Source: a plasmid. Taken from it: 64,000 nt of DNA. The notes below the pieces were generated by a model. The model did no database searches. It was given only the letters and a program-made list of their open reading frames with translations, and had not been told where the DNA came from. The stretch is taken from the sequence record NZ_CP118102.1; one strand, written 5' to 3'. Made by a program: the position numbers and the translations under genes. Shown here in pieces: positions 1 to 64,000 of the stretch (its first letter is position 1; the number at the start of each line of letters is the position of its first letter).

Positions 1-53
1 CCAAGTTACTTTTTGGTAACGGGGAACAAAAAACAATTGACTTAAACTATGCG

Positions 54-710
54 ATGAACATTTTACAGGTTCAGAATCTTAAAATGCCTCCTGTAGAAAA
101 GCCTCCCGGGAACTACTCCTTGGTTGAGAAAATGTCTGTAGCCACGATGTATTCAATTGGTCGATTCATGGATACCTTCATTTATTTTGATCGCTCGGTC
201 TTTACACTTGCCGAAATGGATGAGGCATGGGCGATCCTGCGAACTCAAATCGGGAAGGAAATGGCCGATCGTGTAATTCGTACGGGGCGCTCTCTAAATG
301 GCGGACTTGGAATTGCGACTCAAAACCCTACAGATGTAGCTGGTGACCTTGCTGGTAACATTGGAATGAAGTTTGCGTTTAGGGACTCAGACACAGCCAA
401 GATCAAAAGTACGCTTTCCTACTTTGGATTGGAGCACACTCAAGAAAATATTGATCTAATTAAGAATCTTGATAATGGGCAATGTCTCATGCAGGATATT
501 TACGGCCGAAATGGTGTACTTACAGTAGATGTTGTATTTCAACGTCTCTTTGATTGTTTTGATACTAGACCACCTGAAGAGGATAGTTCAGAAACAAGAG
601 AGGAAACAGAGTATACAATACTTGAGAAATTCCAAGAACACTATGAGCAGTATGCTGCTGCAGGTGATGTAGGAGGGGAGCTTGATGGAGAAGACCCCGA
701 CCATGATTAA
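54..710 (+). CDS. C-terminal part of a VirB4/ConE-like conjugative type-IV secretion ATPase. The gene probably begins upstream of the window.
   Basis: The frame is open from the window start. A DEAW Walker-B-like motif (LAEMDEAWAIL) and a GIATQNPTD motif are typical of the VirB4/TrbE C-terminal ATPase region. A conjugation membrane protein and a wall hydrolase follow. Confidence 0.6.
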   Translation: MNILQVQNLKMPPVEKPPGNYSLVEKMSVATMYSIGRFMDTFIYFDRSVFTLAEMDEAWAILRTQIGKEMADRVIRTGRSLNGGLGIATQNPTDVAGDLAGNIGMKFAFRDSDTAKIKSTLSYFGLEHTQENIDLIKNLDNGQCLMQDIYGRNGVLTVDVVFQRLFDCFDTRPPEEDSSETREETEYTILEKFQEHYEQYAAAGDVGGELDGEDPDHD

Positions 711-3534
711 GCGAGGAGTGAAAATAAGGAAGTCTCTTGTATTGCTAGGTGTAATAGTATCATTTCTCCTAGTCTTGATACTTCCTACAGTAGTAGAAGC
801 ATCCTCCATCGATGAAATGATTCCTTCTGACAACAACAAAGAAGGGATATATAACAAGTATGGAGCAACCAACTATTCATTTCAAACACTGATCCCAGAG
901 CGATCATTCTGGCAAATAGGTCAGAAAGCTTCGGACGGTATAATCAGGGTTTATGATCATGTACTAAGTTTCTTTTTTCTTGTCCTAGTTCAAATCACTC
1001 GTTTATTCACCTTTTTATCTCATCAAGCATTTACATTTTCCTTTATGGATCAATTAATCGATGCTGCTGAGGATATTATTCAAAGTGTCGCAGGGGTGAA
1101 TAACGGTCTCTTAGGTAACGGTCTATGGGGGAGTCTCTTGGGGATTTTTGCTTCCATTACCGTTCTTTATATCTTGTTTAATATGCTTCGAGGAAGATAC
1201 ATGGATGGATATCAATCCGCATTAGGCTTCGTAATGGCTCTTGTCATATGTCTCGGTTTTATTTCAAACGCAGGCACCATTATTAAGTCTTTTAATGGGA
1301 TCGGCAACGAGGTGGGGGGGATGATGTACTCCATGCTCGCCAAAACAACTGGTCTTAATACTGATCCTAACAATGGTGTAGGAACGATCTCAGAACAAGT
1401 ATGGAATGAGCTAGTAGTTCGACCCTACACCATGCTCCAGTTTGATGATCCAGACGTTCAAAAAAAAGACCCTCAACTTTTTAACGAAGTTCTTTCAACA
1501 GCACCATTTTCAGATGAACGAGAAGCAGTTTTACAGAAGGCACTAAGTAAGTACCCCGACATTGGGCGAGAAAGACCATATGAACAGATGCTAATACTTG
1601 TGTGTTACTATGCATTCTCCATTTTTACACTTGGGTTATTTATCTTCTGGGCTGTCCTTTCTATATTCTATCGTTTGAAACTGCTAATTCATGCAGCTGT
1701 TATGGCCGTAACGTTACTTGCAACGCTTCTTCCAGGTAAAGAAGCTGGGTTCAACTCTATGAAGCAACAATTCATCAAATTAATAGGTCTTTGTGTAATG
1801 ACCGCCTTTGTCATGTTTTTCTTAAGTCTATCCCTAGTATTTGGACATCTATCCTTTGATGTTGTCTATTCAGCAGGAGCAGGCTGGTTTACCGCAATGA
1901 TAGTAGAGGCAATTGTAGTTGTTGTTATATTCAAATATCGTAACGAGATTGGACAAGTTTTCAGCAAAGCAGCCGGTCATATTCCAATGCCGGAACGTGC
2001 CAAATCCACTGTTGTAGATACATTACAGCGTGGTGCAACGAGAACCTTGTATCACAGTACTGCTGGTAAAATCAGTAGCATGTTTAACCGAAAAGAGCAT
2101 GAAGGAGTTCCTAGTACATTTACTCCGTCTTCTCTCAGTACTGCCGGCACCAACATTAACGATGCTACTACAGCAAGTATGGTCCTGCGTTACCAGCGAG
2201 AGAAACAAGCTGCCGAACAAATTTCTAATGAATCTGGAGCAGAGGCACAATATTCTCCTTTTGTTCAGAAAGTAAATGAGAATCTTCGGAATGGCAGTAA
2301 AAATCCTTTCCGTGGGTTGGACAAAGAATGGAAAGAAGAGAAGAACAGATTGTCGTCTGTCAAAACTGATGGTGGAGATATGCGTAACGCGATTCTTATG
2401 CAGGGCGTAAATGAGAACATGAATGATCAAGAGGTTGCATCAACATTGTATTCAAATGAGAATGCAATCCGAGAAGCAAGTTCCTTCATGGTGAATCGAC
2501 CAAAACAGGCTATAAACCAACTCGACAGGGCCAAAACACTCAATCGGAATCGTAAACTCGAAACTGCAGTGGATGATTTTGTTATGGTCCAATTGTTCCA
2601 AAGGTACAAAACGGAATATAAGCAAGCTGTTGATACCTCCATCGAGACGGGTGAACCAATCAGACACTCTGACTTTGTAAAGAAAATGGATGGTCGATTT
2701 AAGGAAGCAGGGCTCAGCAACACCAACAAAGTAAACACTACGATGCTATCAAGAAAAAGTAGGATTGCCGTTGCTACTCATTTCCAATCGATGCCTGAGT
2801 ATGGAGCACAGAAGGAGCGGCTACTAAAAGCTAATGACTCATTCCGAAGGGTAGCCGTACAAAATGGTGGAATATCTGAAGTACCTAAAATTCAGCTAAA
2901 TCCTTTACAGAATCCTGCTACTATTATGAAAAATATGCCTCCTCTACCAACGGCTCAGTTCGGATCTAGAGGAAATAAGTATAGTGCAGGAAGCTTTAAT
3001 ACTACTAAATCTGTACCATCATCAATATTGTCGGCTCCTGCAGTACCTGCAGCTCTTGCAGCTCCTGTAACTTTACCATCCGTTCCTGATCCTAAGAAGA
3101 CTATGAACAATGTTAAGGGTAAGAATATCGCAACTCAATTTAACGTTCCTATGTCTGTTACAGCAACTCCTGTGACCGATCCTAAACTAACCATTAACAA
3201 TGTTAAATTTAGTAATCCGGATCTTAAGAACAAGATTGAAGCTTCACGTGCCAATCTCAAAAACAGCATCACTACGGATGACCTTCAAGACATGCGGCTT
3301 GAAATTGATACTAATGCAAAAACCGAAGTGGTCATGAATTTGAGGAATAAGGTAACTGGTGAAGTAACAGGTGGACTAGATGATATGAAAGCGTCCCTTG
3401 AAATCATGAAAAAGGCCCGCGGTCAGCTGCATCGCGCTGAAGTTTCTTCTGCCAATCGTAACATTGAGAAAACAGTGGCAAATAAAGCGCAAAGCGGTAG
3501 AAAACAAACCAGGGTCCTAAAACAGCTTGAGTAG
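682..3534 (+). CDS. Large polytopic membrane protein of the conjugation apparatus (ConG / Tn916 Orf15 / VirB6-like). The C-terminal half is hydrophilic and low-complexity.
   Basis: 950 aa. The N-terminal half has several hydrophobic segments (LVLLGVIVSFLLVLILPTVV; ILVCYYAFSIFTLGLFIFWAVLSIF; LIGLCVMTAFVMFFLSLSLVF). It sits between the VirB4-like and hydrolase genes as in ICEBs1 (conE-conG-cwlT) and Tn916 (orf16-15-14). It overlaps the upstream gene end. The C-terminal internal near-repeat is DPKKTMNNVKG / DPKLTINNVKF. Confidence 0.5.
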   Translation: MMEKTPTMIKRGVKIRKSLVLLGVIVSFLLVLILPTVVEASSIDEMIPSDNNKEGIYNKYGATNYSFQTLIPERSFWQIGQKASDGIIRVYDHVLSFFFLVLVQITRLFTFLSHQAFTFSFMDQLIDAAEDIIQSVAGVNNGLLGNGLWGSLLGIFASITVLYILFNMLRGRYMDGYQSALGFVMALVICLGFISNAGTIIKSFNGIGNEVGGMMYSMLAKTTGLNTDPNNGVGTISEQVWNELVVRPYTMLQFDDPDVQKKDPQLFNEVLSTAPFSDEREAVLQKALSKYPDIGRERPYEQMLILVCYYAFSIFTLGLFIFWAVLSIFYRLKLLIHAAVMAVTLLATLLPGKEAGFNSMKQQFIKLIGLCVMTAFVMFFLSLSLVFGHLSFDVVYSAGAGWFTAMIVEAIVVVVIFKYRNEIGQVFSKAAGHIPMPERAKSTVVDTLQRGATRTLYHSTAGKISSMFNRKEHEGVPSTFTPSSLSTAGTNINDATTASMVLRYQREKQAAEQISNESGAEAQYSPFVQKVNENLRNGSKNPFRGLDKEWKEEKNRLSSVKTDGGDMRNAILMQGVNENMNDQEVASTLYSNENAIREASSFMVNRPKQAINQLDRAKTLNRNRKLETAVDDFVMVQLFQRYKTEYKQAVDTSIETGEPIRHSDFVKKMDGRFKEAGLSNTNKVNTTMLSRKSRIAVATHFQSMPEYGAQKERLLKANDSFRRVAVQNGGISEVPKIQLNPLQNPATIMKNMPPLPTAQFGSRGNKYSAGSFNTTKSVPSSILSAPAVPAALAAPVTLPSVPDPKKTMNNVKGKNIATQFNVPMSVTATPVTDPKLTINNVKFSNPDLKNKIEASRANLKNSITTDDLQDMRLEIDTNAKTEVVMNLRNKVTGEVTGGLDDMKASLEIMKKARGQLHRAEVSSANRNIEKTVANKAQSGRKQTRVLKQLE

Positions 3535-3551
3535 TAAGGGGGCGTACTATT

Positions 3552-5402
3552 TTGCTAGACAAGAAAGCTATTATTGGTGAAGCATTGCAAGGTGGTTTGA
3601 ATAAGGAAAACCTTAAGCAACGAATCAAAAATGAAGCGATAAAGCGACTGCTCAATAAAGTATCAACATCGTTATTGAAAAACCCTGTGTTTTGGATCGT
3701 AACTGCAGTGCTGGCTGGAATCTTCATGTTCTTCTTTCTGATCGCAGCGCTAGTTTCATCTACAACCGTCGTTGCTTCTTCTGCATTTGTATCTGAAAGG
3801 GTGTTACCTCCTCAAATTTACTATCGTGATCTGGATAAGATCATAACCAGTGAGTTTGGGGAGCGAACTGACCCTGTTTTTGGAACGAAAGCTTTCCATA
3901 AAGGAATTGATTTCGGTATACCCGTGGGCACTCCAATCATCAGCTCATTCGATGGCGTTGTAACAACCGTGAGTTATCCGTCTACAAACTCAACGGAAAG
4001 TAATTCAAATGCCGGTATATATGTCTCGGTTAAAAGTTCTGATCCTGAGCTTTCATCCACCACAAGATACCTTCATTTGAGTGAAGCATTCGTCGAGCCA
4101 GGTCAATTGGTTCGTCGAGGGGAAATCATTGGACTATCGGGGAACACTGGTAAGTCTACAGGTCCTCATCTTCATTATGAGTGGATTCCTGAAGGGGAAG
4201 AGCCAGTTGACCCTACTCCTTTCATAATGCTCATGTCTAAGGCAACGGATACTGCTAGTAAAGAAGCTTTTAAGTATTTCGATAAGGTGAAATTTTCTAA
4301 AGAAGATGGAGATTATGATTATTTTTCAAATAAGATGCTCTATTTAAGCGGAGTCTATATGGAATCTGCTGCACCTCCATTTAGCAATATGGGAACTGTA
4401 ACGACACGAAATGTTCAGACTGGCGCGTCCAGCTCAACAACTGGGGAGGGAACTGAAACTTCAGAAGACGTACCTGAAGTTTCAGTTCCACCAAATCTAG
4501 GTTCACTAACTCATCCCTTCTTTATTGAGTATGCTGCCGCTGCCATGGAAGAAGAACGCAGAAGCGGGGTACCTGCAAGTGTCACTCTTGCACAAGCTGC
4601 GCTCGAATCAGGGTATGGTCAACGAAGCGTATGTAATAACGTTTTTGGTATCAAAGCATCCAAAGGGTGGAAAGGTCCTACTTGTTCATCTCCAACTAAA
4701 GAAGAATATGGTGGTAACATTGTCACGATCGTTGGTACGTTCCGTGCCTACTCTAGTGTAGAGCAATCATTTGCAGATCATTCAGCTTTTCTTTTAGAAA
4801 ACCCTCGCTATCGTTTTGCTTTAGCCCAGGATAATCCCTATGCCTTCGCAAATGAATTACAACGGGCAGGATATGCTACAGATAGCCAATATGCAAATAA
4901 GCTTAAGAGTATTATGAGAAGTCAGAATCTCGTCTCCCTCGATGCCAACGGAGGAATTGATCCTGCAACTGGACAGCCTTTCAATGATGTACCATTCGGT
5001 AGTGGGGGAGGAAGTGTAGGAAGCGGTGGAAGCGGTGGAAGCAGCAGAGGGAGTGTAAATACTGATGGTACTGTAACTCTCGTATTCGGCATCCAGCAAT
5101 TTTATGGTAACTATGCAAAGCAGGTATACCGATCAACGTCAACTGTTACAGACTCCAAAACCGGTAAAACACAAACTAGTCAAACGGTTACTAAATCCGA
5201 TCTAATCGATCCGACTTTTAATAAACCAATCATTAATTCAGTTAATTATAATAACGTGGTGAACAATGGAGGTTACGGGGAGACTGAAGGACCTAATCTA
5301 TTTGTTAAGGACCTTCCTGCAGCTATTGCAGTAACTCTTTCCAGTGGTACCGATGAGGAACTTTATATCTCTAACGTTCAGTACGTAAGGGGGACATACT
5401 AA
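3552..5402 (+). CDS. Bifunctional peptidoglycan hydrolase, a functional analogue of the conjugation hydrolase CwlT. It has an N-terminal TM anchor, an M23 (LytM) peptidase domain and a FlgJ/LYZ2-type N-acetylglucosaminidase domain.
   Basis: TTG start with a GGGGG RBS. M23 motifs HKGIDFGIPVGTPI and HLHYEW. Glucosaminidase motif VTLAQAALESGYGQ...NVFGIK. A Gly/Ser linker GSGGGSVGSGGSGGSS lies near the C-terminus. A hydrophobic segment WIVTAVLAGIFMFFFLIAALV lies near the N-terminus. Confidence 0.75.
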   Translation: MLDKKAIIGEALQGGLNKENLKQRIKNEAIKRLLNKVSTSLLKNPVFWIVTAVLAGIFMFFFLIAALVSSTTVVASSAFVSERVLPPQIYYRDLDKIITSEFGERTDPVFGTKAFHKGIDFGIPVGTPIISSFDGVVTTVSYPSTNSTESNSNAGIYVSVKSSDPELSSTTRYLHLSEAFVEPGQLVRRGEIIGLSGNTGKSTGPHLHYEWIPEGEEPVDPTPFIMLMSKATDTASKEAFKYFDKVKFSKEDGDYDYFSNKMLYLSGVYMESAAPPFSNMGTVTTRNVQTGASSSTTGEGTETSEDVPEVSVPPNLGSLTHPFFIEYAAAAMEEERRSGVPASVTLAQAALESGYGQRSVCNNVFGIKASKGWKGPTCSSPTKEEYGGNIVTIVGTFRAYSSVEQSFADHSAFLLENPRYRFALAQDNPYAFANELQRAGYATDSQYANKLKSIMRSQNLVSLDANGGIDPATGQPFNDVPFGSGGGSVGSGGSGGSSRGSVNTDGTVTLVFGIQQFYGNYAKQVYRSTSTVTDSKTGKTQTSQTVTKSDLIDPTFNKPIINSVNYNNVVNNGGYGETEGPNLFVKDLPAAIAVTLSSGTDEELYISNVQYVRGTY

Positions 5403-5800
5403 TGAATGTACAATTAGTTGAACAGTTACAGACCGAAACATACTTTATGCTTAATTTAGAAATCACTTTCACCGGCTTAAAAGAATGGTTTCATATGGCT
5501 GGAATGCAATGCGATGATGTATCCCTTTTTCAAAGTATCCTGATGCCAGAAAAGATATCACCGGAGAAGCAAGTTGAATTTGCACAGTTGATACTGTATC
5601 GACATGAGGATGTCTTCTTCCAGATGCATCGAGGATTATCTGCCGAAGAGCCGCTTCATCAGTTACTCATACAATTGCTGAACGTTAGAACTCTTCATGG
5701 TGAGGAGACTGCTATCCTTGATCTATGGGAAAAATTGAACCTTGATCGCAAAGAAACGGATCCAAAGTACCGTTCTATTTACGAGTTGTTTAGCAATTAG
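5402..5800 (+). CDS. hypothetical protein (132 aa)
   Basis: ORF with an AAGGGGG RBS. Its start overlaps the stop of the hydrolase gene (ATGA). No recognisable motif. Confidence 0.4.
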   Translation: MNVQLVEQLQTETYFMLNLEITFTGLKEWFHMAGMQCDDVSLFQSILMPEKISPEKQVEFAQLILYRHEDVFFQMHRGLSAEEPLHQLLIQLLNVRTLHGEETAILDLWEKLNLDRKETDPKYRSIYELFSN

Positions 5801-6124
5801 TATTCTATTTTCCTGCAAAAAGTTTATTTAACCGCTTGGGGAAGCATAACAATTAATACTGGGGTAATAGATGGGTCGATTGAAGGCCTTTCTATTGCCC
5901 CTTTTCCATAATTAGACTATAATCATTGTATTACTATTAAATGAATTATTTTTCTTTGCTGCTATATTTCAGCGAAGAGAGGAGCATGTTGTTCATATTC
6001 GACAACGATAAATAATTGCCTTGATGCAAAAGGATGGAGCAGGCCCTATTCAGGTGTGCTTTTATTTTTGCGTTCAGGGCTTATTTATTTTCATCTATCT
6101 CAGAGAAAAGGGGGTAATAAAGAC

Positions 6125-6517
6125 GTGGATTACCGTAAGGAAAATTGGTCCTACGAGTTAGAGTGTTTCCGGAAAGCGGTGAATGGGGGCGTTGACGGCT
6201 TCATCATTGAAATTGCCGATCATTACTTAAATGATCGCCTTGACAATGAAGAGTACGAGGATCGTACATATACTCAAATCGATATCGCCGTAGCCATTTT
6301 TAACGGAAAAATAATTGAAGGATATTCAAGTGAAGATAATCGGATAAGGGAATCTCGCTCCATGGGACTAGTTACCCCTAGCCGTTTAGTTCTCGGCAAA
6401 GATCTTCAGGGAAATTGGTTCATTATTGTAGTTGGATTGCTCACAAGCAAGCATTTCAAGGTGGTTACTTGTTACCCTCCTGGAAAACGCCATCTTCCGT
6501 ATATCGAGAATTTTTAA
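6125..6517 (+). CDS. hypothetical protein, possibly a DUF4258-like (RelE-fold) toxin. A GTG start is proposed.
   Basis: GTG at 6125 preceded by AAAGGGGG. The sequence pattern loosely resembles DUF4258 proteins, which commonly precede YgiT zinc-finger antitoxins. The ORF-track start at 6056 lacks an RBS. Confidence 0.3.
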   Translation: MDYRKENWSYELECFRKAVNGGVDGFIIEIADHYLNDRLDNEEYEDRTYTQIDIAVAIFNGKIIEGYSSEDNRIRESRSMGLVTPSRLVLGKDLQGNWFIIVVGLLTSKHFKVVTCYPPGKRHLPYIENF

Positions 6518-6576
6518 TGAGCTGAAATTTTTTGGAGAAACGGAGTTCCGTGATACAATAAGGTTAGAAGGAGGCG

Positions 6577-6858
6577 TTGTGCATGACGACTCATTGTGAC
6601 CGTTGCAAAGGGGAGTACGTAAATATGATAACCACCAAAACCCAAGTATTTGAAGGTGGCACTTTAATTGTTTCCGATGTTCCTGCAAGAAAATGCGAAT
6701 GTGAGGTACTAACGCAAATTCCTGATGGAGTTATTATGGAAGGTTATAAGATGCTGCTCGAAAAGAATGGAATTGTTGGTGATGTGACGGTATCGTTGGC
6801 TAAGCTCAAAGAGCATTTCACGCCAATGGATTTTATTAGACCGCATATCAGTACTTAA
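6577..6858 (+). CDS. YgiT-type (MqsA N-terminal-like) CxxC...CxC zinc-finger protein; putative antitoxin.
   Basis: 93 aa. The Cys pattern is CDRCKGEY...ARKCECEV. A GGAGG RBS lies upstream. Confidence 0.4.
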   Translation: MCMTTHCDRCKGEYVNMITTKTQVFEGGTLIVSDVPARKCECEVLTQIPDGVIMEGYKMLLEKNGIVGDVTVSLAKLKEHFTPMDFIRPHIST

Positions 6859-6879
6859 CCAGGAGTTATAAAAAGAGAA

Positions 6880-6932
6880 GTCCCAAGTAGAGTTTTACGT
6901 TAAAAAACGTGATTCTTGTTGGGGCTTTTTTT
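6880..6932 (+). terminator. putative rho-independent terminator
   Basis: Imperfect stem CCCAAG ... CTTGTTGGGG followed by CTTTTTTTATTTT. Confidence 0.35.
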
Positions 6933-7083
6933 ATTTTCTATGGACTATAAAAAACTATTGGAAGGACTGATCCTTTTGCCACATAAAAACACGGATAAGA
7001 CGAAAGTTCTGCTACTCATGAGTTATATTATCGGTCTTTGTCTGATAATTGATCACTTAGTTTTCGGGTAACGATCCAAAAAA

Positions 7084-7293
7084 ATGGGGGGAATAGATAT
7101 GAATAATTGCGAGCGCAGGTTTGATGGAGGACTGTTAGTCGTGACAAACATTGGAGATGAGGATGTTCAATTCATGAAGAAGATTGAGCAATACACCCAA
7201 CTCCTCAATCAACTTAAGGTATACGGCACCGTAGAAGTGACTTTGGCTGATCTGACACGAAGACTCAACGCAAAGTTAACTTCGATTGCGTAA
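7084..7293 (+). CDS. hypothetical small protein (69 aa)
   Basis: ORF with a GGGGG RBS. Confidence 0.3.
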   Translation: MGGIDMNNCERRFDGGLLVVTNIGDEDVQFMKKIEQYTQLLNQLKVYGTVEVTLADLTRRLNAKLTSIA

Positions 7294-7314
7294 CGCAAAA
7301 TAAGGATGGCCATA

Positions 7315-7344
7315 AAGAGAGCGACATGAGCGCTCTTTTTTTTG
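7315..7344 (+). terminator. rho-independent terminator
   Basis: Hairpin AGAGCGacatgAGCGCTCT followed by TTTTTTTT. Confidence 0.65.
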
Positions 7345-7365
7345 TGCCCTAAGGAGGCAATAAAA

Positions 7366-7626
7366 ATGATAAAAAAGGTTTCGATTCAGCTTAACCGGAG
7401 CCTAATTTGTGGTGGGGTAGCGATCGTTGATAAGAATGGTAGCGACGCTTGCATCTTCTTTGATGTTGTGAAATCCAATCCCATGAAAGTGATTGTTGGC
7501 AATCGTGGGAAGGAAGTACCTGAAAACGAGGCAGATGTCTATGAGCACACACTTCTAGAGCTCTTTGCAAAGCATAATGTGCCCCTGCAGCTAGGTACTT
7601 ACCTTGTTCAAACCCATGCGCTATAG
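7366..7626 (+). CDS. hypothetical protein (86 aa)
   Basis: ATG 8 nt after an AAGGAGG RBS. The ORF-track start at 7342 lies inside the upstream terminator. Confidence 0.4.
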   Translation: MIKKVSIQLNRSLICGGVAIVDKNGSDACIFFDVVKSNPMKVIVGNRGKEVPENEADVYEHTLLELFAKHNVPLQLGTYLVQTHAL

Positions 7627-7641
7627 AGAGGAGTAATATAT

Positions 7642-7983
7642 ATGCGAAAATTCAGTCGTAAACCCATCTGCCTGCTTATGAATCTTGGTGGCTTTGAAAC
7701 ACGTATCGATGAGCTCATAAATAAGGCATCCCGCATTGGAGAGATTGTTTATTCTCTCACAGGTGAAGGTATTGTTCCTTTTTCCACTCGAGGAATAGTT
7801 CCTGTGAATGTGATGACCTTATCTCCTGGTGAACTTCATGTATGGTCTTCACTGATCAATGAGCAGCTGCAAGAGCAGGGTATGAGTGTTGAGAACGTCG
7901 TCATCCTAGCTGCAGGACGTAAATATTGTGGAGTACTTCCATTAGGCACTATCGTCTATGAAGGCTTCAGGATAGGAGCGTGA
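7642..7983 (+). CDS. hypothetical protein (113 aa)
   Basis: ORF with a GAGAGGAG RBS. Confidence 0.4.
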   Translation: MRKFSRKPICLLMNLGGFETRIDELINKASRIGEIVYSLTGEGIVPFSTRGIVPVNVMTLSPGELHVWSSLINEQLQEQGMSVENVVILAAGRKYCGVLPLGTIVYEGFRIGA

Positions 7984-7986
7984 GTT

Positions 7987-8550
7987 ATGCAGCTGCTAAG
8001 TATTGCATTTAAGTGGCATGCTGAAGCACCTATCGATGCTGTTCTCCCCATTTTAAAGCTTGCAGGATTCACGCCAAGTAAGAAAAATATTTGGTACCGT
8101 TCCGTCGGTTTACACAAGCTTGAAATTGAGGCGCGTGTGCGAATGAATAATCCAGAGAGGTCTTATTTCTGGATTCGGTGGGTAAGCGCTAAGGGAGTCG
8201 TAGATAAGGGTCCATTGGAACGTCTGTTGAATGATTGGTTTTTTACACTCAACAGCCACGTCAACATAACGGTCAACTGGCTTCAGGTCAAAGTAGATAC
8301 CAATGACTTTAAGCCTCCGTTATCTGGCTACAAGGAAAATGTCCCTACAATTTGGGTCAAGGCGGAAAAGCAGATCCGATTATCTTTCTATCCAATCCTA
8401 GGTCACTATCATTTTGAGGCTAGGAACAGCGATATTCGGCTACCCATTCCACATAATCGTTTTTCACTATGGATCGATGAGCTTAAGCATAATTTGCTTG
8501 GACATCAGCGTCCAGATGATCAAATCACTTTTGACCTGAACGTAGGATAA
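7987..8550 (+). CDS. hypothetical protein (187 aa)
   Basis: ORF tightly packed after the previous gene. Confidence 0.4.
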   Translation: MQLLSIAFKWHAEAPIDAVLPILKLAGFTPSKKNIWYRSVGLHKLEIEARVRMNNPERSYFWIRWVSAKGVVDKGPLERLLNDWFFTLNSHVNITVNWLQVKVDTNDFKPPLSGYKENVPTIWVKAEKQIRLSFYPILGHYHFEARNSDIRLPIPHNRFSLWIDELKHNLLGHQRPDDQITFDLNVG

Positions 8551-8807
8551 AGAGAAGCATTTTGGGAACGCTTAGCTGCGTTACCCGCCGGAGGCAATAA
8601 ATAAAAACTCAATTAATGTGAGGAGGGAGCCCCTCTGCCGCAACAATGGTGAGGGCTCTTGTCCTCAGTTGCGGTAAGGGCAGATATATATGAATAACAA
8701 AGTAAACCTTATGAGACTTCAACGGATTTATAACCGCAGGAAGCAGCTAAAAAAGTATACCGTCATTGGAAAACTTTTGTCACGCTAATAAGGGAGGAGT
8801 AATAGAA

Positions 8808-9521
8808 ATGTCGTATTCGGTCTTAAACCAATCCGCTGTTAAAGAAGCCAGAAGCGTCTATTTTCATAGTTGTGACGTAAGTCGGCTCTCAGTTAAGGAT
8901 TTACTGATAGTTATCCTTGAGCCGATCGTGAAAAGCCGATCCATCTCTGCTGTAGTAGATGATATCCTGCAGAATGGGCTGCCATATCTCGGAACCTTAT
9001 CCGAGTTTGAATTATCGGTTCTTTTCGATCTGAACGAGAAACAGAGTTTCCAGTTGATGTCGATCTTTGAGTTGGCAAAGCGCATGAATACTTCTGTTGC
9101 TACTGAAGAGGTCATCATTCGATCTCCTGTAGACGCGAGATATGCCGTTCAAGATCTTAAATATTTGGATCGTGAACATTTCGTTACCCTTTATCTTAAC
9201 ACTAAGAACCGAGTGATTGGTCGTGAGACGGTATCTATCGGATCTTTGAATGCAACTTTAGTACATCCAAGAGAAGTATTTAAAGGGGCAATTCGAAAAG
9301 GTGCAGCGAGTGTTATTTTCGCTCATAACCATCCAAGTGGTAATCCTGAACCTAGCATAGAGGACATCAGCCTTACTGAAAGAATGGTGGAAGCCGGCGT
9401 AATCATAGGTATTGATGTACTGGACCATATAATCATTGGTGGAGATAAATATTACAGCATGAAGGAGAAAGGCAGACTTCCTATTCTTAAAGAAGCAAGT
9501 AATAAAGGAAGTATTGTTTGA
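8808..9521 (+). CDS. RadC-like JAB/MPN domain protein, typical of conjugative-element leading regions.
   Basis: JAMM motif HNHPSGNPEPSIEDISLT near the C-terminus. AGGGAGGAG RBS before the ATG at 8808. Confidence 0.85.
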   Translation: MSYSVLNQSAVKEARSVYFHSCDVSRLSVKDLLIVILEPIVKSRSISAVVDDILQNGLPYLGTLSEFELSVLFDLNEKQSFQLMSIFELAKRMNTSVATEEVIIRSPVDARYAVQDLKYLDREHFVTLYLNTKNRVIGRETVSIGSLNATLVHPREVFKGAIRKGAASVIFAHNHPSGNPEPSIEDISLTERMVEAGVIIGIDVLDHIIIGGDKYYSMKEKGRLPILKEASNKGSIV

Positions 9522-9652
9522 TGGAAGAGTCTTAAGAGATCCCGATTTAAGGCGGATTAGCTCATTGCTTACATAAAAAGGGCAGAGCGATGAAGCTCCT
9601 CCCTTTTTTCCATCATAAATAAATTAAATACACTAATTGGAGGATATAAAAA

Positions 9653-10033
9653 ATGAGTATACTCGAAAATGCAAAAGTGATTGATACGTATTCCCGTGCC
9701 AATGCGTTAGCTGATGGATTTCTAGTTGATGTAAGCCATCTTGCTAAAGAGGTCGGTATAAAGTATCCAGTTCATATGAAACGAAATGTGTGGGATTCAA
9801 TGATTGTTCCTGATCAAACCGCTATTATTAACGGCGAGAGCGAAAAAGGGAGACTTTGGGATTGCTTGTGGATGTTTCGCATAGCAATCTCGAGCCAAAG
9901 TGGATCGATCGTACATTTTAAATTCATAGCCACTTTTGATGGAGCTGATAGATATGTATCAGTTAAAGCAATTTGTGGTCCCGGGGATAACCTCGAACCG
10001 GTGATTACTATTCTTTTTCCTGATGAGGATTAA
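9653..10033 (+). CDS. hypothetical protein (126 aa). It resembles a small family that rides with RadC-like genes on plasmid/ICE leading regions.
   Basis: GGAGGA RBS. N-terminal VIDTYSRANALADGFLVDVS pattern. The family assignment is from memory and is not certain. Confidence 0.4.
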   Translation: MSILENAKVIDTYSRANALADGFLVDVSHLAKEVGIKYPVHMKRNVWDSMIVPDQTAIINGESEKGRLWDCLWMFRIAISSQSGSIVHFKFIATFDGADRYVSVKAICGPGDNLEPVITILFPDED

Positions 10034-10293
10034 GTGATACCACACTAAAGAGGCATAACGATGAATTCGAGGCAGATAATTCATGTCATTGGTGAGACCC
10101 TGCCTCCCCTTTAATCTATAAGGTGATTTATCATCTGAAATATTAATCACTTGATATAGATAGATTTATAGTGGAACCTGGGGAAGAACTACCTTTGCTA
10201 TGTAAAGACGAGGGGTACATTAAATTACGACCCCGTAACACTGGCAGATTCTAATAAAAATCAACCGATAAATGGTATACTACCTATGAAAGG

Positions 10294-11469
10294 ATGGTTG
10301 TTGTGGATAATAGAGAGAATGAAAATCTTGATGATTTGATAGGAGATTCTAGATACATTCCCTTTTTACATCGTACGAGGGAATCTAACACGTCTCTGAC
10401 TGTGAAATGGATAGTTAACTTCTTGGCAAGTGTAGTTCAAATGGTTAACATCCCTTTTTTCTTTTTCCTTCTTTTAATTGCAGTTGAACAAGTCGGCCAA
10501 CAATTAAACTCTTCATTCACTATACCTTACAAGATTTTTTTTGCTCTTGGTCTTTTAATATTATTAGTTCTTGGTGAATATTTAGTACAGAGGACTCGAA
10601 AGAACATGGTTAGTCCCAGTGTTAACCTAATATGGTTTATGAACTTTAAGGGGCCTCTAAACAACCACTTTTATTCAGCAGAAAAGTCCCAAGAGTATAG
10701 TGCAAGTTTAGGTGACTTTGTGAAATATCAAGCTGACGAGTACATAAGCCAAGGGATTAAAGAGACAGAGCACAAGCTGATTCGTATGACTGAAGTCGTG
10801 CAGCAACTGAGCAATTTAGGATCCTTCCCTAATGAGACATTTGAATCCTTGAAACGTGTTATTGATATGATTGGGGACATGATGCTGAACCCAGCGAGCC
10901 CGAGAAATTCTTACTATGTTGTTTTAGACCGTATTCTAGCTGAAATAGCAAGTACGAAACCGATACAGCCTTATATCAAGCAGGGATCGATTATGTTGCT
11001 AGACGATACTAGGCACTTATCAATAGCTGGTGGTTTCCATCTGCATAATAATTCTATTCAAAACCGTAAGATCCCGTATGGTGAAAAGTTTGCTGGTAAG
11101 GTTGTAGCCGGTGGCGATGTAATTTGGGTGGATGATGTAAATAATATAGAAGCTCAAGCGCTTTACGGTTTTAAGAGTGATCAAAATCGACCATACACAG
11201 GAATTATGGGATACCCTATGCGAGAGACTGGTTTAGATAGCTATCAGCCAGTTGGTGTAATTGTGCTGCATCTTTCAGAGGATATAAGCAAACTCTTAGA
11301 AGAGGAGAGAAAAGTAGTTTCCAAAACGCTTGAAGTCTATTCCCAAGCAATAATAACTACTATAAAACTTAATAAGTATTATATACAGAGAATGATTCAA
11401 TATGGTATAGTTGGTTTAGAAGAGATTACCACTAGTTTAGAAGGAGGCGACACGAATGATGACAATTAA
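10294..11469 (+). CDS. membrane protein with a C-terminal GAF-like domain
   Basis: Two hydrophobic segments (FLASVVQMVNIPFFFFLLLIAV; FFALGLLILLVLG). The C-terminal LLDDTRHLSIAGGFHL...GKVVAGGDVIWVDDV...VGVIVLHL is GAF-like. Confidence 0.45.
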   Translation: MVVVDNRENENLDDLIGDSRYIPFLHRTRESNTSLTVKWIVNFLASVVQMVNIPFFFFLLLIAVEQVGQQLNSSFTIPYKIFFALGLLILLVLGEYLVQRTRKNMVSPSVNLIWFMNFKGPLNNHFYSAEKSQEYSASLGDFVKYQADEYISQGIKETEHKLIRMTEVVQQLSNLGSFPNETFESLKRVIDMIGDMMLNPASPRNSYYVVLDRILAEIASTKPIQPYIKQGSIMLLDDTRHLSIAGGFHLHNNSIQNRKIPYGEKFAGKVVAGGDVIWVDDVNNIEAQALYGFKSDQNRPYTGIMGYPMRETGLDSYQPVGVIVLHLSEDISKLLEEERKVVSKTLEVYSQAIITTIKLNKYYIQRMIQYGIVGLEEITTSLEGGDTNDDN

Positions 11470-11737
11470 ATGGCCTGTTCAGGAGGAGAAAAAGAAAGAT
11501 TCTGTAATTACTCGATATCCTGCAGATGCACGTGTCGAACCTAGTAGGGATATAAACAAACTTGTTAAAGAAATTCTCTCCGGTGATAAACCTAAGAGAA
11601 AACAAATTTGGAAATTTTAAAAAAATATCAGAACGGTTGTCGATTATCGGCAGCCGTTTTTTTGATAGATTAATAGTATAAAACCCTTCAGGCCGGACAT
11701 GCTGATAGATAACGCATTTCGGCTGGAGGTATTGGAT

Positions 11738-11887
11738 ATGGGTAAATGGTTTAAAAAACAAAAAAGCGTTATTACAAAGATACCTGTTGGAGAAAGAGTT
11801 GGCCCGACTAAAGAGCTACAAGAGATCATGAAGAAGGCTGAGAAAATCTTAGGTAAAAAGATTAATGGAGATAAGAATAGGCGGTGA
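11738..11887 (+). CDS. small basic hypothetical protein
   Basis: Short ORF; weak. Confidence 0.2.
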   Translation: MGKWFKKQKSVITKIPVGERVGPTKELQEIMKKAEKILGKKINGDKNRR

Positions 11888-11894
11888 TTGGAAC

Positions 11895-12056
11895 ATGCAA
11901 AATGGAAGAGTTATACCCTTCACTAAGGAGCCTAAAAGGGTGAGGTTCTTAACCCAGCAAGAGATCACGAGAGCAAATCAGACGAAGAGAGAAGATGTTT
12001 TGAGAAAGTTAGATGAGAAAGACAACAACGTAAAATATAATGAAAAAAAACACTAA
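11895..12056 (+). CDS. small basic hypothetical protein
   Basis: Short ORF; weak. Confidence 0.2.
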   Translation: MQNGRVIPFTKEPKRVRFLTQQEITRANQTKREDVLRKLDEKDNNVKYNEKKH

Positions 12057-12100
12057 AGGTGTACGGGAACGTACACTTTTTTTGTGTCTCCTTTTCGGCC
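12057..12100 (+). terminator. rho-independent terminator; copy 1 of a repeated ~45-bp hairpin/T-tract module
   Basis: GGTGTACGGGAACGTACAC followed by TTTTTTTT, then GTGTCTCCTTTT. Near-identical to the module at 17538-17595. Confidence 0.6.
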
Positions 12101-12469
12101 TAAATGTGTAATAAGTCGACGATTTGAACTGTTAGTAACGAGAGGAATTTCCATTGGAACTTTAGTAACTTATTGGAATTCATCTAAAAAAGTATTAAAA
12201 TAAATCTATTGTCCTAAGTGGCGAGATTAGAGATAACATTTTTTTAAAAAAACTACTTCATTTTACTCCATTTGAACTCCAGCTAATTTGAAAGTGCTAC
12301 TTTTGTCCTTAAATAAAGAACGCTATATTCTCGAAATATGAATCCGGAAAGTGCTAAATTACCATTACCAACTGATGATGTTACCGAAAATAAAAAAACA
12401 TAAACTAAGATAGTATTAAAATATCAAACTAGATATTACAAGCAGTCTACTCTACTAGGAGGTATTGTT

Positions 12470-13555
12470 TTGAAACTTATAAGTCTAGAGATAGAGAATT
12501 TTCGAAACTTTGGTGAAGTGAAAATAAGTTTAACAAATCAAAATGTTATTTTTGGGATGAATGATGTAGGAAAAACCAATTTCATGTTCGCATTAAGATT
12601 CTTGCTAGATAAAGAAATTAGAAAGAATGGCTTTATGATTTCCGATTACTATAAGAATAACATTGAGGAAATTATTAGGATTACATTAGGAGTAGACTTG
12701 TCAGATCGAGAAAATAATGATGATTCAAAACATATTATATCAAAAGTTGGCGGAGCTCGGTCTAGCGATGAATTAGATAAGTTTTATTTTCAAATTGAGG
12801 GTGTTTATGATAAGAGTGAAGAGATTGGAATACCGAAAATGTACTGGGGAAACAATCTAGAAAAACTCATAGAGATTGGTCATAATGGATATTTTAGTAT
12901 CATCGACAATTTATTCAAAGTTGTATATGTCGATCCTGTCATTGATTTAGAAAAAACTTTTTCGAAAAATCGAACTAGATTGTTTAATCAAGCAAAACTG
13001 GATGATTCGGATATAGAAATTTCAAATCAAATTAAGGAATTAGCTAATTTACTGAACACCAAAATAAGTAGTATGAGCTTAATTCAATCTTTTCAAACGA
13101 CTATTACTGAAGAATATAAAAAGTTGAAGAACGAGCATATAAACATTGAAATGAAGTCAGAATTATCTATAAGCGGGTATTTTAGCAATCTAATACCATA
13201 TATTAAAAGAGACAATGATGATAATATTTATCCAACTTCAGGTGATGGTAGAAAAAAAATATTAGCATATTCTATATTAAATCACTTAATACAGTTACAA
13301 GAAGGAAATAAAATAATAATTTATTTAATTGAAGAACCAGAAAATAGCCTACATAGATCTATGCAAATAGCACTCTCTAAGCAATTATTCAATTCAAAAG
13401 TATATAATTATTTTTTCTTATCAACACATTCATCGGAATTACTGTATGAAATGGATAATGCCTCTTTGATAAGGGTGTATTCGCAAAGTGGTACTCTTTG
13501 TGAATCTTATATTTATCATGTTGACGAGGAATATAAAAACGTAAAAAGGAACTAA
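12470..13555 (+). CDS. gajA: Gabija GajA, N-terminal fragment (OLD-family ABC/AAA ATPase domain). It is truncated by a frameshift.
   Basis: Walker A FGMNDVGKTNFMFAL within MKLISLEIENFRNFG. The ORF ends in an A-rich run (AAAAAC GTAAAAAGG). Confidence 0.7.
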   Translation: MKLISLEIENFRNFGEVKISLTNQNVIFGMNDVGKTNFMFALRFLLDKEIRKNGFMISDYYKNNIEEIIRITLGVDLSDRENNDDSKHIISKVGGARSSDELDKFYFQIEGVYDKSEEIGIPKMYWGNNLEKLIEIGHNGYFSIIDNLFKVVYVDPVIDLEKTFSKNRTRLFNQAKLDDSDIEISNQIKELANLLNTKISSMSLIQSFQTTITEEYKKLKNEHINIEMKSELSISGYFSNLIPYIKRDNDDNIYPTSGDGRKKILAYSILNHLIQLQEGNKIIIYLIEEPENSLHRSMQIALSKQLFNSKVYNYFFLSTHSSELLYEMDNASLIRVYSQSGTLCESYIYHVDEEYKNVKRN

Positions 13556-14244
13556 ATCGTTCTTTGGCAACAGCTTTATTTGCAGATAAAGTATTACTTG
13601 TAGAAGGACCCTCGGAGAAAGTGTTATTTGAAAAAATATTAGAGGAAGTACATCCTACTTATGAGTTAGATGGGGGATTTTTATTAGATGTTAGTGGAAT
13701 TAAGTTTAAGCCATACGTAGAGGTATTGCGTGGATTAAATATTACCGTTTTTGTTAAAACGGATAATGATCTAAAGTCTAAAAGAAATCAACCCAAGATA
13801 TTTGATTTAATAGGTATCCAGAGGTGCTTGAACCTTCTGGAGGCTACTGAAGAAGAGAAAGACCCCATAGAACCGATTGAAATTGATTACTACACAGAAA
13901 ACGAGGATGGAAAAAAAGTTTTTAAACAAAAAGGAAAAGACCAACTGATTAAAACGAAGAAACTCGAACTTTTCAAACAATATAAATCTGAAATTCAGTT
14001 AATGAAAGATAACGGTATATACCTATCAAAAATTGATTTAGAACATGACCTGTATGAAGCCATCGGTGGGACAATGGAGACAGCATTAGGTTCTGATCCG
14101 ATAAAATATCTACAGGATCATAAACTAATTAATATGATAGAACTAACAAATCATCTATCGAAAGATGATTGTATCAATATTATCAAACACCCCTTATTTG
14201 AAGCCTTAAGAAAGTTGGTGTCAGATGAGATCGAGATTGGTTGA
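13537..14244 (+). CDS. gajA: Gabija GajA, C-terminal fragment (Toprim nuclease domain). The +1 frame continues from the upstream ATPase ORF.
   Basis: Toprim motif KVLLVEGPSEKVLFE. The frame is open from 13537 and overlaps the end of the ATPase ORF. 361 + ~230 aa matches the ~580-aa GajA length. Confidence 0.65.
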   Translation, partial: KRKKELNRSLATALFADKVLLVEGPSEKVLFEKILEEVHPTYELDGGFLLDVSGIKFKPYVEVLRGLNITVFVKTDNDLKSKRNQPKIFDLIGIQRCLNLLEATEEEKDPIEPIEIDYYTENEDGKKVFKQKGKDQLIKTKKLELFKQYKSEIQLMKDNGIYLSKIDLEHDLYEAIGGTMETALGSDPIKYLQDHKLINMIELTNHLSKDDCINIIKHPLFEALRKLVSDEIEIG

Positions 14245-15754
14245 TCAGGAAGCTAGAGATAAAATACTAGAAGATGATAACAGTATTCTAGTATCGGCAA
14301 GCGCTGGTTCTGGTAAAACTACAATTATGGTACAGAAAATGGGCATAGAATTAAGTAAAATAACTGACCATAAAACAATTGCTGCTATTACTTTTACCGT
14401 TAAGGCAACAGAGGAAATAAAAAGGAAAGCTCAACAATCTATAAAGAAACCATTTGTAGTTATGACAAACGATTCATTTATCGAAAATGAAATAACAAGA
14501 CCATTTCTTAAAGATGCATTTGGATCTGAATACTCAGAGGATTATTCTGTTGAATATGGAAACAGATATAAGTTTACTGTTGCTTCAGAAGGTCTTATGC
14601 AAATCAAACAGAGAAAGATTTTGGGAACTTTTTTTGACAACAAAAAAAATTTTAAATTTAAACTTGCCCTTGCAATAATAAGTAAATCTGTAGCTGCACA
14701 GGAATATATTAAATCAAAATATGCAACTATTTTTATAGACGAATATCAAGATTCAGATCAAGATATGCATCGGTTTTTCATGTACTTAAAAAACGAGCTG
14801 AAAATAAAAATCTTTATAGTCGGAGATGCGAAACAGGCCATCTATATGTGGCGTGGAGCAATGAGTAATATCTTTGAACTCCTTAGCAAAGAAAGATTTA
14901 GTTGTTATGAGCTCGTGACAAACTTCAGATGTCATAAAGACATTGAAAACTACGCTAATATCTTTCATAACCCACAATACTTTAACATACAAAAAGATAC
15001 CGTTCATAATGTTATTCTGAAAAATTATCAATCTAGATATATTAATGAGTTCCCAGAGTCATTTACACAATTGATTGATGATGATTTTATTGATCTAAAT
15101 AAAGAAATAGCCATAATCTCAAATATTAATAGAGACGCAAAAAAAATCGCAGAGTTGTTAAATGAAAAAGGGTTCGATTTCGTTTTTGTTCCTAAAACTC
15201 CAATTGATGAAGGATTACCTAATGGATTTCTATTGAAAGAGTTGGCTATGTTTACTAAAAACACTGCTTATACAATTTATGATTTCATGGAAAAAGTAGG
15301 GGGTGAAGAACGAAGCCAGAGAAGAGTAGAGATAAATAAAATCATTGGTGACTTAAAGAACAAAGATAATTTAATTAAAAGTAAAATAGGAGAAATAATA
15401 AACAACCTAGGTGTTTTTTTAGGACTTTCGATTGGTATTGATGAGGTAACAAAGTTTTATGAAAGTGTAAGCGACCCACAGTTTGACATGGCCTTTCAAA
15501 TGAGGGATAAGAAACACAAAGTTATGACAGTATTTGGGTCAAAAGGGCTTGAATTTGATCAAGTAATTAGTTTCACTCGTTATTATGAAATCTATAACAA
15601 TACAAATATGCAAAATCATTATGTCTGTGTAACAAGAGCAAAGGAGAAATTTGTAATGTTTGTAGATGATGTAAATTATCATAAACATGTATTAAGCTCA
15701 GCAACGAAACACGGACTGACCAATGCAGAGAAGTTGTTTAAATACATCGAATAA
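14225..15754 (+). CDS. gajB: Gabija GajB, UvrD-like SF1 helicase
   Basis: Walker A SASAGSGKTT, motif II IFIDEYQDSDQD, motif VI VCVTRAKEKF. 509 aa. Overlaps the gajA end. Confidence 0.75.
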   Translation: MRSRLVDQEARDKILEDDNSILVSASAGSGKTTIMVQKMGIELSKITDHKTIAAITFTVKATEEIKRKAQQSIKKPFVVMTNDSFIENEITRPFLKDAFGSEYSEDYSVEYGNRYKFTVASEGLMQIKQRKILGTFFDNKKNFKFKLALAIISKSVAAQEYIKSKYATIFIDEYQDSDQDMHRFFMYLKNELKIKIFIVGDAKQAIYMWRGAMSNIFELLSKERFSCYELVTNFRCHKDIENYANIFHNPQYFNIQKDTVHNVILKNYQSRYINEFPESFTQLIDDDFIDLNKEIAIISNINRDAKKIAELLNEKGFDFVFVPKTPIDEGLPNGFLLKELAMFTKNTAYTIYDFMEKVGGEERSQRRVEINKIIGDLKNKDNLIKSKIGEIINNLGVFLGLSIGIDEVTKFYESVSDPQFDMAFQMRDKKHKVMTVFGSKGLEFDQVISFTRYYEIYNNTNMQNHYVCVTRAKEKFVMFVDDVNYHKHVLSSATKHGLTNAEKLFKYIE

Positions 15755-15977
15755 CACTTTAGTGAAACCACTTCTAATTTTATGACTCAAAAAAGAAAAA
15801 TCGTACAATGTGTTCCGATCAAGTCAAACCATAGAATTAACAGTCTGCATATATGTCCTGGATTATTTAATACAATGAATAGTTTTGATATTTAAGGAGT
15901 AGAGGTATCTTTACTCCACTTCTGCCTCTCGAACAAACAATATAGTAATGATCAGCATAGGAAAAGAGGATTGACGT

Positions 15978-17303
15978 ATGGACTTAGGTATGTACGAAAA
16001 AGATTTAATAAATATACGTTTGATTCTAGAACAAACTGAACAGATTGATCACCAAACTATAATTGAGAAATATAGAAATTACTCCCGTAAAGGTGCAATT
16101 ACATGTCCTTTTTGTGGAGAAAAATTAAAATTAAGGGCAGGAGAGATTAGAGATATACACTTCAGTCACCCAGTCGGCAAAACATGTATGAAAGCAAAAG
16201 CATACGATACATACCAAAGACAAACTTTTAGAGAAAATGAAAAACACTCCGTTATGAAGGAAATCATTTATACAGAACTTAAGGGACAAGAGCGATTTAA
16301 AAATGACCTTAAAGTTGAGTATGGTTACTTGGAAAAGGCAGAAGAAAAATGGAACATATATCCAGATATATATTTAAAGAAGGGAGATCGGGAGTTTGCG
16401 CTAAATATTATAACTAACATACAACAAATAGGAGATGAAAAAGTAGTAAATAATATTCACCGTAGAAATAGTTATTTTAAAAATAAAGGGTTAGAGATTA
16501 TATGGTTTATTGAAGAAAGAGAACTAGCAGATGATTTTGTTAATCGGGTGCTTCATCTATGGGAAGCAGAATATAATCTAGCTATGAAAACACGAGAGGA
16601 CCATATTTGGGATGAACATATTAGAGAACTTTCACTAAAATATCCCGAATATAAACTACCTGAAGTTTTCGGTTATAAATCTCAGAATGAAGCATTGCCG
16701 TTAGAGGTGCATAGTCTTTATTATATACGCTCCTTACAAGAGGGAATGGAGTTTACTGTACATCGCCTTATATTAGATAACAAAATAGCTCCTTTTCGAG
16801 CTTTTGCCTTAACAAAAAGCTACCCTTTGAAACTATCTTATGCCTTGAGCATCGACACAGAGATTTCTCTTAGTGATAAAGAACAAGAAAACTTAAATAG
16901 AAAGGAATTTGAAGAAGAGTTTATAGATAAAATCAATAATCAGATCACCAATGATAATTATGTCGGATATTCAGATTTATCAGAGTTTTCTTTCTCTTCT
17001 GTAAATTTTAATCCGTATGAACGTACAGTTATATCAGACGAAGCAACTCGTAAAATAATTCAAGAAGATGAATTAGAAAACAAAAGAGAATCACATAATC
17101 CGGATTACTACCTTAAACAAATTATAAATTTTACTATAACTGATGAAGAAGCAAGACATTTTTACGAAGGATTAGCAAGCCGACATGTAGATTTAGCTAC
17201 TCATAATTTACGATTAGATAATATTTGTAATGCTATAGAGTCTTTTAGTTCTTTTTGTAATAATGAAGCGAGAGTGTGGTTGGATAAGATCCTACGTTTG
17301 TAG
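15978..17303 (+). CDS. CoiA-like family protein (N-terminal CPxCG Zn-finger followed by HFSH, nuclease-family)
   Basis: ITCPFCGEKLKLRAGEIRDIHFSHPVGKTC matches the competence-protein CoiA N-terminal signature. 441 aa. Confidence 0.45.
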   Translation: MDLGMYEKDLINIRLILEQTEQIDHQTIIEKYRNYSRKGAITCPFCGEKLKLRAGEIRDIHFSHPVGKTCMKAKAYDTYQRQTFRENEKHSVMKEIIYTELKGQERFKNDLKVEYGYLEKAEEKWNIYPDIYLKKGDREFALNIITNIQQIGDEKVVNNIHRRNSYFKNKGLEIIWFIEERELADDFVNRVLHLWEAEYNLAMKTREDHIWDEHIRELSLKYPEYKLPEVFGYKSQNEALPLEVHSLYYIRSLQEGMEFTVHRLILDNKIAPFRAFALTKSYPLKLSYALSIDTEISLSDKEQENLNRKEFEEEFIDKINNQITNDNYVGYSDLSEFSFSSVNFNPYERTVISDEATRKIIQEDELENKRESHNPDYYLKQIINFTITDEEARHFYEGLASRHVDLATHNLRLDNICNAIESFSSFCNNEARVWLDKILRL

Positions 17304-17537
17304 CCTCGAACTTTTTGTGAGGCTACATTTACATCACTGTATTTTTTGGGCTAGGATCCATGCAAAAAGACGGAAAAGTATCAATATGTAATCGTTTCTA
17401 TTGCATCTTTACTTTCAGCTTTTCGTTACTATATAATTAGCATATTGTTTAGTAACATTCTTATTTTTCTTGCCGTCAATTTCGGCGAGAATAGGTCATG
17501 CAGCTTCTGCTGTTCTATAAACATTTGTACTTTTTAA

Positions 17538-17595
17538 GGAGACGCTAAAGTGTACGGGAGACGTACGCTTTTTTTGCGTCTCTTTTTTTGTGCAA
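17538..17595 (+). terminator. bidirectional terminator; copy 2 of the repeated ~45-bp module, with two alternative hairpins each followed by a T-run
   Basis: CTAAAGTGTACGGGAGACGTACGC followed by TTTTTTT, then GCGTCTC followed by TTTTTTT. Confidence 0.6.
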
Positions 17596-17851
17596 AAAAG
17601 GAGGAATGAAGATTATGATCTGTGCTGCTCCCACAACTGATCAGTTCTACTGGGTGTTTCGCGAATAATGAGTTAGAGCGATACATCGTGCTATCAGATG
17701 AGGAATTGGGAAGCTCTCATTCACTGCGCTGGGAGATGATAAACGAAGGATTCCATGTATTATGGGACTCTTCCCGTAGTCGTAAACAAGCAATCCGGTA
17801 TATGGAGCTTTACTATCCTATCCCGATTATAAAAAGTTTGAAGCCGTTCCT

Positions 17852-18292
17852 GTGCCAGTGACTTTTAGGGAAGCATGCGACTTTGTAAACAAGCATCATC
17901 CTGCCCCGCAGGGTATGAAGTTTGCACTCGGTCTCAGTAATGGAAGGGAATTAATTGGAGTCTTGATAGCCGGTCGGCCTGTGTCTCGCTTAAGAGATAA
18001 CGGAAAGACAATTGAAGTTACCCGCTTATGCGTCCACAGTGCTTATAAAAATGCATGCAGTAAGTTATATGCATCGGCTGCACGTATAGCAAAAAAGATG
18101 GGCTATCAAATGCTCATTACCTATACGTTGGAGGAGGAAGATGGAGGCTCACTTCGAGGGGTAGGATTTCAATTTATTGGAGTGACTCCAGGAGGAAGCT
18201 GGCATAGCAAATCCCGCAGCCGGCAAGACCGACATCCAATGGGACCAAAAAGGGCTTGGAGCCTGAATCTATCGTCGAGCCAGGAGGAATAA
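17852..18292 (+). CDS. hypothetical protein (146 aa), possibly a small GNAT-like fold
   Basis: ORF. The EVTRLCV ... LRGVGFQFIG pattern gives only weak support. Confidence 0.35.
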   Translation: MPVTFREACDFVNKHHPAPQGMKFALGLSNGRELIGVLIAGRPVSRLRDNGKTIEVTRLCVHSAYKNACSKLYASAARIAKKMGYQMLITYTLEEEDGGSLRGVGFQFIGVTPGGSWHSKSRSRQDRHPMGPKRAWSLNLSSSQEE

Positions 18293-18312
18293 AGAAACAA
18301 GGAGTGTTTGTT

Positions 18313-19200
18313 GTGAATCGTATTGCATTGATTACAGAGTCATCTACCCGGCAAGATAGTCCAATGCCTGCTTATCGATTCTACCAAGGATCCCGCAGCC
18401 GTTGGGTAAACAACATCATTCGTTACATGGAGGTACGTAATTTTTCGGAGGACAACATCTTCTTTCTTAGTGTATTTGGGCAGCGGATCATTGGGTACCA
18501 GGAGATTATTGACCCGTACCCTGTTCGAAAATGGCACCCACGAAAGGATGAATGTACTGCTTTTGCAGAAAAGGTATTGGCTTTTATTCAACAAATTCAC
18601 CCGCTTCCCTTCGTAGAAATCCATACCGGTAAGACCATATCAGACCCCTTAAAACGTCTGTTTGACGAAAAGGGAATCGAATACCGAGTATACGGTGACG
18701 GAGTTCCTCTTGGAGCAAAGCCTACATGGTACGCGGAGTTAATTGAGAACGAGCTTACCCAAATCCGACTGAAAGAGATTGAAAGAGAAAAGATGGTCGT
18801 ATCTTCGTTAATTCAATTCCAGTCGCCACAAGAGGCAAGCCATTTAATCGATCAATTCGAAAATAAGGCACACCTATACGGAGTTGAAGCCAACATAGAA
18901 GAGCTTAAAAAATTACTTGGCAGCTACCGCCAAAAGAAAAAGGACGCGAAAAAGGCATATGAAGCATTCAACAACGTAATGGAGAAAGAAGATATTGCAG
19001 GGGAATTTAATAAGTTCCTGCTGAATGTTCAATCCCTTGCTGAACTTCATGGACATGCTCATTTTGAAGAAATAAAGAGCAGATTCGGTCAGAGTGTAGC
19101 AAAGCTTAGGTTGTACTTGATCAAGCATAACTACGCTTTAATGGCCGAATACAGCATCTTTGCTGCACTGCAGCGTATGCAAATAGCGCTTCTTAAATGA
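18313..19200 (+). CDS. hypothetical protein (~296 aa)
   Basis: GTG start after AAGGAG. Overlaps the upstream ORF. Confidence 0.4.
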   Translation: MNRIALITESSTRQDSPMPAYRFYQGSRSRWVNNIIRYMEVRNFSEDNIFFLSVFGQRIIGYQEIIDPYPVRKWHPRKDECTAFAEKVLAFIQQIHPLPFVEIHTGKTISDPLKRLFDEKGIEYRVYGDGVPLGAKPTWYAELIENELTQIRLKEIEREKMVVSSLIQFQSPQEASHLIDQFENKAHLYGVEANIEELKKLLGSYRQKKKDAKKAYEAFNNVMEKEDIAGEFNKFLLNVQSLAELHGHAHFEEIKSRFGQSVAKLRLYLIKHNYALMAEYSIFAALQRMQIALLK

Positions 19201-19230
19201 TGAGTAAATAAAAAAGACATAGGAACGAGA

Positions 19231-19995
19231 GTGATAGATGTGATCAAGTGTACTTCTGATATTTCTCTAACAGAGCTGAACTGCGAGTGTGAGGGGGCAA
19301 AAGACTGCCCAATATGTAACGAAAAAGGTTCTGTTACGGTTTTGGACTTTTCAGAAGCCTCTCTGTATTGGCATGAAATGCTCGAGAATTTCGTTTATCG
19401 CCTAGAAGCTGATTATCAGTATTCTAACTTTGTCACGGATATTTATCGCATCCAGGATAAGTTGTTTGTAACTTATTTAGGCGGGGAATTTAAAGAATCG
19501 CAATCTTTCTGGTTTGATATTCAATTTCTCAATACATTAGAGCTGAATCTGAATGATCCATTACAGCTTGAGACGGTTACTCTTGATGGAATTCATGATT
19601 GGTCCACTGAGGTTTACAACACCATTATGTCTGCCGATTACAAGGGAACACTTGCTGGATCTGGGATACTAGATTGTAACGAGAAAGAGGAGAAAAACAC
19701 AGAGATATATATAGATTTAAGTACTCAAGTCATAATTTCAGTAAAGATGTTTCAGGATCTTATTCAGGAGGTCACTCCTTATATGGGTCCTACTGCAGTT
19801 GAACGAGCTGCTGCAGACTTTCAACTTTGGACGAATACTCCCTATTCTGAATATGTTAGGCGTTCTGAAGCAGGAGAAGATGCTCATGAAATTCTTGGAG
19901 AAGATTTTGCTGGTTCAACCTTGTATTTCGAGACAGCTGTTATTGAGCCGTCACCGAATACAGATGAAAAAGAGTACTTAGTAATTAAGGAGTAA
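19231..19995 (+). CDS. hypothetical protein (254 aa), with an N-terminal CxC...CPxC cysteine cluster
   Basis: ORF with an N-terminal cysteine cluster. Confidence 0.4.
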   Translation: MIDVIKCTSDISLTELNCECEGAKDCPICNEKGSVTVLDFSEASLYWHEMLENFVYRLEADYQYSNFVTDIYRIQDKLFVTYLGGEFKESQSFWFDIQFLNTLELNLNDPLQLETVTLDGIHDWSTEVYNTIMSADYKGTLAGSGILDCNEKEEKNTEIYIDLSTQVIISVKMFQDLIQEVTPYMGPTAVERAAADFQLWTNTPYSEYVRRSEAGEDAHEILGEDFAGSTLYFETAVIEPSPNTDEKEYLVIKE

Positions 19996-20223
19996 AAGAA
20001 ATGACAAATAAAAGTAGGCTACTCCATACTCTCTAAACTCAGGTGTGAATGAAGGAACGGATTTATTTCCGTTATGCGGTTCATTGTAACCCCCTTCTGC
20101 GAGCTCCCTATTGGGATAAGTAGCACTTACGTTTCTCTAATCGAGGATCCGTAAGAGGACAGATAGAGTCCTGCCTATTTCCGAATCGATAAAACCGATT
20201 TCGGATAATAGGAGAGATGGAAG

Positions 20224-21051
20224 ATGGCACTGAAAAACAATGTTGTACAGACGGGTCTACGATACTTCGGAGGTAAGGCAAAACTTGCGCATTCAATTAT
20301 TCCTTACCTACCTGACCATCATTGCTGGGTTGATTTATTCGGCGGGGCTGCCAATATGACGATTGCCCGTGAGCCCAGTAAAGTTGAGGTGTTTAATGAT
20401 AAAGACGGAGATCTTATCAATTTTTATATGATGCTGCGGCAGCAAAAGGAGCAACTGATAGAAGACCTAGCCTCTTTGCCAACGAGCCGTTTTTTATATG
20501 AGACCTGGCTTCGTGAAGAAATGCCGGAGGACCCATATGAACGCGCTGTTCGATACTTCTATCTGCTCAGACAAAGCATCATTCCTATGCCTAATCAACC
20601 GAGCGGCTGGCGTGCTGGAAGAGTAAAGAACTGCGCTTCAGATTACCAGTCATCGATACTCAAGTTGGACTCTTTTGAGAAACGCTTCCGCAATGTCATG
20701 ATTGAATGCTTAGACTACCGAGAAATCATAAAACGTTATGATGGACCAGAGGTGTTCTTTTTTATTGATCCTCCTTATGTTGGCCGTGAGAATTGCTACA
20801 AAGGTGGTTTCCGGCAAGAGGATCATGTGGAACTAGCTGAGATGCTTAAGCATATAGAGGGGAAGTGCCTTGTTACCTATTATGGTGACCCGCTTGTGCT
20901 TGAGCTTTATAAAGATTGGAATTACGTGACCTTAGAAGCGAAGGTTGGTTCTGTTGTGAAAGCATCAGAAGGCCAAAAACGTAGGACAGAAACCGAGTAT
21001 CTGTTTATGAACTATTCACCTACTATGTCAGGACAGATTTCATTCTTCTAA
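20224..21051 (+). CDS. orphan N6-adenine DNA methyltransferase (D12 class, Dam-like)
   Basis: The N-terminus reads YFGGKAKL... and motif IV is FFFIDPPYVG. Confidence 0.8.
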   Translation: MALKNNVVQTGLRYFGGKAKLAHSIIPYLPDHHCWVDLFGGAANMTIAREPSKVEVFNDKDGDLINFYMMLRQQKEQLIEDLASLPTSRFLYETWLREEMPEDPYERAVRYFYLLRQSIIPMPNQPSGWRAGRVKNCASDYQSSILKLDSFEKRFRNVMIECLDYREIIKRYDGPEVFFFIDPPYVGRENCYKGGFRQEDHVELAEMLKHIEGKCLVTYYGDPLVLELYKDWNYVTLEAKVGSVVKASEGQKRRTETEYLFMNYSPTMSGQISFF

Positions 21052-21155
21052 TAAAGAGCAGCATTATAGCAGTATATTCTAAATGCTTTACACCCTCTGC
21101 ACAGGGAAACATTAATCCTCCCTGTGCAGAAGGGAGGAGCAGGAGGAATAACATA

Positions 21156-22772
21156 GTGGTATTTGCAATCAAACCTGAAGTTAAGACGGAACATACGGTA
21201 GCTCATCTATTTGGCGGAGCAGGCGGCGGCTCTCTTGGTTTCGCTCAGGCACGAGCAGAATATATGGGATACGTCGGACGTTTTCGAACACTCTGCAGCA
21301 TTGATGCTGACCCGGTTGTTTGTCAAAACTATGAGCTAATTACAGGTGGTAAGGCCGTATGTATGGATTTGTTTTCAAGAGAACAGTACATAGATTTTCA
21401 CGGAGATGAACCGCCGAATCATTGGCATGAGGCCACGCCTGGTGATCTATGGGACGCATTTGGTTGGGAAGTACCTGATGTAATTTTTACATCTCCTCCA
21501 TGCAAGGGTTTTTCGGGTCTGCTGCCTGAAAAATCAGCAAAAACAAAGAAGTACCAGGCTCTCAACATGCTAACAATCCGTGGTCTAGAAATAGCGCTTA
21601 AAGCTTGTCTCGAGTACGGTGGACATCTTCCAGCGCTCATCTTGCTTGAGAATGTGCCTCGCATTATGACCAGAGGAAAGCAGATTCTTGATCGAATCAA
21701 AAAGCTATTGCAGTCATTTGGCTATATTACCAGCGATAATACTCACGATTGTGGGGAGTTAGGTGGTCTGGCGGAACGGAGAAAGAGATATCTCTTAATC
21801 TCCAGACAAGAAAAGCGTGTGAAAAATTTTGTCTATCAGCCTCCACGCAGGCCATTAAAAACAATTGGAGATGTTATCAAAGATTTACCATTTCCAGGTG
21901 ATACAGTCGCAGCAGGACCGCTTCACCGGCTTCCTAAACTTGAGTGGAAGACATGGATGCGTCTTGCGCCGATTCCTGCCGGCGGAGATTGGAGAGATTT
22001 AAATAAGCTCGATTGGTGGAACTATCGAGTTCAACACGAGCCTAGACGAGGGGCTTGGGCAGTTGAAGATTGGAACAGTGTTTCTAGAACAATCACAGGA
22101 GGAGCTGGGCCTGGCAGGAGCAATGGAGCTTCAGCCGTATCTGATCCTCGAATGGGTTTAAACGAAGGAAGTACGCATCGTTCCATTTACCGTATGTCTC
22201 AATGGGATGAGGCTTCCCAAACGGTGACAGGCGCTGTAGGGCCGAATAATGGAGCTATTTGCGTAAATGATCCTCGTCTTAAAGAACGGAAGGGGAGACA
22301 CCCTGGGGTGTATCAAGTTGTTAGACATGATGAGCCTTCCCCATGTGTGACCGGAACCCGGTTCGGCAGCGGTGCCTTGGCTTTCTCTGACCCAAGGAAT
22401 GCTGCACCTTCCAATGTTCTAAACGGTACAGAGGATGGAACATTTCCTGCAGATCAGGATCGAGGCGTGTACCTCATCATTGCTGAAGACGGTACTTGGC
22501 ATCGTCCACTTACGACTTACGAATTAGCGATGTTGCAATCTTTCCCTGCTCATTTGCCTAATGGTATGCCTTTCCAGCTTGTTGGCTGCAGTGATGCAAA
22601 GGCTCGGGAGTATATAGGAAATGCGGTACCTCCGGAAGCAGCTAAAGCAATGGGGACAACCTTCCTTGTTGCTTTGATGGCGGCTTCTGTAGATGCCGGC
22701 TTTACGCTGAGCTATGAGGCTGTTTGGGTTCGTAATGAATCAGAACAGCAGTCAGAAGCAATCTTACATTAA
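21156..22772 (+). CDS. orphan DNA cytosine-5 methyltransferase
   Basis: Motif I LFGGAGGGSLGF, motif IV TSPPCKGFSG, motif VI LLENVPRI. 538 aa. Confidence 0.85.
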   Translation: MVFAIKPEVKTEHTVAHLFGGAGGGSLGFAQARAEYMGYVGRFRTLCSIDADPVVCQNYELITGGKAVCMDLFSREQYIDFHGDEPPNHWHEATPGDLWDAFGWEVPDVIFTSPPCKGFSGLLPEKSAKTKKYQALNMLTIRGLEIALKACLEYGGHLPALILLENVPRIMTRGKQILDRIKKLLQSFGYITSDNTHDCGELGGLAERRKRYLLISRQEKRVKNFVYQPPRRPLKTIGDVIKDLPFPGDTVAAGPLHRLPKLEWKTWMRLAPIPAGGDWRDLNKLDWWNYRVQHEPRRGAWAVEDWNSVSRTITGGAGPGRSNGASAVSDPRMGLNEGSTHRSIYRMSQWDEASQTVTGAVGPNNGAICVNDPRLKERKGRHPGVYQVVRHDEPSPCVTGTRFGSGALAFSDPRNAAPSNVLNGTEDGTFPADQDRGVYLIIAEDGTWHRPLTTYELAMLQSFPAHLPNGMPFQLVGCSDAKAREYIGNAVPPEAAKAMGTTFLVALMAASVDAGFTLSYEAVWVRNESEQQSEAILH

Positions 22773-22805
22773 AGAAATCTGTACTTGAGTTTATATAAAT
22801 AGCAG

Positions 22806-22834
22806 GAGCTGCCAAAAAGGCAGCTTTTTTGCTC
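22806..22834 (+). terminator. rho-independent terminator
   Basis: Hairpin AGCTGCCaaaaagGCAGCT followed by TTTTTT. Confidence 0.65.
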
Positions 22835-22964
22835 TATAAAGAAACTCTCCTATCAGATGCTTCAATAGAAAGTCAAAATATGAAGGTGTCTATCTTCCGA
22901 GATAGTTTCCTTTCAAGATATGTTAAGTATAATGTTTAATATACATAGATGATGGAGGCTTTTC

Positions 22965-23678
22965 ATGAAATTTCTTATAAGACTAGGGATATGGGTTTTG
23001 TTTTATTCCTTTTGGAATAATAGACTTTTTTTATGGGCTCGAAAACATAAATGGTTTAAGGAGGATCATGGCACCTTCGATAAGTTGGCTGTTTTATTAA
23101 CAATGTTTGGCGTTGGTTTTGCTGTTTATCAATACATCTTCTCAGTGAAACCGATCTTTGATAAAGAAAATGAATTAGCAACTGCAAAGGTAGAAATTAA
23201 CGAGCTATCAAACGAAATTAAAGAAAAGAATTCTGAAGCACTCAGACTCCAAAATGATATAAAAAACAGCACGACGCTTTCTGAGGAATTAAAAAGTGAC
23301 GTAACTAACCTTCAGAAGGAAAAAGAACAGTTATCTGCTCAAGTGGAACGGTCCAAACTAGAGATAAGTGAGTTACAGAGCAATATAGCAGATACCCGTG
23401 ATAATGCATTAGAAGCTTACTTATATAAACATGTGAGCGAAATTATGAATGATTTATTGTTAGAGAATCTATATGACAAAAATACTTTATCAAAAAGTCA
23501 TTCATTGCTTTATGTAGAAGAAGCACTCGATAAGGCTTCTATTGAAAATGTGGAGAAGGAGGCATTAAATATAATTAAAGAATATGCGGAAACCACTATG
23601 CCAGAGGATTCATACGAAACAACAGATATTTACGGAGCCCTAATTTACTATGCTGAAAAAAATACGAATATGCCTTAG
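22965..23678 (+). CDS. membrane-anchored coiled-coil protein
   Basis: Two N-terminal hydrophobic segments, then a heptad-rich region (ELSNEIKEKNSEALRLQNDIKN...). Confidence 0.4.
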   Translation: MKFLIRLGIWVLFYSFWNNRLFLWARKHKWFKEDHGTFDKLAVLLTMFGVGFAVYQYIFSVKPIFDKENELATAKVEINELSNEIKEKNSEALRLQNDIKNSTTLSEELKSDVTNLQKEKEQLSAQVERSKLEISELQSNIADTRDNALEAYLYKHVSEIMNDLLLENLYDKNTLSKSHSLLYVEEALDKASIENVEKEALNIIKEYAETTMPEDSYETTDIYGALIYYAEKNTNMP

Positions 23679-23736
23679 TATCATACGGTCGAGTGTTTCT
23701 TGTACTCAGCACATGGGACTTTGGTCAAAGGAACAA

Positions 23737-23900
23737 TTACGAGCCTTCATTAAAGAGAATAATGAGGTCACGGCCAAAATGACGCCAAACACCCGCAACA
23801 GCAAAAGCAAAAAGATAGTCGTCAGTGAGTATGGCGAGCAAGAGATTACCATGCCTAGGGATCGGATGAGCGAATTCGAGCCCATTGTCGTGCAGAACTG
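23737..23900 (+). pseudogene. IS256-family transposase remnant (internal fragment only)
   Basis: TPNTRNSKSKKIVVSEYGEQEITMPRDRMSEFEPIVV matches the conserved IS256 Tnp region (...SYGEIELDIPRDRNGEFEPQVV). The flanking sequence is unrelated, and the ORF is only 133 aa. Confidence 0.6.
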
Positions 23901-24054
23901 GGCCAGATGCTACTCCAACTGTCTGTCTTTTTTCCAGAACGGGTGGGCAATCATTTACGTTAAGTCGCCAAATCCCCCTCGGGGGATTTCCTTGTCATTC
24001 TTGACAGACCCATACTTTAAACTATCTGCATACCCAATAAAACATATTTAAAAA

Positions 24055-24097
24055 ATAGAAAGAAGCAGCCAGTTACGACAGCTTCTTTCTATTTTTA
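24055..24097. terminator. bidirectional rho-independent terminator
   Basis: Hairpin AGAAAGAAGCagccagttacgacaGCTTCTTTCT, flanked by A-run and T-run. Confidence 0.7.
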
Positions 24098-24098
24098 G

Positions 24099-24347
24099 CT
24101 ACTGCTTAATATTTTTTAACTGCTTTTGTAAATCAAAATCCTCTGGCTTAGGAAGGTAAGCCCACTTCTCTCCATTTTGAATCCATTCTTTTAGATAACC
24201 CTCGTAGGTATATCCTTGATCATCATCGTGAAAACCAAACTCAAATCCACAACATGGGCAAACGATAAATGTTTTATATCCATATTCATCGATAGGGGGT
24301 TCTTCCAATTCGTTGTATCCACATACAAGACAAATAAAAGTTTTCAT
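24099..24347 (-). CDS. small CxxC...CxxC zinc-ribbon protein; putative immunity protein for the upstream Rhs toxin
   Basis: 82 aa, with Cys pairs CLVCG and CPCCG. It lies immediately downstream of the Rhs1 stop on the same strand. Confidence 0.45.
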   Translation of the reverse strand: MKTFICLVCGYNELEEPPIDEYGYKTFIVCPCCGFEFGFHDDDQGYTYEGYLKEWIQNGEKWAYLPKPEDFDLQKQLKNIKQ

Positions 24348-24365
24348 ATTAATCTCCTGATTTTA

Positions 24366-27300
24366 TTATTGATTTCTCCAATACTTCATCCCAGCTTTAG
24401 GTTTGTAATATGTTCTTATGTGACCTTTTCTATCTAATACTCCGAATTCATTTGTTTTTGGATTGTAATAGAGTCGATCTCCATTTGCTCTTGATTTCTT
24501 TAATACGTTCCGGCCATTTTTTGCTTTGAAGAATTTGTTAGCTTTTGTTGAGTATGCCCCTAAACTAAGTTTTTTAGCACCAAATTCATTCAAGTGGTGT
24601 TTATGAGCATTAGCAAATTTCATATTTCTAAAATTATAGTTCTTAGATTTAGATTTAGAAACTCTTCGAGCTGTGTAAGTAGCCTGTTTCGCTAATTTTT
24701 TTGGAGCTTGTTTCTTTAAATAATACTTCACTCCAATTTTAACTAATATAAATGTTACTTGAATTATAGAAAAGGGATTATCGCCATCATGGTCAACCAA
24801 ATTCACTGGATTATTATCACTATATGAATATTTATTCTGGTTAATTGGTGAAGCACTATCTCCAGAATGTGAATCCATAGTTAGGAACACAGCTAGATCT
24901 GGATCATAATATCTCGCTGATAACAGATATAAACCAGTTTCATCATCATAGCGATATCCTGCGTAACGATAAGGGTTAACATCAGCAAGTTCACCACTTT
25001 GGGATATTATATTTCCCCAAGCATCGTAATCATAAGAAGCAACTATGTTTCCTGAATTATCAGTTAAACTGACTACGTCCCCGTGACCATTTAAGTGATA
25101 GTAATATGTTTGTCCTTCAAATATAAATGCAACTGGTACGTCACTTTCATCCCATATATATTCAATTACTATATTCCCGGATTCATCAGTTTCGTAGATA
25201 ACTTTATCATCTTGGTAGAAATAGTTGCGTTTTTTATTTTTCGTCTCAGTACTGATACGTTTTCCATTATTATCATATCTAGCACTAAATATAGTAACAT
25301 TATCAGTGTCCTTAATTTCCGTTAACTGATCAAAAACGTTATAAACATATACGTTTTGATTATCTTTAACTAAGTTACCATTCCGATCATACTCAAAAGC
25401 GGTACCATTAAATGTACTAATTTGATTAACTTTATTAAAAGTTAACTCATTGGTGGTAACATCGGAACCCTTTGTTACTTTTTTAGTATCTCGATTACCC
25501 GTGAAATCATACGAATACTCAATTTTAGTACCATCAGTCAACGTTTCTGAAATCAACTGACTAAGGTTGTTATACTCGTATTCAACAGTTCCAGTGGAAG
25601 CAGTTACTGACTTAATCAGATTATTTTGGTCATAGGTATAATTGTATTCGTTGATGGCTGTTCCATCAGAACGATAATTTGCATAACCAGTTAAATTTTT
25701 AGCTTTATCATATTCAGTTTTTGTTGTTGCCCCATTACCTAGAGTAATATTTTTGAGGTCATCAGCGGTGTCATAACCATAGCTAATAATTTTAGTATTA
25801 TTGAAATACAGATCTGTGAGTCTATCAAACTCATCGTAATTATAGTTAATTACGGAGTCAATAGCATTAACAGAGTACGTTAGAGACTTAACTTCCCCAT
25901 TTTCAAAATATAGATATTTTTTTGAACTTCCTCTATCTATTTCTGAATCAATAGAACCACTATCCGTGTACTTAATAACTTTTTCGTCATCGTTAATGGT
26001 TTCCAAATTTCCATTCGGATCATATGTGTATGAGTAGAGAACATTGTCATTTTCTTTGGTGGCAACCAATTGATTCAATTCGTTATAAACATAGGTAAAA
26101 ATCCTGCCATTCGGAGTCTTAGTTTCAATAAGATTACCATTAGAATCATATTTATTATTTGTAGTGTTGCCCAAGGCATCTGTAGACGATAAGATCTGCC
26201 CAGTTCCATTGTAAGTATTTACCTCAACACTACCATTTGGATATGTTGTTCTTAAAAGGTTACGATTATTATCGTAGTCATACGTAGTAACCTGTTTGTT
26301 TGCATCAGTAACTTTTACAAGTTCATTTTGTTGATTATATTCATAATAACTCGTATTTCCCTTACCATCAGTTTTGCTTAATTCATTCCCTTGTTTATCT
26401 GTTACCGATATTGTAATATTTCCATTCCCATCGGTTGTAGTTAATACTTCATTCCCAACTGCATTGTAAGAGTATGAATCCATAGATCCATCGGGTTTAT
26501 CAACAGTTTTTAAGTTTCCATATTGATCATAGGTATGCTTTGTTACCTGACCTTTTGAATCAGTAATGGTATCAACTTTACCCTTATCATTATAAGCATA
26601 GGTTATAACATTCCCACTTGGATCTGTTTCTGTAGAAACAAAATTTAAAGAATTATACGTGTATTTTGTTGTTCGATTTTCTTCATCAGTCTTCTCAAGA
26701 ACATTACCGTATGAATCATATTTTTGAATATATTTCTTGCCGGTAGAATCAATAAATATCTCTGGATTATAGTTTGTATCATATTCAACCTGTTCTTCTG
26801 TTCCGTCTGCATAAACAATTGATGTAGGGGTATAATTGCTATCCATGTGATACTCAGTTACATTACCTAGAGCATCCGCAACATAAGAGGTTCTTCCAGC
26901 AAATTGATAGCTTTTTCCCGGTCGTTCTAAACCATCTACACCAGAAACGTCTGTCGATGGCTCCTGAACTTTAGCAACATATTCATTCTCATAAGTAAAG
27001 TCTGTCCTGCGGTTATTAGGATCAATAACTGTAGTAAGGTAACCTTCTGGGCTGTAACCATATTTTGTTCGGTTATAAGTTCCGTCAGTAGAATACTGAT
27101 CCACCGAAACAAGTCTTTTATTAATATCGTAATTGTAATCTGTTTTTTGTCCTTCTAACATCGCATAGTCAACTAAACCACTCGTTGTATAAGTGAATAC
27201 TAGTTCTCTACCCGTAGCATCGACTATACCAGTTAACTTTCCATCTGTTGAATATTTGTATTCAAGTTTATTTCCATATAGATCCTGTTCATAGCTTATT

Positions 27301-29237
27301 CTTGCAGTCACTACACTAAGTTCGTTATCTATATTTACAGTATCAAAATGAGTAATATATCCATTTTTATCAGTAATGGTATATCCTGTTGTTCCTTTGT
27401 TTTGATCCGTTACTTTTGTTAACGTTAGGTATTTACCTGGTGGAGAAATATACTTCTTTGTAGATTGGTCATATTTGAAATAATGAGATGTTCCATCAGG
27501 TTCTGTATAAAGAACATTCCCTGTTTTATAAGCATCATAGATGCTTTCGTACCCGTTATAAACCCATCCATATCCAAAAGGTGTTAATTCTACTGATTTA
27601 GAATTATATGTTCTACCAAATACTAGAGCAGTATCCCCCCGTGAATCTAGATTATAATCTGTATACTGAATAACGTTATTACCAGTGCCCAAGTTGACGT
27701 TGCTAGTTCCTTCTCCCAAACTAATGCCATCAAAAGTCCAATAATCTTCCAATCCTAGACGACTTGCTGAAGTGTAGGTCACACTAAGAAGAGGAGTATT
27801 TTTTGTGTTAGCGGTATCATCACCGGAAATAAATTTTTTATAGGTATTTGTGGTTTCAGATGAACTTTTGAGTAAAAAACCTAAATTCGAATCGGGATTA
27901 TTAATCCACTTTTCCATCATGTACGGTGTGAGAGACCACTTATAATTGACATCCAAAGATGTAAGAGTATCTACATATGCAGTAGAAACTTGGGAGGCAT
28001 TAAAATCTCCGCCTTGAGAATTCCACTGTGTCCCGGCATCAGAGTACATCCATGAAGCTGAATATTCTGTCCATGGTGTGCTTATTGAATGCAAGGTTAC
28101 ATTCATACCAGTGTCATTAGATACTGAAGCCAACCATAAATTTAAATCAGCTGTTAAAACATTTGCTCCTTGAGGAATTGAACTAGTATCAAATCTAATT
28201 AATGAACGAATAATATTATCTTGGGTAGCGTCTTTGTATAAACCTACCCCTAAGGTTGTTTCTGTTGGTGCTGTCTGTTTTGGGAATGCACTTCGAATGT
28301 TTGTATCAGAAAGTGCATATTGGGGCTGATATTTAACTATTGTAGGATCTAAAGTTACTGGATAGACCCTCTTGTCACTGAGCAACCATTCCTGATTGGG
28401 GATCAGGTCTATATACAACTGATTATTTTCAGATCTCAAATCGTACTTAATATCATATGATATAGCTTCTTCTGGTATAGTAGATATTTCTTCGTTCTCT
28501 TTGTATCCATTAGGTTTAAACGAATCATACATAATAGGTGCTTCAATATAATACTTTATATCACCTGACTCTTTATCTAATAAAAGGATTGAGCCATTCT
28601 CTCGTTGCTTGTATGTTAAATTACCTAAATCTAATGAGAAGGTATAGATAACCGGTGTTTCCAGGTTAGCAGGTTTATCTTTTAAAATTATCTCCTCTTT
28701 AATACGATCGTTACCCAAGGAATATTTTAGATCCGCATTCTCAAAAACTTCTGGATAGATTACAGTATTGTTGGAAACTTCCGCATCTATGGCAGTTTCT
28801 ATTTCGGAGTAAGTAGTATTAGTAACCAATTCCTCCTTCATTGGAGTTAAATTTATCTCATAGTTATTTTCTGAAATTTCAAGTAGGTTGTCTTCGGAAG
28901 TGTGTTGTTTATCTAGCTTTACATGAAAAGAGTGGGCGTTATTGTAAATAGATGTATTATTCTCTTTAAGAGTTGGTTTCCATTTCTCTATGTTTTCATC
29001 AAAGTAATGGATCGGTGTTGGAGAGATATCCGTTGTTAATGTACCATTGCTGTTTAGGTATGTTTTTGAATATTCACTTCGTTTTCCTATTAATTCCTGC
29101 CTTTCATTTTTGATATTTACGACATCAGATGTCTTGTTATCTTTAACTTCTGCTATCGCTTTTGGATTAATTGCTGTTGAGGTCAATAATGAACCTGCCA
29201 TTACAAGAATAATGGACTTTTGAAATAACCTATTCAT
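24366..29237 (-). CDS. WapA/Rhs-family YD-repeat polymorphic toxin (1623 aa). It has a signal peptide, a DNRLRE-like N-terminal domain, YD repeats, an Rhs core ending DHDGDNP, and a lysine-rich C-terminal toxin of unknown type.
   Basis: Signal MNRLFQKSIILVMAGSLLTSTAINPKAIA. The GNDRIKEEIILKDKP motif is a DNRLRE variant. Many YD repeats (YDxxGN...). Core motifs YYYHLNGHGDV, DYDAWGN, and PxxLVDHDGDNP replacing the usual DPxGL. The last ~140 aa are basic, with ANAHKHHL. Confidence 0.85.
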   Translation of the reverse strand: MNRLFQKSIILVMAGSLLTSTAINPKAIAEVKDNKTSDVVNIKNERQELIGKRSEYSKTYLNSNGTLTTDISPTPIHYFDENIEKWKPTLKENNTSIYNNAHSFHVKLDKQHTSEDNLLEISENNYEINLTPMKEELVTNTTYSEIETAIDAEVSNNTVIYPEVFENADLKYSLGNDRIKEEIILKDKPANLETPVIYTFSLDLGNLTYKQRENGSILLLDKESGDIKYYIEAPIMYDSFKPNGYKENEEISTIPEEAISYDIKYDLRSENNQLYIDLIPNQEWLLSDKRVYPVTLDPTIVKYQPQYALSDTNIRSAFPKQTAPTETTLGVGLYKDATQDNIIRSLIRFDTSSIPQGANVLTADLNLWLASVSNDTGMNVTLHSISTPWTEYSASWMYSDAGTQWNSQGGDFNASQVSTAYVDTLTSLDVNYKWSLTPYMMEKWINNPDSNLGFLLKSSSETTNTYKKFISGDDTANTKNTPLLSVTYTSASRLGLEDYWTFDGISLGEGTSNVNLGTGNNVIQYTDYNLDSRGDTALVFGRTYNSKSVELTPFGYGWVYNGYESIYDAYKTGNVLYTEPDGTSHYFKYDQSTKKYISPPGKYLTLTKVTDQNKGTTGYTITDKNGYITHFDTVNIDNELSVVTARISYEQDLYGNKLEYKYSTDGKLTGIVDATGRELVFTYTTSGLVDYAMLEGQKTDYNYDINKRLVSVDQYSTDGTYNRTKYGYSPEGYLTTVIDPNNRRTDFTYENEYVAKVQEPSTDVSGVDGLERPGKSYQFAGRTSYVADALGNVTEYHMDSNYTPTSIVYADGTEEQVEYDTNYNPEIFIDSTGKKYIQKYDSYGNVLEKTDEENRTTKYTYNSLNFVSTETDPSGNVITYAYNDKGKVDTITDSKGQVTKHTYDQYGNLKTVDKPDGSMDSYSYNAVGNEVLTTTDGNGNITISVTDKQGNELSKTDGKGNTSYYEYNQQNELVKVTDANKQVTTYDYDNNRNLLRTTYPNGSVEVNTYNGTGQILSSTDALGNTTNNKYDSNGNLIETKTPNGRIFTYVYNELNQLVATKENDNVLYSYTYDPNGNLETINDDEKVIKYTDSGSIDSEIDRGSSKKYLYFENGEVKSLTYSVNAIDSVINYNYDEFDRLTDLYFNNTKIISYGYDTADDLKNITLGNGATTKTEYDKAKNLTGYANYRSDGTAINEYNYTYDQNNLIKSVTASTGTVEYEYNNLSQLISETLTDGTKIEYSYDFTGNRDTKKVTKGSDVTTNELTFNKVNQISTFNGTAFEYDRNGNLVKDNQNVYVYNVFDQLTEIKDTDNVTIFSARYDNNGKRISTETKNKKRNYFYQDDKVIYETDESGNIVIEYIWDESDVPVAFIFEGQTYYYHLNGHGDVVSLTDNSGNIVASYDYDAWGNIISQSGELADVNPYRYAGYRYDDETGLYLLSARYYDPDLAVFLTMDSHSGDSASPINQNKYSYSDNNPVNLVDHDGDNPFSIIQVTFILVKIGVKYYLKKQAPKKLAKQATYTARRVSKSKSKNYNFRNMKFANAHKHHLNEFGAKKLSLGAYSTKANKFFKAKNGRNVLKKSRANGDRLYYNPKTNEFGVLDRKGHIRTYYKPKAGMKYWRNQ

Positions 29238-29706
29238 TTTTCATCTCCTAATTAAAATTATCTCTTCTTCAGAAATATACCAATGAAAGTTATAACTATC
29301 TGAGAAGAAATTGGTAAGCAAAAATCATTATTACAAAAACAAATTTCGATAGCAATGAACAAAAAATACCAAGTGGAAGCTTAACAAAAATCAACCGAAT
29401 TACCACCGCTATTATCTTGCTATTCAAATAGTAATGCACCAATTGCATAGTGTAGGTCATCGTGAGAAACCCAGTAAATATATCCCAAATTATGAAGAGT
29501 CGTGTTTACAACACTTTTGTCCCACTTTATAATAATGTTATTAAGATTTTTGTATTTTTCTTTGCCGCTAATTTTCGGTAAAGACGGTGAACGCTTCTTT
29601 TAAGCTAATAAATATTGGATTGAAATAGGAAGGCTATAAAGCATACGCACTATACGTATGTCTTTGTACGCCTTCTTTTTTTATGTCCAAATAGGAGGAG
29701 ATAGAG

Positions 29707-29994
29707 ATGAGCAATTTGCAAACCGTCATTGAAGACGACGGAATGAAGATGCTTAGAGTATACAGAGCTGGGCAATTGATACTCTGTTTACCTGAAGTAA
29801 ATCGAATTGCGACATTAGAAAATCAGATTAATACGGAAACTTTCGATACGATCGAGGAAGTAGTGGCGTTTATCGGAAGTAGAGAGCAGTGTTGTAGCAG
29901 ATCTTACTCACTGCATCTGATCTTGAGAGCATATGAGTTCGTTAACGAACACTACATCAAGCTTTATTACTACATTCATTCTTCGGGATGTTAG
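29707..29994 (+). CDS. hypothetical small protein (95 aa)
   Basis: GGAGGAG RBS. Overlaps the start of the next gene. Confidence 0.35.
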   Translation: MSNLQTVIEDDGMKMLRVYRAGQLILCLPEVNRIATLENQINTETFDTIEEVVAFIGSREQCCSRSYSLHLILRAYEFVNEHYIKLYYYIHSSGC

Positions 29995-31883
29995 CAGAGG
30001 GGGATATAAACATGGAAACTTATGAATTAGTCGAAAACACAACAAAGATTGGGATTCAAAATCGGCTGAAGGACTATAACTCTGTGATCTTAGATACCTG
30101 GGATTACCTTGAAGCTGTTGGTTTTTCATTTCATGGGGTCGTTCGAGACTGGACTGCAATTTTTGAGAAGGGTGTATACTTTGCAATCCATCATTTCGTT
30201 AAAGATCGACCCGATTTGGATTGTTTAGCACCGGATAGCGGCTTTTCATGGAAGGATTTATTTCAAGGCGATTCTGTCTCAGGAGCGCTTTTTTTGTTTC
30301 TGGAAAAATCAGGATTTAATTTATGGATGCCTGAACAGGCAGCTATAGACGCTTTGGTTGCTACTACAGTGACGGATGACTCTTACATGTTTGGCAGAAA
30401 CAATTATCCTTCCATGAGTGATTGGAGCTACACGAGTCCAAAGCACAAATTCCAGGTCTACGGATTCCATCGATCCTGCGCTGTACTTATTGAAATTTAC
30501 GCGCTCAATATTCCTCCTTATGGTGCGAGTAAAGACCAGCTACCGTTTCCAGAGGATCGCTGCCAGCCATCTTTCGATATATTTGATCTGGCAACCGGCG
30601 CTTCGCAAAAGCGTACACAGCGAGCGATCGCGGGGGAAACTTTGGATTTCCTTGAGAAAGTAGATGATGAACTATTAGCTGTAACAAGAGCCAAGATCAA
30701 GAAGATCTATGATGAGCACTCTATCATCGGATTATTAAATTCCGGTGGTGTTGATTCAAGGCTTACGCTGCAGCTGATGATAGAGCATGCAATAAAGAAC
30801 CCCGATCCGTCTAAAGGAATCATGGTCATATCAGCTGATACGTTAGTGGAGAACCCAGGCGTTAAACAAATTATTCATGAGCTTCGAGATGCTTTAGGCA
30901 GGGCTTTTCCATGGATTGAGTATCACATCGTTGAACCACGAGAGGATAATACCCTGCTCGTATGCATCATCGGTAAGGGATACCAAGCCCCTTCCGTCTC
31001 CTTCAAATACTGTGTTCGTCGTCTTAAGATTGAGCCGGCGAGAGAGTTCCTTGAGGCAATGTTTTTGGCTGAAGGAGCTGAAGACACGGTGCTGGTGCTT
31101 GGTTCGAGAGACAATGAGAGTGTAATGAGAAAACGCAGCCTTTCGAAGCATTTTGGTGAAGACTTTTATGGGCATCATCCTGTAGGCAATATTCGTACAG
31201 CCTCACCTATTCGAGATTGGACGAAGCAGGAAGTCGTCACGTATTTAGCGTTCAACCGGGGACCATGGAAGAAGGGAGCTCGTAATACAGAGCTTCTAGC
31301 CTTTTATGGCAATGCAGCCGGCAGTGAGTGTCCTCTTGGTGCTGCCGTTGTTAATGACAATGAAGCCATGATGCAGTGCGGTAAGTCGGCAAGAATGGGC
31401 TGTTACCTGTGCACCATATCTCAAGACAAGAGTATGGGAAATCTGATCTCCACTCATCCGGAGTACGAAAAATATTACAAATTCCGTAGAATCCTTAAAG
31501 CGATCGGTCAGGATATTCGATATGGAGGTATCACTGGGGTTCAAAGGATAGGTAAGTCTAAAATCGGAAGTGGTATCGGAGATCTAACGATAGATTGTCG
31601 AACACATCTCCTGCAGACGATGGCCAGACTCGATATTGAGTGGCGCAAGAGTGAGATTATCACCGCGTACCAAATGGTATTAGAACGAGAAATGGTTGAG
31701 GGATTCCCAGTAACGGAGAGGTTCCGTGATGCAATATTTCAGTTGATCGCTGTATCTGGTTCTATGAAGAATTTCTTTGGTCACTCTGTATTCGATCCAT
31801 ACGGAACAGGAGTTGACCAAGTTACAGAGGAAGACAACGAAGCTATAAAGAGAATACTTGAAAAGAGAAGAAATATGATCTGA
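29988..31883 (+). CDS. PP-loop ATP-pyrophosphatase superfamily protein of the PAPS-reductase/DndC-like type, with an unusual ~240-aa N-terminal extension
   Basis: PP-loop LLNSGGVDSRLTL at about residue 245. The C-terminal Cys cluster ECPLGA...QCGKSARMGCYLCT resembles the Fe-S/Zn-binding Cys cluster expected in DndC/SspD-like or QueC-like proteins (resemblance is from memory). Confidence 0.6.
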   Translation: MLAEGDINMETYELVENTTKIGIQNRLKDYNSVILDTWDYLEAVGFSFHGVVRDWTAIFEKGVYFAIHHFVKDRPDLDCLAPDSGFSWKDLFQGDSVSGALFLFLEKSGFNLWMPEQAAIDALVATTVTDDSYMFGRNNYPSMSDWSYTSPKHKFQVYGFHRSCAVLIEIYALNIPPYGASKDQLPFPEDRCQPSFDIFDLATGASQKRTQRAIAGETLDFLEKVDDELLAVTRAKIKKIYDEHSIIGLLNSGGVDSRLTLQLMIEHAIKNPDPSKGIMVISADTLVENPGVKQIIHELRDALGRAFPWIEYHIVEPREDNTLLVCIIGKGYQAPSVSFKYCVRRLKIEPAREFLEAMFLAEGAEDTVLVLGSRDNESVMRKRSLSKHFGEDFYGHHPVGNIRTASPIRDWTKQEVVTYLAFNRGPWKKGARNTELLAFYGNAAGSECPLGAAVVNDNEAMMQCGKSARMGCYLCTISQDKSMGNLISTHPEYEKYYKFRRILKAIGQDIRYGGITGVQRIGKSKIGSGIGDLTIDCRTHLLQTMARLDIEWRKSEIITAYQMVLEREMVEGFPVTERFRDAIFQLIAVSGSMKNFFGHSVFDPYGTGVDQVTEEDNEAIKRILEKRRNMI

Positions 31884-31977
31884 TGGGTACATGTATGTGT
31901 CTATCGCTTGTTCAGCGTCCTGGCGGACGGTAATAAAAACACCTCCGCCTTGCGCGGAGGAGCATGGAGGTAAAAAT

Positions 31978-33720
31978 ATGTCCCAACAATCAGTTATGTC
32001 ACTGTTTGATTACTTTATGTTTGAGCAGGATTATCAGGTGGTTGACCAACACGAGATTTTCTTTAATCCACCGGCAGCGGTAGTTGCGTCTAGTAGTTCC
32101 GGCAATAGCAAACAATTTGCTTACGACTGTGGTGAGGAATTACGGGGTGCACGAAAGCATCTTGCATCTGGCCTGGTAAAGTTCTCATCGGAGTGGCAGA
32201 CAGCTATGGAAGTCGATCCTAGCCAGGCATATGATTTAGTCTGTAAAGATGGGTTAATCGGCTCACTGAATGCTGAGAATTTACAAGAAGAGGGTTATAC
32301 TTCTGAGGCTGCTCTAGTTGTGAAACTAATCTGGGACCGTGTAAGTCAACGACCAGCCGATGATTCAGTTCAAAGAAGATATTTCATACAAGCTGTGAAT
32401 GAACTGAGATCCTTATTTAGAGACGCGAAAACAGTGGATTCTGTTAAATCTGCAGTCTCAGAGCTGCGGATTAATGTTCGTAATGCCCATTACTCGCAAT
32501 CCGAGTACCAGGTGAAAAAGAATCCGGAACTGTTGTCCTACTCGCATTGGCTGTCACTAGGAGATCGATTCAAATCTCTTTTTGTTACCAAGTCACGGGC
32601 AGTGGCAGGATACCGCAAGATATATAAGAGAGCTTTTGAATCAGAGGAAGGACAGGATTGGAATTGGGCAAAGAAACGAAGGAATCAAAGTAACCGACGA
32701 CAGTCAAATAAAGCCTACTGGGAGCGTAAAGTACCTGATGAGGTAATCCGCTTATCAGAGAAAGCATCCGGAGTTACGAAGCCTGAGGACTTTATTACTC
32801 AATACGGTTTTCGTGGAATTCAGTTCGGTAATTGGGTGGATGATGCTGCAGGAAGATACCACGTACTTTGTTCTGGGAATGCTTGGGCAGATCTAGCTTC
32901 TATTTTGAAGCTTCCTCCAAAAGCGATCTCATTCTATGGTGCTCTTGGGCTTGCCTTTGGAGCAAGAGGGAGTGGTAAAGCAGCAGCACATTTTGAGGTT
33001 TCTACCAACGTAATGAATTTGACCAAGCATCGCGGAGGAGGATCCCAGTGCCATGAATGGGCTCATGCGCTTGATCAAAATCTGTATTCATACTCCCATC
33101 AATTCTCGAACGGTAAGCGTGCCTTATTGTCCGGTTCTGAGGCAGGACCTCATCTTCCTGCAGAGTTAAAAGAAGCCTTCGCTGATCTAATGAAGGTGAT
33201 TAAAGAAGGTAATGGCAAGCGACTAGTGAAAGTTCCTGATCCGCTCCCGCTTCCCCAGAGTCGTTATTACGACAGAATTAAAGGGGCATTGGCGTTAAAT
33301 AATTACGATATAAGTACTGCATTACAGTCCTTGATTGGCCGATATCGTATAAAGAATAATCAATGGATGGATATTGCCATTTTATATTGTAATCTGCTAA
33401 AGGAAGCAGGGAAGGAAGTACCAAAGAGCTTCTACATTCCCTCTGATGAAAGCCTATTTTATTCCGATGCTAAAAACATGGGGGCATACTGGCGTCGTGA
33501 CCATGAGCTCTTTGCAAGAGCATTTGAATCATGGATTGAAGATGAATTGTCAGCGGCTGGTATGACTAACTCGTATTTAGTATATGGAACACAGTTTGGT
33601 AGTCCTTACCCGTATGGTGAGGAGAGGCAATTCATTAATGCTTCTTTCCGCAAATGGTGGGAAATCATGCTGCAGCTAGAACTCTTCACAAATGAACGTT
33701 TCTGGCAGAATGCGAATTGA
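31978..33720 (+). CDS. hypothetical protein with an HExxH (zincin-like) motif; partner of the PAPS-reductase-like gene
   Basis: ATG at 31978 with a GGAGG RBS. The motif GGGSQCHEWAHALD lies at about residue 360. Confidence 0.45.
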   Translation: MSQQSVMSLFDYFMFEQDYQVVDQHEIFFNPPAAVVASSSSGNSKQFAYDCGEELRGARKHLASGLVKFSSEWQTAMEVDPSQAYDLVCKDGLIGSLNAENLQEEGYTSEAALVVKLIWDRVSQRPADDSVQRRYFIQAVNELRSLFRDAKTVDSVKSAVSELRINVRNAHYSQSEYQVKKNPELLSYSHWLSLGDRFKSLFVTKSRAVAGYRKIYKRAFESEEGQDWNWAKKRRNQSNRRQSNKAYWERKVPDEVIRLSEKASGVTKPEDFITQYGFRGIQFGNWVDDAAGRYHVLCSGNAWADLASILKLPPKAISFYGALGLAFGARGSGKAAAHFEVSTNVMNLTKHRGGGSQCHEWAHALDQNLYSYSHQFSNGKRALLSGSEAGPHLPAELKEAFADLMKVIKEGNGKRLVKVPDPLPLPQSRYYDRIKGALALNNYDISTALQSLIGRYRIKNNQWMDIAILYCNLLKEAGKEVPKSFYIPSDESLFYSDAKNMGAYWRRDHELFARAFESWIEDELSAAGMTNSYLVYGTQFGSPYPYGEERQFINASFRKWWEIMLQLELFTNERFWQNAN

Positions 33721-33746
33721 TAACTCACAAAATGGGGGGATCCGGA

Positions 33747-33920
33747 ATGGCTAAAACCTTGAAAGAGTTACTGAGGGATATAGAGAGGAAACGCGAGTGT
33801 TTAAATAGAGCTGAGAAGCGACTAGGGATTAAGTCAAAATATGTTCTTAAAAAATCCCAGGAGCTTGATGCTTTACTGAATGAATATGCAGCTAGAACCA
33901 TAGCTTGTATGGAGAAATAA
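33747..33920 (+). CDS. Spo0E-family aspartyl-phosphate phosphatase-like small protein
   Basis: LKELLRDIERKRECL...SQELDALLNEY is the Spo0E signature. Confidence 0.6.
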   Translation: MAKTLKELLRDIERKRECLNRAEKRLGIKSKYVLKKSQELDALLNEYAARTIACMEK

Positions 33921-33975
33921 ATCACACTGGTATTTAATATGTAAACATGAATTTATTAGTAATATTCACTTAATA

Positions 33976-34022
33976 AAAACAGTTAAATCCTTGAATTCGA
34001 AGGTTTTAACTGTTTTTATTTG
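33976..34022 (+). terminator. rho-independent terminator
   Basis: Hairpin AACAGTTAAA...TTTAACTGTT followed by TTTTATTT. Confidence 0.6.
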
Positions 34023-34159
34023 GAAAATTCTATTAATTGTAAACTCCATATTTTTCATATATTATTCTAATATATTACCTGAATTTTCATCTAAAGTTAT
34101 TCCTTTCTTTGGTCAAATTTAACTTAGATGTGATTCAAAAAACACCGAGGAGCTGACAC

Positions 34160-37100
34160 ATGAAAAAGAATTTCAAAAGTATGATATCGCTTACAATTGC
34201 CAGCGCATTGTTAACGACCACAATCTTGAGTCCCGATGTCATCGCATTATCCAATGAAAACAAAAGTACTGATACTGGAGGGTCTTTAATCGCACCAGAC
34301 GAACCAAAAAGAATTGAGGTTGCTACAGAGAGAGATGAATACTCGAAAACATACTTAAACAGTGATGGATCGTATACAACAGATATTTCACCGATTCCTA
34401 TTCATTACTACGATGAGACCATAAAGAAATGGATGCCTATTAAGAATGAGCTTAAAAAAGAAGCGAACAAGATTGTTTCAGATGAACACCCATTAAGTGT
34501 TGACTTACAGAGCACTTTCTCCGCGACCAATCAACTACTACAGATCTCCGAAGATGAGTACGAAATCAACTTAAGCCCAGTCGAAGAAGAGTTATCTGCT
34601 ACCGCCGAGGAAACACCTGCAGAGGTAGATCAAAATGAAGTGGTGTATCCGGAAATATTTGAAAACGCAGATCTAAAGTACACCCTTGGCAATGACCGTA
34701 TTAAAGAAGAAATCATTTTGAAAGAGCGTCCAGCAAACTTAGATAATCCAGTAATCTACAGTTTCTCACTAGATCTCGGTAATCTGACCTATAAAGAGCA
34801 AGAGAACGGTTCCATTCTGCTGGTAGATAAAGAGTCAGGGGAAACTCAATATTATATTGAAGCTCCTATGATGTTTGATTCATTCCGGCCTGATGGATAT
34901 AAAGAAGTATCGGGAGTAAACAGCATTCCAGAGGAAGCAATATCCTATGATATTCATTATGATGTCCGCTCCGAAAATAATCAGCTTTACTTGGATCTTG
35001 TTCCAAATCAAGAATGGTTGCTTGATCAGGAGCGTGAATATCCTGTAACTCTGGACCCAACAATCGTAAAGTTCCAGCCTCAATATGCTGTAACTGATAC
35101 GAACATTAGAAGCGAGTTCCCTAAACAAACCGCTCCAACGGAAACTACCCTTGGTGTAGGTCTTTATAAAAGTTCAACTCAAAACAATGTCATTCGATCC
35201 TTGTTGAAATTTAATGTAAGTTCTATACCTCAGGGCGTGGATATCATAACCGCAGATTTAAACTTATGGTTAGCTGCTGTGTCCAATGATACTAATATGA
35301 ATGTTTCATTACATGCCATAAATACTCCTTGGACGGAGTACTCTGCATCTTGGATGTATGCCGATGCAGGCAAGCTTTGGTCGACACAAGGAGGAGATTT
35401 TAACGCTTCTCAAGTTACTACCGTTCCTGTGGGGGCGTTAACACCGCTTGACGTCAATTACAAATGGTCGTTAACACCTTACATGGTTGAGAAATGGATC
35501 AATCAGCCTGACTCCAATATCGGTTTTCTATTAAAGAGTACGTCAGAAACAACGAATACGTATAAAAAATTCATATCTGGTGATGACACGGTTAACACAG
35601 AATATACTCCACTTTTAAGTGTTACCTATACTTCGGCTAGTCGACTGGGTTTAGAAGACTACTGGACCTTCGATAGCGTAGCTTTAAATTCCGGAGTAAA
35701 TTATACAAATTTAGGGACAGGAAATAATATTCTTGAATACAACGACTTTTCTCTAACTGGAAGAGGAGATGTTAAGCTCGAATTTACAAGGACGTATAAT
35801 TCCAAATCGAAAGAAGCATCTCCATTTGGATATGGATGGTCAAACAGCGGGTCAGAGACCCTGATTGATGCTCATAAAACAGGTAGGGTCTTTTATACAG
35901 AAGCCGATGGCACTACACATTATTTTGAGTACGATTCTAGCAAAGGAACATATAGTTCACCGCCTGGGAAGTATTTGAATCTTAGTCAACAAAGAAATGA
36001 TCAAGGTGCTGTCACGGGATATGTTATAACAGATAAATATGGCTATCGAACCTACTTTGAGGCACTAGAGAGTGATTCGGAAGTAAGTATCATAAAAGCT
36101 CGAATCAGTTATGAAGAAGATTTAAATGATAACCGATTAACTTATAATTATGATGATCAAGGAAGATTAAGAAGTATTGTTGATCCTTCAGGAAGGATTT
36201 TGGAATTTACTTATAATGCTCAGGGTATGGTGGATTCTGCTATTGTCGAAGGAGAAATTACAAAATATTCATACGATTCAAACAAGCGTTTGGAGAACGT
36301 GGATTATTATGAAACTATCGATACATTTGAAAGAACCAATTTCCAGTACAATGACAAAGGACTAATTTGGAAAGTTACTGATCCAAATGGCGGAATTTCA
36401 GAATTCACCTATGTTGGTGAGGATGTAATTGAAACGGTTAAGGAACCTTACAAGGATTCAACAAGTGTAACAACCTATGCTATTGATACAAAAAATCACA
36501 AAGCAATTGTTACAGATTCTAAAGGGAATATAGAAAATTATTTTCTTAATGCAGAGTATGCAGTGAAATCAATAACTGATGCTAAAGGACAAACAACTTC
36601 TACTACGTATGATGAGAATCTTAATCCTCTTTTGAAAACGGATGCCAAAGGGAATGTACATGAACTGCAGTATGATGAGAAAGGCAATGTCCTAAAAGAA
36701 ATTGATGGAGCAGGAAATGTAAAATCCTATACCTACAATAATCTTGGACGTGTTCTCACAGAGACCGATGAGAGAGGAAACAGAATAACTAACATCTATT
36801 ACCCCAATGGAAGAGATTTAAAATCGGTAACTGATGCTAAGAATCAAGTTACTTCTTATAACTATGACGATTATGGAAATTTAATTGAATCTATACTACC
36901 TGATGGTACCAAAGAAACTTATGAATATGATGCAGCAAATAATTACATTGAAAAATCTATCGATCCAAAGGGAAATACGACAGTTGAAATAACAGATTCA
37001 GTAGGAAACATCATAAACAAAACTGATGGCGAAGGAAATGCCACACAATTTAAATACAATAAACTCAACCAATTGACGAAAGTAATAGAGCCTGACGGAA

Positions 37101-39328
37101 GCACCACTTCCTACGATTATGATGATCTAGGGAATATAAACAAAGCAACGTATCCCAATGGAGAAACAAGGGACTATAAATACAACAAATCTGGAAACTT
37201 AGAGAATACAACTGATTCACTTGGTAACCAATATCAATATGATTACGATACAAACGGAAACCTTACTAAAATAATTACACCAAACAGAGATACAATCGTT
37301 CACGAGTATAATGAATTGAATTTACTTGTTCATACAAGAGTGAATAACGAACTCCTCTTCTCCTACCATTATGATGTAAATCTTAATCTCGAGACTGTGA
37401 ATGGAAATAAGGTCTACAACTATGATCAAAATAATGCAATCTCAAATATTAAGGATAGAGGTTCTGATATTCAAATTGGATATTACGAGAATGGCCTTCT
37501 TAAATCACTGGAGTATTCAAACGGAGCTGCTGAAACAAAAATTGAATACGGTTTAGACAATGTTGATCAGTTAACCGAGTTGAAAGTTAATGGACAAGTA
37601 ATTGCTACTTATGAATATAACAAAGCTGGTTATGAGGTAGCGGGAACAAGAGGTAACAAGACTACAGCAAAAATCGATTATGATTTGTCAAAAAATGTTA
37701 CTTTGCATCGTAATTTAAAGTCAGATGACTCCATCATCAGTGAGTACCAATACAGCTATGATAAAAACAACCGAATTGTAGGAATTAATTCTCCTAGAGG
37801 GGAGATTGTTTATACTTATGATAATAAGGACCAGCTTATTCAGGAAGAGCTTGCAGATGGGACATTTATCAAGTATGACTACGATAAAGTTGGTAATCGT
37901 ACTTTAAAAGAAATTCATAAAGGAACAGAAATTGAAAGTATAGTATCTTTGTTTAACAGCGCAAACCAATTAAATACTGTGAATAATAAGAAATATAATT
38001 ATGATAGTAATGGTAATCTTATTGAGAATGAAGAATATCAATATGTTTATAATAAGTTAGACCAACTTATTGAAGTAAAAAGTAAGGAAAGCAATACCAC
38101 CATCTTTAAGGCTAGTTACAATGAAGATGGTAAACGAATTCGTACAGAGAACAGTCAAGGTGTCCGCAATTATTATTATAATGGTGACGATCTTGTTCAA
38201 TACGAGACAGACGATCAAGGAAATGTCATTATTGAATATTTCTATGATTCAAATAAAAAGTTAGTTGGGTTTAATTTTGATGAGGCAAGATACTATTACC
38301 ATTCAGATGGGCAAGGAAATATTGTAAATATTACGGATTCAAATGAGAACATTGTTGCTAGCTACGAATACGATGCTTGGGGGAATGTACTTAGTTCAGA
38401 AGGAGATTTAGCGAATATTAATCCTTACCGTTACAAAGAGTATCGATATGATTCAGAACTAAAATTATATTATTTAAATGCTAGATATTATGACGCAAAT
38501 ACAGCTACATTTCTTGCAAAAGATCCTATGCCAGGCTCAGCTTTTGAACCAACTACACAAAATGGATACAACTACGTAGGTAATAACCCGGTCAAATTTG
38601 TTGATCCTTCCGGAGAACTTAGGTGGATATTTAAATTAGGCCAGTGGATATATAAAGCAATTAAATCATCTGGCAAAAAAACTCCCAAAGCTGTTAAGGG
38701 GTGTAACTGTTTTGTAGCAGGTACCAAGGTTCTTACAGAAAACGGAGAGAAGAATATTGAAGACATTGAAGTCGGTGATAAGGTCCTCGCTAAAGACGAA
38801 TACAATGCAGAAGGAGATTTGGCCTACAAGGAAGTAACAGGTCTATACCAAAACCAGCGTGACGATATCATTAAATTGCACGTTGGAAAACAAATCATAG
38901 AAACAACAGACAACCATCCATTTTGGGTTGAAGACAAAGGCTGGATTTTTGCAGATGAACTTCAAGTAGGAGACAAACTACAAAAAGCAGATGGAAGCAA
39001 CCTTGTAATAGATAAAGTAGAATTTTTGAAACTTGGAAAACCAGTTACCGTATACAACTTTACGGTTGCTGATTACCATACGTATTATGTAACGGATCTT
39101 GGAATCTGGGTCCATAACACTAAATGTGGGCTTGATATTAAAAAATTGGATGATAAATATTTAAAAAAACAAAAAATTGATGCACATGACCTGAAGCGGG
39201 AATTTTTAGGTAGAAAAGCTAAGATAGCAGAATATGATCTCTATTCAAATAAGAAAACTGGTGAAATAATGATCTTTAGAAAAGGAGGAAAAGGAGAAGG
39301 TATACGAACAGGACACTATATCGACTAA
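34160..39328 (+). CDS. WapA/Rhs-family YD-repeat polymorphic toxin paralog (1722 aa), with a C-terminal Hint (intein-like) autoproteolytic domain and a short ~65-aa terminal toxin module
   Basis: Signal MKKNFKSMISLTIASALLTTTILS. The N-terminal 500 aa are about 70% similar to Rhs1 (e.g. EYSKTYLNSDGSYTTDISPIPIHYYDE). YD repeats. Core DAWGN and PVKFVDPSGE. The Hint domain runs from CFVAGTKVLTENG through VGDKV and HPFW to VHNTKC. Confidence 0.85.
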   Translation: MKKNFKSMISLTIASALLTTTILSPDVIALSNENKSTDTGGSLIAPDEPKRIEVATERDEYSKTYLNSDGSYTTDISPIPIHYYDETIKKWMPIKNELKKEANKIVSDEHPLSVDLQSTFSATNQLLQISEDEYEINLSPVEEELSATAEETPAEVDQNEVVYPEIFENADLKYTLGNDRIKEEIILKERPANLDNPVIYSFSLDLGNLTYKEQENGSILLVDKESGETQYYIEAPMMFDSFRPDGYKEVSGVNSIPEEAISYDIHYDVRSENNQLYLDLVPNQEWLLDQEREYPVTLDPTIVKFQPQYAVTDTNIRSEFPKQTAPTETTLGVGLYKSSTQNNVIRSLLKFNVSSIPQGVDIITADLNLWLAAVSNDTNMNVSLHAINTPWTEYSASWMYADAGKLWSTQGGDFNASQVTTVPVGALTPLDVNYKWSLTPYMVEKWINQPDSNIGFLLKSTSETTNTYKKFISGDDTVNTEYTPLLSVTYTSASRLGLEDYWTFDSVALNSGVNYTNLGTGNNILEYNDFSLTGRGDVKLEFTRTYNSKSKEASPFGYGWSNSGSETLIDAHKTGRVFYTEADGTTHYFEYDSSKGTYSSPPGKYLNLSQQRNDQGAVTGYVITDKYGYRTYFEALESDSEVSIIKARISYEEDLNDNRLTYNYDDQGRLRSIVDPSGRILEFTYNAQGMVDSAIVEGEITKYSYDSNKRLENVDYYETIDTFERTNFQYNDKGLIWKVTDPNGGISEFTYVGEDVIETVKEPYKDSTSVTTYAIDTKNHKAIVTDSKGNIENYFLNAEYAVKSITDAKGQTTSTTYDENLNPLLKTDAKGNVHELQYDEKGNVLKEIDGAGNVKSYTYNNLGRVLTETDERGNRITNIYYPNGRDLKSVTDAKNQVTSYNYDDYGNLIESILPDGTKETYEYDAANNYIEKSIDPKGNTTVEITDSVGNIINKTDGEGNATQFKYNKLNQLTKVIEPDGSTTSYDYDDLGNINKATYPNGETRDYKYNKSGNLENTTDSLGNQYQYDYDTNGNLTKIITPNRDTIVHEYNELNLLVHTRVNNELLFSYHYDVNLNLETVNGNKVYNYDQNNAISNIKDRGSDIQIGYYENGLLKSLEYSNGAAETKIEYGLDNVDQLTELKVNGQVIATYEYNKAGYEVAGTRGNKTTAKIDYDLSKNVTLHRNLKSDDSIISEYQYSYDKNNRIVGINSPRGEIVYTYDNKDQLIQEELADGTFIKYDYDKVGNRTLKEIHKGTEIESIVSLFNSANQLNTVNNKKYNYDSNGNLIENEEYQYVYNKLDQLIEVKSKESNTTIFKASYNEDGKRIRTENSQGVRNYYYNGDDLVQYETDDQGNVIIEYFYDSNKKLVGFNFDEARYYYHSDGQGNIVNITDSNENIVASYEYDAWGNVLSSEGDLANINPYRYKEYRYDSELKLYYLNARYYDANTATFLAKDPMPGSAFEPTTQNGYNYVGNNPVKFVDPSGELRWIFKLGQWIYKAIKSSGKKTPKAVKGCNCFVAGTKVLTENGEKNIEDIEVGDKVLAKDEYNAEGDLAYKEVTGLYQNQRDDIIKLHVGKQIIETTDNHPFWVEDKGWIFADELQVGDKLQKADGSNLVIDKVEFLKLGKPVTVYNFTVADYHTYYVTDLGIWVHNTKCGLDIKKLDDKYLKKQKIDAHDLKREFLGRKAKIAEYDLYSNKKTGEIMIFRKGGKGEGIRTGHYID

Positions 39329-39357
39329 CTATTTATATATGGAGCTGAAGTGTTAAA

Positions 39358-39762
39358 ATGAACGATATAACAACTGTTATGGCTGAGTTCGCAATTATAG
39401 GTGAAAATTTTACTAAGCAGAATATAACTAACCAACTGCAAATTGAACCAACAGAATTTTACTCCAAAGGTGACAAAATAAAAAACAGAGACCTTTATAG
39501 AAAAGAAACTGCATGGAGTCTAGCTACGGAATATGAGGAGTCCTTGGATATCAATTTACAATTAAATAAGCTAATATCTATTCTGAATGACAAAAAGGAA
39601 GAATTACTCAAGTTAAAAAGGACTTATAACTTGTTTTATAAATTTTTTATTGTTATTAAAATTGAAGAAAACGAGACTCCAGCAATATATCTAGATACGA
39701 CCACAATTTCTTTCGCCAATGATTTAGGAATTGAATTTGACTTTGACCTTTATATCTTTTAA
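39358..39762 (+). CDS. putative immunity protein for Rhs2 (134 aa; possibly a DUF4279-like fold)
   Basis: Starts 30 nt after the Rhs2 stop on the same strand. No motif. Confidence 0.4.
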   Translation: MNDITTVMAEFAIIGENFTKQNITNQLQIEPTEFYSKGDKIKNRDLYRKETAWSLATEYEESLDINLQLNKLISILNDKKEELLKLKRTYNLFYKFFIVIKIEENETPAIYLDTTTISFANDLGIEFDFDLYIF

Positions 39763-39906
39763 ATCCGATAATTTGTCAAAAGCTACCCTTAAATGGGTAG
39801 CTTTTTTCAATTCAAGTTTATTTTTATATGTTAGAAGGGAACCCCCTATATTTTACATTGATAAAAGAACTAATGTTCGCATATAATACAAACAAACGTT
39901 CTTAAT

Positions 39907-40293
39907 GTGGGGTGGATAGTAATGTTGAGTATTGGGCTGAATTCAGACGATATCAAAATTGTTAAGGATTATGCTTTATTGCCGATACTACTCGATGTAC
40001 TGGAGAAGGACTGGGAGCTCCTTTGTCGGTCCGATATCAAAACCTTGGAATTGACTCGAGTGATGATTGAACGGTTACAAAATGCGGCAATGAGTGATTT
40101 GACCTCAGCTCGAAAGCTAATGCGAGAAAAGAATTTAAAGGTGTATGAGTATCGTAAGACCAATCATGGCGTTGAATTGCAGTATGTAAGCAAGGGATAC
40201 CATAGAAAGTTGTCTATGCTTTGGGGGCTGATTGAAGCAGAAATTGAGCAACGTTCATACAACTACCTTGGGTTTGAGAGAGAGCAATTATGA
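39907..40293 (+). CDS. hypothetical protein (128 aa)
   Basis: The ORF overlaps the polymerase start by 4 nt. A TTG/GTG start is possible. Confidence 0.35.
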   Translation: MGWIVMLSIGLNSDDIKIVKDYALLPILLDVLEKDWELLCRSDIKTLELTRVMIERLQNAAMSDLTSARKLMREKNLKVYEYRKTNHGVELQYVSKGYHRKLSMLWGLIEAEIEQRSYNYLGFEREQL

Positions 40294-41561
40294 AGACGAA
40301 AGAGCGAGTCATTATGTTAGCTGACTGTCAGTCGTTCTATGCCAGTGTTGAAAAGGCAGAGCATCCGGAGTACAAAAATCGGCCGCTCGTTGTAGCCGGT
40401 GATCCTGAAAGACGTTCAGGAATCGTATTGGCTGCTTGTCCCATTGCCAAATCTAAAGGAATAACTACTGCTGAAAGACTAGGGGAGGCACTGGCTAAGT
40501 GTCCGGACCTTGTGGTCGTTAAACCACGCATGCAGCAATATATTGATGTCTCAATGAAAATCACCGAAATCTACAAGTCTTATACTGATTTGGTGGAGCC
40601 GTACAGTATCGATGAACAGTTCTTAGATGTCAGCGGGAGCCTGCACCTATTTGATTGCACACCTGAAGAATTGGCCCGTTTAATACAAAATCATGTCCAA
40701 GAAGCAACAGGAGTGTACACCCGATTTGGAATATCCAATACTAAAATACTTGCAAAGACCGCGTGTGATAATTATGCGAAAAAGAATGCTGCAGGAGTCT
40801 ACACTTTAACCAAAGAGATGCTACCAGAGACGTTATGGAAGCGACCTGTCAGCGACATGTTTATGGTAGGGAGCCGAATGAAACGGCATCTTACAGTAAT
40901 GGGACTTACTACGATCGGAAGTGTCGCTCAAACGCCATTATCCAGGCTTAAGGATATGATGCGTCGTAAGTTCGGAAAAAATTCTGACATTCAGGCAGAG
41001 ATGTACTGGAGAATAGCCAACGGGATCGATGATAGTCCAGTGCGCCCTGGCACTCACCAAGATGCACCTAAATCAGTCGGCCATATGATGACCCTGCCCA
41101 GAGACTACGGAACCATTGATGAAATTAAGGTTGTTCTGCTGGAGTTGACGGAGCTAGTCTGCCAACGCTGCCGTACACTTGGGTTAATGGGGAACGTAGT
41201 GTCAGTAGGATGCTTAGGCGCTGATTTTGACCGGCCTACAGGCTTTTCTAGGCAACTTAAAATGGAAGACCCGACGAATATAACCAATCAAGTTTACCAA
41301 TGGGCCTGCAAGCTGTTAGATCAATTTTGGGATGGCTTCCCGATTCGTAGGGTGGGTATCAGTTTGTCTCAGCTTTCACCTGATAATGAATACCAAGTAT
41401 CCATGTTTGACTCCGGTCGTGAGAAATCTATGGCTCTTGAACGAGTTACTGATGCTCTAAAGCAGAAGTACGGGGATACAGTTGTCATGCGCGCTGTTTC
41501 CAAAACGGCAGCGGGCCAAGCGGTCGACCGATCTGATAAAATAGGAGGTCACTTCAAATGA
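40290..41561 (+). CDS. Y-family translesion DNA polymerase (UvrX/YqjW/UmuC-like)
   Basis: N-terminus IMLADCQSFYASVE. The acidic motif is SIDEQFLDV. 423 aa. Confidence 0.8.
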   Translation: MKTKERVIMLADCQSFYASVEKAEHPEYKNRPLVVAGDPERRSGIVLAACPIAKSKGITTAERLGEALAKCPDLVVVKPRMQQYIDVSMKITEIYKSYTDLVEPYSIDEQFLDVSGSLHLFDCTPEELARLIQNHVQEATGVYTRFGISNTKILAKTACDNYAKKNAAGVYTLTKEMLPETLWKRPVSDMFMVGSRMKRHLTVMGLTTIGSVAQTPLSRLKDMMRRKFGKNSDIQAEMYWRIANGIDDSPVRPGTHQDAPKSVGHMMTLPRDYGTIDEIKVVLLELTELVCQRCRTLGLMGNVVSVGCLGADFDRPTGFSRQLKMEDPTNITNQVYQWACKLLDQFWDGFPIRRVGISLSQLSPDNEYQVSMFDSGREKSMALERVTDALKQKYGDTVVMRAVSKTAAGQAVDRSDKIGGHFK

Positions 41562-41899
41562 CAACTCGAAAAAAACTCGAAGGTAACGGATTATGGGAGT
41601 CAAGTCGAATGATGCTCCCGGAGCATAAAGAGGTAATAATACGGCAGCAGGTTGAAGAAAACAAAAAAACAAAACCAATTCTAGATTCCCAAGAGGTAGA
41701 GCTCATCCAACTCGCACTTGCAGAGTCTCTTCATCAACATCGGCGTATAAATTTGCAATTATATGATGAATATAAAGACATACATCTGAGCGGGTTCGTT
41801 GTTTTGATAAATGCTTACAAAAGGGAATTTAAATTTGTCACTAATCGAGATGAATGGCATTGGGTAAGTGTTCAGGACATCGTTTCAGTTAGCTCATAA
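41558..41899 (+). CDS. YolD-like protein (functional UmuD analogue of Bacillus mobile elements)
   Basis: Signature WESSRMMLPEH. Overlaps the polymerase stop by 4 nt. Confidence 0.65.
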   Translation: MTTRKKLEGNGLWESSRMMLPEHKEVIIRQQVEENKKTKPILDSQEVELIQLALAESLHQHRRINLQLYDEYKDIHLSGFVVLINAYKREFKFVTNRDEWHWVSVQDIVSVSS

Positions 41900-41920
41900 T
41901 CTAATGAGAATTTTTTTAAA

Positions 41921-41958
41921 GATTGCTAAATAACTAACTAGCAATCTTTTTTATTTTT
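41921..41958 (+). terminator. rho-independent terminator
   Basis: Hairpin AGATTGCTAaataactaacTAGCAATCT followed by TTTTTTATTTTTT. Confidence 0.6.
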
Positions 41959-42059
41959 TATGCATATCTTTTTCATCCACTCAATAATGTTGTAGGAGTA
42001 TAATATCGTTTTTCTTACTTGTAGTGCTTCTTTCGTTTTTTTAATTGTATTTATTTGTT

Positions 42060-42335
42060 CTCAAAATATGAGATAGGGTCTCTCAACATCTGATCCAAAC
42101 TCTCTCAAATCTTCAGAGAGGGCCTCTCAGTTATTGACTAGCGAATAGGCCTTTCAAAATTTGAAAGGCAGCTTCTCGAAAATTGAGAGGCGAGATTTAT
42201 TAGTTAAACCGCCTCTCAAAAATTGAGAGACGACGCTTTTCAAATTTTTATACCCCGCTACTCAAATTTTGAGAGGCGGCTTCTAAAAATTTGATAGTCG
42301 GCATTTCAGATTTTGAGAAGCGGACAATTACATAA
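42060..42335. repeat. Iteron array of type A. It has about 6 direct copies of a ~16-bp unit CAAAAATTGAGAGGCG, plus inverted partial copies (CTCTCAA).
   Basis: Copies at about 42152, 42180, 42216, 42262, 42286 and 42310. A palindrome GCCTTTCAAAATTTGAAAGGC is present. The array is adjacent to the rep gene. Confidence 0.6.
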
Positions 42336-42337
42336 AA

Positions 42338-42361
42338 AAACAGACCATGAGGTCTGTTTTA
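42338..42361. terminator. bidirectional terminator at the rep 3' end
   Basis: AAAAAAACAGACCatgaGGTCTGTTTT. Confidence 0.6.
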
Positions 42362-43348
42362 CTAATCTAACTGTACACAATCAAAGTGTATCTCGCTGAT
42401 ATCGCAGGCAAAAGGCAAGACAATTTGTAAAATCGTATCTTTATACCGTTCTCTTAGCCAATCCCTTGTAAAGGGGACTGGAGAGTATACTGTAAGCACT
42501 TGTCCTCGCTTAATAGCAAAAGTATTTTTAAACCAAGTATCGAAAGAAGGACGGGAAAGAGTTGTACTTATTCCACTTAATACTTGATCCCATAACTTTG
42601 TGTCTTCATCGGTACGCTCTTGTTCGAGTAAGCTTATCTTGTTGAGTGTTTCCTTTTCCAATTGCAGCACTGATTTTTCTTTACGTACTACAGTGCCATG
42701 TTTAACAACATCATCATAAATCTCTAAGTAGTCAACGGCTGGGTTCAGGTTGAGAAATTGATCAAAATTCGCAACAATCCCCTGCATGTACTTATCGTGA
42801 TCAAGTTTTAATTCAGTCGGAAGCTGCTCATAGAGCTCCTGGGGCAGGAAAGGGACCTGCTTACGAACCTTATAGAGGGGACTTTCCTCCATATTATTCA
42901 TGTCTGCATTCTGAACATTGAAGACAAGTACGAAACCATATCGCTCAAGAGTGCCTAAAAACTTTTTAATCGTATTCCGACTCTTGTTCATTTTCAAGCT
43001 AATTAGTTTGAGATCTGGCCAGCAGTAATCTTTATCCCCATAGCAGTAGCGTTTCAAATGAGCGTATAGAGCCACACCCTCAGCACCGAGAAAATGACTC
43101 CAATAGTCAAAGATATAATTGCTCAGAATAGTAACGTGACCATCTACATAGGGAATAGGCTGCCCGTGCTTGTCTAAGCTGAACTTACGCACATTATCTT
43201 CTGTAATATAGATTTTCTCTAATTCTTTTTCGGTGTAGATTTGTTCAACACCGTCGACTTTTCTCACTTTAGGTGTCTCTGTACCCGTTGGCCTATACCG
43301 ATAATACATTAACTTATGTTGTGTACCTTTTAGATTCTTGTTGATCAT
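42362..43348 (-). CDS. plasmid replication initiator with a C-terminal DnaA N-terminal-like (DnaA_N) domain
   Basis: C-terminus SRPSFDTWFKNTFAIKRGQVLTVYSPVPFTRDWLRERY. Iterons lie adjacent. 328 aa. Confidence 0.5.
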   Translation of the reverse strand: MINKNLKGTQHKLMYYRYRPTGTETPKVRKVDGVEQIYTEKELEKIYITEDNVRKFSLDKHGQPIPYVDGHVTILSNYIFDYWSHFLGAEGVALYAHLKRYCYGDKDYCWPDLKLISLKMNKSRNTIKKFLGTLERYGFVLVFNVQNADMNNMEESPLYKVRKQVPFLPQELYEQLPTELKLDHDKYMQGIVANFDQFLNLNPAVDYLEIYDDVVKHGTVVRKEKSVLQLEKETLNKISLLEQERTDEDTKLWDQVLSGISTTLSRPSFDTWFKNTFAIKRGQVLTVYSPVPFTRDWLRERYKDTILQIVLPFACDISEIHFDCVQLD

Positions 43349-43760
43349 AAGAATACTCCTCTAACGCCCTATGAACAAAGCAGGTGACCTTCACAGAGTT
43401 TTGAGACTATGCTAAAATAGCCATAATCTAATTAATGTGAATGAAGTCCTTACTTCCTCACATTTACTGTCTTATGCTTGGCGGCCGCGGACAGCAAATG
43501 TTGACTAGAATGAGGGCTTTATTTTTTATGTAACAGTTATTGAATTCATTCTAATATATATATTAATATATTACCTTCAAAGTTCTACATATTTCCACTC
43601 CTTATTTTGTGACAGAAAAAGAAATTAAGAAGAATTGAAAAAAGCTATGTCGCATACTGTTTGTTTATTAATATTGTTTTGTTATTTAAAATGATTAACA
43701 AATTGATTGCTTGTTTACAGGTCTATGAATCTATTGAATTGACGGGCTTTCTAGCACTTT

Positions 43761-44490
43761 GCTGTCACAAGATAAGGAGTTAACAGTCACAACTTGGGGA
43801 GTATAGATGTCACAGTTAGAGGAGTAAAGTATCACATTTGTAGGAGTGAGCCGTCACAATAAAAGGAGTAGAGGTGTCACAATTAGAGGAGTAGATATAG
43901 TAAAACTTCACCCAATTCGTTACCGATTATATATATACGAATGATTTCTTCTCTGATCTTGGTCTAGGTTGTTTCAAAGTGATACTGATATAAAATTTAC
44001 TCCTTTTATTGTGACAGTAAGGGTTGATTACTCCTAATTTTGTGACACTTGTGATTGGATACTCCCTACACTGTGACAGCTAGGAAATGATAATTATGAA
44101 AACAACTCCTTTATTTGTGACAGACAAAGGCCGATTCCTGCAAATTTGATGGCATACGTAAAGAAAGTCACCAGGTAATGTGTTTTACTCCTAAGTTTGT
44201 GACAGAAAGTAAATACTACTCCTTAAAATGTGATAGTTTGCTTTATTTACTCCTTTATTTGTGACAGCTAAGCGTATATGATTCAAAAAACTCCTCGTTA
44301 TGTGACAGAAAACTAGAAAGAGACTCCTCATTATGTGATAATTACGTTCTAGAAAGCATAAAAGCACTCTATTATAAGAAAGAAAATTCAACTCTTTAGC
44401 AATGTTCGGTTAAAAAACTCCTCTTTTTGTGACAGAAGTTCAGTTACTGAAGGAAGTTATTTACTTTTATCTGTCACATATAAAGGAGTG
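43761..44490. repeat. Iteron array of type B. About 17 copies of a 20-bp unit ACTCCTnnnnnTGTGACAG lie in two opposed orientation blocks upstream of the Rep_3 gene (oriV-like).
   Basis: GTCACA...AGGAGT orientation at 43761-43892 (6 copies). ACTCCT...TGTGACAG orientation at 43998-44435 (about 10 copies). One more inverted copy at 44468-44490. Confidence 0.75.
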
Positions 44491-44542
44491 GAAAATCAGT
44501 AACCGGTTATTTATAGTAATTTTAAAGGGAGGGTTAAGAGAA

Positions 44543-45778
44543 ATGAAAGCAGAGCAGTTAGAATTCGACCTAGAACCAACATCTATTTCACCCGAGTACA
44601 TCGTTACGAAATCAAATGCATTGATCGAAATGCCTCTTAACCTGGACCTGCAGGAATCACGAGTAATCTATACACTTATATCCTTGATTCAACCAGACGA
44701 TGAGGATTTTAAAACTCATTTTGTTAAAGTGAAAGAATTTGCTGATATTCTAGATCTGCAGGAAAAGAACTTCTATAAGAAAATAAGAGAAGTTGTAACT
44801 GGGCTGCAGCGAAAAACACTCGTTATCCGTGAAAATAATGGGGAATCAGAGCTAGTGGTAAACTGGCTTTCCGCGTCTCGTTATCACCATCGGAAAGGTG
44901 TAGTTGAATTAGAGTTCTCGCCTCAGTTGAAGCCTTACCTACTGAAGCTTAAGAAGGACTTTACCCGATATAAATTAGCTAACGTTCTGGTCCTTAGAAG
45001 TAAATACTCGATTCGGATGTATGAACTGCTGAAACGTTATCTCAATTTTGGAAAGAGAAGGTTCACACTTGAGCAGCTTCGTAACTTACTCGAGATTGAA
45101 CCAGGCAAATTAACGCATTATGGACACCTAAAGCAGCGGGTACTTTTAAAAACACAAGAGGAGCTGGCTGAGAAGACCGATATTTCTTTTGATTTTGAGG
45201 AGACAAAAGTCGGACATAAGGTAGTCGCAATTACTTGTTACATAAAACAAAATCACCGTAAAAAGTTGCTGCAAAAGGATCCTGATTTATTTGAAGAAGG
45301 TGTCACAGCGATATCTTTATTGACTCGCTTCGGTGTAAGAAAGTCTGTTGCTGAAGACTTACTTAAAACATTTGGCGAAAAGAGAGTCAAAGCCAATATT
45401 CAGTATGTTTATGAGACTAAACAAGAGGCGAGCATTGACAATATAAGCGGTTATATGGTTAAAGCAATCCGGGAGGATTTTGTGAATAACGGAGCAGGAT
45501 ATGAGGAGGAAGATCTTTATGATTTTGAGACATCGATTCCTCATTTGAATGCCCGCTTGCGCCGGCTGATTGAAAATCATCAGGAAAAGATGGATCAGGC
45601 GAAAAAGTCTGAAGAGAAAAAAATGCGTAGTGACATGACTCAAGCGGTTGTTGATGAAATTCACAGAACACTTGAAATACGCAGGAGCCGAAATCTTCGG
45701 CCACTTGATCCGGAGGATTTTGAGCAGAAGTATGTACGAGAGCTGTATGAATACTTATTGGAGCACCCCTATGTATGA
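44543..45778 (+). CDS. Rep_3-family (RepB-type, iteron-binding) plasmid replication initiator
   Basis: IVTKSNALIEMPLNLDLQESRVIYTLIS and SIRMYELLKRYLNFGKRRFTLEQLRNLL are Rep_3 signatures. RBS GGGAGGG. Iterons lie upstream. Confidence 0.8.
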   Translation: MKAEQLEFDLEPTSISPEYIVTKSNALIEMPLNLDLQESRVIYTLISLIQPDDEDFKTHFVKVKEFADILDLQEKNFYKKIREVVTGLQRKTLVIRENNGESELVVNWLSASRYHHRKGVVELEFSPQLKPYLLKLKKDFTRYKLANVLVLRSKYSIRMYELLKRYLNFGKRRFTLEQLRNLLEIEPGKLTHYGHLKQRVLLKTQEELAEKTDISFDFEETKVGHKVVAITCYIKQNHRKKLLQKDPDLFEEGVTAISLLTRFGVRKSVAEDLLKTFGEKRVKANIQYVYETKQEASIDNISGYMVKAIREDFVNNGAGYEEEDLYDFETSIPHLNARLRRLIENHQEKMDQAKKSEEKKMRSDMTQAVVDEIHRTLEIRRSRNLRPLDPEDFEQKYVRELYEYLLEHPYV

Positions 45779-46890
45779 TTGGGGTGCTTTTTCTTTCGAT
45801 TATTGCTTACAAAACCATGGATATCATTGATAATCTTGTCCTTAGCCTTGAGCCAAAGCTGAAGAGTGTTCCTTTCGTATCCATTGTCTTCGCAGTACTG
45901 TCTAAATTCCTTTTCTATCACAAATTGAGGAGTCACACTGGTAATATTCCTGAAGGGATCCAGGAAGCCACGAATCAGCAGGTATTCTTCAGGTCTCAGT
46001 CCGTTTATTACTTGTCCAAAGTTTTCAGTCTCAATAAGTTTTGATAAATACGGCACCGGCTGCCGGATTGATCCAATTCGAGTTTGAACATAATCAAGTG
46101 CAACAATAAAAGCATATTCTCCTTTTTGCAGCCACTTGGAATAGAGGTCCGGAGTAAGCTTGGCATCAATGAACTTTGTGAAAAGCTTGGCTTGATCCAA
46201 AAAGTAGTCCTGGTTGATATCCAGGTGAGCATGCGAGATGGAACGGGATAGTTGGATTTGCAAACTATTTATTCGATTTCCTGATTTTTGCTCGATGAAA
46301 TTTATCGACAAGCCAAGGAGAGATTTAATTTCTTCAGAAGCTGGCACCAGTATCCTTGCTTTAAAGTTAGCATAGCGTGGGTATTGATCATGTACATCTA
46401 ACATCTCTCTTAATTCTTCGATAGTAACAATATCACCGTTCCACACGCTGTCACGAACAAGAGTATACAATTTGATAGTAAAAGTACTTTTGGCTTTCAG
46501 CAGTAAGTTTATTTCATCGGTATTAAACATTTTGGCGAGTCTAAGAAACAGAATTTCTATGGCAGCATGCATCTTGAAGCTAATTACTTGGGATCTGCTA
46601 GGAATCTCGATATTTTCAATCAACCTTTTCTCGAATTCTAGAGACCGCTCTTGCACTAAGATTTCGGTTTCGGCCAGTTGGATAAAAGTCGATTTTAACT
46701 CTGTATATTTAATATTTTTATGGTTCATTCTCTCAGATAAATCGGAAAGTCTGATGACATATTGATGCAATGGAGAAATGTTCCAACGAATCAAGTCTGT
46801 AAGCCAAAGTAGAATCTTGATTTCAGTGAGGGTAAGTTTCTTTAATCGATTATTTGAGAACTTTTCAAAAAACATATACATATTCACCAC
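45769..46890 (-). CDS. second Rep_3-family-like replication initiator, convergent with the first
   Basis: TIKLYTLVRDSVWNGDIVTIEELREMLDV...YANFKARILVPASEEI resembles the Rep_3 C-terminal signature. 373 aa. Confidence 0.55.
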   Translation of the reverse strand: MVNMYMFFEKFSNNRLKKLTLTEIKILLWLTDLIRWNISPLHQYVIRLSDLSERMNHKNIKYTELKSTFIQLAETEILVQERSLEFEKRLIENIEIPSRSQVISFKMHAAIEILFLRLAKMFNTDEINLLLKAKSTFTIKLYTLVRDSVWNGDIVTIEELREMLDVHDQYPRYANFKARILVPASEEIKSLLGLSINFIEQKSGNRINSLQIQLSRSISHAHLDINQDYFLDQAKLFTKFIDAKLTPDLYSKWLQKGEYAFIVALDYVQTRIGSIRQPVPYLSKLIETENFGQVINGLRPEEYLLIRGFLDPFRNITSVTPQFVIEKEFRQYCEDNGYERNTLQLWLKAKDKIINDIHGFVSNNRKKKHPNHT

Positions 46891-47174
46891 CTCACTGGCT
46901 ATTATATCTAAACCTCAAACATTTTGATACTCGACCAGTAACTACATATTTGCGTCTTCCTGCCATAAATCTATGTAATATCCAGAAACTAATAAATGGT
47001 ATATTTTATGTATTGATAAATGTTATGTATATGTATTAATATTCTACTGCTTGCCATATATTACTCACTGAGTAATATGTTTCATAGTAAATTATATTTA
47101 ATAAAGGTTATGAATTAGCACAACATAAACACGATAAATATGGTAGGAAAAGATAAGTTTGGAGGTTTTTAAGA

Positions 47175-47549
47175 ATGAATAAAAAAGAGTTTGAGGCTGT
47201 AATTAATTTACCATCAAATGTTCGATACGAATATTTTATAAAAAAAGTAGCTGATTATGAAGAAGTATGGGGGCTGTATGATAACGGATGGGCTGTAACA
47301 TCAGACCCAAACGGGAATTTATTACTTCCTTTCTGGCCTAAGAAAGAATTTGCAGAGGCATGTGCAATTGAGGATTGGAAGAATTATAAAGCTGAATCTA
47401 TTGATCTAAGTGGATTTATTGAAGAATTCTTGCCACAATTAAAAGAAGATGGTATCAAACCTTCTATTTTCTTTAATAATGATGATTCAGCCGTGCTGGA
47501 AGTTAACACTTTGATCGAGGATATTGAGACTGAATTAGAAAAATATTAA
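47175..47549 (+). CDS. hypothetical protein (DUF2750-like)
   Basis: EEVWGLYDNGWAVTSDPNGNLLLPFWPKKEFAEA pattern. GGAGG RBS. Confidence 0.4.
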   Translation: MNKKEFEAVINLPSNVRYEYFIKKVADYEEVWGLYDNGWAVTSDPNGNLLLPFWPKKEFAEACAIEDWKNYKAESIDLSGFIEEFLPQLKEDGIKPSIFFNNDDSAVLEVNTLIEDIETELEKY

Positions 47550-47565
47550 TCTAGATGAGTAACAC

Positions 47566-47600
47566 AAGTCACCGATCAAATAATGATCGGTGACTTTTTA
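47566..47600 (+). terminator. rho-independent terminator
   Basis: GTCACCGATCAaataaTGATCGGTGAC followed by TTTTTA. Confidence 0.75.
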
Positions 47601-47876
47601 TAATTACAAACATATAAATATCTTTTTTCTATTGATATTAAATGCTATAATCTAACCAACAGATATGTATTACATTAATTTTCTCTGCTGTCTTACATTT
47701 CGGTGGAGTGGGAGTAGCTGTATTAATGGCAAATAGATAGTTGGATTGCTGGTGCATGCGGTATAAGTATGTACTTTTTTTGCGTCCATTTTTGTGAGCT
47801 CATCGATAGATGAGCTCTTTTTTTATGCCCATAGGAGATTAAAAACAACAGGTTTCATAAAGAAAGGGGTTAATTC

Positions 47877-49127
47877 ATGAGATTACGTAGAACTAGACAT
47901 GCTGATTGGTTTGAGATTATGTCGCTGTGCCCGATCTGTGGAAAGAAAGGGTGGTGTGCGATCAATAAGGATCAGACCATTGTTCATTGCATGCGAGTAC
48001 CATCGGATAAATACAAAGATTCAGATATTGGTCGGCAATATACACATTATTTAACGGAGAGTGCACCGCGGGAGCGAATTGAAATTGAGCTATCCAATGC
48101 GGTAGAGAAGCGATCAAATGACCATCTGAATCATGTATACCGTACCTTTACTAAAGAAGTCCCTCTGTCTACAAAGCACGCAAGTCACTTACGTAGCGAC
48201 CGAATGATGGACGAGGACTCAATACGAATGAGAGAATATCGGACAATGCCAGAAAGGGACCGTTATAAAGTCGCTAAAGGGATGATAGGGCGATTAAGCA
48301 GCGAAAATGACTTACTAGGTGTTCCAGGATTTTTTGCAGCTGAGGGTCGCTATGGAGCATACTGGACGATAGCTGGGAATACGGGTCTAATGGTTCCGTA
48401 TCGATCAATCCGTAATGAAATCACTGGCTGGCAAATTCGTGTAGATAAACCACCGCTCGAGTTGTCGATGCAGGGTTCTATAAAAGGTGAAATTATGGAG
48501 GAGGTTGAGCCACTTCCTAATGGCTTGAGACGAGCTAAATGCTCACTCCAAGTCCAGGATAAAACACTTGAAGTAATTCTTACTGAAAAGGATAAGAAGA
48601 TATGTCATTCCAAGTCCGGTCAGTTTGTCTTCAGTGTAAAACTTGAGCAGGGTACCAAGTACTGGTGGTGGAGCAGCGGATCTAAAATGAATGGTGCTTC
48701 TATAGGGGGGCCACTGCCGGTTCATTTGGCTCTTCCTTATCCATGTCTCCCATATTGGAAAACAGGGGAGGATCCCAGCGATATTATCGACTGTTCAGAG
48801 GTATGGGTGACAGAGGGAGCACTAAAAGCAGATCTTGCAGCTGATCTAATGGTAAAGCCGTTCTTCGCCGTTCCTGGAACGGGAGCTTTTAGATTAGCCC
48901 TTGAACCATTAAAGGAGCTCGGCTGCAAACATGTCGTTTTAGCCTTTGACGCCGACGCAGTTACAACTCCTGAAGTACAACGTTCTCTAGAGCTATGCGC
49001 AGAGTTTTTTGCAAAAGAAAGCGATATGGCACTAAGCCTTGCAATGTGGGACGTTTCATTAGGAAAGGGAATTGATGATCTACTGCGGGCAAATTATGTT
49101 CCTCAGGTGTCTTCTTTATTGAGTTAA
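47877..49127 (+). CDS. plasmid primase-like protein with an N-terminal CxxC...HC zinc finger and a C-terminal Toprim domain
   Basis: Zinc finger CPICGKKGWC...HCMRV. Toprim VWVTEGALKAD ... VVLAFDADAV. Confidence 0.6.
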   Translation: MRLRRTRHADWFEIMSLCPICGKKGWCAINKDQTIVHCMRVPSDKYKDSDIGRQYTHYLTESAPRERIEIELSNAVEKRSNDHLNHVYRTFTKEVPLSTKHASHLRSDRMMDEDSIRMREYRTMPERDRYKVAKGMIGRLSSENDLLGVPGFFAAEGRYGAYWTIAGNTGLMVPYRSIRNEITGWQIRVDKPPLELSMQGSIKGEIMEEVEPLPNGLRRAKCSLQVQDKTLEVILTEKDKKICHSKSGQFVFSVKLEQGTKYWWWSSGSKMNGASIGGPLPVHLALPYPCLPYWKTGEDPSDIIDCSEVWVTEGALKADLAADLMVKPFFAVPGTGAFRLALEPLKELGCKHVVLAFDADAVTTPEVQRSLELCAEFFAKESDMALSLAMWDVSLGKGIDDLLRANYVPQVSSLLS

Positions 49128-49450
49128 GGCTTTGTGTGGCAGGGAGTTCAAAATTAACTATAGAAAGAACAACATTAATATGAAAAAAATAGAATCTGTG
49201 GATGACGTAACAAAAATAAATCAGGGAGTGGTTAAAGCAGAGGGGATGCAGTTTAGCAATGTTGAGCTACTCTTAATCGAAAGTGCTCTATAGAGGAATC
49301 TGGATTTTTTATCGGTCCGGGTCAACGTTTATATGACAAAGTACGTAGTCATCTAGAGCCACAATGTTACAGATTTAACGAGACTGGTTCGTACTATCGG
49401 GTTATGTAGGATCGGTACAAATAAAAGAAGCATAAAAGGGTGATAAAAAC

Positions 49451-49780
49451 ATGCCAACTTGTATAAAATGTGGCTTTTACGATGATATAGATGCTGATTT
49501 TTTAACAAAGAAAAAAGATATCTGTATAAGTTGCGGACCACATATTTTAGTAGAATTCATCGTTAGTGATAAGCTCGGTAAATATGTGAATGTACATATC
49601 AAGAACCTCCTGGATTATAGTGGAGATGACGATGCAACTTTCTATAGTGAAAGTAAACACTCTTACAAAAAAGATGCAATTGATTACGCTAAGCAAGCTG
49701 CTGATAAAAACCAGAGGAATTTAATCATTTTGTACAGGGGAATCAGCCCTTGGTTGGCAGATAAAGAGTTGAGCATTTAG
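49451..49780 (+). CDS. hypothetical CxxC protein (109 aa)
   Basis: Cysteine pairs CIKCG and CISCG. Confidence 0.3.
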   Translation: MPTCIKCGFYDDIDADFLTKKKDICISCGPHILVEFIVSDKLGKYVNVHIKNLLDYSGDDDATFYSESKHSYKKDAIDYAKQAADKNQRNLIILYRGISPWLADKELSI

Positions 49781-49796
49781 GTCAGGAGAAGATAGC

Positions 49797-50036
49797 ATGC
49801 AATTTCAAATAAAACAAGTAGGTCGGCGCTGGTTTAAAGTCGAGGTTTTAGAGCCCATAGATGGCAGCAGGTCCTATTATGATAGAGGAAAAGCGGAAGC
49901 CAGTTTTAGTGTTAATCTTGAGTCATCGAATAGGAAATGGACGATCACAGGCACTGGATCAAGAGCTTACCGGAAAGAAATGATACAAGAATTAGAAAAT
50001 TATGTTGAGCTGCACGAACCATGGATTGAAGAGTAG
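49797..50036 (+). CDS. hypothetical protein (79 aa)
   Basis: ORF with an RBS. Confidence 0.3.
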   Translation: MQFQIKQVGRRWFKVEVLEPIDGSRSYYDRGKAEASFSVNLESSNRKWTITGTGSRAYRKEMIQELENYVELHEPWIEE

Positions 50037-50216
50037 CAGCGGTGTTATATGTCCAGGTTTCATTCCGGGACAATTCTAATGTACTCATTAAACAAAATAT
50101 CGGGTTATAAAAGAATGAAAGCGAGGACAAGACGTCCTCGCTTTTTTGACTTTTTGAGATGACTATTTTCGACAACAATTCTAACCTTTATACCATAAAT
50201 AGAGTCGTAATATATG

Positions 50217-50690
50217 CTAGGATATTTGTAAAGTTCGTAATGGAACTGAAGTACTTATAACTACTTGAGCTGTGGAAACACGCTCAATACATACAAATTC
50301 TTCTGGCGTTGCTGTATTGTTATTTTTTCTGTACGTTACTTCATTTTGTAGAACGATTCTTGCTTTCCTTTTGACATCTTCAAGAGATGGACTTTGGACT
50401 CGAATACGGAATCCTGGAATATAAGCTGTATAGTGATTTTTATCTCTATTGGATTCATACAAAACAGGGAACTTGGTTCCACCCATAAGAAGAGTTTCGG
50501 TACTAGCGTTATCGTCTGGAATTAGGCTGCCAGCATCGATAAGCGATGAAATTTCATGATTTAGAATTTCTTGAGTAATTTCACGTGCTTCTTCGTAAGT
50601 ATCACCGATGATGTCCATGTTTAGAGCAGGTATGTAAGCTACAACATTCGACGTAGCTCGATCTCCTTCGTAAATTACTATATAAGACAC
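50217..50690 (-). CDS. protein with tandem HicB-like (UPF0150) domains
   Basis: YIVIYEGDRATSNVVAYIPALNMDIIGDTYEEAREITQEIL and HYTAYIPGFRIRVQSPSLEDVKRKARIVLQ both resemble the HicB N-terminal fold. Confidence 0.4.
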   Translation of the reverse strand: MSYIVIYEGDRATSNVVAYIPALNMDIIGDTYEEAREITQEILNHEISSLIDAGSLIPDDNASTETLLMGGTKFPVLYESNRDKNHYTAYIPGFRIRVQSPSLEDVKRKARIVLQNEVTYRKNNNTATPEEFVCIERVSTAQVVISTSVPLRTLQIS

Positions 50691-50851
50691 AGAATAATGC
50701 CCCCCCTTTTGCCTGATTGCGAACGTTCTACTTGAAGTTTATAACAAATTTGTTAACAGTGGAATATTAATGGCCTAAAATGGAGATTAAACGACCTGAA
50801 ATGTAAATTATGTAGGTAAAAGGAGGCAGGACTTAGGAAGGATATGTTTTT

Positions 50852-52546
50852 ATGCCTGAAAGAAAATTTGCGTTTTTATCCGCAATAACTATATTTATTT
50901 TCCTATTAACAAATCTATTTATCTTCTATAACATAAGTAAAAAGACCTTTTTAAATCATATGTCAAGTGACACGATGGTCATTTCAGAATATATTTCTTC
51001 TGATATAGACAAATTTAGCAGCACTATTAAGATCTCCGATGCGCTATTATCGGATTCTTTACGAAATGCAGCTATAGCAATACGCAATAGTCTACCGATA
51101 AAGTATAAAGATGTTACAAATGATCAGTTGAAGGATTTAGCGAGTCGTTTAGAGGTCAGTGTGATTTCATTAATTGCACTAGTAAAGGGGGATTATACTG
51201 TTGTACTCTCTTCAGATGCATCCCGGATAGGTAAGAAGTTAAGTGATTGTGATACATGTGATACTGCGATGTCCGATCCCTATTGGTCTGTTAAGCCACC
51301 TGTGCAGTCTATTAATTCTGAGACTCATCATAAACATGGTTATTACTATGAAGGAGAAGCGGATTATATTATCAATCCTTATGTAGATAATGGATATTAT
51401 TTTTTAGTTAATCAAGAGATGGACGTAGATACATACGTAAATAACATTCTCCAAGACCATAAGGGGGAATTACTTGATATAACCGCGTTGTTTTGGATTG
51501 ATGTTATCGAACCTTCTGTAAATAGAGAGCTAACTATGACTTCCCCTCTTAGAGGAACTAATCCTACAGAGGAGGATATATTTTTAGGATCAAACTCATT
51601 TGCGAGTTCTAGGGATATAGATCACATGCAAAGAGCTGCATTAACGGGGGATTATACAACTTATGAAGACGTAATAAACGGCCAACGTGTCATAAAAACT
51701 TTCTACCCAGGTGTCGTTGATGGATATACGTTTATTATTAGCATCACAGGCAACATGGAAATATCGAATCCGGTATTGAACAGTCTTATTTCTAAGTACG
51801 GGATTCTTTTAACAAAAGTAACGATCATAAGTCTATTATTCGGGTGGGCTGTACTGAAGTTGTCTAAATATCCAGGTCGTTCTGTTACGAATGAGCATGA
51901 AAAAGCTGAGGGTAATATCGATCATTTGTGGGTCGAGGTGAAAGGTCAACGGCATGACTTAAACAATCATTTGGATACCCTGCATGGTCTTATTGAACTT
52001 GGATTTTATAATGAGGCAAAAGAATATATCAATGAGATAGTTGAAGAGACATCAACTATCAACGAGATAATTGATATTGGGCAGCCGGAAATTGCAGTGT
52101 TAATTCTATCTAAGATGTCTCAGGCAACTGCTAAGAATATCGATTTTCAGTTTGAAATTCTAAATAAAACTGAATCAAAATTAGTTCTTTTAGGAAGTAG
52201 GAAAATGGACGTAGTAAAAATCCTCGGAAACCTATTGGATAACGCATTTGAGGAGGTGATGAAGTTAAGTCCAGATCAAAGACTGGTTGTGCTTAATGGA
52301 GAAATACGTAACGATGTATTCCGATTTTTTATAAAAAACAAATTGAGCCAACACCTATCTCCTGCCATGATTAAGCAAATGTTCCTTCCAAGAAAGACTA
52401 CAAAAAACAGCACTGGAATTGGGCTAAGCATTGTTAATGAGAGGGTAAAACGTAACGAAGGAAGCATTATTTGTCAGCTTACGGAAGAAGGTTTTATCCA
52501 GTTTAATGTGTTGCTACCGACGGAACAGAGTAAACTAAGGGAATAG
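50852..52546 (+). CDS. membrane sensor histidine kinase (GHKL ATPase)
   Basis: Two TM segments flank a ~280-aa extracellular domain. H-box RHDLNNHLDTLHGL, N-box LLDNAFEE, G-box STGIGLSIV. Confidence 0.8.
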   Translation: MPERKFAFLSAITIFIFLLTNLFIFYNISKKTFLNHMSSDTMVISEYISSDIDKFSSTIKISDALLSDSLRNAAIAIRNSLPIKYKDVTNDQLKDLASRLEVSVISLIALVKGDYTVVLSSDASRIGKKLSDCDTCDTAMSDPYWSVKPPVQSINSETHHKHGYYYEGEADYIINPYVDNGYYFLVNQEMDVDTYVNNILQDHKGELLDITALFWIDVIEPSVNRELTMTSPLRGTNPTEEDIFLGSNSFASSRDIDHMQRAALTGDYTTYEDVINGQRVIKTFYPGVVDGYTFIISITGNMEISNPVLNSLISKYGILLTKVTIISLLFGWAVLKLSKYPGRSVTNEHEKAEGNIDHLWVEVKGQRHDLNNHLDTLHGLIELGFYNEAKEYINEIVEETSTINEIIDIGQPEIAVLILSKMSQATAKNIDFQFEILNKTESKLVLLGSRKMDVVKILGNLLDNAFEEVMKLSPDQRLVVLNGEIRNDVFRFFIKNKLSQHLSPAMIKQMFLPRKTTKNSTGIGLSIVNERVKRNEGSIICQLTEEGFIQFNVLLPTEQSKLRE

Positions 52547-52562
52547 AGTAAGAGGTGCAAAA

Positions 52563-53366
52563 ATGGAAACAAATTTTACAATTATTATAGCTGAAGATGG
52601 AGTTGTCCAACGAGGAAAATTAAAATTATATGTCGAGAAGATGGGACATACCGTCGTAGACATGGTAAGTTCGGGTTCACGTTTGATTGAAAGCTGCGCA
52701 ATATACCGACCGGACATTGTTCTCCTTGATATCGGACTCGAGAAGCTGGATGGATTATCCGCATTTCGTATACTTCGAGAAAGCGGGAATAACTCAAAAA
52801 TGATCTTTGTGACGGGTTCTGGGAATCCTACACATCTTTTAGCGAGCTATGATTTGGATAGCATTGATTACATCCTGAAACCCGTAACCTTTGAACGCCT
52901 AAAAAAGGCGATAGATAAAGCTGTTATACAGTTGAGTGCAGAGAACATCTTAAGTACAAGACAGAATGAGGATGTAAACATGATCACTGTTATGTCTAAC
53001 AGACGTGATCTACTAGTAAACGAGAAAAAGATACTTTTCGTCGAGAAGATTAACGATACAAAATGGATAAAGATTCATCTCAAAGATGGAGAAATCATTG
53101 AAACAAGAACACCTTTAAAAAAAATATTGGATCAGACATCGAGGATTATTTTTTGTCCACATCGGAGTTTTCTCGTAAACATGTTGTGTGTGGAGGAGGT
53201 AAGGGCAGATCCAGTCACTAAAGGAAACTATCTGATCTCATTGCAGAATTCTGTTGCCGTTATCTTACTTTCTAGAAACCACTATGAAGAATTCTTACAA
53301 CGACAATCTGAACTGAAGAATAGGATGAACATTGATGGCTGGTTAAGCTTGCAGGGAACCAATTGA
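52563..53366 (+). CDS. response regulator with a CheY-like receiver and a LytTR DNA-binding domain
   Basis: Receiver IVLLDIGLEKLDG. LytTR ILFVEKINDTKWIKIHLKDGEIIETRTPLKKIL. Confidence 0.8.
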   Translation: METNFTIIIAEDGVVQRGKLKLYVEKMGHTVVDMVSSGSRLIESCAIYRPDIVLLDIGLEKLDGLSAFRILRESGNNSKMIFVTGSGNPTHLLASYDLDSIDYILKPVTFERLKKAIDKAVIQLSAENILSTRQNEDVNMITVMSNRRDLLVNEKKILFVEKINDTKWIKIHLKDGEIIETRTPLKKILDQTSRIIFCPHRSFLVNMLCVEEVRADPVTKGNYLISLQNSVAVILLSRNHYEEFLQRQSELKNRMNIDGWLSLQGTN

Positions 53367-53562
53367 ATTAATATAATGATGGTATTACGATTTACCATTA
53401 TTTTTCATCACCGCTATCATTTCGGTAGGTGAGCGAGTAACCCAATTTAGGGAACATAAATATGAGGCATGAATTGCCGTGGAGAACAAAGACACGCCAG
53501 AGGTGTGTTTTTTTGTTTCTTCACGGCTTTTTTTGTGCTTAAAAACTGGGAGGAATTTAGAA

Positions 53563-54729
53563 ATGGCAAAAGCAGTGGAAGAACGTGTTACTACGGCAGT
53601 TAAGGCAGAGGGAGTATCGTTTACCGTTGATCATGAAGCGATTATGAACGTATTAACGACTTGTTCTAAGGTAGTGCCGAGAAGCAGCGTTGTTCCAATA
53701 CTGAAATGTATTAAGTTTGATTTAAACAAAGATGTTCTTTTCGTTACGGCAATGTCCGATTCCCAATCGGTTATTGTGAAACTGCAGGTAGAGAATACAG
53801 GAAATCAGGATGGGAGCTATCTATTTCCTTCAAGAGAAGGAATAGAACTTGTAAAACGTTTGCCAAGCGGTTCGCTATCGTTCAGTGTAAATGAGGCCTC
53901 TGTACGTATCTCGTACGGGAACAATGGTTCTGCATCGCTTAAGGTCTTGGATCCGGACGAGTATCCTCAGCTGCCGTCAGTGGCCGGAGTAAAGTTTGTG
54001 CCGGTTCCAATGGATGCCCTGCGAAAGGGTGCTGCAGCCCAGCGTTTTGCCTCAACTGATTCCAGTACTGCTATTCTCTGCGGTATTAATATCCGCAAAG
54101 TAGAGGATAAGCTTGGATTTACCGCGACGAATAGGCATCGGATATATGATTTCGTTTCTGACGTAAAGATACCAAATCCAGACGAGTTTCGTGGTGGAGT
54201 TATCGATGCTATAAATTTCAAAAGTATCGTAGATACTTTTAGAACCTCTGAAAGAATTGATTTTGCAGTGACGGATCATCATTTAATTTTAAGAGACCGT
54301 AGCAGCAATTCAGTGTACTTTGGTAGGCTAGTTGAGGGAAGTTATCCTGATATTGCGAAACTCTGTGAGATGCCTGAGCAGTCCTGTCTTGCAAGGATTC
54401 CGCTTGGGCGCCTCGACGAGACGTTGAACCGGATGTTATCGCTAGAATCCGAAAATCATCGTGTATATTTTTTACATGGAGATAACGGAGAGCTGGTTGT
54501 TAAATCGGAAAGCCACACAGGTGAGATTGTAGAGTCAATTGAAGGCTCCGTTGTAGATAAAAGTATGGGAATGATCAGGTTCAATGCTCGATATCTGAGG
54601 GATGCCCTTTCAGCCAGTGACCGGGATGTGAACGATGTTTTATTTAACATTACAGGTCAGAGTACTCCATCATATATTACGTATGATGGAGATCCATCGG
54701 TATTGAACGTTGTATTACCCGTGAGGTAA
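53563..54729 (+). CDS. DNA polymerase III beta sliding-clamp (DnaN) paralog
   Basis: Aligns by eye along its whole length with B. subtilis DnaN: LDPDEYPQLP versus LDADEYPHLP, ATNRHRIY versus ATDSHRLA, LVEGSYPDI versus LLDGNYPD, FNARYLRDAL versus FSPKYMLDAL, and the C-terminal VVLPVR versus LILPVRTY. Confidence 0.8.
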   Translation: MAKAVEERVTTAVKAEGVSFTVDHEAIMNVLTTCSKVVPRSSVVPILKCIKFDLNKDVLFVTAMSDSQSVIVKLQVENTGNQDGSYLFPSREGIELVKRLPSGSLSFSVNEASVRISYGNNGSASLKVLDPDEYPQLPSVAGVKFVPVPMDALRKGAAAQRFASTDSSTAILCGINIRKVEDKLGFTATNRHRIYDFVSDVKIPNPDEFRGGVIDAINFKSIVDTFRTSERIDFAVTDHHLILRDRSSNSVYFGRLVEGSYPDIAKLCEMPEQSCLARIPLGRLDETLNRMLSLESENHRVYFLHGDNGELVVKSESHTGEIVESIEGSVVDKSMGMIRFNARYLRDALSASDRDVNDVLFNITGQSTPSYITYDGDPSVLNVVLPVR

Positions 54730-54796
54730 TAAATATCAAGATAAAAGAGAGCTGCGCATGCGCGGCTCTTCTAATTTCTATTGGGGGTTAATAAAT

Positions 54797-55840
54797 ATGT
54801 CCGATAACATGAAGCGCATGTTTGATCGAATTATTAGAAACAAAATTCGTATGGGTAACTTTGAGACAACTGATCGAGATATGGACTGCGTACGAAAACT
54901 ATTACAATTTCCTGATCGGCCGTTCTCAGCTGCGGATTTTTGTGCAGGAAGTGGCCGTGCAATGGAGATTCTTACACAAGGTTCAAAGGCTGTAACGTTT
55001 GGTGTGGAACCTAATGAAGAGAAGTACCTGGAGCTCCGAGAGCGCGTACACCAAGCATGTTTTGGAGGCTATGAACAGTGCCGTATCTCTAAGGACTACT
55101 TCAGGCTCATATACTTAAATCCTCCCTATGATGATGATTCGGAATCAGAGGAGAGCAAGCGAGAGCGTAAAGAAAAGGTGTTCCTTCGGCACATCATTCA
55201 GTACTTGGCGGTTGACGGAATACTTATCTATAACATTCCGAGGCGACGTATGACTAAGGATATTGTCAATTTGCTAGTCACTAATCTGGATGAGATTAAT
55301 GTTTATCAATCTCATGACGATACATACGGTCAAGTATATGTTTTCGGTCGTAAACGATCTGTAAAGTTCATTGATCGACCGGAAGTACAAAGAATACTTG
55401 GATTAGTTGCTGAAGGAATTGTACTTAGTCGGTTACCTGAAGCAATAGATCCTATTTATAAAGTGCCGGCAGGGAACGTCACTCCAAAATACTTCAGATC
55501 GATAATCATGGACGTAGACCAGCTCAGGGTCGTTTCTTGCCATTCATCTTTGTCACGAAGAGGCATGGAATGGACGACACCTAAAGCACCTGCTTTGAAG
55601 CTGCAGCCGCTCCTTCCGGATAAAGAAATGCATAGGGTCCTAAGAATGGCCTCAGGCCGATTAAACGGAAAAGTTGGCAGCGGAGAACTTCTTCACGTTC
55701 TAAAAGGCATTGTGAAGAAGGATGCTACTACGGAAATTGAAAAAGTCGGGGATGAGACCATAGAGACGACAAGGGAAACCTTTAAGATTACCTTTCGTAT
55801 CGTGGACCGGTTTGGAAATATTCGAACGGTTCAGAGCTAA
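54797..55840 (+). CDS. N6-adenine DNA methyltransferase (small, with motif I before motif IV; gamma-like order)
   Basis: Motif I DFCAGSGRAMEIL. Motif IV LIYLNPPYDDD. A hairpin lies just upstream at 54748-54775. Confidence 0.65.
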   Translation: MSDNMKRMFDRIIRNKIRMGNFETTDRDMDCVRKLLQFPDRPFSAADFCAGSGRAMEILTQGSKAVTFGVEPNEEKYLELRERVHQACFGGYEQCRISKDYFRLIYLNPPYDDDSESEESKRERKEKVFLRHIIQYLAVDGILIYNIPRRRMTKDIVNLLVTNLDEINVYQSHDDTYGQVYVFGRKRSVKFIDRPEVQRILGLVAEGIVLSRLPEAIDPIYKVPAGNVTPKYFRSIIMDVDQLRVVSCHSSLSRRGMEWTTPKAPALKLQPLLPDKEMHRVLRMASGRLNGKVGSGELLHVLKGIVKKDATTEIEKVGDETIETTRETFKITFRIVDRFGNIRTVQS

Positions 55841-55874
55841 CATCTTAGAAAGCAAATGAGGGGGAATAGAGACC

Positions 55875-56516
55875 ATGAAATTTATGGAGTTTACTCATAA
55901 GGACATATATGTGAAGGTTCATTGCTCACTATTAGTGACAAAGTATGATTCAACTACTAAAAATAATTATCTCATTTATACGAATGTTATAGATATTGAT
56001 TCGCGTGTGCAGGCAGTTTTTGCTCAATTTCATCATGCCAAGAAAGCAGAAGATGTAACTTTTCGTTTCTATCATGCACCGCGTATTGGAGAGAAAGGGT
56101 ATGATCGATCCTCTTTTTATATTAAACCCTATGGAAAATACAAGCATCTCTCACAGCGCGAAGATGAGACGCTGGTTACCGGAATTGTTGCCAGTGAAAG
56201 AGTTTTATCGCGCCAGGACCAAGGTTATTGTATTTTTGCATGGGATGGCAATATACACGAAAGACTTTTCTGGGCAATCGATGCTTACTATGAGACGCCA
56301 ATGCTAGAAGAGTGGATCCCTTACTTATATCTTCGGCTATTCCAGGATGGTTATCTCGTTCAACTTGATGTATATGATTACACGGGAGACTATCAAAACC
56401 TGGTTGCTTTTGAGCTGCTCGCTGGAGAGGAAATATTGGATGAGTATATATCTTATGGACTCAGAACAGGGGCAATTCAACTGGTTGAGGATATAAATGG
56501 GGAGGCCGTTTCATGA
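55875..56516 (+). CDS. hypothetical protein (213 aa)
   Basis: The ORF sits between the MTase and the helicase; its stop overlaps the helicase start. Confidence 0.4.
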   Translation: MKFMEFTHKDIYVKVHCSLLVTKYDSTTKNNYLIYTNVIDIDSRVQAVFAQFHHAKKAEDVTFRFYHAPRIGEKGYDRSSFYIKPYGKYKHLSQREDETLVTGIVASERVLSRQDQGYCIFAWDGNIHERLFWAIDAYYETPMLEEWIPYLYLRLFQDGYLVQLDVYDYTGDYQNLVAFELLAGEEILDEYISYGLRTGAIQLVEDINGEAVS

Positions 56517-58777
56517 GTGAATCTTCAGAAATAAGCAATGTGGTGATTGAGGCAATTGACCCTGCTCTGGAAGAGAAAAAGGTTTCCTCTCTTTCCGATG
56601 TGGAATCTATTGGGGATTATTTAGGGTTATTTGGAGCAGACCTGATTAGACGTCTTAACGATGAATATGTACCAGTTCATCATCCAGGTCAAAATAAACC
56701 ACTCCAGTTGTTAGAGAACCTTAAGCGTCCATTATTTCAAGCACAAGCTCACGTCGTAACTGCATTAATTAAGGGGTTTCAGCGTCATCGTAATCTCTTA
56801 GTTATTGGTGAGCCTGGAACAGGGAAAACATCCGTCTCTATCTCAGTTTTTTATTCCCTAATCACAGAATTACTCCAGAAAAAATCTGGACGGGTTCTTT
56901 ATATGGTCCCAAATCATCTGATAAAGAAGACGAAGCGGGAATGGGGTATTCTGCTAGATAAGGATCTGTTTGAGGTTCACTTTCTATCAGACTATATTGA
57001 CGTTATCAAGCTCCGAGATAGCAGAAGATTGGAGACGAAACCTAAAAAAATTGAGGTTTACATCATTGCAAGGGATACTGCTAAACTAGGTTATATTTAC
57101 GAACCGGTTGCACATTGGTCGGACCGTACATATCAGCAGCAGTTTCAAAACAATGATGGGACAGTTCGAACTGTTGAAAAGGTTGCTTTTCGCGGATGGA
57201 GATGCCCCGATTGTGGTGGACAATTAATGAAAGAGAAAGAGGACAGTCTTGTACCGATGGAGTATGAGGACTTTTTTAATAAGCATGGAAAGCCTACGCG
57301 TAGAAAAACGAACTTGTACTGTTCTAATCAAGTACGCCTCTATAAAAATGTAGATCCCGACAAGGACGAGACCCGTATTTGTGGGTCAAGACTTTGGCAG
57401 GCGAAGAATTCGAAAAAATCATATATATCTGGTAAGCCGAAACCGGTTGCTGGGGTGGCGCCACGAAAAGTATCTCCTGCGGATTTGTTTAAGCGTTGGT
57501 TTAAAGGCAAATTTGACCTGGCCATCGGTGACGAATGCCATGAGTTAGCAGGAGGGAGCGCTCAAGCTCATGCTTTTCATGTATTTTTGAATTGTGCCAA
57601 ACGAGGGATCGCAATGACCGGAACTTTGTCCAATGGTTATGCTTCTTCCTTATTCGAATTGTTTTTCCGGATGTTTCCCTCTCGTCTGAAGCAGATGGGC
57701 TTTAATTGGGGAGACGTAGGAAAGTGGGTCGATTTGTACGGTGTACGGGAAAGGGTCACTAAAATACGTGATGACGGAGATTTGAACAGCTCTAGTAACG
57801 GGAAGTCGAAAAGGACAAGTGTTAAGGAGTTGCCGGCTGCCGCACCGCAGCTCTTCACGGACATACTCAGTGACGTTGCAGTTTTTATACAGATGGCTGA
57901 TATGTTCGAAGTCCTGCCGGAACTCAAAGAAGGACCGATGAGTGTTCCTCTTGAGGGTGAAAGAAGACTTATAAGCTGCAAAACCCAAATTGTTCGACGA
58001 CCAGGTAGAAAGAGAAAGATTGAAAAGAAAATGAGGTTACTTGCGCCGGATTGGTATCTCAGAAAAAATCTGACTGAAGTCGAAAATCGTCTGCGAGAAG
58101 CTGTGCAAAAAGAGCTCGCTGCAGGTGGCCAGTCGGTACTTCTAGGGAGCCTTGTGAATACACTTTTGAGTTATTCAGATGTCCCTTTCAATTTCGAAGG
58201 TGTCCTTCATCCGGATACAGGAGAATGCATAGTGTCGGATAGTTACCGGCTTAGTGAGCGCCTATTATATCCTAAGGAGCTTCAGATGATCAAGTTTGTC
58301 CGATCGCAGCTAAAGCTCGGGCGAAGGGTAGGCATTTATGCGACTTATACGGGGAAAATGGGTACTCTGCAGCGACTCTCTCAGTTACTTGAAGAAAGAG
58401 GGATAAAGACAGCCCTACTTGGAACAGAGGTAAAGGGACCAGATCGAGAAGAGTGGATTGCCGAAAGGGTAAGGGAAGGTGCTCAGGTAATACTGACGAA
58501 TCCAATCCTGGTCAGCACTGGCCTTGATTTATTGATGTTTCCTTCACTTTATTTCTATCAGACTGGGCACCGTCTGAATATTGTGCGGCAGGCATCAAGA
58601 CGGCATTGGCGGATAGGTCAGCCGAATAAATGTCTTACTGTTTACAACTCATATCAGGGGACAATGCAGGAGCTGGCCATTAATCTTATGGCAGCCAAAA
58701 TGAGCGCTGCCCAAGCCTTAGAAGGGGTACCGCCAACAAAACGCGGAAAACGTACGCTAAGCCCATTAATTGAGTAA
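56513..58777 (+). CDS. SF2 DExH/SNF2-like helicase with an inserted Cys4 zinc ribbon. Its native 3' end is replaced by a Tn3-family transposon end.
   Basis: Walker A GEPGTGKTS. Motif II AIGDECHELAG. Motif V VSTGLDL. Motif VI QASRRHWRIGQ. Zinc ribbon WRCPDCGG...YCSNQ...ICGS. The last 16 codons read through a 38-bp Tn3-type IR. Confidence 0.75.
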   Translation: MSESSEISNVVIEAIDPALEEKKVSSLSDVESIGDYLGLFGADLIRRLNDEYVPVHHPGQNKPLQLLENLKRPLFQAQAHVVTALIKGFQRHRNLLVIGEPGTGKTSVSISVFYSLITELLQKKSGRVLYMVPNHLIKKTKREWGILLDKDLFEVHFLSDYIDVIKLRDSRRLETKPKKIEVYIIARDTAKLGYIYEPVAHWSDRTYQQQFQNNDGTVRTVEKVAFRGWRCPDCGGQLMKEKEDSLVPMEYEDFFNKHGKPTRRKTNLYCSNQVRLYKNVDPDKDETRICGSRLWQAKNSKKSYISGKPKPVAGVAPRKVSPADLFKRWFKGKFDLAIGDECHELAGGSAQAHAFHVFLNCAKRGIAMTGTLSNGYASSLFELFFRMFPSRLKQMGFNWGDVGKWVDLYGVRERVTKIRDDGDLNSSSNGKSKRTSVKELPAAAPQLFTDILSDVAVFIQMADMFEVLPELKEGPMSVPLEGERRLISCKTQIVRRPGRKRKIEKKMRLLAPDWYLRKNLTEVENRLREAVQKELAAGGQSVLLGSLVNTLLSYSDVPFNFEGVLHPDTGECIVSDSYRLSERLLYPKELQMIKFVRSQLKLGRRVGIYATYTGKMGTLQRLSQLLEERGIKTALLGTEVKGPDREEWIAERVREGAQVILTNPILVSTGLDLLMFPSLYFYQTGHRLNIVRQASRRHWRIGQPNKCLTVYNSYQGTMQELAINLMAAKMSAAQALEGVPPTKRGKRTLSPLIE
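58724..58761 (+). mobile_element. 38-bp Tn3-family terminal inverted repeat (outer GGGG to inner TAAG), the left end of the downstream transposon
   Basis: GGGGTACCGCCAACAAAACGCGGAAAACGTACGCTAAG. Its length, the GGGG start and the ACGCTAAG end match Tn21/Tn1546-group IRs. Confidence 0.6.
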
Positions 58778-58839
58778 TAAGCCGGTTTTCCCCGTACGCT
58801 AAAGGGGTACCGGCTCCGAAATTCGCAACGTGTTAATTG

Positions 58840-61797
58840 TCAGTAGAGAGGTTTCTTTAATGGCCGTAACGACGTTAGAGTTGTTGCTTGTTTTAGATCA
58901 AACTTGTACTCCCCTAGAAAATTAATATGTTCCCATCCTAGAGGTGAGGTATGTTGCATTAGTTCTTCTTTAAACGTTCCTTGGGTCTTTTTATATTCTG
59001 TTGCATGAGACAAATAGACAGTATTCCATACGCTGATTGCATTAATCAAAATGTTCAAGGCGCTGGCTCGTTGGAGTTGATCTTGCAGTGCGCGCTCCCG
59101 TAACTCCCCGTGTTTACCGAAGAAAATCGCTCTGGCCAGTGCGTTCATAGCCTCACCTTTATTCAGCCCCCTATGAATCTTCCGGCGCAGGGCTTCGCTT
59201 GATATGTAATCCAGAATAAAGATTGTCTTTTCAATGCGCCCCATTTCACGTAGAGCGGTTGCTAAGCGATTCTGCCGCGAGTAGGAACCGATCTTCCCCA
59301 TGATAAGTGATGCAGATACTGTCCCTTCTCGAATAGAATGGGCTAGCCGCAGCACATCATCATAATTTTCCTGAATGACCTTCGTATTGATTTGACCACG
59401 CAGCAGTTTCTCCAGTTTTGGGAAATCAGTAGGCTTCCCGATGATGTAAAGCTTAGAATCAGAAAGATCTCGTAAGCGCGGCGCAAATCTGAATCCGAGT
59501 AGTTGAGTCAAACCAAAAACTTGATCTGTATATCCTGCAGTGTCCGTATAATGTTCTTCGATGGTCAAGTCAGTTTCATGATGAAGTAGTCCATCGATCA
59601 CATGAACAGCATCCCTAGCATTCGTGTTAATCACTTTAGAATAGAAGCTTGAAAATTGATCACTGACAAAACGATAAATGGTTGCGCCCTTGCCAGTTCC
59701 GTAGTGCGGATTAGCATCCGCATGAAGCGCAGCTACGCCAATCGGCACCCTCATTCCGTCTGACGAAGACGTGGTGCCATCGCCCCAATAGGAGGGCAAA
59801 GATAACTTGTGGTGGAAGTTGACGAGGACAGCTTGAGCTTTATTCATTGCATCCTCATATAGCCGCCATTGTGCCGTATTGGCCATTTGCCGGTATGAAA
59901 TATCCGGCGTGGCATCCCCCATCTTGGTCAATCCAATGTTCGTTCCCATCGCCATCAGTGTTGCCATGAGAATTAACGTTTCTTCTTCATTGGGAATCCG
60001 ATTTGTTGAAGCATGGATAAATTGTTCATGAAAACCAGTCCAATGCGCTACCTCCATTAAGACCTCAGTCAATTTAATACGTGGAAGTAGTTCGTACAAG
60101 GATGAGCTAAAATTTCTGGCATCCTCCGGAGTATCTTTCTCTAGGCGGCTAATGTGAAGTTTTCCTTGCTCAAAGTTAATACCTTCTAGATCCTCAATGT
60201 TATTCGAAACCCATTCTAAGCGCTGTATCAGAGATGCGGTACGTTCGGCTAGGTAATCGCTCGCAGTCATGCTAACTACCAATTTTGTTTCATCAGGCTG
60301 AATACGGCTCCATTCATCTTTGGAGACAAGATACTCATCAAAATCTTTATGCTGCCGGCTCCCGACAATGGACACATCACCGGAGCGAACATAATTACGC
60401 AGCTCAGTTATTACAGCCATTTCGTAATAATGACGGTTAATCGTTCCGTCATCATCGTAGACATGCTTTTGCCAACGATTTGTTACAAAATTTAAGGGTG
60501 CGTCTTTTGGTACTTTACGTTTACCAGTTTCATTAATGTCCCTTATAACATCAATAGCCTTCATAAGTGGCTCTGCGGATTTATTAGAACGGAATTCCAA
60601 CGTTTTCAGCAGTGTTGGTGTATATTTGCGCAGCGTGTAAAACTTCTTCTCCAGCAAATCCAAATAGTCGTAATCAATGGGACGGGCCAGTCGCTTTGCT
60701 TCCTCTACAGATGCGACGAGCTGATCCCAGGGCATTACCGTCTCCAACGCAATAAATGGGTCTATGCCTTCGTCCCTAGCTTTTATGAGTGCTGCGCCAA
60801 GATCAGCATAATGAACCACCTTTTCGTTAATCGATTTTCCATTTTGTTTTTGGATTTCTTCTTGAGCCTTACGGCCTTTGGAATGTAGCTGTAATATCTG
60901 ACGGTCGTGAATTTCAAATGCTTGATCCGTTAAATCTTGTGTTAGATCGAGTAAATAAGCAACTAAAGTAGCATATTTCTTGGGGTCATCGAAACGACGG
61001 AAGGACTGCGGTTCATACCTTGCCCCGATTTTGGAGAGCTGACGTAATCGGTTTGGATGAATTCCCTTTGTATCGATTTGAAGCTGGACTTTTCGTATAT
61101 ATTCAAGTTTTTCAATGATCTTAAGGAAAGCATCCGGGGAACAGGTGCCTGGTACTTCTCTTAGCCATGCCAGATACGTTTTGTTGCTCTCCGGCATTGG
61201 GGATAGGATGTTTTCAAGTTTATCGACCTGCTCCACTGATAAGGAAGAAATAAGCATTTTATATATTTTCTCCTCGGCCCGTTGCCTCACTTCCCACACA
61301 ACCCGTTCGATTGTAGTCATCCCAGGTATAATGATTTTCTGTTTTCGTAATTCATCAAGGGCTACACGGATTAAATACATGGAGTTACCATTTTCTAACG
61401 AAAAATTCAGCATGATATTGGATAAGAACCGATATTCACGAAGCGTGAAGTTCCGATACCCATAGGTTTGCCGAATCTCCTCCATATGTTCTCGTCTAGT
61501 CGGTTCCCGTTGGGCATAAAGGGGAAATACATCAGGTGCCACGCCAACCTGCTTGGCAATGTAGCTTATTACAGAATCCGGTATGTGTTTCAAATCAGAT
61601 AAAGACCATCCTGGATAACGCAGGATGGCCAATTGAACGGCAAAGCCTAATCGGTTATGATCACGGCGATGTTTATTGATGATATCGAGATCGTGTTGCG
61701 AAAATGTATAGTACGTACCTAAATCCCAATCGTCGTCTGAAGGGATTTGCATAAATTCTGCGCGCTGATCTAATGTTAATAATTCCTTTCCTCTCAA
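58840..61797 (-). CDS. tnpA: Tn3-family transposase TnpA
   Basis: 985 aa. The N-terminus MRGKELLTLDQRAEFMQIPSDD...FTLREYRFL is characteristic of Tn3-family TnpA. Confidence 0.85.
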   Translation of the reverse strand: MRGKELLTLDQRAEFMQIPSDDDWDLGTYYTFSQHDLDIINKHRRDHNRLGFAVQLAILRYPGWSLSDLKHIPDSVISYIAKQVGVAPDVFPLYAQREPTRREHMEEIRQTYGYRNFTLREYRFLSNIMLNFSLENGNSMYLIRVALDELRKQKIIIPGMTTIERVVWEVRQRAEEKIYKMLISSLSVEQVDKLENILSPMPESNKTYLAWLREVPGTCSPDAFLKIIEKLEYIRKVQLQIDTKGIHPNRLRQLSKIGARYEPQSFRRFDDPKKYATLVAYLLDLTQDLTDQAFEIHDRQILQLHSKGRKAQEEIQKQNGKSINEKVVHYADLGAALIKARDEGIDPFIALETVMPWDQLVASVEEAKRLARPIDYDYLDLLEKKFYTLRKYTPTLLKTLEFRSNKSAEPLMKAIDVIRDINETGKRKVPKDAPLNFVTNRWQKHVYDDDGTINRHYYEMAVITELRNYVRSGDVSIVGSRQHKDFDEYLVSKDEWSRIQPDETKLVVSMTASDYLAERTASLIQRLEWVSNNIEDLEGINFEQGKLHISRLEKDTPEDARNFSSSLYELLPRIKLTEVLMEVAHWTGFHEQFIHASTNRIPNEEETLILMATLMAMGTNIGLTKMGDATPDISYRQMANTAQWRLYEDAMNKAQAVLVNFHHKLSLPSYWGDGTTSSSDGMRVPIGVAALHADANPHYGTGKGATIYRFVSDQFSSFYSKVINTNARDAVHVIDGLLHHETDLTIEEHYTDTAGYTDQVFGLTQLLGFRFAPRLRDLSDSKLYIIGKPTDFPKLEKLLRGQINTKVIQENYDDVLRLAHSIREGTVSASLIMGKIGSYSRQNRLATALREMGRIEKTIFILDYISSEALRRKIHRGLNKGEAMNALARAIFFGKHGELRERALQDQLQRASALNILINAISVWNTVYLSHATEYKKTQGTFKEELMQHTSPLGWEHINFLGEYKFDLKQATTLTSLRPLKKPLY

Positions 61798-61846
61798 TGG
61801 TTACACACCTTTCACTAAAATCAGAAGTTCAGTCAATAGGAGATGT

Positions 61847-62428
61847 TCAGGTCACCTGAAGGCTTTGTGTAGTCTTATTCCGGTTTGTAAGTGTTTGATA
61901 GATTTTTGCTTTAGATACACCGGTTCGTTCTGTTATTTCCTTAATGGTGTACTTTTCACTATCGTAAAGTGTAAGAGCCATGTCAATTTTGTTTTTATCC
62001 ATTGGAGGACGACCGCCTTTCCTGCCTCTCGCACGTGCAGCCTGTAATCCAGCAATGGTTCGCTCTCGGATTGTCTCTGCTTCCATCTCCGCCAGTCCAG
62101 CCATGATAGCAAAGAAAAGTTTCCCAGCGGGCGTACTCGTATCAACACCAAGAGTAATGATCTGCAGTCCAATCCCTATTTCCTGAAGGCCATGCGATAA
62201 TTCGATTAGTTGCCGCGTGGTTCTTCCCAAACGATCCAGCTTCCAAATGACAAGCGTATCACCTGGTCTCAAATATTCTAGGCAACGGGTCAGCTCCACT
62301 CGATCACTTTTCTTCCCAGAAGCCTTCTCCTCAAATATTCGCTCGCAGCCAGCAGCTTTTAACGTGTCGATCTGTAGGTTCAGTGATTGATCAGCTGTCG
62401 AGACACGAGCATAACCAATTTTGGCCAC
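61847..62428 (-). CDS. tnpR: serine recombinase (resolvase) TnpR
   Basis: MAKIGYARVSTADQSLNLQIDTLKAAGCERIF, with catalytic Ser in VST and a C-terminal HTH. Confidence 0.85.
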   Translation of the reverse strand: MAKIGYARVSTADQSLNLQIDTLKAAGCERIFEEKASGKKSDRVELTRCLEYLRPGDTLVIWKLDRLGRTTRQLIELSHGLQEIGIGLQIITLGVDTSTPAGKLFFAIMAGLAEMEAETIRERTIAGLQAARARGRKGGRPPMDKNKIDMALTLYDSEKYTIKEITERTGVSKAKIYQTLTNRNKTTQSLQVT

Positions 62429-62693
62429 ATGAATATCTCCTTTTGTCTATTAAACATATATTTATGATAATTTATACACTTTGAATTTTATACGACTTAA
62501 TAGACAATAACAATGCTATTTCTTACTGTATTTTAAGCTATGCACAAAAAGTATACAAAACGATCGTTTTTTAGACCCGACAATAGATACAACAAGCTGA
62601 TATATAATAAAACGCAGGACGCGGCGGTGAAGTAGCTTTTGTGATTCAACTAGATGGTAGCATATTCAACTTCTTGAAGGGAAATAATGTTCC

Positions 62694-62725
62694 TTGACCA
62701 TGTACCATGGTACATGGTCTATACT
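62694..62725 (+). promoter_or_regulatory. mer operator/promoter. The -35 is TTGACC and the -10 is TATACT, with a 20-bp spacer holding a perfect 22-bp palindrome.
   Basis: TTGACCATGTACCATGGTACATGGTCTATACT. The palindrome is ACCATGTACCATGGTACATGGT. The long spacer is the MerR hallmark. Confidence 0.75.
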
Positions 62726-62744
62726 TTATTTAGAGGTGATGAAA

Positions 62745-63170
62745 ATGAATTATCGCTCCGGAGATATTTCTAAATTGTGTAACGTTAACAAAGAAACATT
62801 AAGATATTACGAACGAAAAGGTCTGATTCATGAACCAGTAAGATCGGATGCTGGCTACAGGCTTTATCCGGAAGAAACGATAAACCGAATCATGTTCATT
62901 AAACGCATACAGGAGCTTGGTTTTACATTGTCTGAAATTGATAAATTGCTTGGTGTTGTTGATAAAGACGATGTGAGATGTGCGGGTATGAATGATTTCG
63001 TTGTTCAAAAGCTGGAAGATGTTCAGTCGAAAATTAGAGACTTTCAACGAATCGAAACGATGCTAAAAGATTTAAAAGACCGCTGTCCAGATGAAAAAGC
63101 GATACACGAATGCCCAATCATCGAAGCGCTCATTGACAATAATCAAAAGGAAAAGGAGGAAGTCCAATGA
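62745..63170 (+). CDS. merR: MerR-family mercuric-resistance regulator (Gram-positive MerR1-like)
   Basis: HTH ISKLCNVNKETLRYYERKGLI. A C-terminal Cys is present in RCAGMNDF and DRCPDEKAIHECPII. Closely resembles Bacillus RC607 MerR1. Confidence 0.8.
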   Translation: MNYRSGDISKLCNVNKETLRYYERKGLIHEPVRSDAGYRLYPEETINRIMFIKRIQELGFTLSEIDKLLGVVDKDDVRCAGMNDFVVQKLEDVQSKIRDFQRIETMLKDLKDRCPDEKAIHECPIIEALIDNNQKEKEEVQ

Positions 63171-63418
63171 AAGAAAATGCAAAAAAAATAGGTTGGGGCT
63201 TTTTAGCTCTGCTTTCCTGTCCTTGCCATCTTGTTTTGATTCTCCCTTTACTTGCGGGAACTACATTTGGAGCGTATTTTGCTCTCCATCAAACAGCCGT
63301 CAGTGTTATTTTAGGAATCGTATTTGTAATTTCTCTTGTCATGATGTTTAAACGAGCCAGCAAACAAGCAAAAACCGATGAATCACACGATTGCTGCTCA
63401 GTTCCGGAGCGAAAATGA
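63167..63418 (+). CDS. small mercury-transport-like membrane protein (MerE/MerT-like)
   Basis: First TM with a CPC motif (LLSCPCHLVLIL). C-terminal HDCC. Confidence 0.5.
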   Translation: MKENAKKIGWGFLALLSCPCHLVLILPLLAGTTFGAYFALHQTAVSVILGIVFVISLVMMFKRASKQAKTDESHDCCSVPERK

Positions 63419-63423
63419 GGTGA

Positions 63424-63735
63424 ATGATTTTGAGAGAAAAAATGACTAGCTTGGCAACGATATTTTCAGCGTTTCTTATGTCCGGCTGTTGCCTCGGGCC
63501 CTTAATTCTCATTCCGTTTGGGTTATCAGGTTTTGCAGGAACGCTTGCAATTTTTTCAATCAAGTACCAACTGTTTCTTATGGTCATGACGATATTATTT
63601 CTTGGTGTATCGTTTTATTTGGTTTATGGACGAAAATGCAAAAAGAAAAGTACGGTCATCACATTATGGATATCGACCGTTTTGGTTTTAGGAGCATTTT
63701 TATATTTATGGTTGGCTGAAAGTGGACTGTTATAA
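63424..63735 (+). CDS. MerT-like membrane transport protein
   Basis: First TM with GCC (LMSGCCLGPLILIPFGL). Three hydrophobic helices. Confidence 0.5.
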   Translation: MILREKMTSLATIFSAFLMSGCCLGPLILIPFGLSGFAGTLAIFSIKYQLFLMVMTILFLGVSFYLVYGRKCKKKSTVITLWISTVLVLGAFLYLWLAESGLL

Positions 63736-63760
63736 GAAAGAGGTGTGTTACGTGAGAGCA

Positions 63761-64000
63761 ACAATGGGAATTATGATGTTATTAACTCTTTTATTATTGG
63801 GTACTGCTTGTGGTAACAATGAAAATACGGTGGAAGCTGCAGCCGCGCAAAGTACACCCGTTGCAAATGGATCAGCGACGTTCACGGTGACGGGACTTGA
63901 TTGCTGCCCGCCTTCAGTGATTCAAGATTTAATTTCAAAGGTCGATGGGGTTAGCAAAGTAGACATAGAACCCATGGGAAGCAAAGGGAAAGTTACGGTT
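63761..64000 (+). CDS. MerP-like heavy-metal-binding lipoprotein, partial at the window end
   Basis: GTG start. Lipoprotein-like signal LLLGTAC. HMA-like FTVTGLDCCPPSVIQDL. Confidence 0.45.

Follow-up and report, generated by a model that had tools for sequence, protein, structure and literature searches.

A one-nucleotide deletion splits gajA and probably disables a Gabija operon on a Paenibacillus urinalis plasmid

The gajA gene of a Gabija operon carried on a Paenibacillus urinalis plasmid has lost one adenine from a run of six (A6 to A5), which places its ATPase-like and Toprim nuclease domains in different reading frames. The A5 run is a derived state, private to one lineage. We are probably dealing with a genuine and recent deletion, that is, with ordinary pseudogenisation of gajA that leaves the operon probably non-functional. 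The original prediction, made from the sequence of this stretch, had put forward a sequencing error, a recent inactivating mutation on the plasmid and a slippery site as possible origins of the split. The second is the best supported of the three, the deletion being present in two read-set assemblies and the intact allele on at least 24 contigs.

The window, by which we mean the whole 64,000-nt stretch of plasmid DNA analysed (NZ_CP118102.1), was examined for the genes, signals and reading frames collected in Table 1. Judged from its sequence, the operon is of the canonical two-gene Gabija type (gajA-gajB) and lies in a low-GC island of this large P. urinalis plasmid, with a non-coding leader of ~390 nt between the terminator-like hairpin and gajA. 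The Gabija identity proposed originally held in alignments to solved structures: the intact gajA allele of a sister plasmid aligned with B. cereus GajA over residues 1-586 (E 7e-186), and gajB matched PDB GajB (E 5e-115) as well as the PADLOC model PDLC00122 (E 1.3e-182). Aligning with the B. cereus GajA chain showed conservation of K35, H320, E379, D511 and K541, five residues whose importance in GajA has been shown by mutagenesis (PMC8136825). As anticipated, an intact gajB follows in the same orientation and overlaps the 3' end of gajA. It encodes 509 aa from its ATG, with a 20-nt overlap with the gajA stop, or 505 aa from the RefSeq start (TTG 14237), with an overlap of 8 nt, and its sequence is the same in the window and in both sister plasmids (CP118110 and CP118105). 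Gene order and the gajA/gajB overlap are like those of the Bacillus cereus VD045 Gabija system (GajAB complexes PDB 8sm3, 8j4t, 8tk0, 8jq9 and others). In contrast to that system, the gajA studied here resides on a P. urinalis plasmid and is broken at codon 359/360 by the 1-nt deletion, so that no single GajA polypeptide is encoded. A search for non-coding RNAs and riboswitches, the 390-nt leader included, yielded zero Rfam matches at gathering threshold across the whole window, and a promoter scan was uninformative since it returned 19 sites versus 21.8 expected by chance. A phage origin was rejected, as megablast against a phage collection gave no match.

Table 1. Coordinates of the Gabija operon features in the window
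Feature	Position	Strand	Remarks
Terminator-like hairpin and T-run	12055..12080	+	11-bp stem, then a T tail; delimits the Gabija unit at its 5' side
Shine-Dalgarno AGGAGG	12457..12462	+	7 nt 5' of the gajA TTG start; read from the sequence
gajA, frameshifted	12470..14244	+	591 aa encoded if A5 were A6; the missing A is the sole difference from the CP118110 gene
gajA 5' ORF, ABC/OLD-type ATPase-like domain	12470..13555	+	GenBank WDH85425.1; TTG start, 361 aa
gajA 3' frame, Toprim nuclease domain	13537..14244	+	GenBank WDH85426.1; E379, D511 and K541 conserved
Lesion, A5 run (A6 in all other assemblies)	13543..13547	+	1-nt deletion, shifting the frame by -1 at codon 359/360
Second A6 run in gajA	13631..13636	+	Intact in the window; A7 in sister plasmid CP118105, splitting gajA elsewhere
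gajB, UvrD-like SF1 helicase, intact	14225..15754	+	PADLOC and PDB GajB matches; overlaps the gajA end

That the ATPase and Toprim domains occupy overlapping ORFs in different frames had been noticed beforehand, and ORF coordinates, PADLOC and Pfam all bear it out. The 5' ORF (ORF1) specifies residues 1-359 of GajA, K35 and H320 among them, followed by RN and a stop (C-terminus ...EEYKNVKRN*, TAA at 13553-13555). The 3' frame (ORF2), shifted by -1, opens at 13537 (KRKKELNRSLATALFADKVLLVEGPSEK...) and closes with the stop at 14242-14244; the earliest start codon in it, TTG 13564, would yield 226 aa. The two frames overlap over 13537-13555, inside ...TATAAAAACGTAAAAAGGAACTAA. Instead of the single polypeptide of ~580 aa typical of GajA, the window therefore holds two ORFs of 361 and 226 aa in different frames, and their joint 587 aa compare well with the 591 aa of the intact allele and with the ~585 aa first estimated. 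The PADLOC GajA profile PDLC00081 (574 positions) is matched by ORF1 at positions 1-360 (E 1.7e-160) and by ORF2 at 366-573 (E 5.6e-71). Since one GajA profile spans both in succession, these are the halves of one gene and not chance ORFs. Consistently, Pfam assigns AAA_15/DUF2813 to ORF1 and OLD-like_TOPRIM to ORF2, and the break at residue 359/360 maps to the inter-domain linker.

The same domain pair is distributed over two adjacent genes in the OLD-related systems PARIS (AriA ATPase and AriB Toprim) and AbiLi/AbiLii, and ORF1 indeed gave secondary matches to AriA (E 8e-19) and AbiLi, whereas ORF2 matched only GajA, Old and mad4 models. An evolved two-gene OLD-like system of the PARIS/AbiL kind was nevertheless rejected, both on relative scores, GajA leading by over 140 orders of magnitude, and on the difference of a single nucleotide from an intact allele. 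Moreover, the UvrD-like GajB is present in the window but absent from PARIS.

Alignment to an intact gajA, suggested in the original prediction as a way of placing the indel, located it exactly. Plasmid NZ_CP118110.1 of P. urinalis strain 2022CK-00829 carries an uninterrupted 591-aa gajA (WP_205055012.1) that reads GTAAAAAAGG (A6) where the window reads GTAAAAAGG (A5, 13543-13547), and this is the sole difference within the gene. A frameshift in a poly-A tract had thus been rightly supposed, one A being lost from A6, but the affected tract is the run at 13543-13547 and not the adjoining AAAAAC, which is unaltered. Over 9.4 kb around the operon, CP118110 and the window differ at one position only, the missing A, with gajB and the flanking genes identical. 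Similarly, A5 versus A6 is the sole gajA difference that sets the window apart from both sister plasmids in a three-way alignment of 58.7 kb. Twelve SNPs and a Tn3 insertion are private to the window lineage, which has therefore genuinely diverged.

A change of one nucleotide in homopolymer length is a classic long-read error, and the strain could in principle be truly A6 with an intact gajA, the missing A being a miscall in the deposited record; we hold this to be quite improbable. Noisy assemblies of the Gabija locus do exist: in one Logan contig that covers it in a different sample, gajA is broken at its A8 run and gajB is broken too. Likewise, the sister record CP118105 displays three private 1-nt insertions and zero private SNPs, a pattern that resembles consensus error. 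However, the exact 361-aa and 226-aa products are encoded in the NCBI record and in the Logan assemblies of two different runs, so that a different assembly pipeline recovered A5 from two distinct read sets. One of these runs, SRR23401455, carries an additional T8-to-T7 difference and may consist of noisy long reads, in which homopolymers are prone to deletion. The assembly of the other, SRR23080378, has the correct T8 and equals the window at 21,086 of 21,086 bases, including window-specific SNPs. Within the window itself, the A8 and A7 runs of this gajA, longer though they are, remain unaffected, and only one other homopolymer-length difference occurs in 58.7 kb (C7 versus C6 at 50700). Because A5 recurs in the assemblies of two independent read sets, one matching at every compared base, an assembly error is unlikely, and the sequencing error initially contemplated loses ground accordingly.

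Comparison with relatives identifies A6 and an unbroken gene as the ancestral condition. At least 24 contigs, drawn from numerous samples, encode the intact 591-aa GajA, and A6 is also present in L001, L002 and L009-L014. The list of the 120 best homologues contains 114 single proteins of 560-603 aa, the closest including B. cereus group proteins of ~585 aa with ~72% identity. The remaining six, of 361-543 aa, include the 361-aa fragment of the window itself; a conserved split was seen in none of these shorter proteins. Homologues of the two ORFs encoded as separate proteins, raised in the original prediction as a reason to abandon the idea of a broken gajA, were not found in this clade among those 120 homologues. 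A survey of species representatives for split gajA with a single-protein query delivered two loci only, one of them irrelevant. At the lesion site, for which four homologues were sampled individually, six relatives (the intact P. urinalis allele counted) keep a run of A5-A7 that encodes the conserved Lys-Lys of a VKKELN motif, and all six genes are intact and in frame.

What the lost adenine would entail can be outlined from the reading frames. Ribosomes loading at the strong gajA start would terminate at TAA 13553-13555 and release a 361-aa ATPase-only product, while the Toprim half could be made only through weak reinitiation at TTG 13564 or rare slippage. Gabija would require GajA as one polypeptide, which assembles with GajB into the defence complex. 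In vitro, a C-terminal fragment of B. cereus GajA limited to Toprim (residues 348-578) had no endonuclease activity, and the ATPase-like domain proved indispensable for the Toprim nuclease activity of GajA (PMC8136825). Given the break in the inter-domain linker and the inactivity of the isolated B. cereus Toprim half, loss of Gabija function is most likely, as far as the biochemistry of the B. cereus protein can be transferred. The need for GajA as a single polypeptide with its ATPase-like domain, and for its complex with GajB, argues that defence is probably lost or severely attenuated in this strain. ORF2 and gajB are free of further damage, which fits a very recent event and, equally, retained function.

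Retention of an attenuated, low-dose Gabija, either by a -1 slip at A_AAA_AGG (13543-13549) or by association of the two halves in trans, seems unlikely to us, although several features speak for it. The slippery site entertained at the outset is physically sound, inasmuch as a -1 slip after the Lys codon at 13544-13546 would recreate a protein identical to that of the intact 591-aa allele; stimulatory or evolutionary support for such a site is lacking. With the programmed -1 sites of E. coli dnaX (A_AAA_AAG) and IS transposases the junction shares an A-run, a full-length slip product and a Shine-Dalgarno-like GAGGA (13526-13530) 12 nt 5' of the run, a spacing within the range that stimulates -1 shifting in dnaX. 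Unlike those sites, it has a non-canonical heptamer, no downstream stem-loop and a split that is not conserved. A_AAA_AGG, the sole candidate, departs from the X_XXY_YYZ heptamer because, while the P-site Lys codon can re-pair, the A-site AGG cannot re-pair with AAG. AGG is moreover not rare, accounting for 12% of the Arg codons of the plasmid, and the RNA downstream of the slip site (13550-13640) folds at -14.2 kcal/mol, no better than shuffled sequences (z = -0.23). The intact allele has the same GAGGA, which was therefore not selected for recoding. On the lack of structure, the common A-site codon and the absence of a conserved split, a programmed -1 frameshift as an evolved feature was rejected.

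The distance of only 8 nt between the ORF1 stop and TTG 13564 would allow reinitiation, but the ribosome-binding site of ORF2 is poor, a weak AAGGA ~13 nt 5' of this codon, as compared with the AGGAGG of the gajA start. Association in trans is favored by a break placed exactly in the inter-domain linker, which leaves ORF2 with the entire Toprim domain, E379, D511 and K541 included. Systems that keep ATPase and Toprim on separate proteins occur naturally, as the matches of ORF1 to the stand-alone ATPases AriA and mad3 and of ORF2 to mad4 indicate, and the natural relatives AriA and AriB of PARIS operate as separate proteins. Against this stand the inactivity in vitro of the Toprim-only fragment mentioned above and the lack of a conserved split in any relative, be it among the 120 best homologues listed or the six inspected at the lesion. 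Inactivation of gajA by simple loss of one A thus remains the reading that we favor.

The sister plasmid CP118105, of strain 2022CK-00833, bears a second frameshift in gajA, an A6-to-A7 change 88 nt 3' of the lesion described here. Two different 1-nt homopolymer frameshifts so close to each other, on plasmids that otherwise differ at a handful of sites only, could suggest that the A-runs of gajA serve as recurrent or reversible on/off switches, selected because Gabija is costly. In its most elaborate form, this scheme would have the runs flanking the ATPase-Toprim linker act as a mutational dimmer: +1 and -1 changes would repeatedly switch a costly Gabija off, for instance in hosts with compromised RecBCD/AddAB end-processing, and the A5 allele would both leak some wild-type GajA by a -1 slip at A_AAA_AGG, aided by the upstream GAGGA, and be revertible through insertion of a single A. 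A cost is plausible in that impaired RecBCD function renders Gabija toxic to its host (preprint PMC12407980). We nonetheless find recurrent switching very improbable, and the leaky, revertible dimmer just as far-fetched. The tracts concerned, of 6 nt, are shorter than the homopolymers of classic contingency loci, which measure ~8 nt or more. Besides, of the homopolymer runs of 5-6 nt or longer in the 58.7 kb that the plasmids share, ~5% lie in gajA, and a second hit in this gene among the three private indels of CP118105 would arise by chance with p ~0.1-0.14, which is not significant. Relatives with A7 at the lesion site are intact, and no sample gave evidence of mixed alleles. As to the off alleles themselves, A5 occurs in one lineage and three assemblies, whereas A7 at 13631-13636 is confined to a single record. 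Exact look-ups of the three broken products of CP118105 match that NCBI record only; the two further private indels, at window-equivalent positions 31070 and 42673, likewise break genes by insertion and do not occur in the read-set assemblies. This distribution suggests that the indels of CP118105 are artefacts, and its gajA frameshift may be one of them, although an absence of its reads from Logan would produce the same pattern.

Gabija is an already known system and the frameshift is an ordinary, recent decay of a defence gene, of little significance beyond annotation. In that respect, WDH85425.1 and WDH85426.1 are better read as one frameshifted gajA, and defence-system finders will score the plasmid as Gabija-positive although its system is probably dead. 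The locus is also a modest but clean illustration of the speed with which defence genes on plasmids decay, with near-identical clinical isolates in which intact and broken Gabija lie one nucleotide apart. Such a strain pair constitutes an isogenic Gabija-on versus Gabija-off comparison for weighing costs and benefits of the system in Paenibacillus. If reads bore out the frameshift in CP118105, such repeated loss of gajA would be a hint that carrying Gabija on this plasmid comes at a fitness cost.

The original prediction placed a Gabija anti-phage system here, with the ATPase and Toprim halves of gajA in different frames, and searches with profile models bore this out in every detail. The 5' ORF (ORF1) matched positions 1-360 (E 1.7e-160) and the downstream frame (ORF2) positions 366-573 (E 5.6e-71) of the 574-position PADLOC GajA model PDLC00081, which both thus cover successively. 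The Pfam order (AAA_15/DUF2813, OLD-like_TOPRIM, UvrD-helicase) agrees with PADLOC. The expected UvrD-like GajB, overlapping the gajA end, was likewise recovered (PDLC00122, E 1.3e-182). Whereas gajA itself is preceded by AGGAGG, the earliest possible ORF2 start, a TTG at 13564 giving 226 aa, has a weak AAGGA ~13 nt upstream as its sole RBS-like signal.

Features of the Gabija locus and of the transposon-bearing end of the window
Feature	Position	Strand	Remarks
Terminator-like hairpin	12055-12080	+	Upstream of Gabija genes
AGGAGG	12457-12462	+	Precedes gajA TTG start at optimal spacing
gajA 5' ORF (ORF1)	12470-13555	+	TTG start, 361 aa, C-terminal end ...HVDEEYKNVKRN then stop
gajA 3' frame (ORF2)	open 13537, stop 14242-14244	+	-1 frame, reads KRKKELNRSLATALFADKVLLVEGPSEK...
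gajB	14225-15754	+	Overlaps ORF2 end
CoiA-family ORF, 441 aa	15978-17303	+	CoiA N-terminal zinc-ribbon-like domain, Pfam E 1.5e-6 (weak)
Tn3-family transposase ORF	58840-61797	-	~74% nucleotide identity to Bacillus pseudomycoides plasmid copy

Megablast against plasmids retrieved two near-identical Paenibacillus urinalis plasmids, both from human blood isolates, namely NZ_CP118110.1 (strain 2022CK-00829) and NZ_CP118105.1 (strain 2022CK-00833). In the former, gajA is a single open 1,776-nt gene encoding a 591-aa RefSeq MULTISPECIES protein (WP_205055012.1), whereas GenBank annotates the window allele as two CDS (WDH85425.1 and WDH85426.1, on a 227,239-bp P. urinalis record). Alignments of 9.4 kb, and then of the 58.7 kb common to all three plasmids, revealed one differing position between these two gajA genes: the window reads GTAAAAAGG, with five A (A5) at 13543-13547, and both sister plasmids GTAAAAAAGG (A6). 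Loss of one A places the downstream part of the gene in the -1 frame, which is the arrangement observed. Alignment to intact gajA thereby pinpointed the suspected poly-A indel.

A6 is carried by both PLSDB plasmids and by six further assemblies, and at least 24 contigs, drawn from many samples, encode the intact GajA protein. Single proteins of 560-603 aa account for 114 of the 120 best homologues listed, and none of the six shorter ones represents a conserved split. An A5-A7 run occupies the same site in six relatives, the intact P. urinalis allele included, where it specifies the conserved lysine pair of VKKELN; all six are in frame. Collectively, these comparisons identify A5 as the derived state.

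Logan assemblies made from two separate runs contain both the 361-aa and the 226-aa product with exact identity. A 90.7-kb contig from SRR23080378 equals the window at 21,086/21,086 positions, window-specific SNPs included. A5 also appears in a contig from SRR23401455, where the T8 run of a GAF-domain gene (10294-11469) is shortened to T7 at window position 10535, truncating the gene call; this extra change makes it probable that the run either is noisier or comes from another isolate. The T7 itself may stem from a miscalled homopolymer in that read set, or else mark a second isolate with the same gajA A5. The longer gajA runs, A8 and A7, are correct in the window, whose lineage, distinguished by 12 private SNPs, a 9-nt in-frame deletion, a TA-repeat change and a Tn3-family insertion, is genuinely diverged and no poorly polished copy. 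The only other window-private homopolymer-length difference is C7 at 50700, versus C6 in both sister plasmids. As judged from assemblies, A5 is quite unlikely to be an artefact; the gajA frameshift most probably reflects a genuine mutation that inactivated the gene recently.

In NZ_CP118105.1, gajA is split elsewhere, by an A6-to-A7 change at window-equivalent 13631-13636, 88 nt downstream of the window lesion and past catalytic E379. Within the 58.7 kb, this plasmid has no private SNP and differs privately by three 1-nt insertions only (the one in gajA and those at 31070 and 42673), which disrupt gajA, a gene of the PAPS-reductase family and a DnaA-N/HTH gene. The three disrupted products were found in this NCBI record and nowhere else, a pattern suggestive of consensus errors in its assembly and not of biology. 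About 5% of the shared region's homopolymers of at least 5-6 nt belong to gajA, and the probability of a chance second hit there is ~0.1-0.14. Two independent gajA hits, if true, would be of interest, and a fitness cost of Gabija is plausible since the system is reported to turn toxic once RecBCD is impaired (2025 preprint, PMC12407980). Support for a genuine second hit is weak, and phase variation of gajA is highly improbable.

Over residues 1-586, the intact allele can be aligned (E 7e-186) with GajA of B. cereus VD045, whose structure has been solved; no gap precedes residue 459, so that B. cereus numbering is transferable. Each of the five residues that mutagenesis has probed is conserved, K35 and H320 residing in ORF1 and the Toprim residues E379, D511 and K541 in ORF2. 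Residue 359/360 is where the reading frame breaks. Cheng et al. assigned the ATPase-like domain, indispensable in GajA, to residues 1-341 and the Toprim domain to 370-510, and a Toprim-only fragment (348-578) was without endonuclease activity (PMC8136825). Given this inactive fragment and the poor ORF2 start signal, translation would most likely yield the 361-aa ATPase fragment with little or no Toprim fragment, leaving Gabija inactive and gajB orphaned.

Full-length GajA could still arise by a -1 slip at A_AAA_AGG: slippage after the Lys codon at 13544-13546 is computed to restore exactly the 591-aa product of the intact allele, and an SD-like GAGGA lies 12 nt 5' of the site, a spacing that resembles the one stimulating -1 shifting in dnaX. 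However, the intact allele has this GAGGA as well. Furthermore, A_AAA_AGG is not a canonical heptamer, AGG is no rare codon (12% of Arg codons on the plasmid), the 90 nt 3' of the site fold no better than shuffles (z = -0.23) and no relative has a split gajA, so that slippage beyond background leakiness is unsupported. Similarly, the two halves might assemble in trans, as PARIS and AbiL use separate ATPase and Toprim proteins and ORF1/ORF2 have weak secondary PADLOC matches to AriA, mad3 and mad4. Nothing argues for such assembly.

The GC content of gajA and gajB (~30-31%) and of the downstream CoiA-like gene (~35%), low against flanking plasmid DNA (~41%; shared-region mean 38.6%), marks window 12000-18000 as a horizontally acquired island. 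The CoiA-like ORF lies within it, directly 3' of gajB in the same orientation, and matched no PADLOC model. Nearby genes encode RadC, DUF6573, a GAF protein, Dam and Dcm methyltransferases, a polymorphic toxin and plasmid replication functions. An Rfam search of the whole window gave no match, and a phage collection no similarity to it. From 58726 to 64000 the window diverges from both sister plasmids. The divergence sets in within a DEAD/DEAH-box helicase gene encoding 754 aa in the window (56513-58777) versus 941 aa in NZ_CP118110.1, and the Tn3-family transposase gene follows; the helicase looks truncated by a transposon insertion in this lineage only. Differences from the sister plasmids are most tightly clustered in a 4.9-kb surface-protein-like DNRLRE-domain gene on the minus strand, where five SNPs plus the 9-nt private deletion (at 28970) fall within ~1.1 kb (27950-29057).

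Judged by sequence, conserved residues and gene order, the window system is assigned to Gabija. It shares residues and gene order with the B. cereus VD045 system, but its gajA is cut by the 1-nt deletion, owing to which GajA as one polypeptide is the only Gabija feature lacking. The locus is thus of an already known kind, a canonical Gabija system whose gajA allele carries a frameshift.

Follow-up and report, generated by a model that had tools for sequence, protein, structure and literature searches.

A conserved plasmid operon encoding an N-terminally extended DndC-like protein and headed by a multi-copy structured leader RNA in Paenibacillus

Introduction

Canonical DndC requires DndD/E and a cysteine desulfurase. 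DndC-like cores are found on mobile elements or in modification systems, in solo ~600-aa 'PAPS reductase family' proteins (Burkholderia, Shewanella and Rossellomorea plasmids), in BrxP (type 4 BREX) and in SspD. A phage PAPS-reductase–Dam fusion has anti-Dnd activity towards a Vibrio Dnd system (Piel et al. 2022; 10.1101/2021.05.05.442762). Solo LPD domains encoded near T4SS genes have been proposed as early-invasion facilitators (Iyer et al. 2017, PMC5512222), and conjugation operons of Gram-positive bacteria are known to use the zipper-type transcriptional attenuator cATTpLS20 and ConAn antitermination (PMC13401043, PMC8191782); cATTpLS20 is a structured leader with an intrinsic-terminator-like hairpin that heads a conjugative-plasmid operon. 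Here, these systems are compared with a plasmid cassette located in the window, that is, the whole stretch of 64,000 nucleotides that was analysed.

Operon organisation and conservation

The window showed a 100% nucleotide match to the P. urinalis plasmid NZ_CP118110.1 and comes from a Paenibacillus urinalis megaplasmid, whose family consists of large Paenibacillaceae plasmids that appear to be conjugative. The cassette is one operon, consisting of the following features, and all features described beforehand were found at their stated coordinates:

29505..29533, + strand: operon promoter, sigma-A-type, TTTACA-17-TATAAT (11/12 consensus matches)
29555..29691, + strand: structured 5' leader RNA (folding z-score and covariation)
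29707..29994, + strand: 95-aa small ORF, first gene of the operon (strong RBS)
30012..30695, + strand: N-terminal extension domain of the PP-loop protein, about residues 1-228 (alignment, profile search)
30696..31883, + strand: DndC-like PP-loop ATP-pyrophosphatase/Fe-S Cys-cluster core with a family-specific C-terminal helical region
31978..33720, + strand: LPD1-domain gluzincin-like metallopeptidase
33747..33920, + strand: Spo0E-like aspartyl-phosphate phosphatase family gene, last gene of the operon (Pfam)

The -35 and -10 boxes are conserved in five plasmids, and the promoter start (29505) is the exact start of the block conserved with P. provencensis. The small ORF and the DndC-like, LPD1 and Spo0E-like genes form a conserved operon of a family of large Paenibacillus plasmids. 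Of 14 related plasmids or contigs from Paenibacillaceae, 13 have the four-gene block beside replication genes, with the order DndC-like, LPD1, Spo0E kept in 13/14 family loci and Rep/DnaA-N genes always near; cassette and replication genes are a few kb apart. The block is syntenic across the family plasmids, and as the close loci all come from one plasmid lineage, this synteny may partly reflect descent. The three proteins are probably co-expressed, with no sign of an obligate system.

The 95-aa ORF is kept in five plasmids (45-94% identity) and had no match in Pfam, PADLOC, NCBIfam or PHROG; in other family plasmids an unrelated type of small ORF replaces it. A preliminary description of the locus had placed it across the start of the PP-loop gene. 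The ORF is real, but the PP-loop start with RBS support, also used by RefSeq, is ATG 30012, so the small ORF (stop 29994) does not overlap that gene. At the other end, the Spo0E-like gene indeed closes the cassette (Pfam SpoOE-like, PF09388, 1.9e-11, 44.2 bits versus a gathering score of 23). In 13 loci it comes after LPD1, an order also seen in P. peoriae, where the DndC-like gene is absent, and in two LPD1 clusters a Spo0E domain is fused to the protein.

The DndC-like protein

The PP-loop ORF (29988-31883) encodes 631 aa, and 623 aa from ATG 30012. SGGVDS (nt 30741-30758) occupies residues 244-249 of the 623-aa protein (252-257 in the 631-aa ORF), as far from the N-terminus as had been noticed before, and this PP-loop SGGxDS motif is invariant in 27 family members and canonical DndC. 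The best PADLOC models were those of DndC (1.9e-50), with protein residues 227-505 aligned to model positions 8-288 of 481. The DndC equivalog TIGR03183 gave 170.5 bits, under its cut-off of 290.4, with model positions 3-278 of 447 aligned, while Pfam PAPS_reduct spans residues 250-424 only. The core is about 37% identical to DndC and shares with it SGGxDS, the DTLVENP motif, R461, D472, S474 and the full conserved Cys set, comprising C334, C440 (ECPLG), C456 (QCGK) and C464/C467 (GCYLCT), which is invariant in the family and in six canonical DndC sequences. By alignment, these cysteines correspond to the [4Fe-4S]/sulfur-transfer cysteines of DndC, and the DndC-type catalytic residues are present.

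The preliminary description had likened the C-terminal Cys cluster to DndC, SspD and QatC alike. The likeness to DndC holds; SspD matched weakly in PADLOC (2.8e-5 over 113/277 positions), as did BrxP, in part (4.9e-8), neither over the full length, and there was no PADLOC match to QatC. The PADLOC model PDLC03333 ('Type II methyltransferase') also matches the core (1.2e-27), which would be consistent with PAPS-reductase–methylase fusions among its members.

Unlike DndC, the protein has a private N-terminal domain of 220 aa, the DndC C-terminal domain is replaced, and the gene is carried in a plasmid backbone with DndA/B/D/E not nearby. As previously described, no DndA/B/D/E, Ssp or Qat partners are annotated in the plasmid stretch matching the window, and neither DndD/DndE nor DndA/B are annotated at >20 related loci; the view that the cassette is not a named defence system holds. 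The solo PAPS reductase proteins are 25-32% identical, and their extensions are C-terminal, not N-terminal. The phage fusion, compared by description only, is similarly a mobile-element-borne, partner-less PAPS-reductase/DndC-like domain functionally tied to DNA methylases. However, its 479 aa include a Dam domain at the C-terminus and no N-terminal extension; its methylase is fused, whereas here the methylase is a neighbour, in one case sharing a leader copy and orientation with the DndC-like gene in a tandem arrangement.

The boundaries of the PAPS_reduct and DndC models indicate that ~220 N-terminal residues are genuinely extra; the extension reported earlier is therefore a real additional domain, of about 220 aa by model alignments. 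It is unannotated and had no match in Pfam even at E = 10. The domain is rare, as a profile search among 1.84 billion representatives retrieved 30 proteins (clusters), and every full-length protein is fused to PAPS_reduct (DndC-like). Its invariant residues are W30, H41-G42, R45, W47, H60, C71, SPKHK142-146, E161 and PYGA169-172. The AF2 model was poor, and the domain class is alpha/beta.

The LPD1 protein

The HExxH protein following the PP-loop gene, present as previously described, has 580 aa (31978-33720; 609 aa if the ORF is read from 31891). HEWAH (nt 33052-33066) is invariant among 43 homologues, and residues 497-562 form an LPD1 domain (Pfam PF18796, 67.9-68 bits versus a gathering score of 27). 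The protein has an anthrax-lethal-factor-like zincin fold (ATLF-like gluzincin), common to zincins such as MtfA and the Pro-Pro endopeptidases, together with LPD1. The invariant D366 and E510 are candidate third zinc ligands, and from E510/R514, two invariant residues within LPD1, it seems that LPD1 may complete the predicted peptidase domain. As in the LPD1/metallopeptidase modules of polyvalent proteins (PMC5512222), LPD1 exceeds the Pfam threshold and the HExxH region matches PHROGs from polyvalent proteins of 1000-2900 aa; unlike these, the protein is solo, with 580 aa and its own N-terminal helical domain.

The pairing with the PP-loop protein recurs in 13/14 close loci, as had been asked of it. 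On the other hand, LPD1 was missing or unrecognisable beside 6/7 distant family members examined; a member only 37% identical is followed by a very divergent HExxH/LPD1-like gene of 588 aa. The LPD1-protein family was found in 418 plasmid records versus 7 with a full-length PP-loop protein, and about 400 other plasmids have it without the DndC-like gene. Among these are P. peoriae and B. cereus pXO1-like plasmids, and the pXO1-like copies, as well as that of B. cereus pAH820_272, adjoin T4SS genes. Several plasmids with an intact PP-loop gene have a pseudogenised or truncated LPD1 gene. The LPD1 family is independent of the DndC-like family, and its occurrence without the enzyme and its repeated decay show that it is no obligate partner; the idea of a specific partnership was not borne out. 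The DndC-like gene is also broken in some plasmids, so neither gene is essential for plasmid maintenance.

A multi-copy leader RNA

The leader of ~135 nt consists of hairpin P1, hairpin P2 and a long compound terminator-like hairpin with a U7 tract, and ends just 5' of the RBS. Its MFE z-score was -5.9 to -7.0, and nine diverged copies each fold independently into the same architecture. Across 25 copies, 90.6% of cells were paired versus 41-55% with slid partners, and compensatory changes were present in 38/45 pairs. There was no match in Rfam. The window holds four copies, each heading an operon or gene string; besides that of the cassette, these are:

5949..6080, + strand: leader copy ahead of the DUF4258 ... 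RadC gene string (CM R1 38.8 bits, E 3e-7, filters off)
17463..17597, + strand: leader copy ahead of the XF1762 (Mom-like)-DUF6884-Dam-Dcm operon (CM R1 39.5 bits, E 2e-7)
53401..53542, + strand: leader copy ahead of the DnaN-DUF6094-hypothetical-DEAD/DEAH helicase operon (CM R1 40.4 bits, E 1e-7)

The copy of the RadC string has its own promoter and an RBS downstream, and a leader at the position of the Mom-like/Dam/Dcm operon also occurs in loci L002, L003, L005 and L011. The leader is therefore common to several operons of the plasmid. It resembles cATTpLS20 in architecture, with a long stem that can extend over the U-tract. In contrast to cATTpLS20, it has about 135 nt instead of 456 nt, is multi-copy, and stands in front of accessory and replication operons, not of the conjugation operon.

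Plasmid backbone and variable slots

Upstream of the cassette, on the same strand, lie conjugation genes encoding a T4 coupling protein, TcpE, a VirB4-like ATPase, a cell-wall hydrolase and two replication-relaxation proteins. The MOB-suite class of these plasmids is non-mobilizable, which counts against the reading preferred below. The backbone also carries orphan methylases, a Mom-like gene (XF1762, with a weak Mom-family match), RadC, PolIV/YolD and replication genes. Besides LPD1, the commonest neighbours across the N-extended family are orphan Dam/Dcm methylases, which recur in 12 loci. A single leader copy in P. baimaensis is followed by two Dcm genes and the DndC-like gene, all in tandem and co-oriented, and in P. 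sonchi the DndC-like gene is separated from LPD1 by an N6-MTase and a Dcm gene. Other recurrent neighbours are ThiF/E2 cassettes and a second PAPS-reductase paralogue.

Both flanks of the cassette are Rhs/DUF6531 polymorphic toxins (24366-29237, - strand; 34160-39328, + strand), within two slots:

22777..29504, no strand: variable cargo slot A, left of the cassette (no blastn alignment to P. provencensis L011)
33922..39849, no strand: variable cargo slot B, right of the cassette (no alignment to L011)

Slot A contains a 237-aa ORF, a transposase fragment, a putative 82-aa immunity gene and Rhs toxin 1; in P. provencensis L011 it is 2.3 kb of other sequence, and in P. sp. Cedars a Gabija-like OLD-ATPase + UvrD pair. 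Slot B contains Rhs toxin 2, carrying PT-HINT and Ntox33 (Pfam), and a putative DUF4279 immunity gene, with 1.1 kb of other sequence in L011. The P. lautus and P. sp. Cedars plasmids lack Rhs genes, as does the P. provencensis backbone (97-98% identical). Their absence from a 98%-identical backbone indicates that the conserved block adjoins variable slots, which the Rhs genes entered recently as lineage-specific cargo. The cassette had been taken for cargo in a defence hotspot between two Rhs loci; the Rhs loci are there, but the cassette, which every close relative has, is the fixed element between slots of variable content.

Interpretation

The best reading is a plasmid establishment and counter-restriction regulon, to which we give a probability of about 55%. 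Rather than a new anti-phage system, the operon is most likely a module for DNA modification and host takeover, as a conjugative backbone with orphan methylases and Mom-like, RadC, PolIV/YolD and replication genes speaks for establishment or counter-defence and not for defence. The operon would belong to a co-regulated 'establishment' regulon, in which the same promoter and leader head the RadC string and the Mom-like/Dam/Dcm and DnaN/helicase operons. Homology and neighbourhood suggest that the DndC-like enzyme would use ATP-pyrophosphatase and Fe-S/persulfide chemistry for a sulfur-type DNA modification, or would otherwise interfere with modification-dependent restriction, and together with neighbouring orphan methylases it may protect the plasmid in new hosts. 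The absence of a cysteine desulfurase or DndD/E near the gene counts against this, as do the DndC score under the cut-off and the missing DndC C-terminal domain; at a guess, the targeting for which canonical DndC relies on DndD/DndE would here fall to the private N-terminal domain. The LPD1 zincin may be a solo polyvalent-protein peptidase module acting on host or plasmid proteins early after entry, and the Spo0E-like protein would damp Spo0A~P and so delay host sporulation.

The defence role proposed earlier, in which enzyme and HExxH protein would form a new two- or three-gene system against phages or other mobile elements (a modification/sensing enzyme with a protease effector, as cargo in a conflict hotspot), now appears unlikely. 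Defence-system models do match the core, the pair is adjacent in the 13 close loci and perhaps again at the 37%-identical member, the adjoining slots gather conflict cargo (Rhs here, the Gabija-like pair in P. sp. Cedars), and defence systems are often plasmid-borne. Against it stand the backbone position of the cassette, the many LPD1 proteins without the enzyme and the absence of LPD1 beside 6/7 distant members examined, the independent decay of LPD1 while the enzyme stays intact, the absence of a nuclease or other recognised restriction effector, and neighbours of counter-defence type (orphan methylases, Mom-like gene, RadC).

We hold it equally improbable that the enzyme does not act on DNA and instead thiolates RNA/tRNA or a small molecule, or works in a relay of the ThiF/E2 type, for sulfur or conjugation, with the operon as a host-physiology module. 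The PP-loop/Fe-S fold common to the tRNA thiolases NcsA and TtuA and to TilS, the ThiF (E1-like), Prok-E2 and second PAPS-reductase genes adjoining distant members, the host-signalling nature of Spo0E, and the missing DndC C-terminal domain and DndD/E partners would fit this. However, the nearest sequence relatives are DndC proteins with the full Cys set, DNA methylases are the commonest neighbours, once in tandem with the enzyme, and ThiF/E2 (PRTRC-type) cassettes are themselves conjugative-element modules. Slightly less probable still is that the four genes are functionally unrelated, decaying passengers adjacent by descent in one plasmid lineage. Rep/DnaA-N genes in all close loci bespeak a single lineage, and in several plasmids LPD1 and the DndC-like gene are represented by nonsense, frameshift or truncation alleles; yet the order is kept to about 50-60% protein identity despite intergenic insertions, many residues are invariant in the PP-loop family, N-domain included, the upstream leader is maintained with compensatory changes, and LPD1–Spo0E fusions are known.

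For the plasmid family, the establishment and counter-restriction reading would place the operon among several under one leader, and this 135-nt leader is a previously uncatalogued, multi-copy structured RNA.

Gene content of the cassette

All open reading frames and motifs on which the preliminary description was built are present, and that observation was confirmed. The start codon of the PP-loop protein is most likely the ATG at 30012, located 3' of a GAGGGGG ribosome-binding site, which gives a protein of 623 aa and is identical to the RefSeq start. The 95-aa ORF, described earlier as overlapping the start of this gene, ends with its stop at 29994 and does not overlap it. The Pfam PAPS_reduct domain spans residues 250-424 of the PP-loop protein. 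The PADLOC DndC models (1.9e-50) and TIGR03183 (5.8e-50) align with residues 227-505 alone, and only over the first ~280 model positions, so the ~220 N-terminal and the last ~120 residues are not DndC-like. The 580-aa protein carries an invariant HEWAH motif and an LPD1 domain at its C-terminus, and the final gene of the cassette is Spo0E-like. According to Pfam, the giant gene on each side encodes a DUF6531/RHS protein, and PT-HINT and Ntox33 domains are present in one of the two.

Across the plasmids, two apparently unrelated types of small ORF separate the leader from the DndC-like gene, type 1 of 95 aa (FDTIEE...EHYI) and type 2 of ~86-112 aa (SSG.RF...YAEY.L.TPDELH). No family match was found for either type, and the small ORF is missing 5' of the DndC-like gene in Paenibacillus sp. 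MMO-58 (L013) and MMO-177 (L016).

Small ORFs located 5' of the DndC-like gene (L-numbers here and below denote related loci)
Window, 29707-29994
L005, 6369-6731
L014 (P. ihuae), 9681-10022
L015, 9688-10026
L017, 9740-10000
L019, 9505-10026

Plasmid setting and conservation

A Gram-positive, Tcp-like conjugation apparatus is encoded 5' of the cassette on the same strand. The genes after the conjugation set are RadC, the Gabija-like pair, CoiA, XF1762, DUF6884, Dam and Dcm, and PolIV/YolD and the replication genes lie 3' of the cassette. MOB-suite typed the plasmid and its relatives as non-mobilizable, despite the conjugation apparatus genes.

Features of the plasmid surrounding the cassette
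1-5800 (in NZ_CP118110.1, 22000-44400), conjugation genes: T4 coupling protein, TcpE, VirB4-like ATPase, 950-aa protein, glucosaminidase/cell-wall hydrolase and two replication-relaxation proteins
12470-15754, +, Gabija-like pair: OLD-family AAA_15 ATPase/TOPRIM protein and UvrD helicase
17852-18292, +, XF1762 family gene, the first of the Dam/Dcm operon
23650-24051, transposase fragment at the border of the left cargo slot
24099-24347, -, putative immunity gene of Rhs1, 3' of Rhs1: 82 aa, weak zinc-ribbon match
39358-39762, +, putative immunity gene of Rhs2, 3' of the Ntox33-tipped Rhs2: DUF4279 protein

The first gene of the Gabija-like pair is represented in the window by two ORFs (361 aa and 226 aa) and is annotated in NZ_CP118110.1 as a single 591-aa TOPRIM protein, which indicates an indel between the two plasmids. 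The C-terminal toxin domain of Rhs1 had no Pfam match.

The cassette is 100% identical, except for one base, to that of the P. urinalis plasmid NZ_CP118110.1, and its DNA is 76% identical to the plasmids of P. lautus and P. sp. Cedars. The backbone of P. provencensis is 97-98% identical and aligned by blastn over window 17383-22776, 29505-33921 and 39850-46644; between these three blocks lie two segments, holding the two Rhs loci, that gave no alignment. Likewise, no Rhs genes flank the cassette in the plasmids of P. lautus and P. sp. Cedars, the left slot of the latter being occupied by a Gabija-like pair (OLD-ATPase/UvrD; L002 7921-11532, - strand). Hence the conserved anchor is the cassette, with a cargo slot on each side, and it is not cargo between toxin loci as first proposed; a position between two toxin loci can signal such an anchor. 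The conservation of the gene neighbourhood, which had been put forward as a check, was borne out by local tblastn of 20 loci, as the order DndC-like, LPD1, Spo0E recurs in 13 of the 14 Paenibacillaceae loci (Paenibacillus, Cohnella and Thermobacillus). In these loci the Rep/DnaA-N genes are always within ~10 kb of the block, and the lowest tblastn identities are ~60% for the DndC-like protein and ~50% for LPD1. The earlier interpretation was partly supported: the genes and their conserved neighbourhood stand, and the role of the block as cargo does not.

The leader RNA

A near-consensus promoter is present at 29505-29533, its 5' end coinciding with the start of the block conserved in P. provencensis. 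Next comes a leader of ~135 nt, in which hairpins P1 and P2 precede a long terminator-like hairpin whose U7 tract abuts the ribosome-binding site. Conservation of the leader exceeds that of the coding sequences, and each of the 13 family loci has it, with either type of small ORF or with none. A covariance model made from two near-identical copies, searched against the window with filters off, revealed four copies on the + strand (E ~1e-7), each with its own sigma-A-type promoter. Many operons of related plasmids likewise begin with a copy, the positions including those 5' of LPD1, of methylases and of XF1762.

Copies of the leader RNA
Window, 5949-6080, +, before the DUF4258...RadC string
Window, 17463-17597, +, before the XF1762/Dam/Dcm operon
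Window, 29555-29691, +, at the head of the DndC-like cassette
Window, 53401-53542, +, before the DnaN/DUF6094/helicase operon
L002 (P. sp. Cedars), 1285-1418
L003, 5524-5657
L005, 708-842
L006, 8748-8870 and 13481-13618
L020, 11534-11667 and 15909-16043
L030, 4360-4506 and 10917-11061

Because MAFFT alignments misplaced the P2 and terminator stems, single-sequence folds and a covariance-model alignment were used. Nine diverged copies, folded independently, gave one architecture (z-scores -3.4 to -8.3). Among 25 copies, pairing was found in 90.6% of cells (41-55% for slid partners), with compensatory changes in 38 of the 45 pairs and a covariation score of 0.547 (~0.09-0.10 for slid partners; 0 of 500 shuffles as high), the pair counts and covariation figures being somewhat inflated towards the structure by the fitting of the alignment to the covariance model. 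The Rfam search returned no credible family, and the P1 pattern had no exact match in viral contigs. The nearest described counterpart is the zipper-type attenuator of the conjugation operons of the pLS20 family. The leader is a candidate attenuator defining a plasmid regulon, and this uncatalogued, multi-copy structured RNA is a noteworthy by-product of the analysis.

The DndC-like enzyme and its N-domain

The profile of the N-domain, the ~220-aa N-terminal extension of the enzyme, found only 30 proteins among 1.84 billion representatives, the named carriers belonging to Paenibacillus and Aneurinibacillus. PAPS_reduct follows the N-domain in all eight full-length divergent proteins (620-750 aa). 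There were no matches for 13 N-domain sequences in Pfam at E = 10, for the profiles of both families in a PDB sequence search, or for the cassette in a megablast search against phages. The QueC-like (QatC) identity considered in the preliminary description and a housekeeping CysH/ThiI identity were both rejected, on the DndC models as best matches and on the plasmid setting.

The enzyme differs from canonical DndC in scoring below the equivalog cut-off, in missing the C-terminal domain and in lacking the DndD/E context, and for these reasons it is not DndC sensu stricto. Its chemistry is most likely that of DndC. The finding is of a solo DndC-like enzyme, borne by a mobile element, with a rare private N-domain. 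The sole experimental precedent for solo PAPS-reductase domains on mobile genetic elements is a phage PAPS-Dam fusion that allows escape from a Vibrio Dnd system (cited in PMC13551039).

The neighbourhoods of the divergent members of the N-domain family contain orphan Dcm/Dam methylases, ThiF and Prok-E2 genes and a second PAPS-reductase paralogue; a possible LPD1/HExxH neighbour, very divergent, occurs only once. This 588-aa protein of L024 is tentatively LPD1-like, judging from a HELGH motif and a sub-threshold Pfam LPD1 match, and its hhalign probability against the LPD1 profile is a weak 2.9%. P. baimaensis has two Dcm genes in tandem with the DndC-like gene, all co-oriented, 3' of a single leader copy. 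The distant N-extended genes and a solo Shewanella gene adjoin ThiF (E1-like), Prok-E2 and Phage_L5_gp82 in PRTRC-type cassettes. The second paralogue often found near the distant genes is shorter, and two N-extended paralogues are present in P. abyssi.

Positions for the ThiF, Prok-E2 and Phage_L5_gp82 neighbourhoods of the distant N-extended genes and of the solo Shewanella gene
L022, 8520-9829
L027, 8795-9676 and 13727-14872
L029, 1-613
L031, 3705-4850 and 7005-7883
L009, 1-209

The XF1762 family gene of the backbone has a sub-threshold Pfam match to the phage Mu Mom family (8.6e-5; 22.7 bits vs 27.1) and also a weak match to GNAT acetyltransferases. On the basis of the Mom-family match, the backbone may hold three or four different DNA-modification activities.

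The LPD1 zincin and the Spo0E-like gene

The AF2 model of the LPD1 protein is good (pLDDT 82), and its residues 225-375 match PHROGs made from polyvalent proteins of 1000-2900 aa. An LPD1 stretch at residues 497-562 (window ~33466-33663), with the invariant (D)HELFARAFE (E510, A513, R514), is modelled with high confidence inside the region C-terminal to the HExxH helix. Iyer et al. placed LPD1 among the domains of unknown function; it may instead be the gluzincin C-terminal subdomain bearing the third zinc ligand, not a separate domain.

The HExxH protein had been regarded as the specific partner of the PP-loop enzyme, which its distribution does not support: the LPD1 family was found in 418 plasmid records (Acinetobacter, B. 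cereus group, Vibrio, Xanthomonas) and the full-length DndC-like protein in only 7, and P. peoriae carries LPD1 and Spo0E together without the DndC-like gene. In B. cereus pAH820_272 the LPD1 gene, accompanied by DUF3854, lies immediately 5' of T4SS genes, and Iyer et al. proposed that solo LPDs near such genes facilitate early invasion. The LPD1 gene, intact in the window, has a nonsense codon (K214*, window 32617) in NZ_CP118110.1, carries a frameshift in Paenibacillus sp. MMO-58 (L013 11921-13692) and survives in P. ihuae (L014 11832-12341) as a remnant of 170 aa; in NZ_CP118105.1 it shows the same 99.8% tblastn identity as in NZ_CP118110.1. Among these four plasmids, the DndC-like gene is broken in NZ_CP118105.1 alone. 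It is split there and in Paenibacillus sp. MMO-177 (L016 10001-10195).

An LPD1-Spo0E fusion or read-through, with PF18796 and a C-terminal PF09388, occurs in two protein clusters, P0115 (636 aa) and P0128 (560 aa). Judged by these sequences, the two clusters tie the zincin closer to the Spo0E-like gene than to the DndC-like enzyme.

Interpretation and significance

The sequence evidence places the cassette in a putatively co-regulated set of plasmid operons, whose other members (RadC, the Mom-like gene, Dam, Dcm, DnaN and the helicase) have predicted functions of the kind that conjugative elements typically use in establishment and against restriction. It is because of this membership that we read the plasmid-borne DndC-like enzyme as a modification or counter-restriction enzyme with a targeting domain of its own; the LPD1 zincin would be a peptidase of polyvalent type that acts independently, and the Spo0E-like protein a sporulation modulator. 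In its most far-reaching form, to which we give a probability of about one in five, our proposal is that the N-extended protein modifies DNA with sulfur as a single, self-sufficient polypeptide, in which the N-domain replaces DndD/DndE targeting. Conjugative megaplasmids would deploy it, alongside orphan methylases and a Mom-like enzyme, to pre-empt restriction, and a new class of multi-copy attenuator leader would govern its operon and at least three other establishment operons as a plasmid-wide early regulon.

Three other explanations are possible at lower probability. The cassette may act as a defence system, as originally suggested; the DndC-like enzyme may act on RNA or a small molecule; or the genes of the cassette may share mere co-descent.

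Should the DndC-like enzyme modify DNA independently of DndA/D/E, no simpler machinery of the phosphorothioation type would be known; it would also be a novel way for conjugative plasmids of spore-formers, from soil and from clinical sources, to counter restriction. For the LPD1 zincin, present on hundreds of plasmids including those of B. cereus pXO1-like type and of Acinetobacter, the cassette offers a tractable context for study. Moreover, the leader RNA, which lies outside Rfam, provides a handle on how Gram-positive megaplasmids coordinate their establishment genes.

Follow-up and report, generated by a model that had tools for sequence, protein, structure and literature searches.

What does a conjugative plasmid gain from a second beta sliding clamp encoded at the head of a methyltransferase and helicase gene cluster? 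The question was raised by a sequence-only reading of a 64,000-nucleotide stretch of plasmid NZ_CP118102.1 (the window), which proposed that a co-directional four-gene module on a mobile element serves either replication and establishment, by recruiting the host replisome, or a modification-based conflict. All four open reading frames (ORFs) were found where that reading had placed them, and the carrier is indeed a mobile element, a conjugative Paenibacillus plasmid encoding a Tcp-like type IV secretion system and a relaxase. The description holds in part, since the fourth gene, encoding the helicase, is interrupted by a transposon, and the interpretation is likewise partly supported.

Gene content and plasmid context

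The first product is a DnaN paralog, as had been claimed, with matches to all three beta-clamp Pfam domains (PF00712, 4e-19; PF02767, 2e-11; PF02768, 6e-6) and a TIGR00663 score of 129 bits, under the equivalog cutoff of 137.65. Its best solved structures were 7evp (9e-30) and B. subtilis DnaN 4tr6 (3e-27). Compared with Bacillales-type chromosomal clamps it scored 99-107 bits, and its TATNRHRIY (aa 187-195) and C-terminal VVLPVR align with TATDSHRLA and LILPIR of a chromosomal clamp, respectively. The second product carries methyltransferase motifs X (GNFETT), I (DFCAGSG, aa 47-53) and IV (NPPY, aa 108-111), followed by a C-terminal domain of ~130 aa; the NPPY motif and the DUF6094 match agree with its earlier assignment as an adenine methyltransferase. 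Its coordinates follow the RefSeq start, while the longest ORF begins at 54758 and overlaps the GC-rich hairpin, which may be an attenuator or a partial terminator. The third product, X213, begins with a beta-barrel and ends in an alpha/beta domain, and the noted overlap of its stop with the helicase start is an ATGA. X213 had no match in Pfam, NCBIfam, PHROGs or PADLOC. However, the same domain is fused to the N-terminus of the ATPase in other lineages, and this protein, first listed as a novelty of its own, is that N-terminal helicase-family domain in detached form.

Table 1. Features of the module and of the adjoining transposon in the window
Feature	Position	Strand	Evidence or detail
Terminator-like hairpin, end of the upstream histidine-kinase/LytTR operon	53488..53512	+	11-pair stem, then T-run
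Plasmid-borne beta sliding clamp paralog, DnaN-like, 388 aa	53563..54729	+	three clamp Pfam domains
GC-rich hairpin, dnaN/methyltransferase gap	54747..54770	+	10 pairs, 6 GC; weak T tail
DUF6094 gamma-class N6-adenine-type DNA methyltransferase, 347 aa	54797..55840	+	Pfam DUF6094 1.4e-29
X213, detached N-terminal accessory domain of the helicase family, 213 aa	55875..56516	+	
Zn-ribbon SWI2/SNF2-type ATPase, native residues 1-738	56513..58725	+	motifs; structure-profile matches
Cys4 zinc ribbon (C231, C234, C270, C290), motif I/II insert	57203..57388	+	alignments
Tn3-family terminal 38-bp inverted repeat	58724..58761	+	homology to intact plasmids ends at 58725
Tn3-family transposase, 985 aa	58840-61797	-	segment 74% identical to annotated homologue
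Serine resolvase, 193 aa	61847-62428	-	

The terminator-like hairpin is the 5' boundary of the module; outside the closest relatives (L002 and L010), the kinase and regulator upstream of it are not conserved. The order of the clamp, methyltransferase, X and helicase genes is repeated across the complete Paenibacillaceae loci, with dnaN upstream of the methyltransferase gene in seven of eight and one locus without DnaN within reach. The spacing from methyltransferase to helicase is tight in all Paenibacillus loci, the dnaN-methyltransferase gap ranges from 0.07 to 3.9 kb, and a strong terminator lies 3' of the intact helicase gene. The surrounding genes (Rep3, a toprim/DUF3854 protein, SSB, RepA_N and Pol III alpha) are of the kinds that mobile elements use for replication and establishment, and the module is a backbone operon of a large conjugative Paenibacillaceae plasmid family. 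The relaxase gene lies ~58 kb away, and we claim no leading-region location for the module. Defence genes on the plasmid encode Gabija and a DndC-like protein.

The SNF2-type ATPase and its C-terminal tail

The window copy retains the whole ATPase core up to and including motif VI, with GEPGTGKT (aa 99-106) as motif I, DECH (aa 340-343) and QASRRHWRIGQ, a motif VI typical of SNF2. Given the position of DECH, the zinc ribbon lies between motifs I and II, just as had been read. In alignments A1 and A4, which take in homologues from Paenibacillus and of Clostridia and phage type, none of its four cysteines varies. When solved structures were searched by profile, nearly all matches were SNF2-family ATPases (CHD1L at 3e-14, and also CHD4, SWR1, INO80, Rad54, SsoRad54, RapA and DDM1), and PHROG phrog_62 matched at 8e-24. 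Based on these profiles, the ATPase is assigned to the SNF2 clade.

While the earlier call of a Zn-ribbon SNF2-like ATPase stands, the 754-aa ORF (56513-58777) on which it was based is not native. It comprises native residues 1-738 and, after a transposon cut behind codon 738, 16 transposon-encoded residues with a stop at 58775-58777. Identity of the P. urinalis plasmids NZ_CP118110.1 and NZ_CP118105.1 to the window ends at 58725, window positions 33399-58725 being 99.98% identical to one compared P. urinalis plasmid, and the intact allele of these two plasmids encodes 941 aa. The 38-bp inverted repeat at the break, GGGGTACC...ACGCTAAG, occurs once within the window, and the segment 58840..62428 shares 74% identity with an annotated Tn3-family transposase of a Bacillus pseudomycoides plasmid. 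The transposase and resolvase genes belong to the disrupting transposon and lie outside the module. Due to this insertion, the window helicase lacks native residues 739-941 (203 aa), the clamp-docking tail included, and this copy has probably lost its coupling to the clamp or its activity.

The intact ATPase terminates in a basic linker and GQxAFNF-COOH, and all Paenibacillaceae orthologues end in ...KTKKxYNVxxGQ[IFY]AFNF, as in the C-terminal 15-20-mer KKKYNVGAGQIAFKF. The beta-clamp-binding consensus is QL[S/D]LF or QxxLF, with a C-terminal position in PolC (PMC12309361). Clostridial orthologues end in NQLSLFDFVA or GQLTMFEQAG and Planctomycete ones in RQLSLFLDG. The motif was present in 31 of 37 complete orthologues versus six of 455 control ORFs, and a Q-type tail was found in 54 of 146 representatives at 50% identity (37%) versus 0-1 in control windows. 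The QL[SD]LF-like motif that the earlier reading suggested looking for is thus present, in the intact helicase and its orthologues, at the very C-terminus, and this tail has the form and location of a beta-clamp-binding motif. Counting against a docking role, the Paenibacillus Q-x-A-F-N-F is a non-canonical hexapeptide, and fused methyltransferase-helicase proteins are mostly without a Q-type tail. The plasmid PolIV has an internal QVSMF motif of its own.

Beta-clamp clients with such a terminal motif include PolC, Pol IV, MutS/MutL and Hda, and also RK2 TrfA. The ATPase resembles them in that a flexible basic linker leads into a short Q-x-x-hydrophobic-(x)-F/L peptide at the very end of the chain, which is canonical QLSLF in Clostridial and Planctomycete orthologues. 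It differs in that a SNF2-type translocase and a methyltransferase take the place of a polymerase, mismatch-repair protein or initiator regulator, and in that the Paenibacillus peptide is paired with a private divergent clamp. In eukaryotes, DNMT1-PCNA, LSH/DDM1 and ZRANB3 represent replication-coupled maintenance methylation and SNF2-type fork remodelling on PCNA. By analogy, a clamp may recruit a methyltransferase and/or SNF2 motor to nascent DNA here as well, although the homology is limited to the SNF2 and Rossmann folds, and the motif and clamp are bacterial.

Linkage across lineages and the methylase-SNF2 dyad

Beyond the shared order in Paenibacillaceae, every pairwise link within the cluster is kept in other phyla, which answers the earlier question of co-occurrence; the clustering is more than chance. 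In at least 14 Clostridial loci, DnaN directly follows the helicase, and the Paenibacillaceae and Clostridial DnaN sets are only distantly related (at most 43 bits between sets); a dedicated DnaN paralog stands beside the ATPase in two lineages. Methyltransferase-helicase adjacency occurs in Planctomycetes, in L048 and in IMG/VR contigs, and DUF6094-helicase fusions are found among distant homologues (~1230-1650 aa in protein matches, 1250-1690 aa in viral contigs), in keeping with the proposal that domains fused elsewhere are split here. Since other lineages have fusions of the ATPase with the methyltransferase and with the X domain, the methyltransferase, X213 and the helicase very probably act as one complex. 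In the Clostridial loci, which have the clamp, no DUF6094 methyltransferase was found within 10 kb. The clamp link is therefore independent of the methyltransferase, an arrangement that fits a replication or repair role equally well.

Methylase-SWI2/SNF2 helicase dyads are known from phages, plasmids and conjugative transposons, and their archetype is phage P1 DarB; both the dyad and DarB anti-restriction were described by Iyer, Burroughs, Anand, de Souza and Aravind in 2017 (PMC5512222). Judged from its sequence, the module is a split form of this dyad, in which an EcoKI/TaqI-like NPP(Y/F) adenine methyltransferase is N-terminal to or upstream of a SNF2-clade ATPase in fused or neighbouring genes of mobile elements. 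The methyltransferase aligns with DarB 90-256 and helicase motif I with DarB 830-906, in the same order. The homology is weak, with hhalign probabilities of 77% and 46%, respectively, which counts against a DarB-like role, and a tblastn search of 50,697 phage records with the helicase did not recover P1. In contrast to DarB, the module has no space for an LPD36 domain because motif X begins at residue 20, and in contrast to the dyads it lies outside any polyvalent protein. The earlier reading had allowed that the pair might be an already described split form. This applies to the general pairing (PMC5512222), whereas the Cys4 Zn ribbon, the X N-terminal domain and the C-terminal clamp-binding motif with its dedicated DnaN paralog are absent from that paper, in which the word 'clamp' does not occur. 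We found no description of a clamp link of a methylase-SNF2 module. Plasmid leading regions are enriched in orphan methyltransferases and SSBs, and darB genes occur in a Gram-positive leading-region anti-defence island (Samuel et al. 2024, PMC11541004).

Possible roles of a clamp-linked ATPase

Clamp binding, complex formation, DNA methylation and anti-restriction, as we infer them, could be combined in one model, to which we give an even chance: the clamp would hold the ATPase-methyltransferase complex on element DNA that has just been replicated, so that protective methylation is rapid. The ATPase tail would dock on clamps, either the plasmid's own or the host's, that were loaded at primer-template junctions and stay behind on fresh DNA, while ATP-driven double-strand translocation would move the gamma-class adenine methyltransferase along the nascent duplex. 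The element DNA would be methylated right after complementary-strand synthesis in a new recipient and again after each replication round, and would so be protected against host restriction, in a replication-coupled version of the role thought for P1 DarB.

It is possible, if rather unlikely, that the module is instead a replication/repair accessory, in which the clamp-tethered SNF2 translocase is a fork remodeller or protein-displacement motor for the element replisome, functioning like ZRANB3/HLTF on PCNA or like RapA or Mfd, with the methyltransferase as a secondary, optional partner in, for example, timing or strand marking. The conserved plasmid backbone neighbours (Rep3 initiators, the toprim/DUF3854 protein, a DinG-like helicase and PolIV-YolD) are consistent with such a role. 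So is a phage-like contig in which a Pol III alpha gene stands on either side of the methyltransferase and helicase and NAD-ligase, ThyX and a DHH protein are encoded close by, as are L048, which has NrdD, SSB, DUF3854, DnaN and a PD-(D/E)xK nuclease, an intein in one homologue (P0053), which is typical of replication proteins, and the Clostridial loci that keep helicase, DnaN and SSB without the DUF6094 methyltransferase. However, many lineages have the methyltransferase fused to the ATPase, evidence that methylation is a core part of the function; the fused architecture matches the DarB-type anti-restriction dyad (PMC5512222), and the Planctomycete loci are outside obvious replication modules.

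We consider improbable a modification-dependent defence or exclusion system, in which the methyltransferase marks self and the clamp-riding ATPase senses or attacks foreign DNA that replicates unmethylated, perhaps together with a nuclease encoded nearby. In favour of it, type I/III R-M and DISARM are built around a methyltransferase and an SF2 ATPase, and BREX and MADS likewise contain a methyltransferase and an SF2 or SNF2 ATPase; weak PADLOC matches to MADS mad2 and mad8 point the same way, Gabija and the DndC-like protein are on the same plasmid, and P. urinalis has a DUF4365 protein two genes downstream (borderline in Pfam at 22.4 bits, below the cutoff of 24.3). In PADLOC, however, the full-length helicase had no significant match, DISARM (Drm) and BREX (Pgl, Brx) proteins gave none, and only two of eight MADS profiles matched weakly through the P-loop and methyltransferase core (mad2, 4e-6; mad8, 1e-4), in agreement with the view that this is not a named defence system. 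The module has no nuclease or specificity subunit and sits in a replication/establishment context. No core-conserved nuclease or effector was found across 43 genomic and 16 viral loci, which speaks against the proposed conflict system; DUF4365 is confined to the closest relatives, a conserved 114-aa neighbour has no PADLOC or Pfam match, the helicase family is common in viral contigs and replication modules, and the genes downstream of the module lie beyond a terminator. Lastly, although the dnaN-methyltransferase distance is variable, a hairpin lies between the two and PolIV could use the clamp through its internal motif, a plain plasmid replication clamp neighbouring the pair by chance is very improbable, since the clamp-binding motif is conserved at the helicase C-terminus in three phyla and the Clostridial helicase is adjoined by a DnaN only distantly related to that of the plasmid.

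The conserved tail supports a clamp that is functionally linked to the helicase and not merely adjacent. Taken together with replication-coupled protective methylation, the model to which we gave an even chance, this suggests that by tying methylation to replication the element may escape restriction.

The four-gene module and its disrupted helicase

ORF calls confirmed four co-directional genes at the places where the sequence-only reading had put them, encoding the clamp DnaN, the methyltransferase MT, the 213-aa protein X213 and an SF2 ATPase, here called the helicase (see the table of features). That reading was incomplete, however, as the fourth gene is broken by a Tn3 transposon that it had missed. 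The window from 33399 to 58725 is 99.98% identical to the P. urinalis plasmid NZ_CP118110.1, and the match ends at 58725. The module sequence of NZ_CP118105.1 is the same as that of NZ_CP118110.1, and both plasmids are circular and 190-206 kb in size. In these plasmids, the helicase gene continues past the break and encodes a product of 941 aa. Because the identity stops at the transposon inverted repeat, the 754-aa ORF of the window consists of native residues 1-738 and 16 transposon-encoded residues, and the last 203 native residues, including a putative C-terminal docking tail, are lost. The repeat is followed by genes for a Tn3-family transposase and a serine resolvase on the minus strand, then by one for a MerR-like regulator and others for small membrane proteins. 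With its terminal repeat, large TnpA and serine resolvase, the disrupting element is a Tn3-family transposon, seen here up to the window end; its far inverted repeat and 5-bp target duplication fall beyond. The MerR-like and Cys-rich membrane genes resemble the beginning of an operon for mercury resistance. The module is also damaged on other Paenibacillus plasmids: the two parts of the split helicase of P. ihuae are separated by ~2.6 kb, the helicase of Paenibacillus sp. Cedars is likewise split, and the methyltransferase of PCH8 is frameshifted. The module appears to have been lost or inactivated repeatedly among these plasmids, and the disrupted allele of the window, set against the intact P. 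urinalis plasmids, provides a natural experiment.

Features of the module, its surroundings and related loci (window coordinates, except where an L-number names the locus of a helicase relative)
Feature	Position	Strand	Observation
DnaN-like clamp	53563-54729	+	PF00712, PF02767, PF02768 at 3.7e-19, 2.4e-11, 5.6e-6; residues 19-388
MT	54797-55840 (RefSeq start)	+	Pfam DUF6094, 103.4 bits against gathering threshold 22.8, E 1.4e-29
X213	55875-56516	+	stop shares ATGA overlap with helicase start
SF2 ATPase ORF (754 aa)	56513-58777	+	motif I GEPGTGKT, aa 99-106; DECH, aa 340-343
Terminator-like hairpin flanking module	53488-53512		
Weaker hairpin	54747-54770		between dnaN and methyltransferase gene
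Strong terminator-like hairpin	L001:25994-26023		after intact helicase
Tn3-type 38-bp inverted repeat	starts 58724		GGGGTACCGCCAACAAAACGCGGAAAACGTACGCTAAG (GGGG...TAAG); occurs once in window
Transposon within window	58724-64000		
MerR-like regulator	62694-63170		
Small Cys-rich membrane proteins	63167-63735		
Disrupted module copies	L009:6329-11833; L002:10547-13392; L007:8267-9312		other Paenibacillus plasmids
SpoOB-type/GHKL histidine kinase, LytTR response regulator	50852-53366		directly 5' of dnaN
114-aa gene	L001:26112-26456		homologues in L002, L004-L010
Rep3-family initiators (pair, 44429-46890)	44429-45778; 45769-46890	+; -	convergent, 10-nt overlap
DnaA_N–HTH protein	42362-43348	-	
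PolIV–YolD pair	40290-41899		
DndC-like 631-aa and 609-aa proteins	29988-33720		
Gabija system	12470-15754		1-nt deletion at 13542
Clostridial helicase–DnaN pair and trailing set	L032:11542-17077; also L022, L027, L033		
AAA_5 + VWA pair with fused DUF6094–helicase	L052:5413-8674		metagenomic contig

Profile searches recovered clamp domains, DUF6094 and SNF2 for three of the proteins but no family match for X213 in Pfam, NCBIfam, PHROGs or PADLOC. The helicase is assigned to the SWI2/SNF2 ATPase clade. Its profile matched almost exclusively SNF2 proteins among the top 60 solved structures, with CHD1L as the best (3e-14) and CHD4, SWR1, INO80, Rad54, SsoRad54, RapA and DDM1 among the others, while phmmer against PDB sequences gave no match, so that the placement came only from the profile search. 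Motif VI (QASRRHWRIGQ) fits the SNF2-type QxxxRxxRIGQ, and PF00176 was precomputed on the homologues P0048 and P0049. Cysteines 231, 234, 270 and 290 are invariant in alignments, and the Zn ribbon lies between motifs I and II, as had been read from the sequence. Searched with the profile, 1.84 billion representatives yielded 2,276 proteins of the family at E<1e-30, and the best 146 new hits were all below 1e-154. The homologue P0053 (1425 aa) contains an intein with Hom_end, LAGLIDADG_3 and Intein_splicing domains and ends in QLAFAF.

To assign MT to a class, we considered motif order, namely X (xTP-like), I (FxGxG-like) and IV (NPPY), together with a fold nearest to solved gamma-class adenine methyltransferases. 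The motifs of MT run X (GNFETT, starting at residue 20), I (DFCAGSG) and IV (NPPY), and both order and fold agree with the gamma class (EcoKI/TaqI-like). From the order X-I-IV and the NPPY motif, MT is predicted to be a gamma-class N6-adenine DNA methyltransferase. Its AF2 model has a pLDDT of 81.6, and phmmer against PDB sequences found no match.

The AF2 model of X213 (pLDDT 86, pTM 0.82) has a beta-barrel at the N-terminus and an alpha/beta domain at the C-terminus, and no convincing structural neighbours of it were obtained. The C-terminal half of X213 is similar to the N-terminal extension of Clostridial helicases (hhalign probability 91%, E 1e-6; hmmsearch ~1e-5 both ways), and the X domain was detected as a fusion to the helicase in 75 of the 146 family representatives, which are the best new hits. 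In Bengtsoniella it is again separate: an ORF of 245 aa encodes it, and the stop codon of this ORF overlaps the start of the helicase gene. This homology and the fused occurrences indicate that X213 is a detached subunit of the helicase rather than a gene without relation to it. The assignment of X as a helicase domain is new, in that the searchable literature, which is incomplete, yielded no description of it.

Gene arrangements and plasmid context

Arrangements were compared at 43 loci, collected by scanning a single genome for each species, with neighbours analysed by phmmer and hmmsearch. In Paenibacillaceae the order is DnaN–MT–X–HEL (HEL, helicase), and one locus has no DnaN within reach. 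In Clostridia (at least 14 loci), a helicase of ~1010 aa is directly followed by a DnaN paralog, and this pair is trailed by a fixed set of a DUF3268 Zn-finger protein, DUF1281_C, a MoxR-type AAA+ protein, SSB and VWA. Up to a distance of 10 kb, these loci have no DUF6094 methyltransferase. In Planctomycetes (~10 loci), MT is followed by a ~200-aa ORF and HEL, with a small resolvase-N protein before HEL in the locus examined; none of these loci has DnaN. Clamp, methyltransferase and helicase occur together in Paenibacillaceae; the Clostridial loci have no DUF6094 methyltransferase at that distance, and the Planctomycete loci no clamp. IMG/VR contigs carry the DUF6094 methyltransferase directly 5' of an X–HEL fusion, or as MT–HEL fusions of 1250-1690 aa, and DUF6094–helicase fusions of ~1230-1650 aa were also among the protein-search matches. 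In an unrelated metagenomic contig, an AAA_5 and VWA pair precedes a fused DUF6094–helicase; together with the Clostridial set, this pair may point to one more conserved partner. The contig MT835540.1 (L053), labelled 'Bacteriophage sp.', was considered as a possible true phage context but left out of the evidence, since it has a secretin-like protein and an O-antigen acetylase but no clear structural genes.

The plasmid is conjugative and encodes a coupling protein and a replication-relaxation protein besides a Tcp-like type IV secretion system. The module sits in a backbone segment common to large Paenibacillaceae plasmids, in the order DnaA_N-HTH protein, Rep3 initiators, toprim/DUF3854 protein, DnaN–MT–X–HEL, conserved 114-aa gene, HTH protein, 220-aa protein, DinG-like helicase and YdjM. 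The DnaA_N–HTH gene lies near the Rep3 pair, whose double-initiator arrangement is unusual. All Paenibacillaceae loci have the 114-aa gene, 0.1-3 kb 3' of the helicase, and the varied cargo between the two (GAF protein, DUF4365 protein and others) makes this interval look like an insertion hotspot. The 5' histidine kinase and LytTR regulator, kept only in the closest relatives L002 and L010, and the 3' DUF4365 gene, equally limited to closest relatives, were treated as cargo and excluded as components of the module; a terminator also precedes DUF4365. The kinase and regulator could regulate the module, or could simply be cargo.

Two further regions of the plasmid are of note. The Gabija system was matched by PADLOC on a related plasmid (GajA 1e-239, GajB 2e-182), and in the window a deletion relative to NZ_CP118110.1 breaks gajA into two ORFs, which reflects a true frameshift or else an error of sequencing. 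A DndC/PAPS-reductase-like domain (PADLOC DndC 2e-50) is present in the 631-aa protein, whose gene may be one for DNA modification in a putative establishment region; the 609-aa protein after it has no PADLOC match.

Elsewhere in the family, one helicase gene is accompanied by ThyX, NAD-ligase, two Pol III alpha genes and a DHH protein, another by NrdD, SSB, DUF3854, DnaN and a PD-(D/E)xK nuclease, and a further one by RepA_N, AbiJ and a group II intron reverse transcriptase. Judging by the genes present, these are regions in which mobile elements encode replication or establishment functions. Such contexts, and the Clostridial loci without a methyltransferase, would also suit a fork-remodelling or replication accessory, a role that we regard as possible though rather doubtful.

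Comparison with known systems

Iyer et al. (2017) described a 'DNA methylase-helicase dyad' of an EcoKI/TaqI-like NPP(Y/F) methyltransferase and an SNF2-clade ATPase, whose archetype, DarB of phage P1, guards DNA from type I restriction (PMC5512222). The present module resembles it in that the adenine methyltransferase is 5' or N-terminal of the SNF2 ATPase, adjacent or fused, here on a conjugative plasmid. Plasmid leading regions are reported to be enriched in orphan methyltransferases and SSBs, and to include a Gram-positive anti-defence island with darB genes (PMC11541004). The possibility that MT and the helicase are an already known type of anti-restriction protein in split form is borne out by dyad architecture and carrier, although similarity to DarB is weak (hhalign probability 77%, E 2e-5 with MT; 46%, E 2e-4 with the helicase), and tblastn of the helicase against 50,697 phage records did not recover P1. 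The LPD36 four-helix domain of the DarB-like dyad is missing, as motif X begins close to the MT N-terminus and the AF2 model shows a single N-terminal helix of low confidence. Furthermore, the dyad paper (PMC5512222) never mentions a clamp.

The sequence-only reading had assigned this composition to no named defence system, and PADLOC gave no real match. Of the eight MADS genes (mad1-mad8), mad2 and mad8 matched weakly (4e-6, methyltransferase core; 1e-4, P-loop region), and no other mad profile matched the four proteins; MADS membership was rejected because these matches cover generic core regions only and the remaining six genes are missing. PADLOC found no partners of DISARM (DrmA/B/C), BREX (PglX/PglZ/BrxC) or type I/III R-M (HsdS/HsdR/Res), and a type IIG match at ~7e-4 was marginal and confined to the P-loop region. 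No conserved effector was found, nor was any conserved nuclease in the neighbourhoods of 43 genomic and 16 viral loci; we consider a defence role improbable.

Helicase tails, private clamps and a proposed role

The final 20 residues of the intact helicase are ...KTKKKYNVGAGQIAFKF, and the tail of all Paenibacillaceae orthologues reads ...KTKKxYNVxxGQ[IFY]AFNF-COOH. At the same position, Clostridial orthologues have NQLSLFDFVA, GQLSLFDLIAS and GQLTMFEQAG, Planctomycete orthologues RQLSLFLDG, RQLCLFDG and EQLCLFG, and the relatives L048 and P0049 NQLVLLF. The bacterial clamp-binding motif is QL[S/D]LF, more broadly QxxLF, and is C-terminal in PolC, for instance (PMC12309361). The helicase tails match it as a putative beta-clamp-binding motif. 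The motif that had been suggested for these proteins was thus present at the C-terminus of the intact allele and its orthologues but absent from the window allele, where the transposon deleted it. Since a loose hexapeptide regex matches many proteins internally, we limited counts to the last 12-14 residues and used controls. Of the 37 complete orthologues, 31 have a Q-type motif within their last 12 residues, compared with 6 among 455 control ORFs taken from those loci (Fisher p = 4e-37, a nominal value for related sequences, the real weight lying in the occurrence in three phyla). Within the last 14 residues, it occurs in 54 of the 146 representatives, with a count of 0-1 in control windows; other representatives have related tails (QLGWDF, QLAFDF) or an NNPxxLF-type tail. 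The latter marks a phage-type subgroup (L054-L056; P0210, P0221 and P0258 among the representatives) without a Q-type motif, and may dock these proteins on another clamp that is encoded by phages.

The window DnaN matches phrog_947, a processivity factor, at 4e-39, and its TIGR00663 equivalog score of 129.1 bits is just under the trusted cutoff of 137.65. The closest solved structures are 7evp (9e-30) and then B. subtilis DnaN, 4tr6 (3e-27). Aligned with a chromosomal clamp, it has TATNRHRIY for TATDSHRLA and VVLPVR for LILPIR; by analogy with the E. coli clamp, these stretches would be the TDxHRL strand and, at the C-terminus, the LPxR strand of the peptide-binding pocket. Judged by its equivalog score, it is a divergent paralog, other than the chromosomal housekeeping dnaN. 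It scores at most 43 bits against Clostridial element DnaNs but 99-107 bits against Bacillales-type chromosomal clamps. Such distant relationship between the clamps of the two lineages favours separate recruitment beside the helicase, and a clamp adjacent merely by chance is very improbable, contradicted as it is by the tail motif and by the second clamp beside Clostridial helicases; the linkage assumed earlier is supported. The conserved putative docking tail and the distinct private clamps of two lineages are new, and the searchable literature, itself incomplete, yielded no description of them or of a clamp–SNF2/DUF6094 linkage. The plasmid PolIV carries an internal canonical motif, QVSMF, at residue 369 of 423, making it a second possible client of the plasmid clamp.

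The private clamp, the putative clamp-docking tail on the SNF2 ATPase and the Rosetta-stone fusions linking MT, X and HEL are all features at the sequence level. Our best reading, to which we give an even chance, is clamp-tethered methylation during replication, by which the element would escape restriction. The ATPase would dock on clamps remaining on new DNA, and its translocation would carry the methyltransferase along the duplex. The element would be methylated during its replication and also right after complementary-strand synthesis in a new host; being methylated as it is replicated, it would escape restriction.

More tentatively, the module could represent a replisome-coupled 'epigenetic writer' on mobile elements of at least three phyla. 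An SNF2 motor with the X domain and Zn ribbon, anchored by its C-terminal peptide on nascent-DNA clamps, would bear the DUF6094 methyltransferase; Paenibacillus plasmids and Clostridial elements would each have separately gained a private DnaN paralog; the Paenibacillus docking motif would have diverged with its clamp to GQxAFNF, giving an orthogonal clamp–client pair; and the whole, serving anti-restriction, would correspond in bacteria to PCNA-coupled maintenance methylation. It is these parts jointly that we propose with such reserve.

The methylase–SNF2 dyad is among the commonest anti-restriction architectures in phages and conjugative elements. If clamp-tethered methylation is true, the docking tail would offer a testable explanation for the fast modification by the dyad, the enzyme being delivered to DNA during synthesis, and the independent recruitment of private clamps points toward the same delivery mechanism. 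As the helicase family is large, the result would annotate thousands of genes now listed as 'DEAD/DEAH box helicase', 'DUF6094' or hypothetical. An SNF2 translocase with a methyltransferase would be a new client class in the bacterial sliding-clamp interactome. The finding also suggests that DnaN paralogs of mobile elements serve element-specific clients rather than merely duplicate the host clamp.
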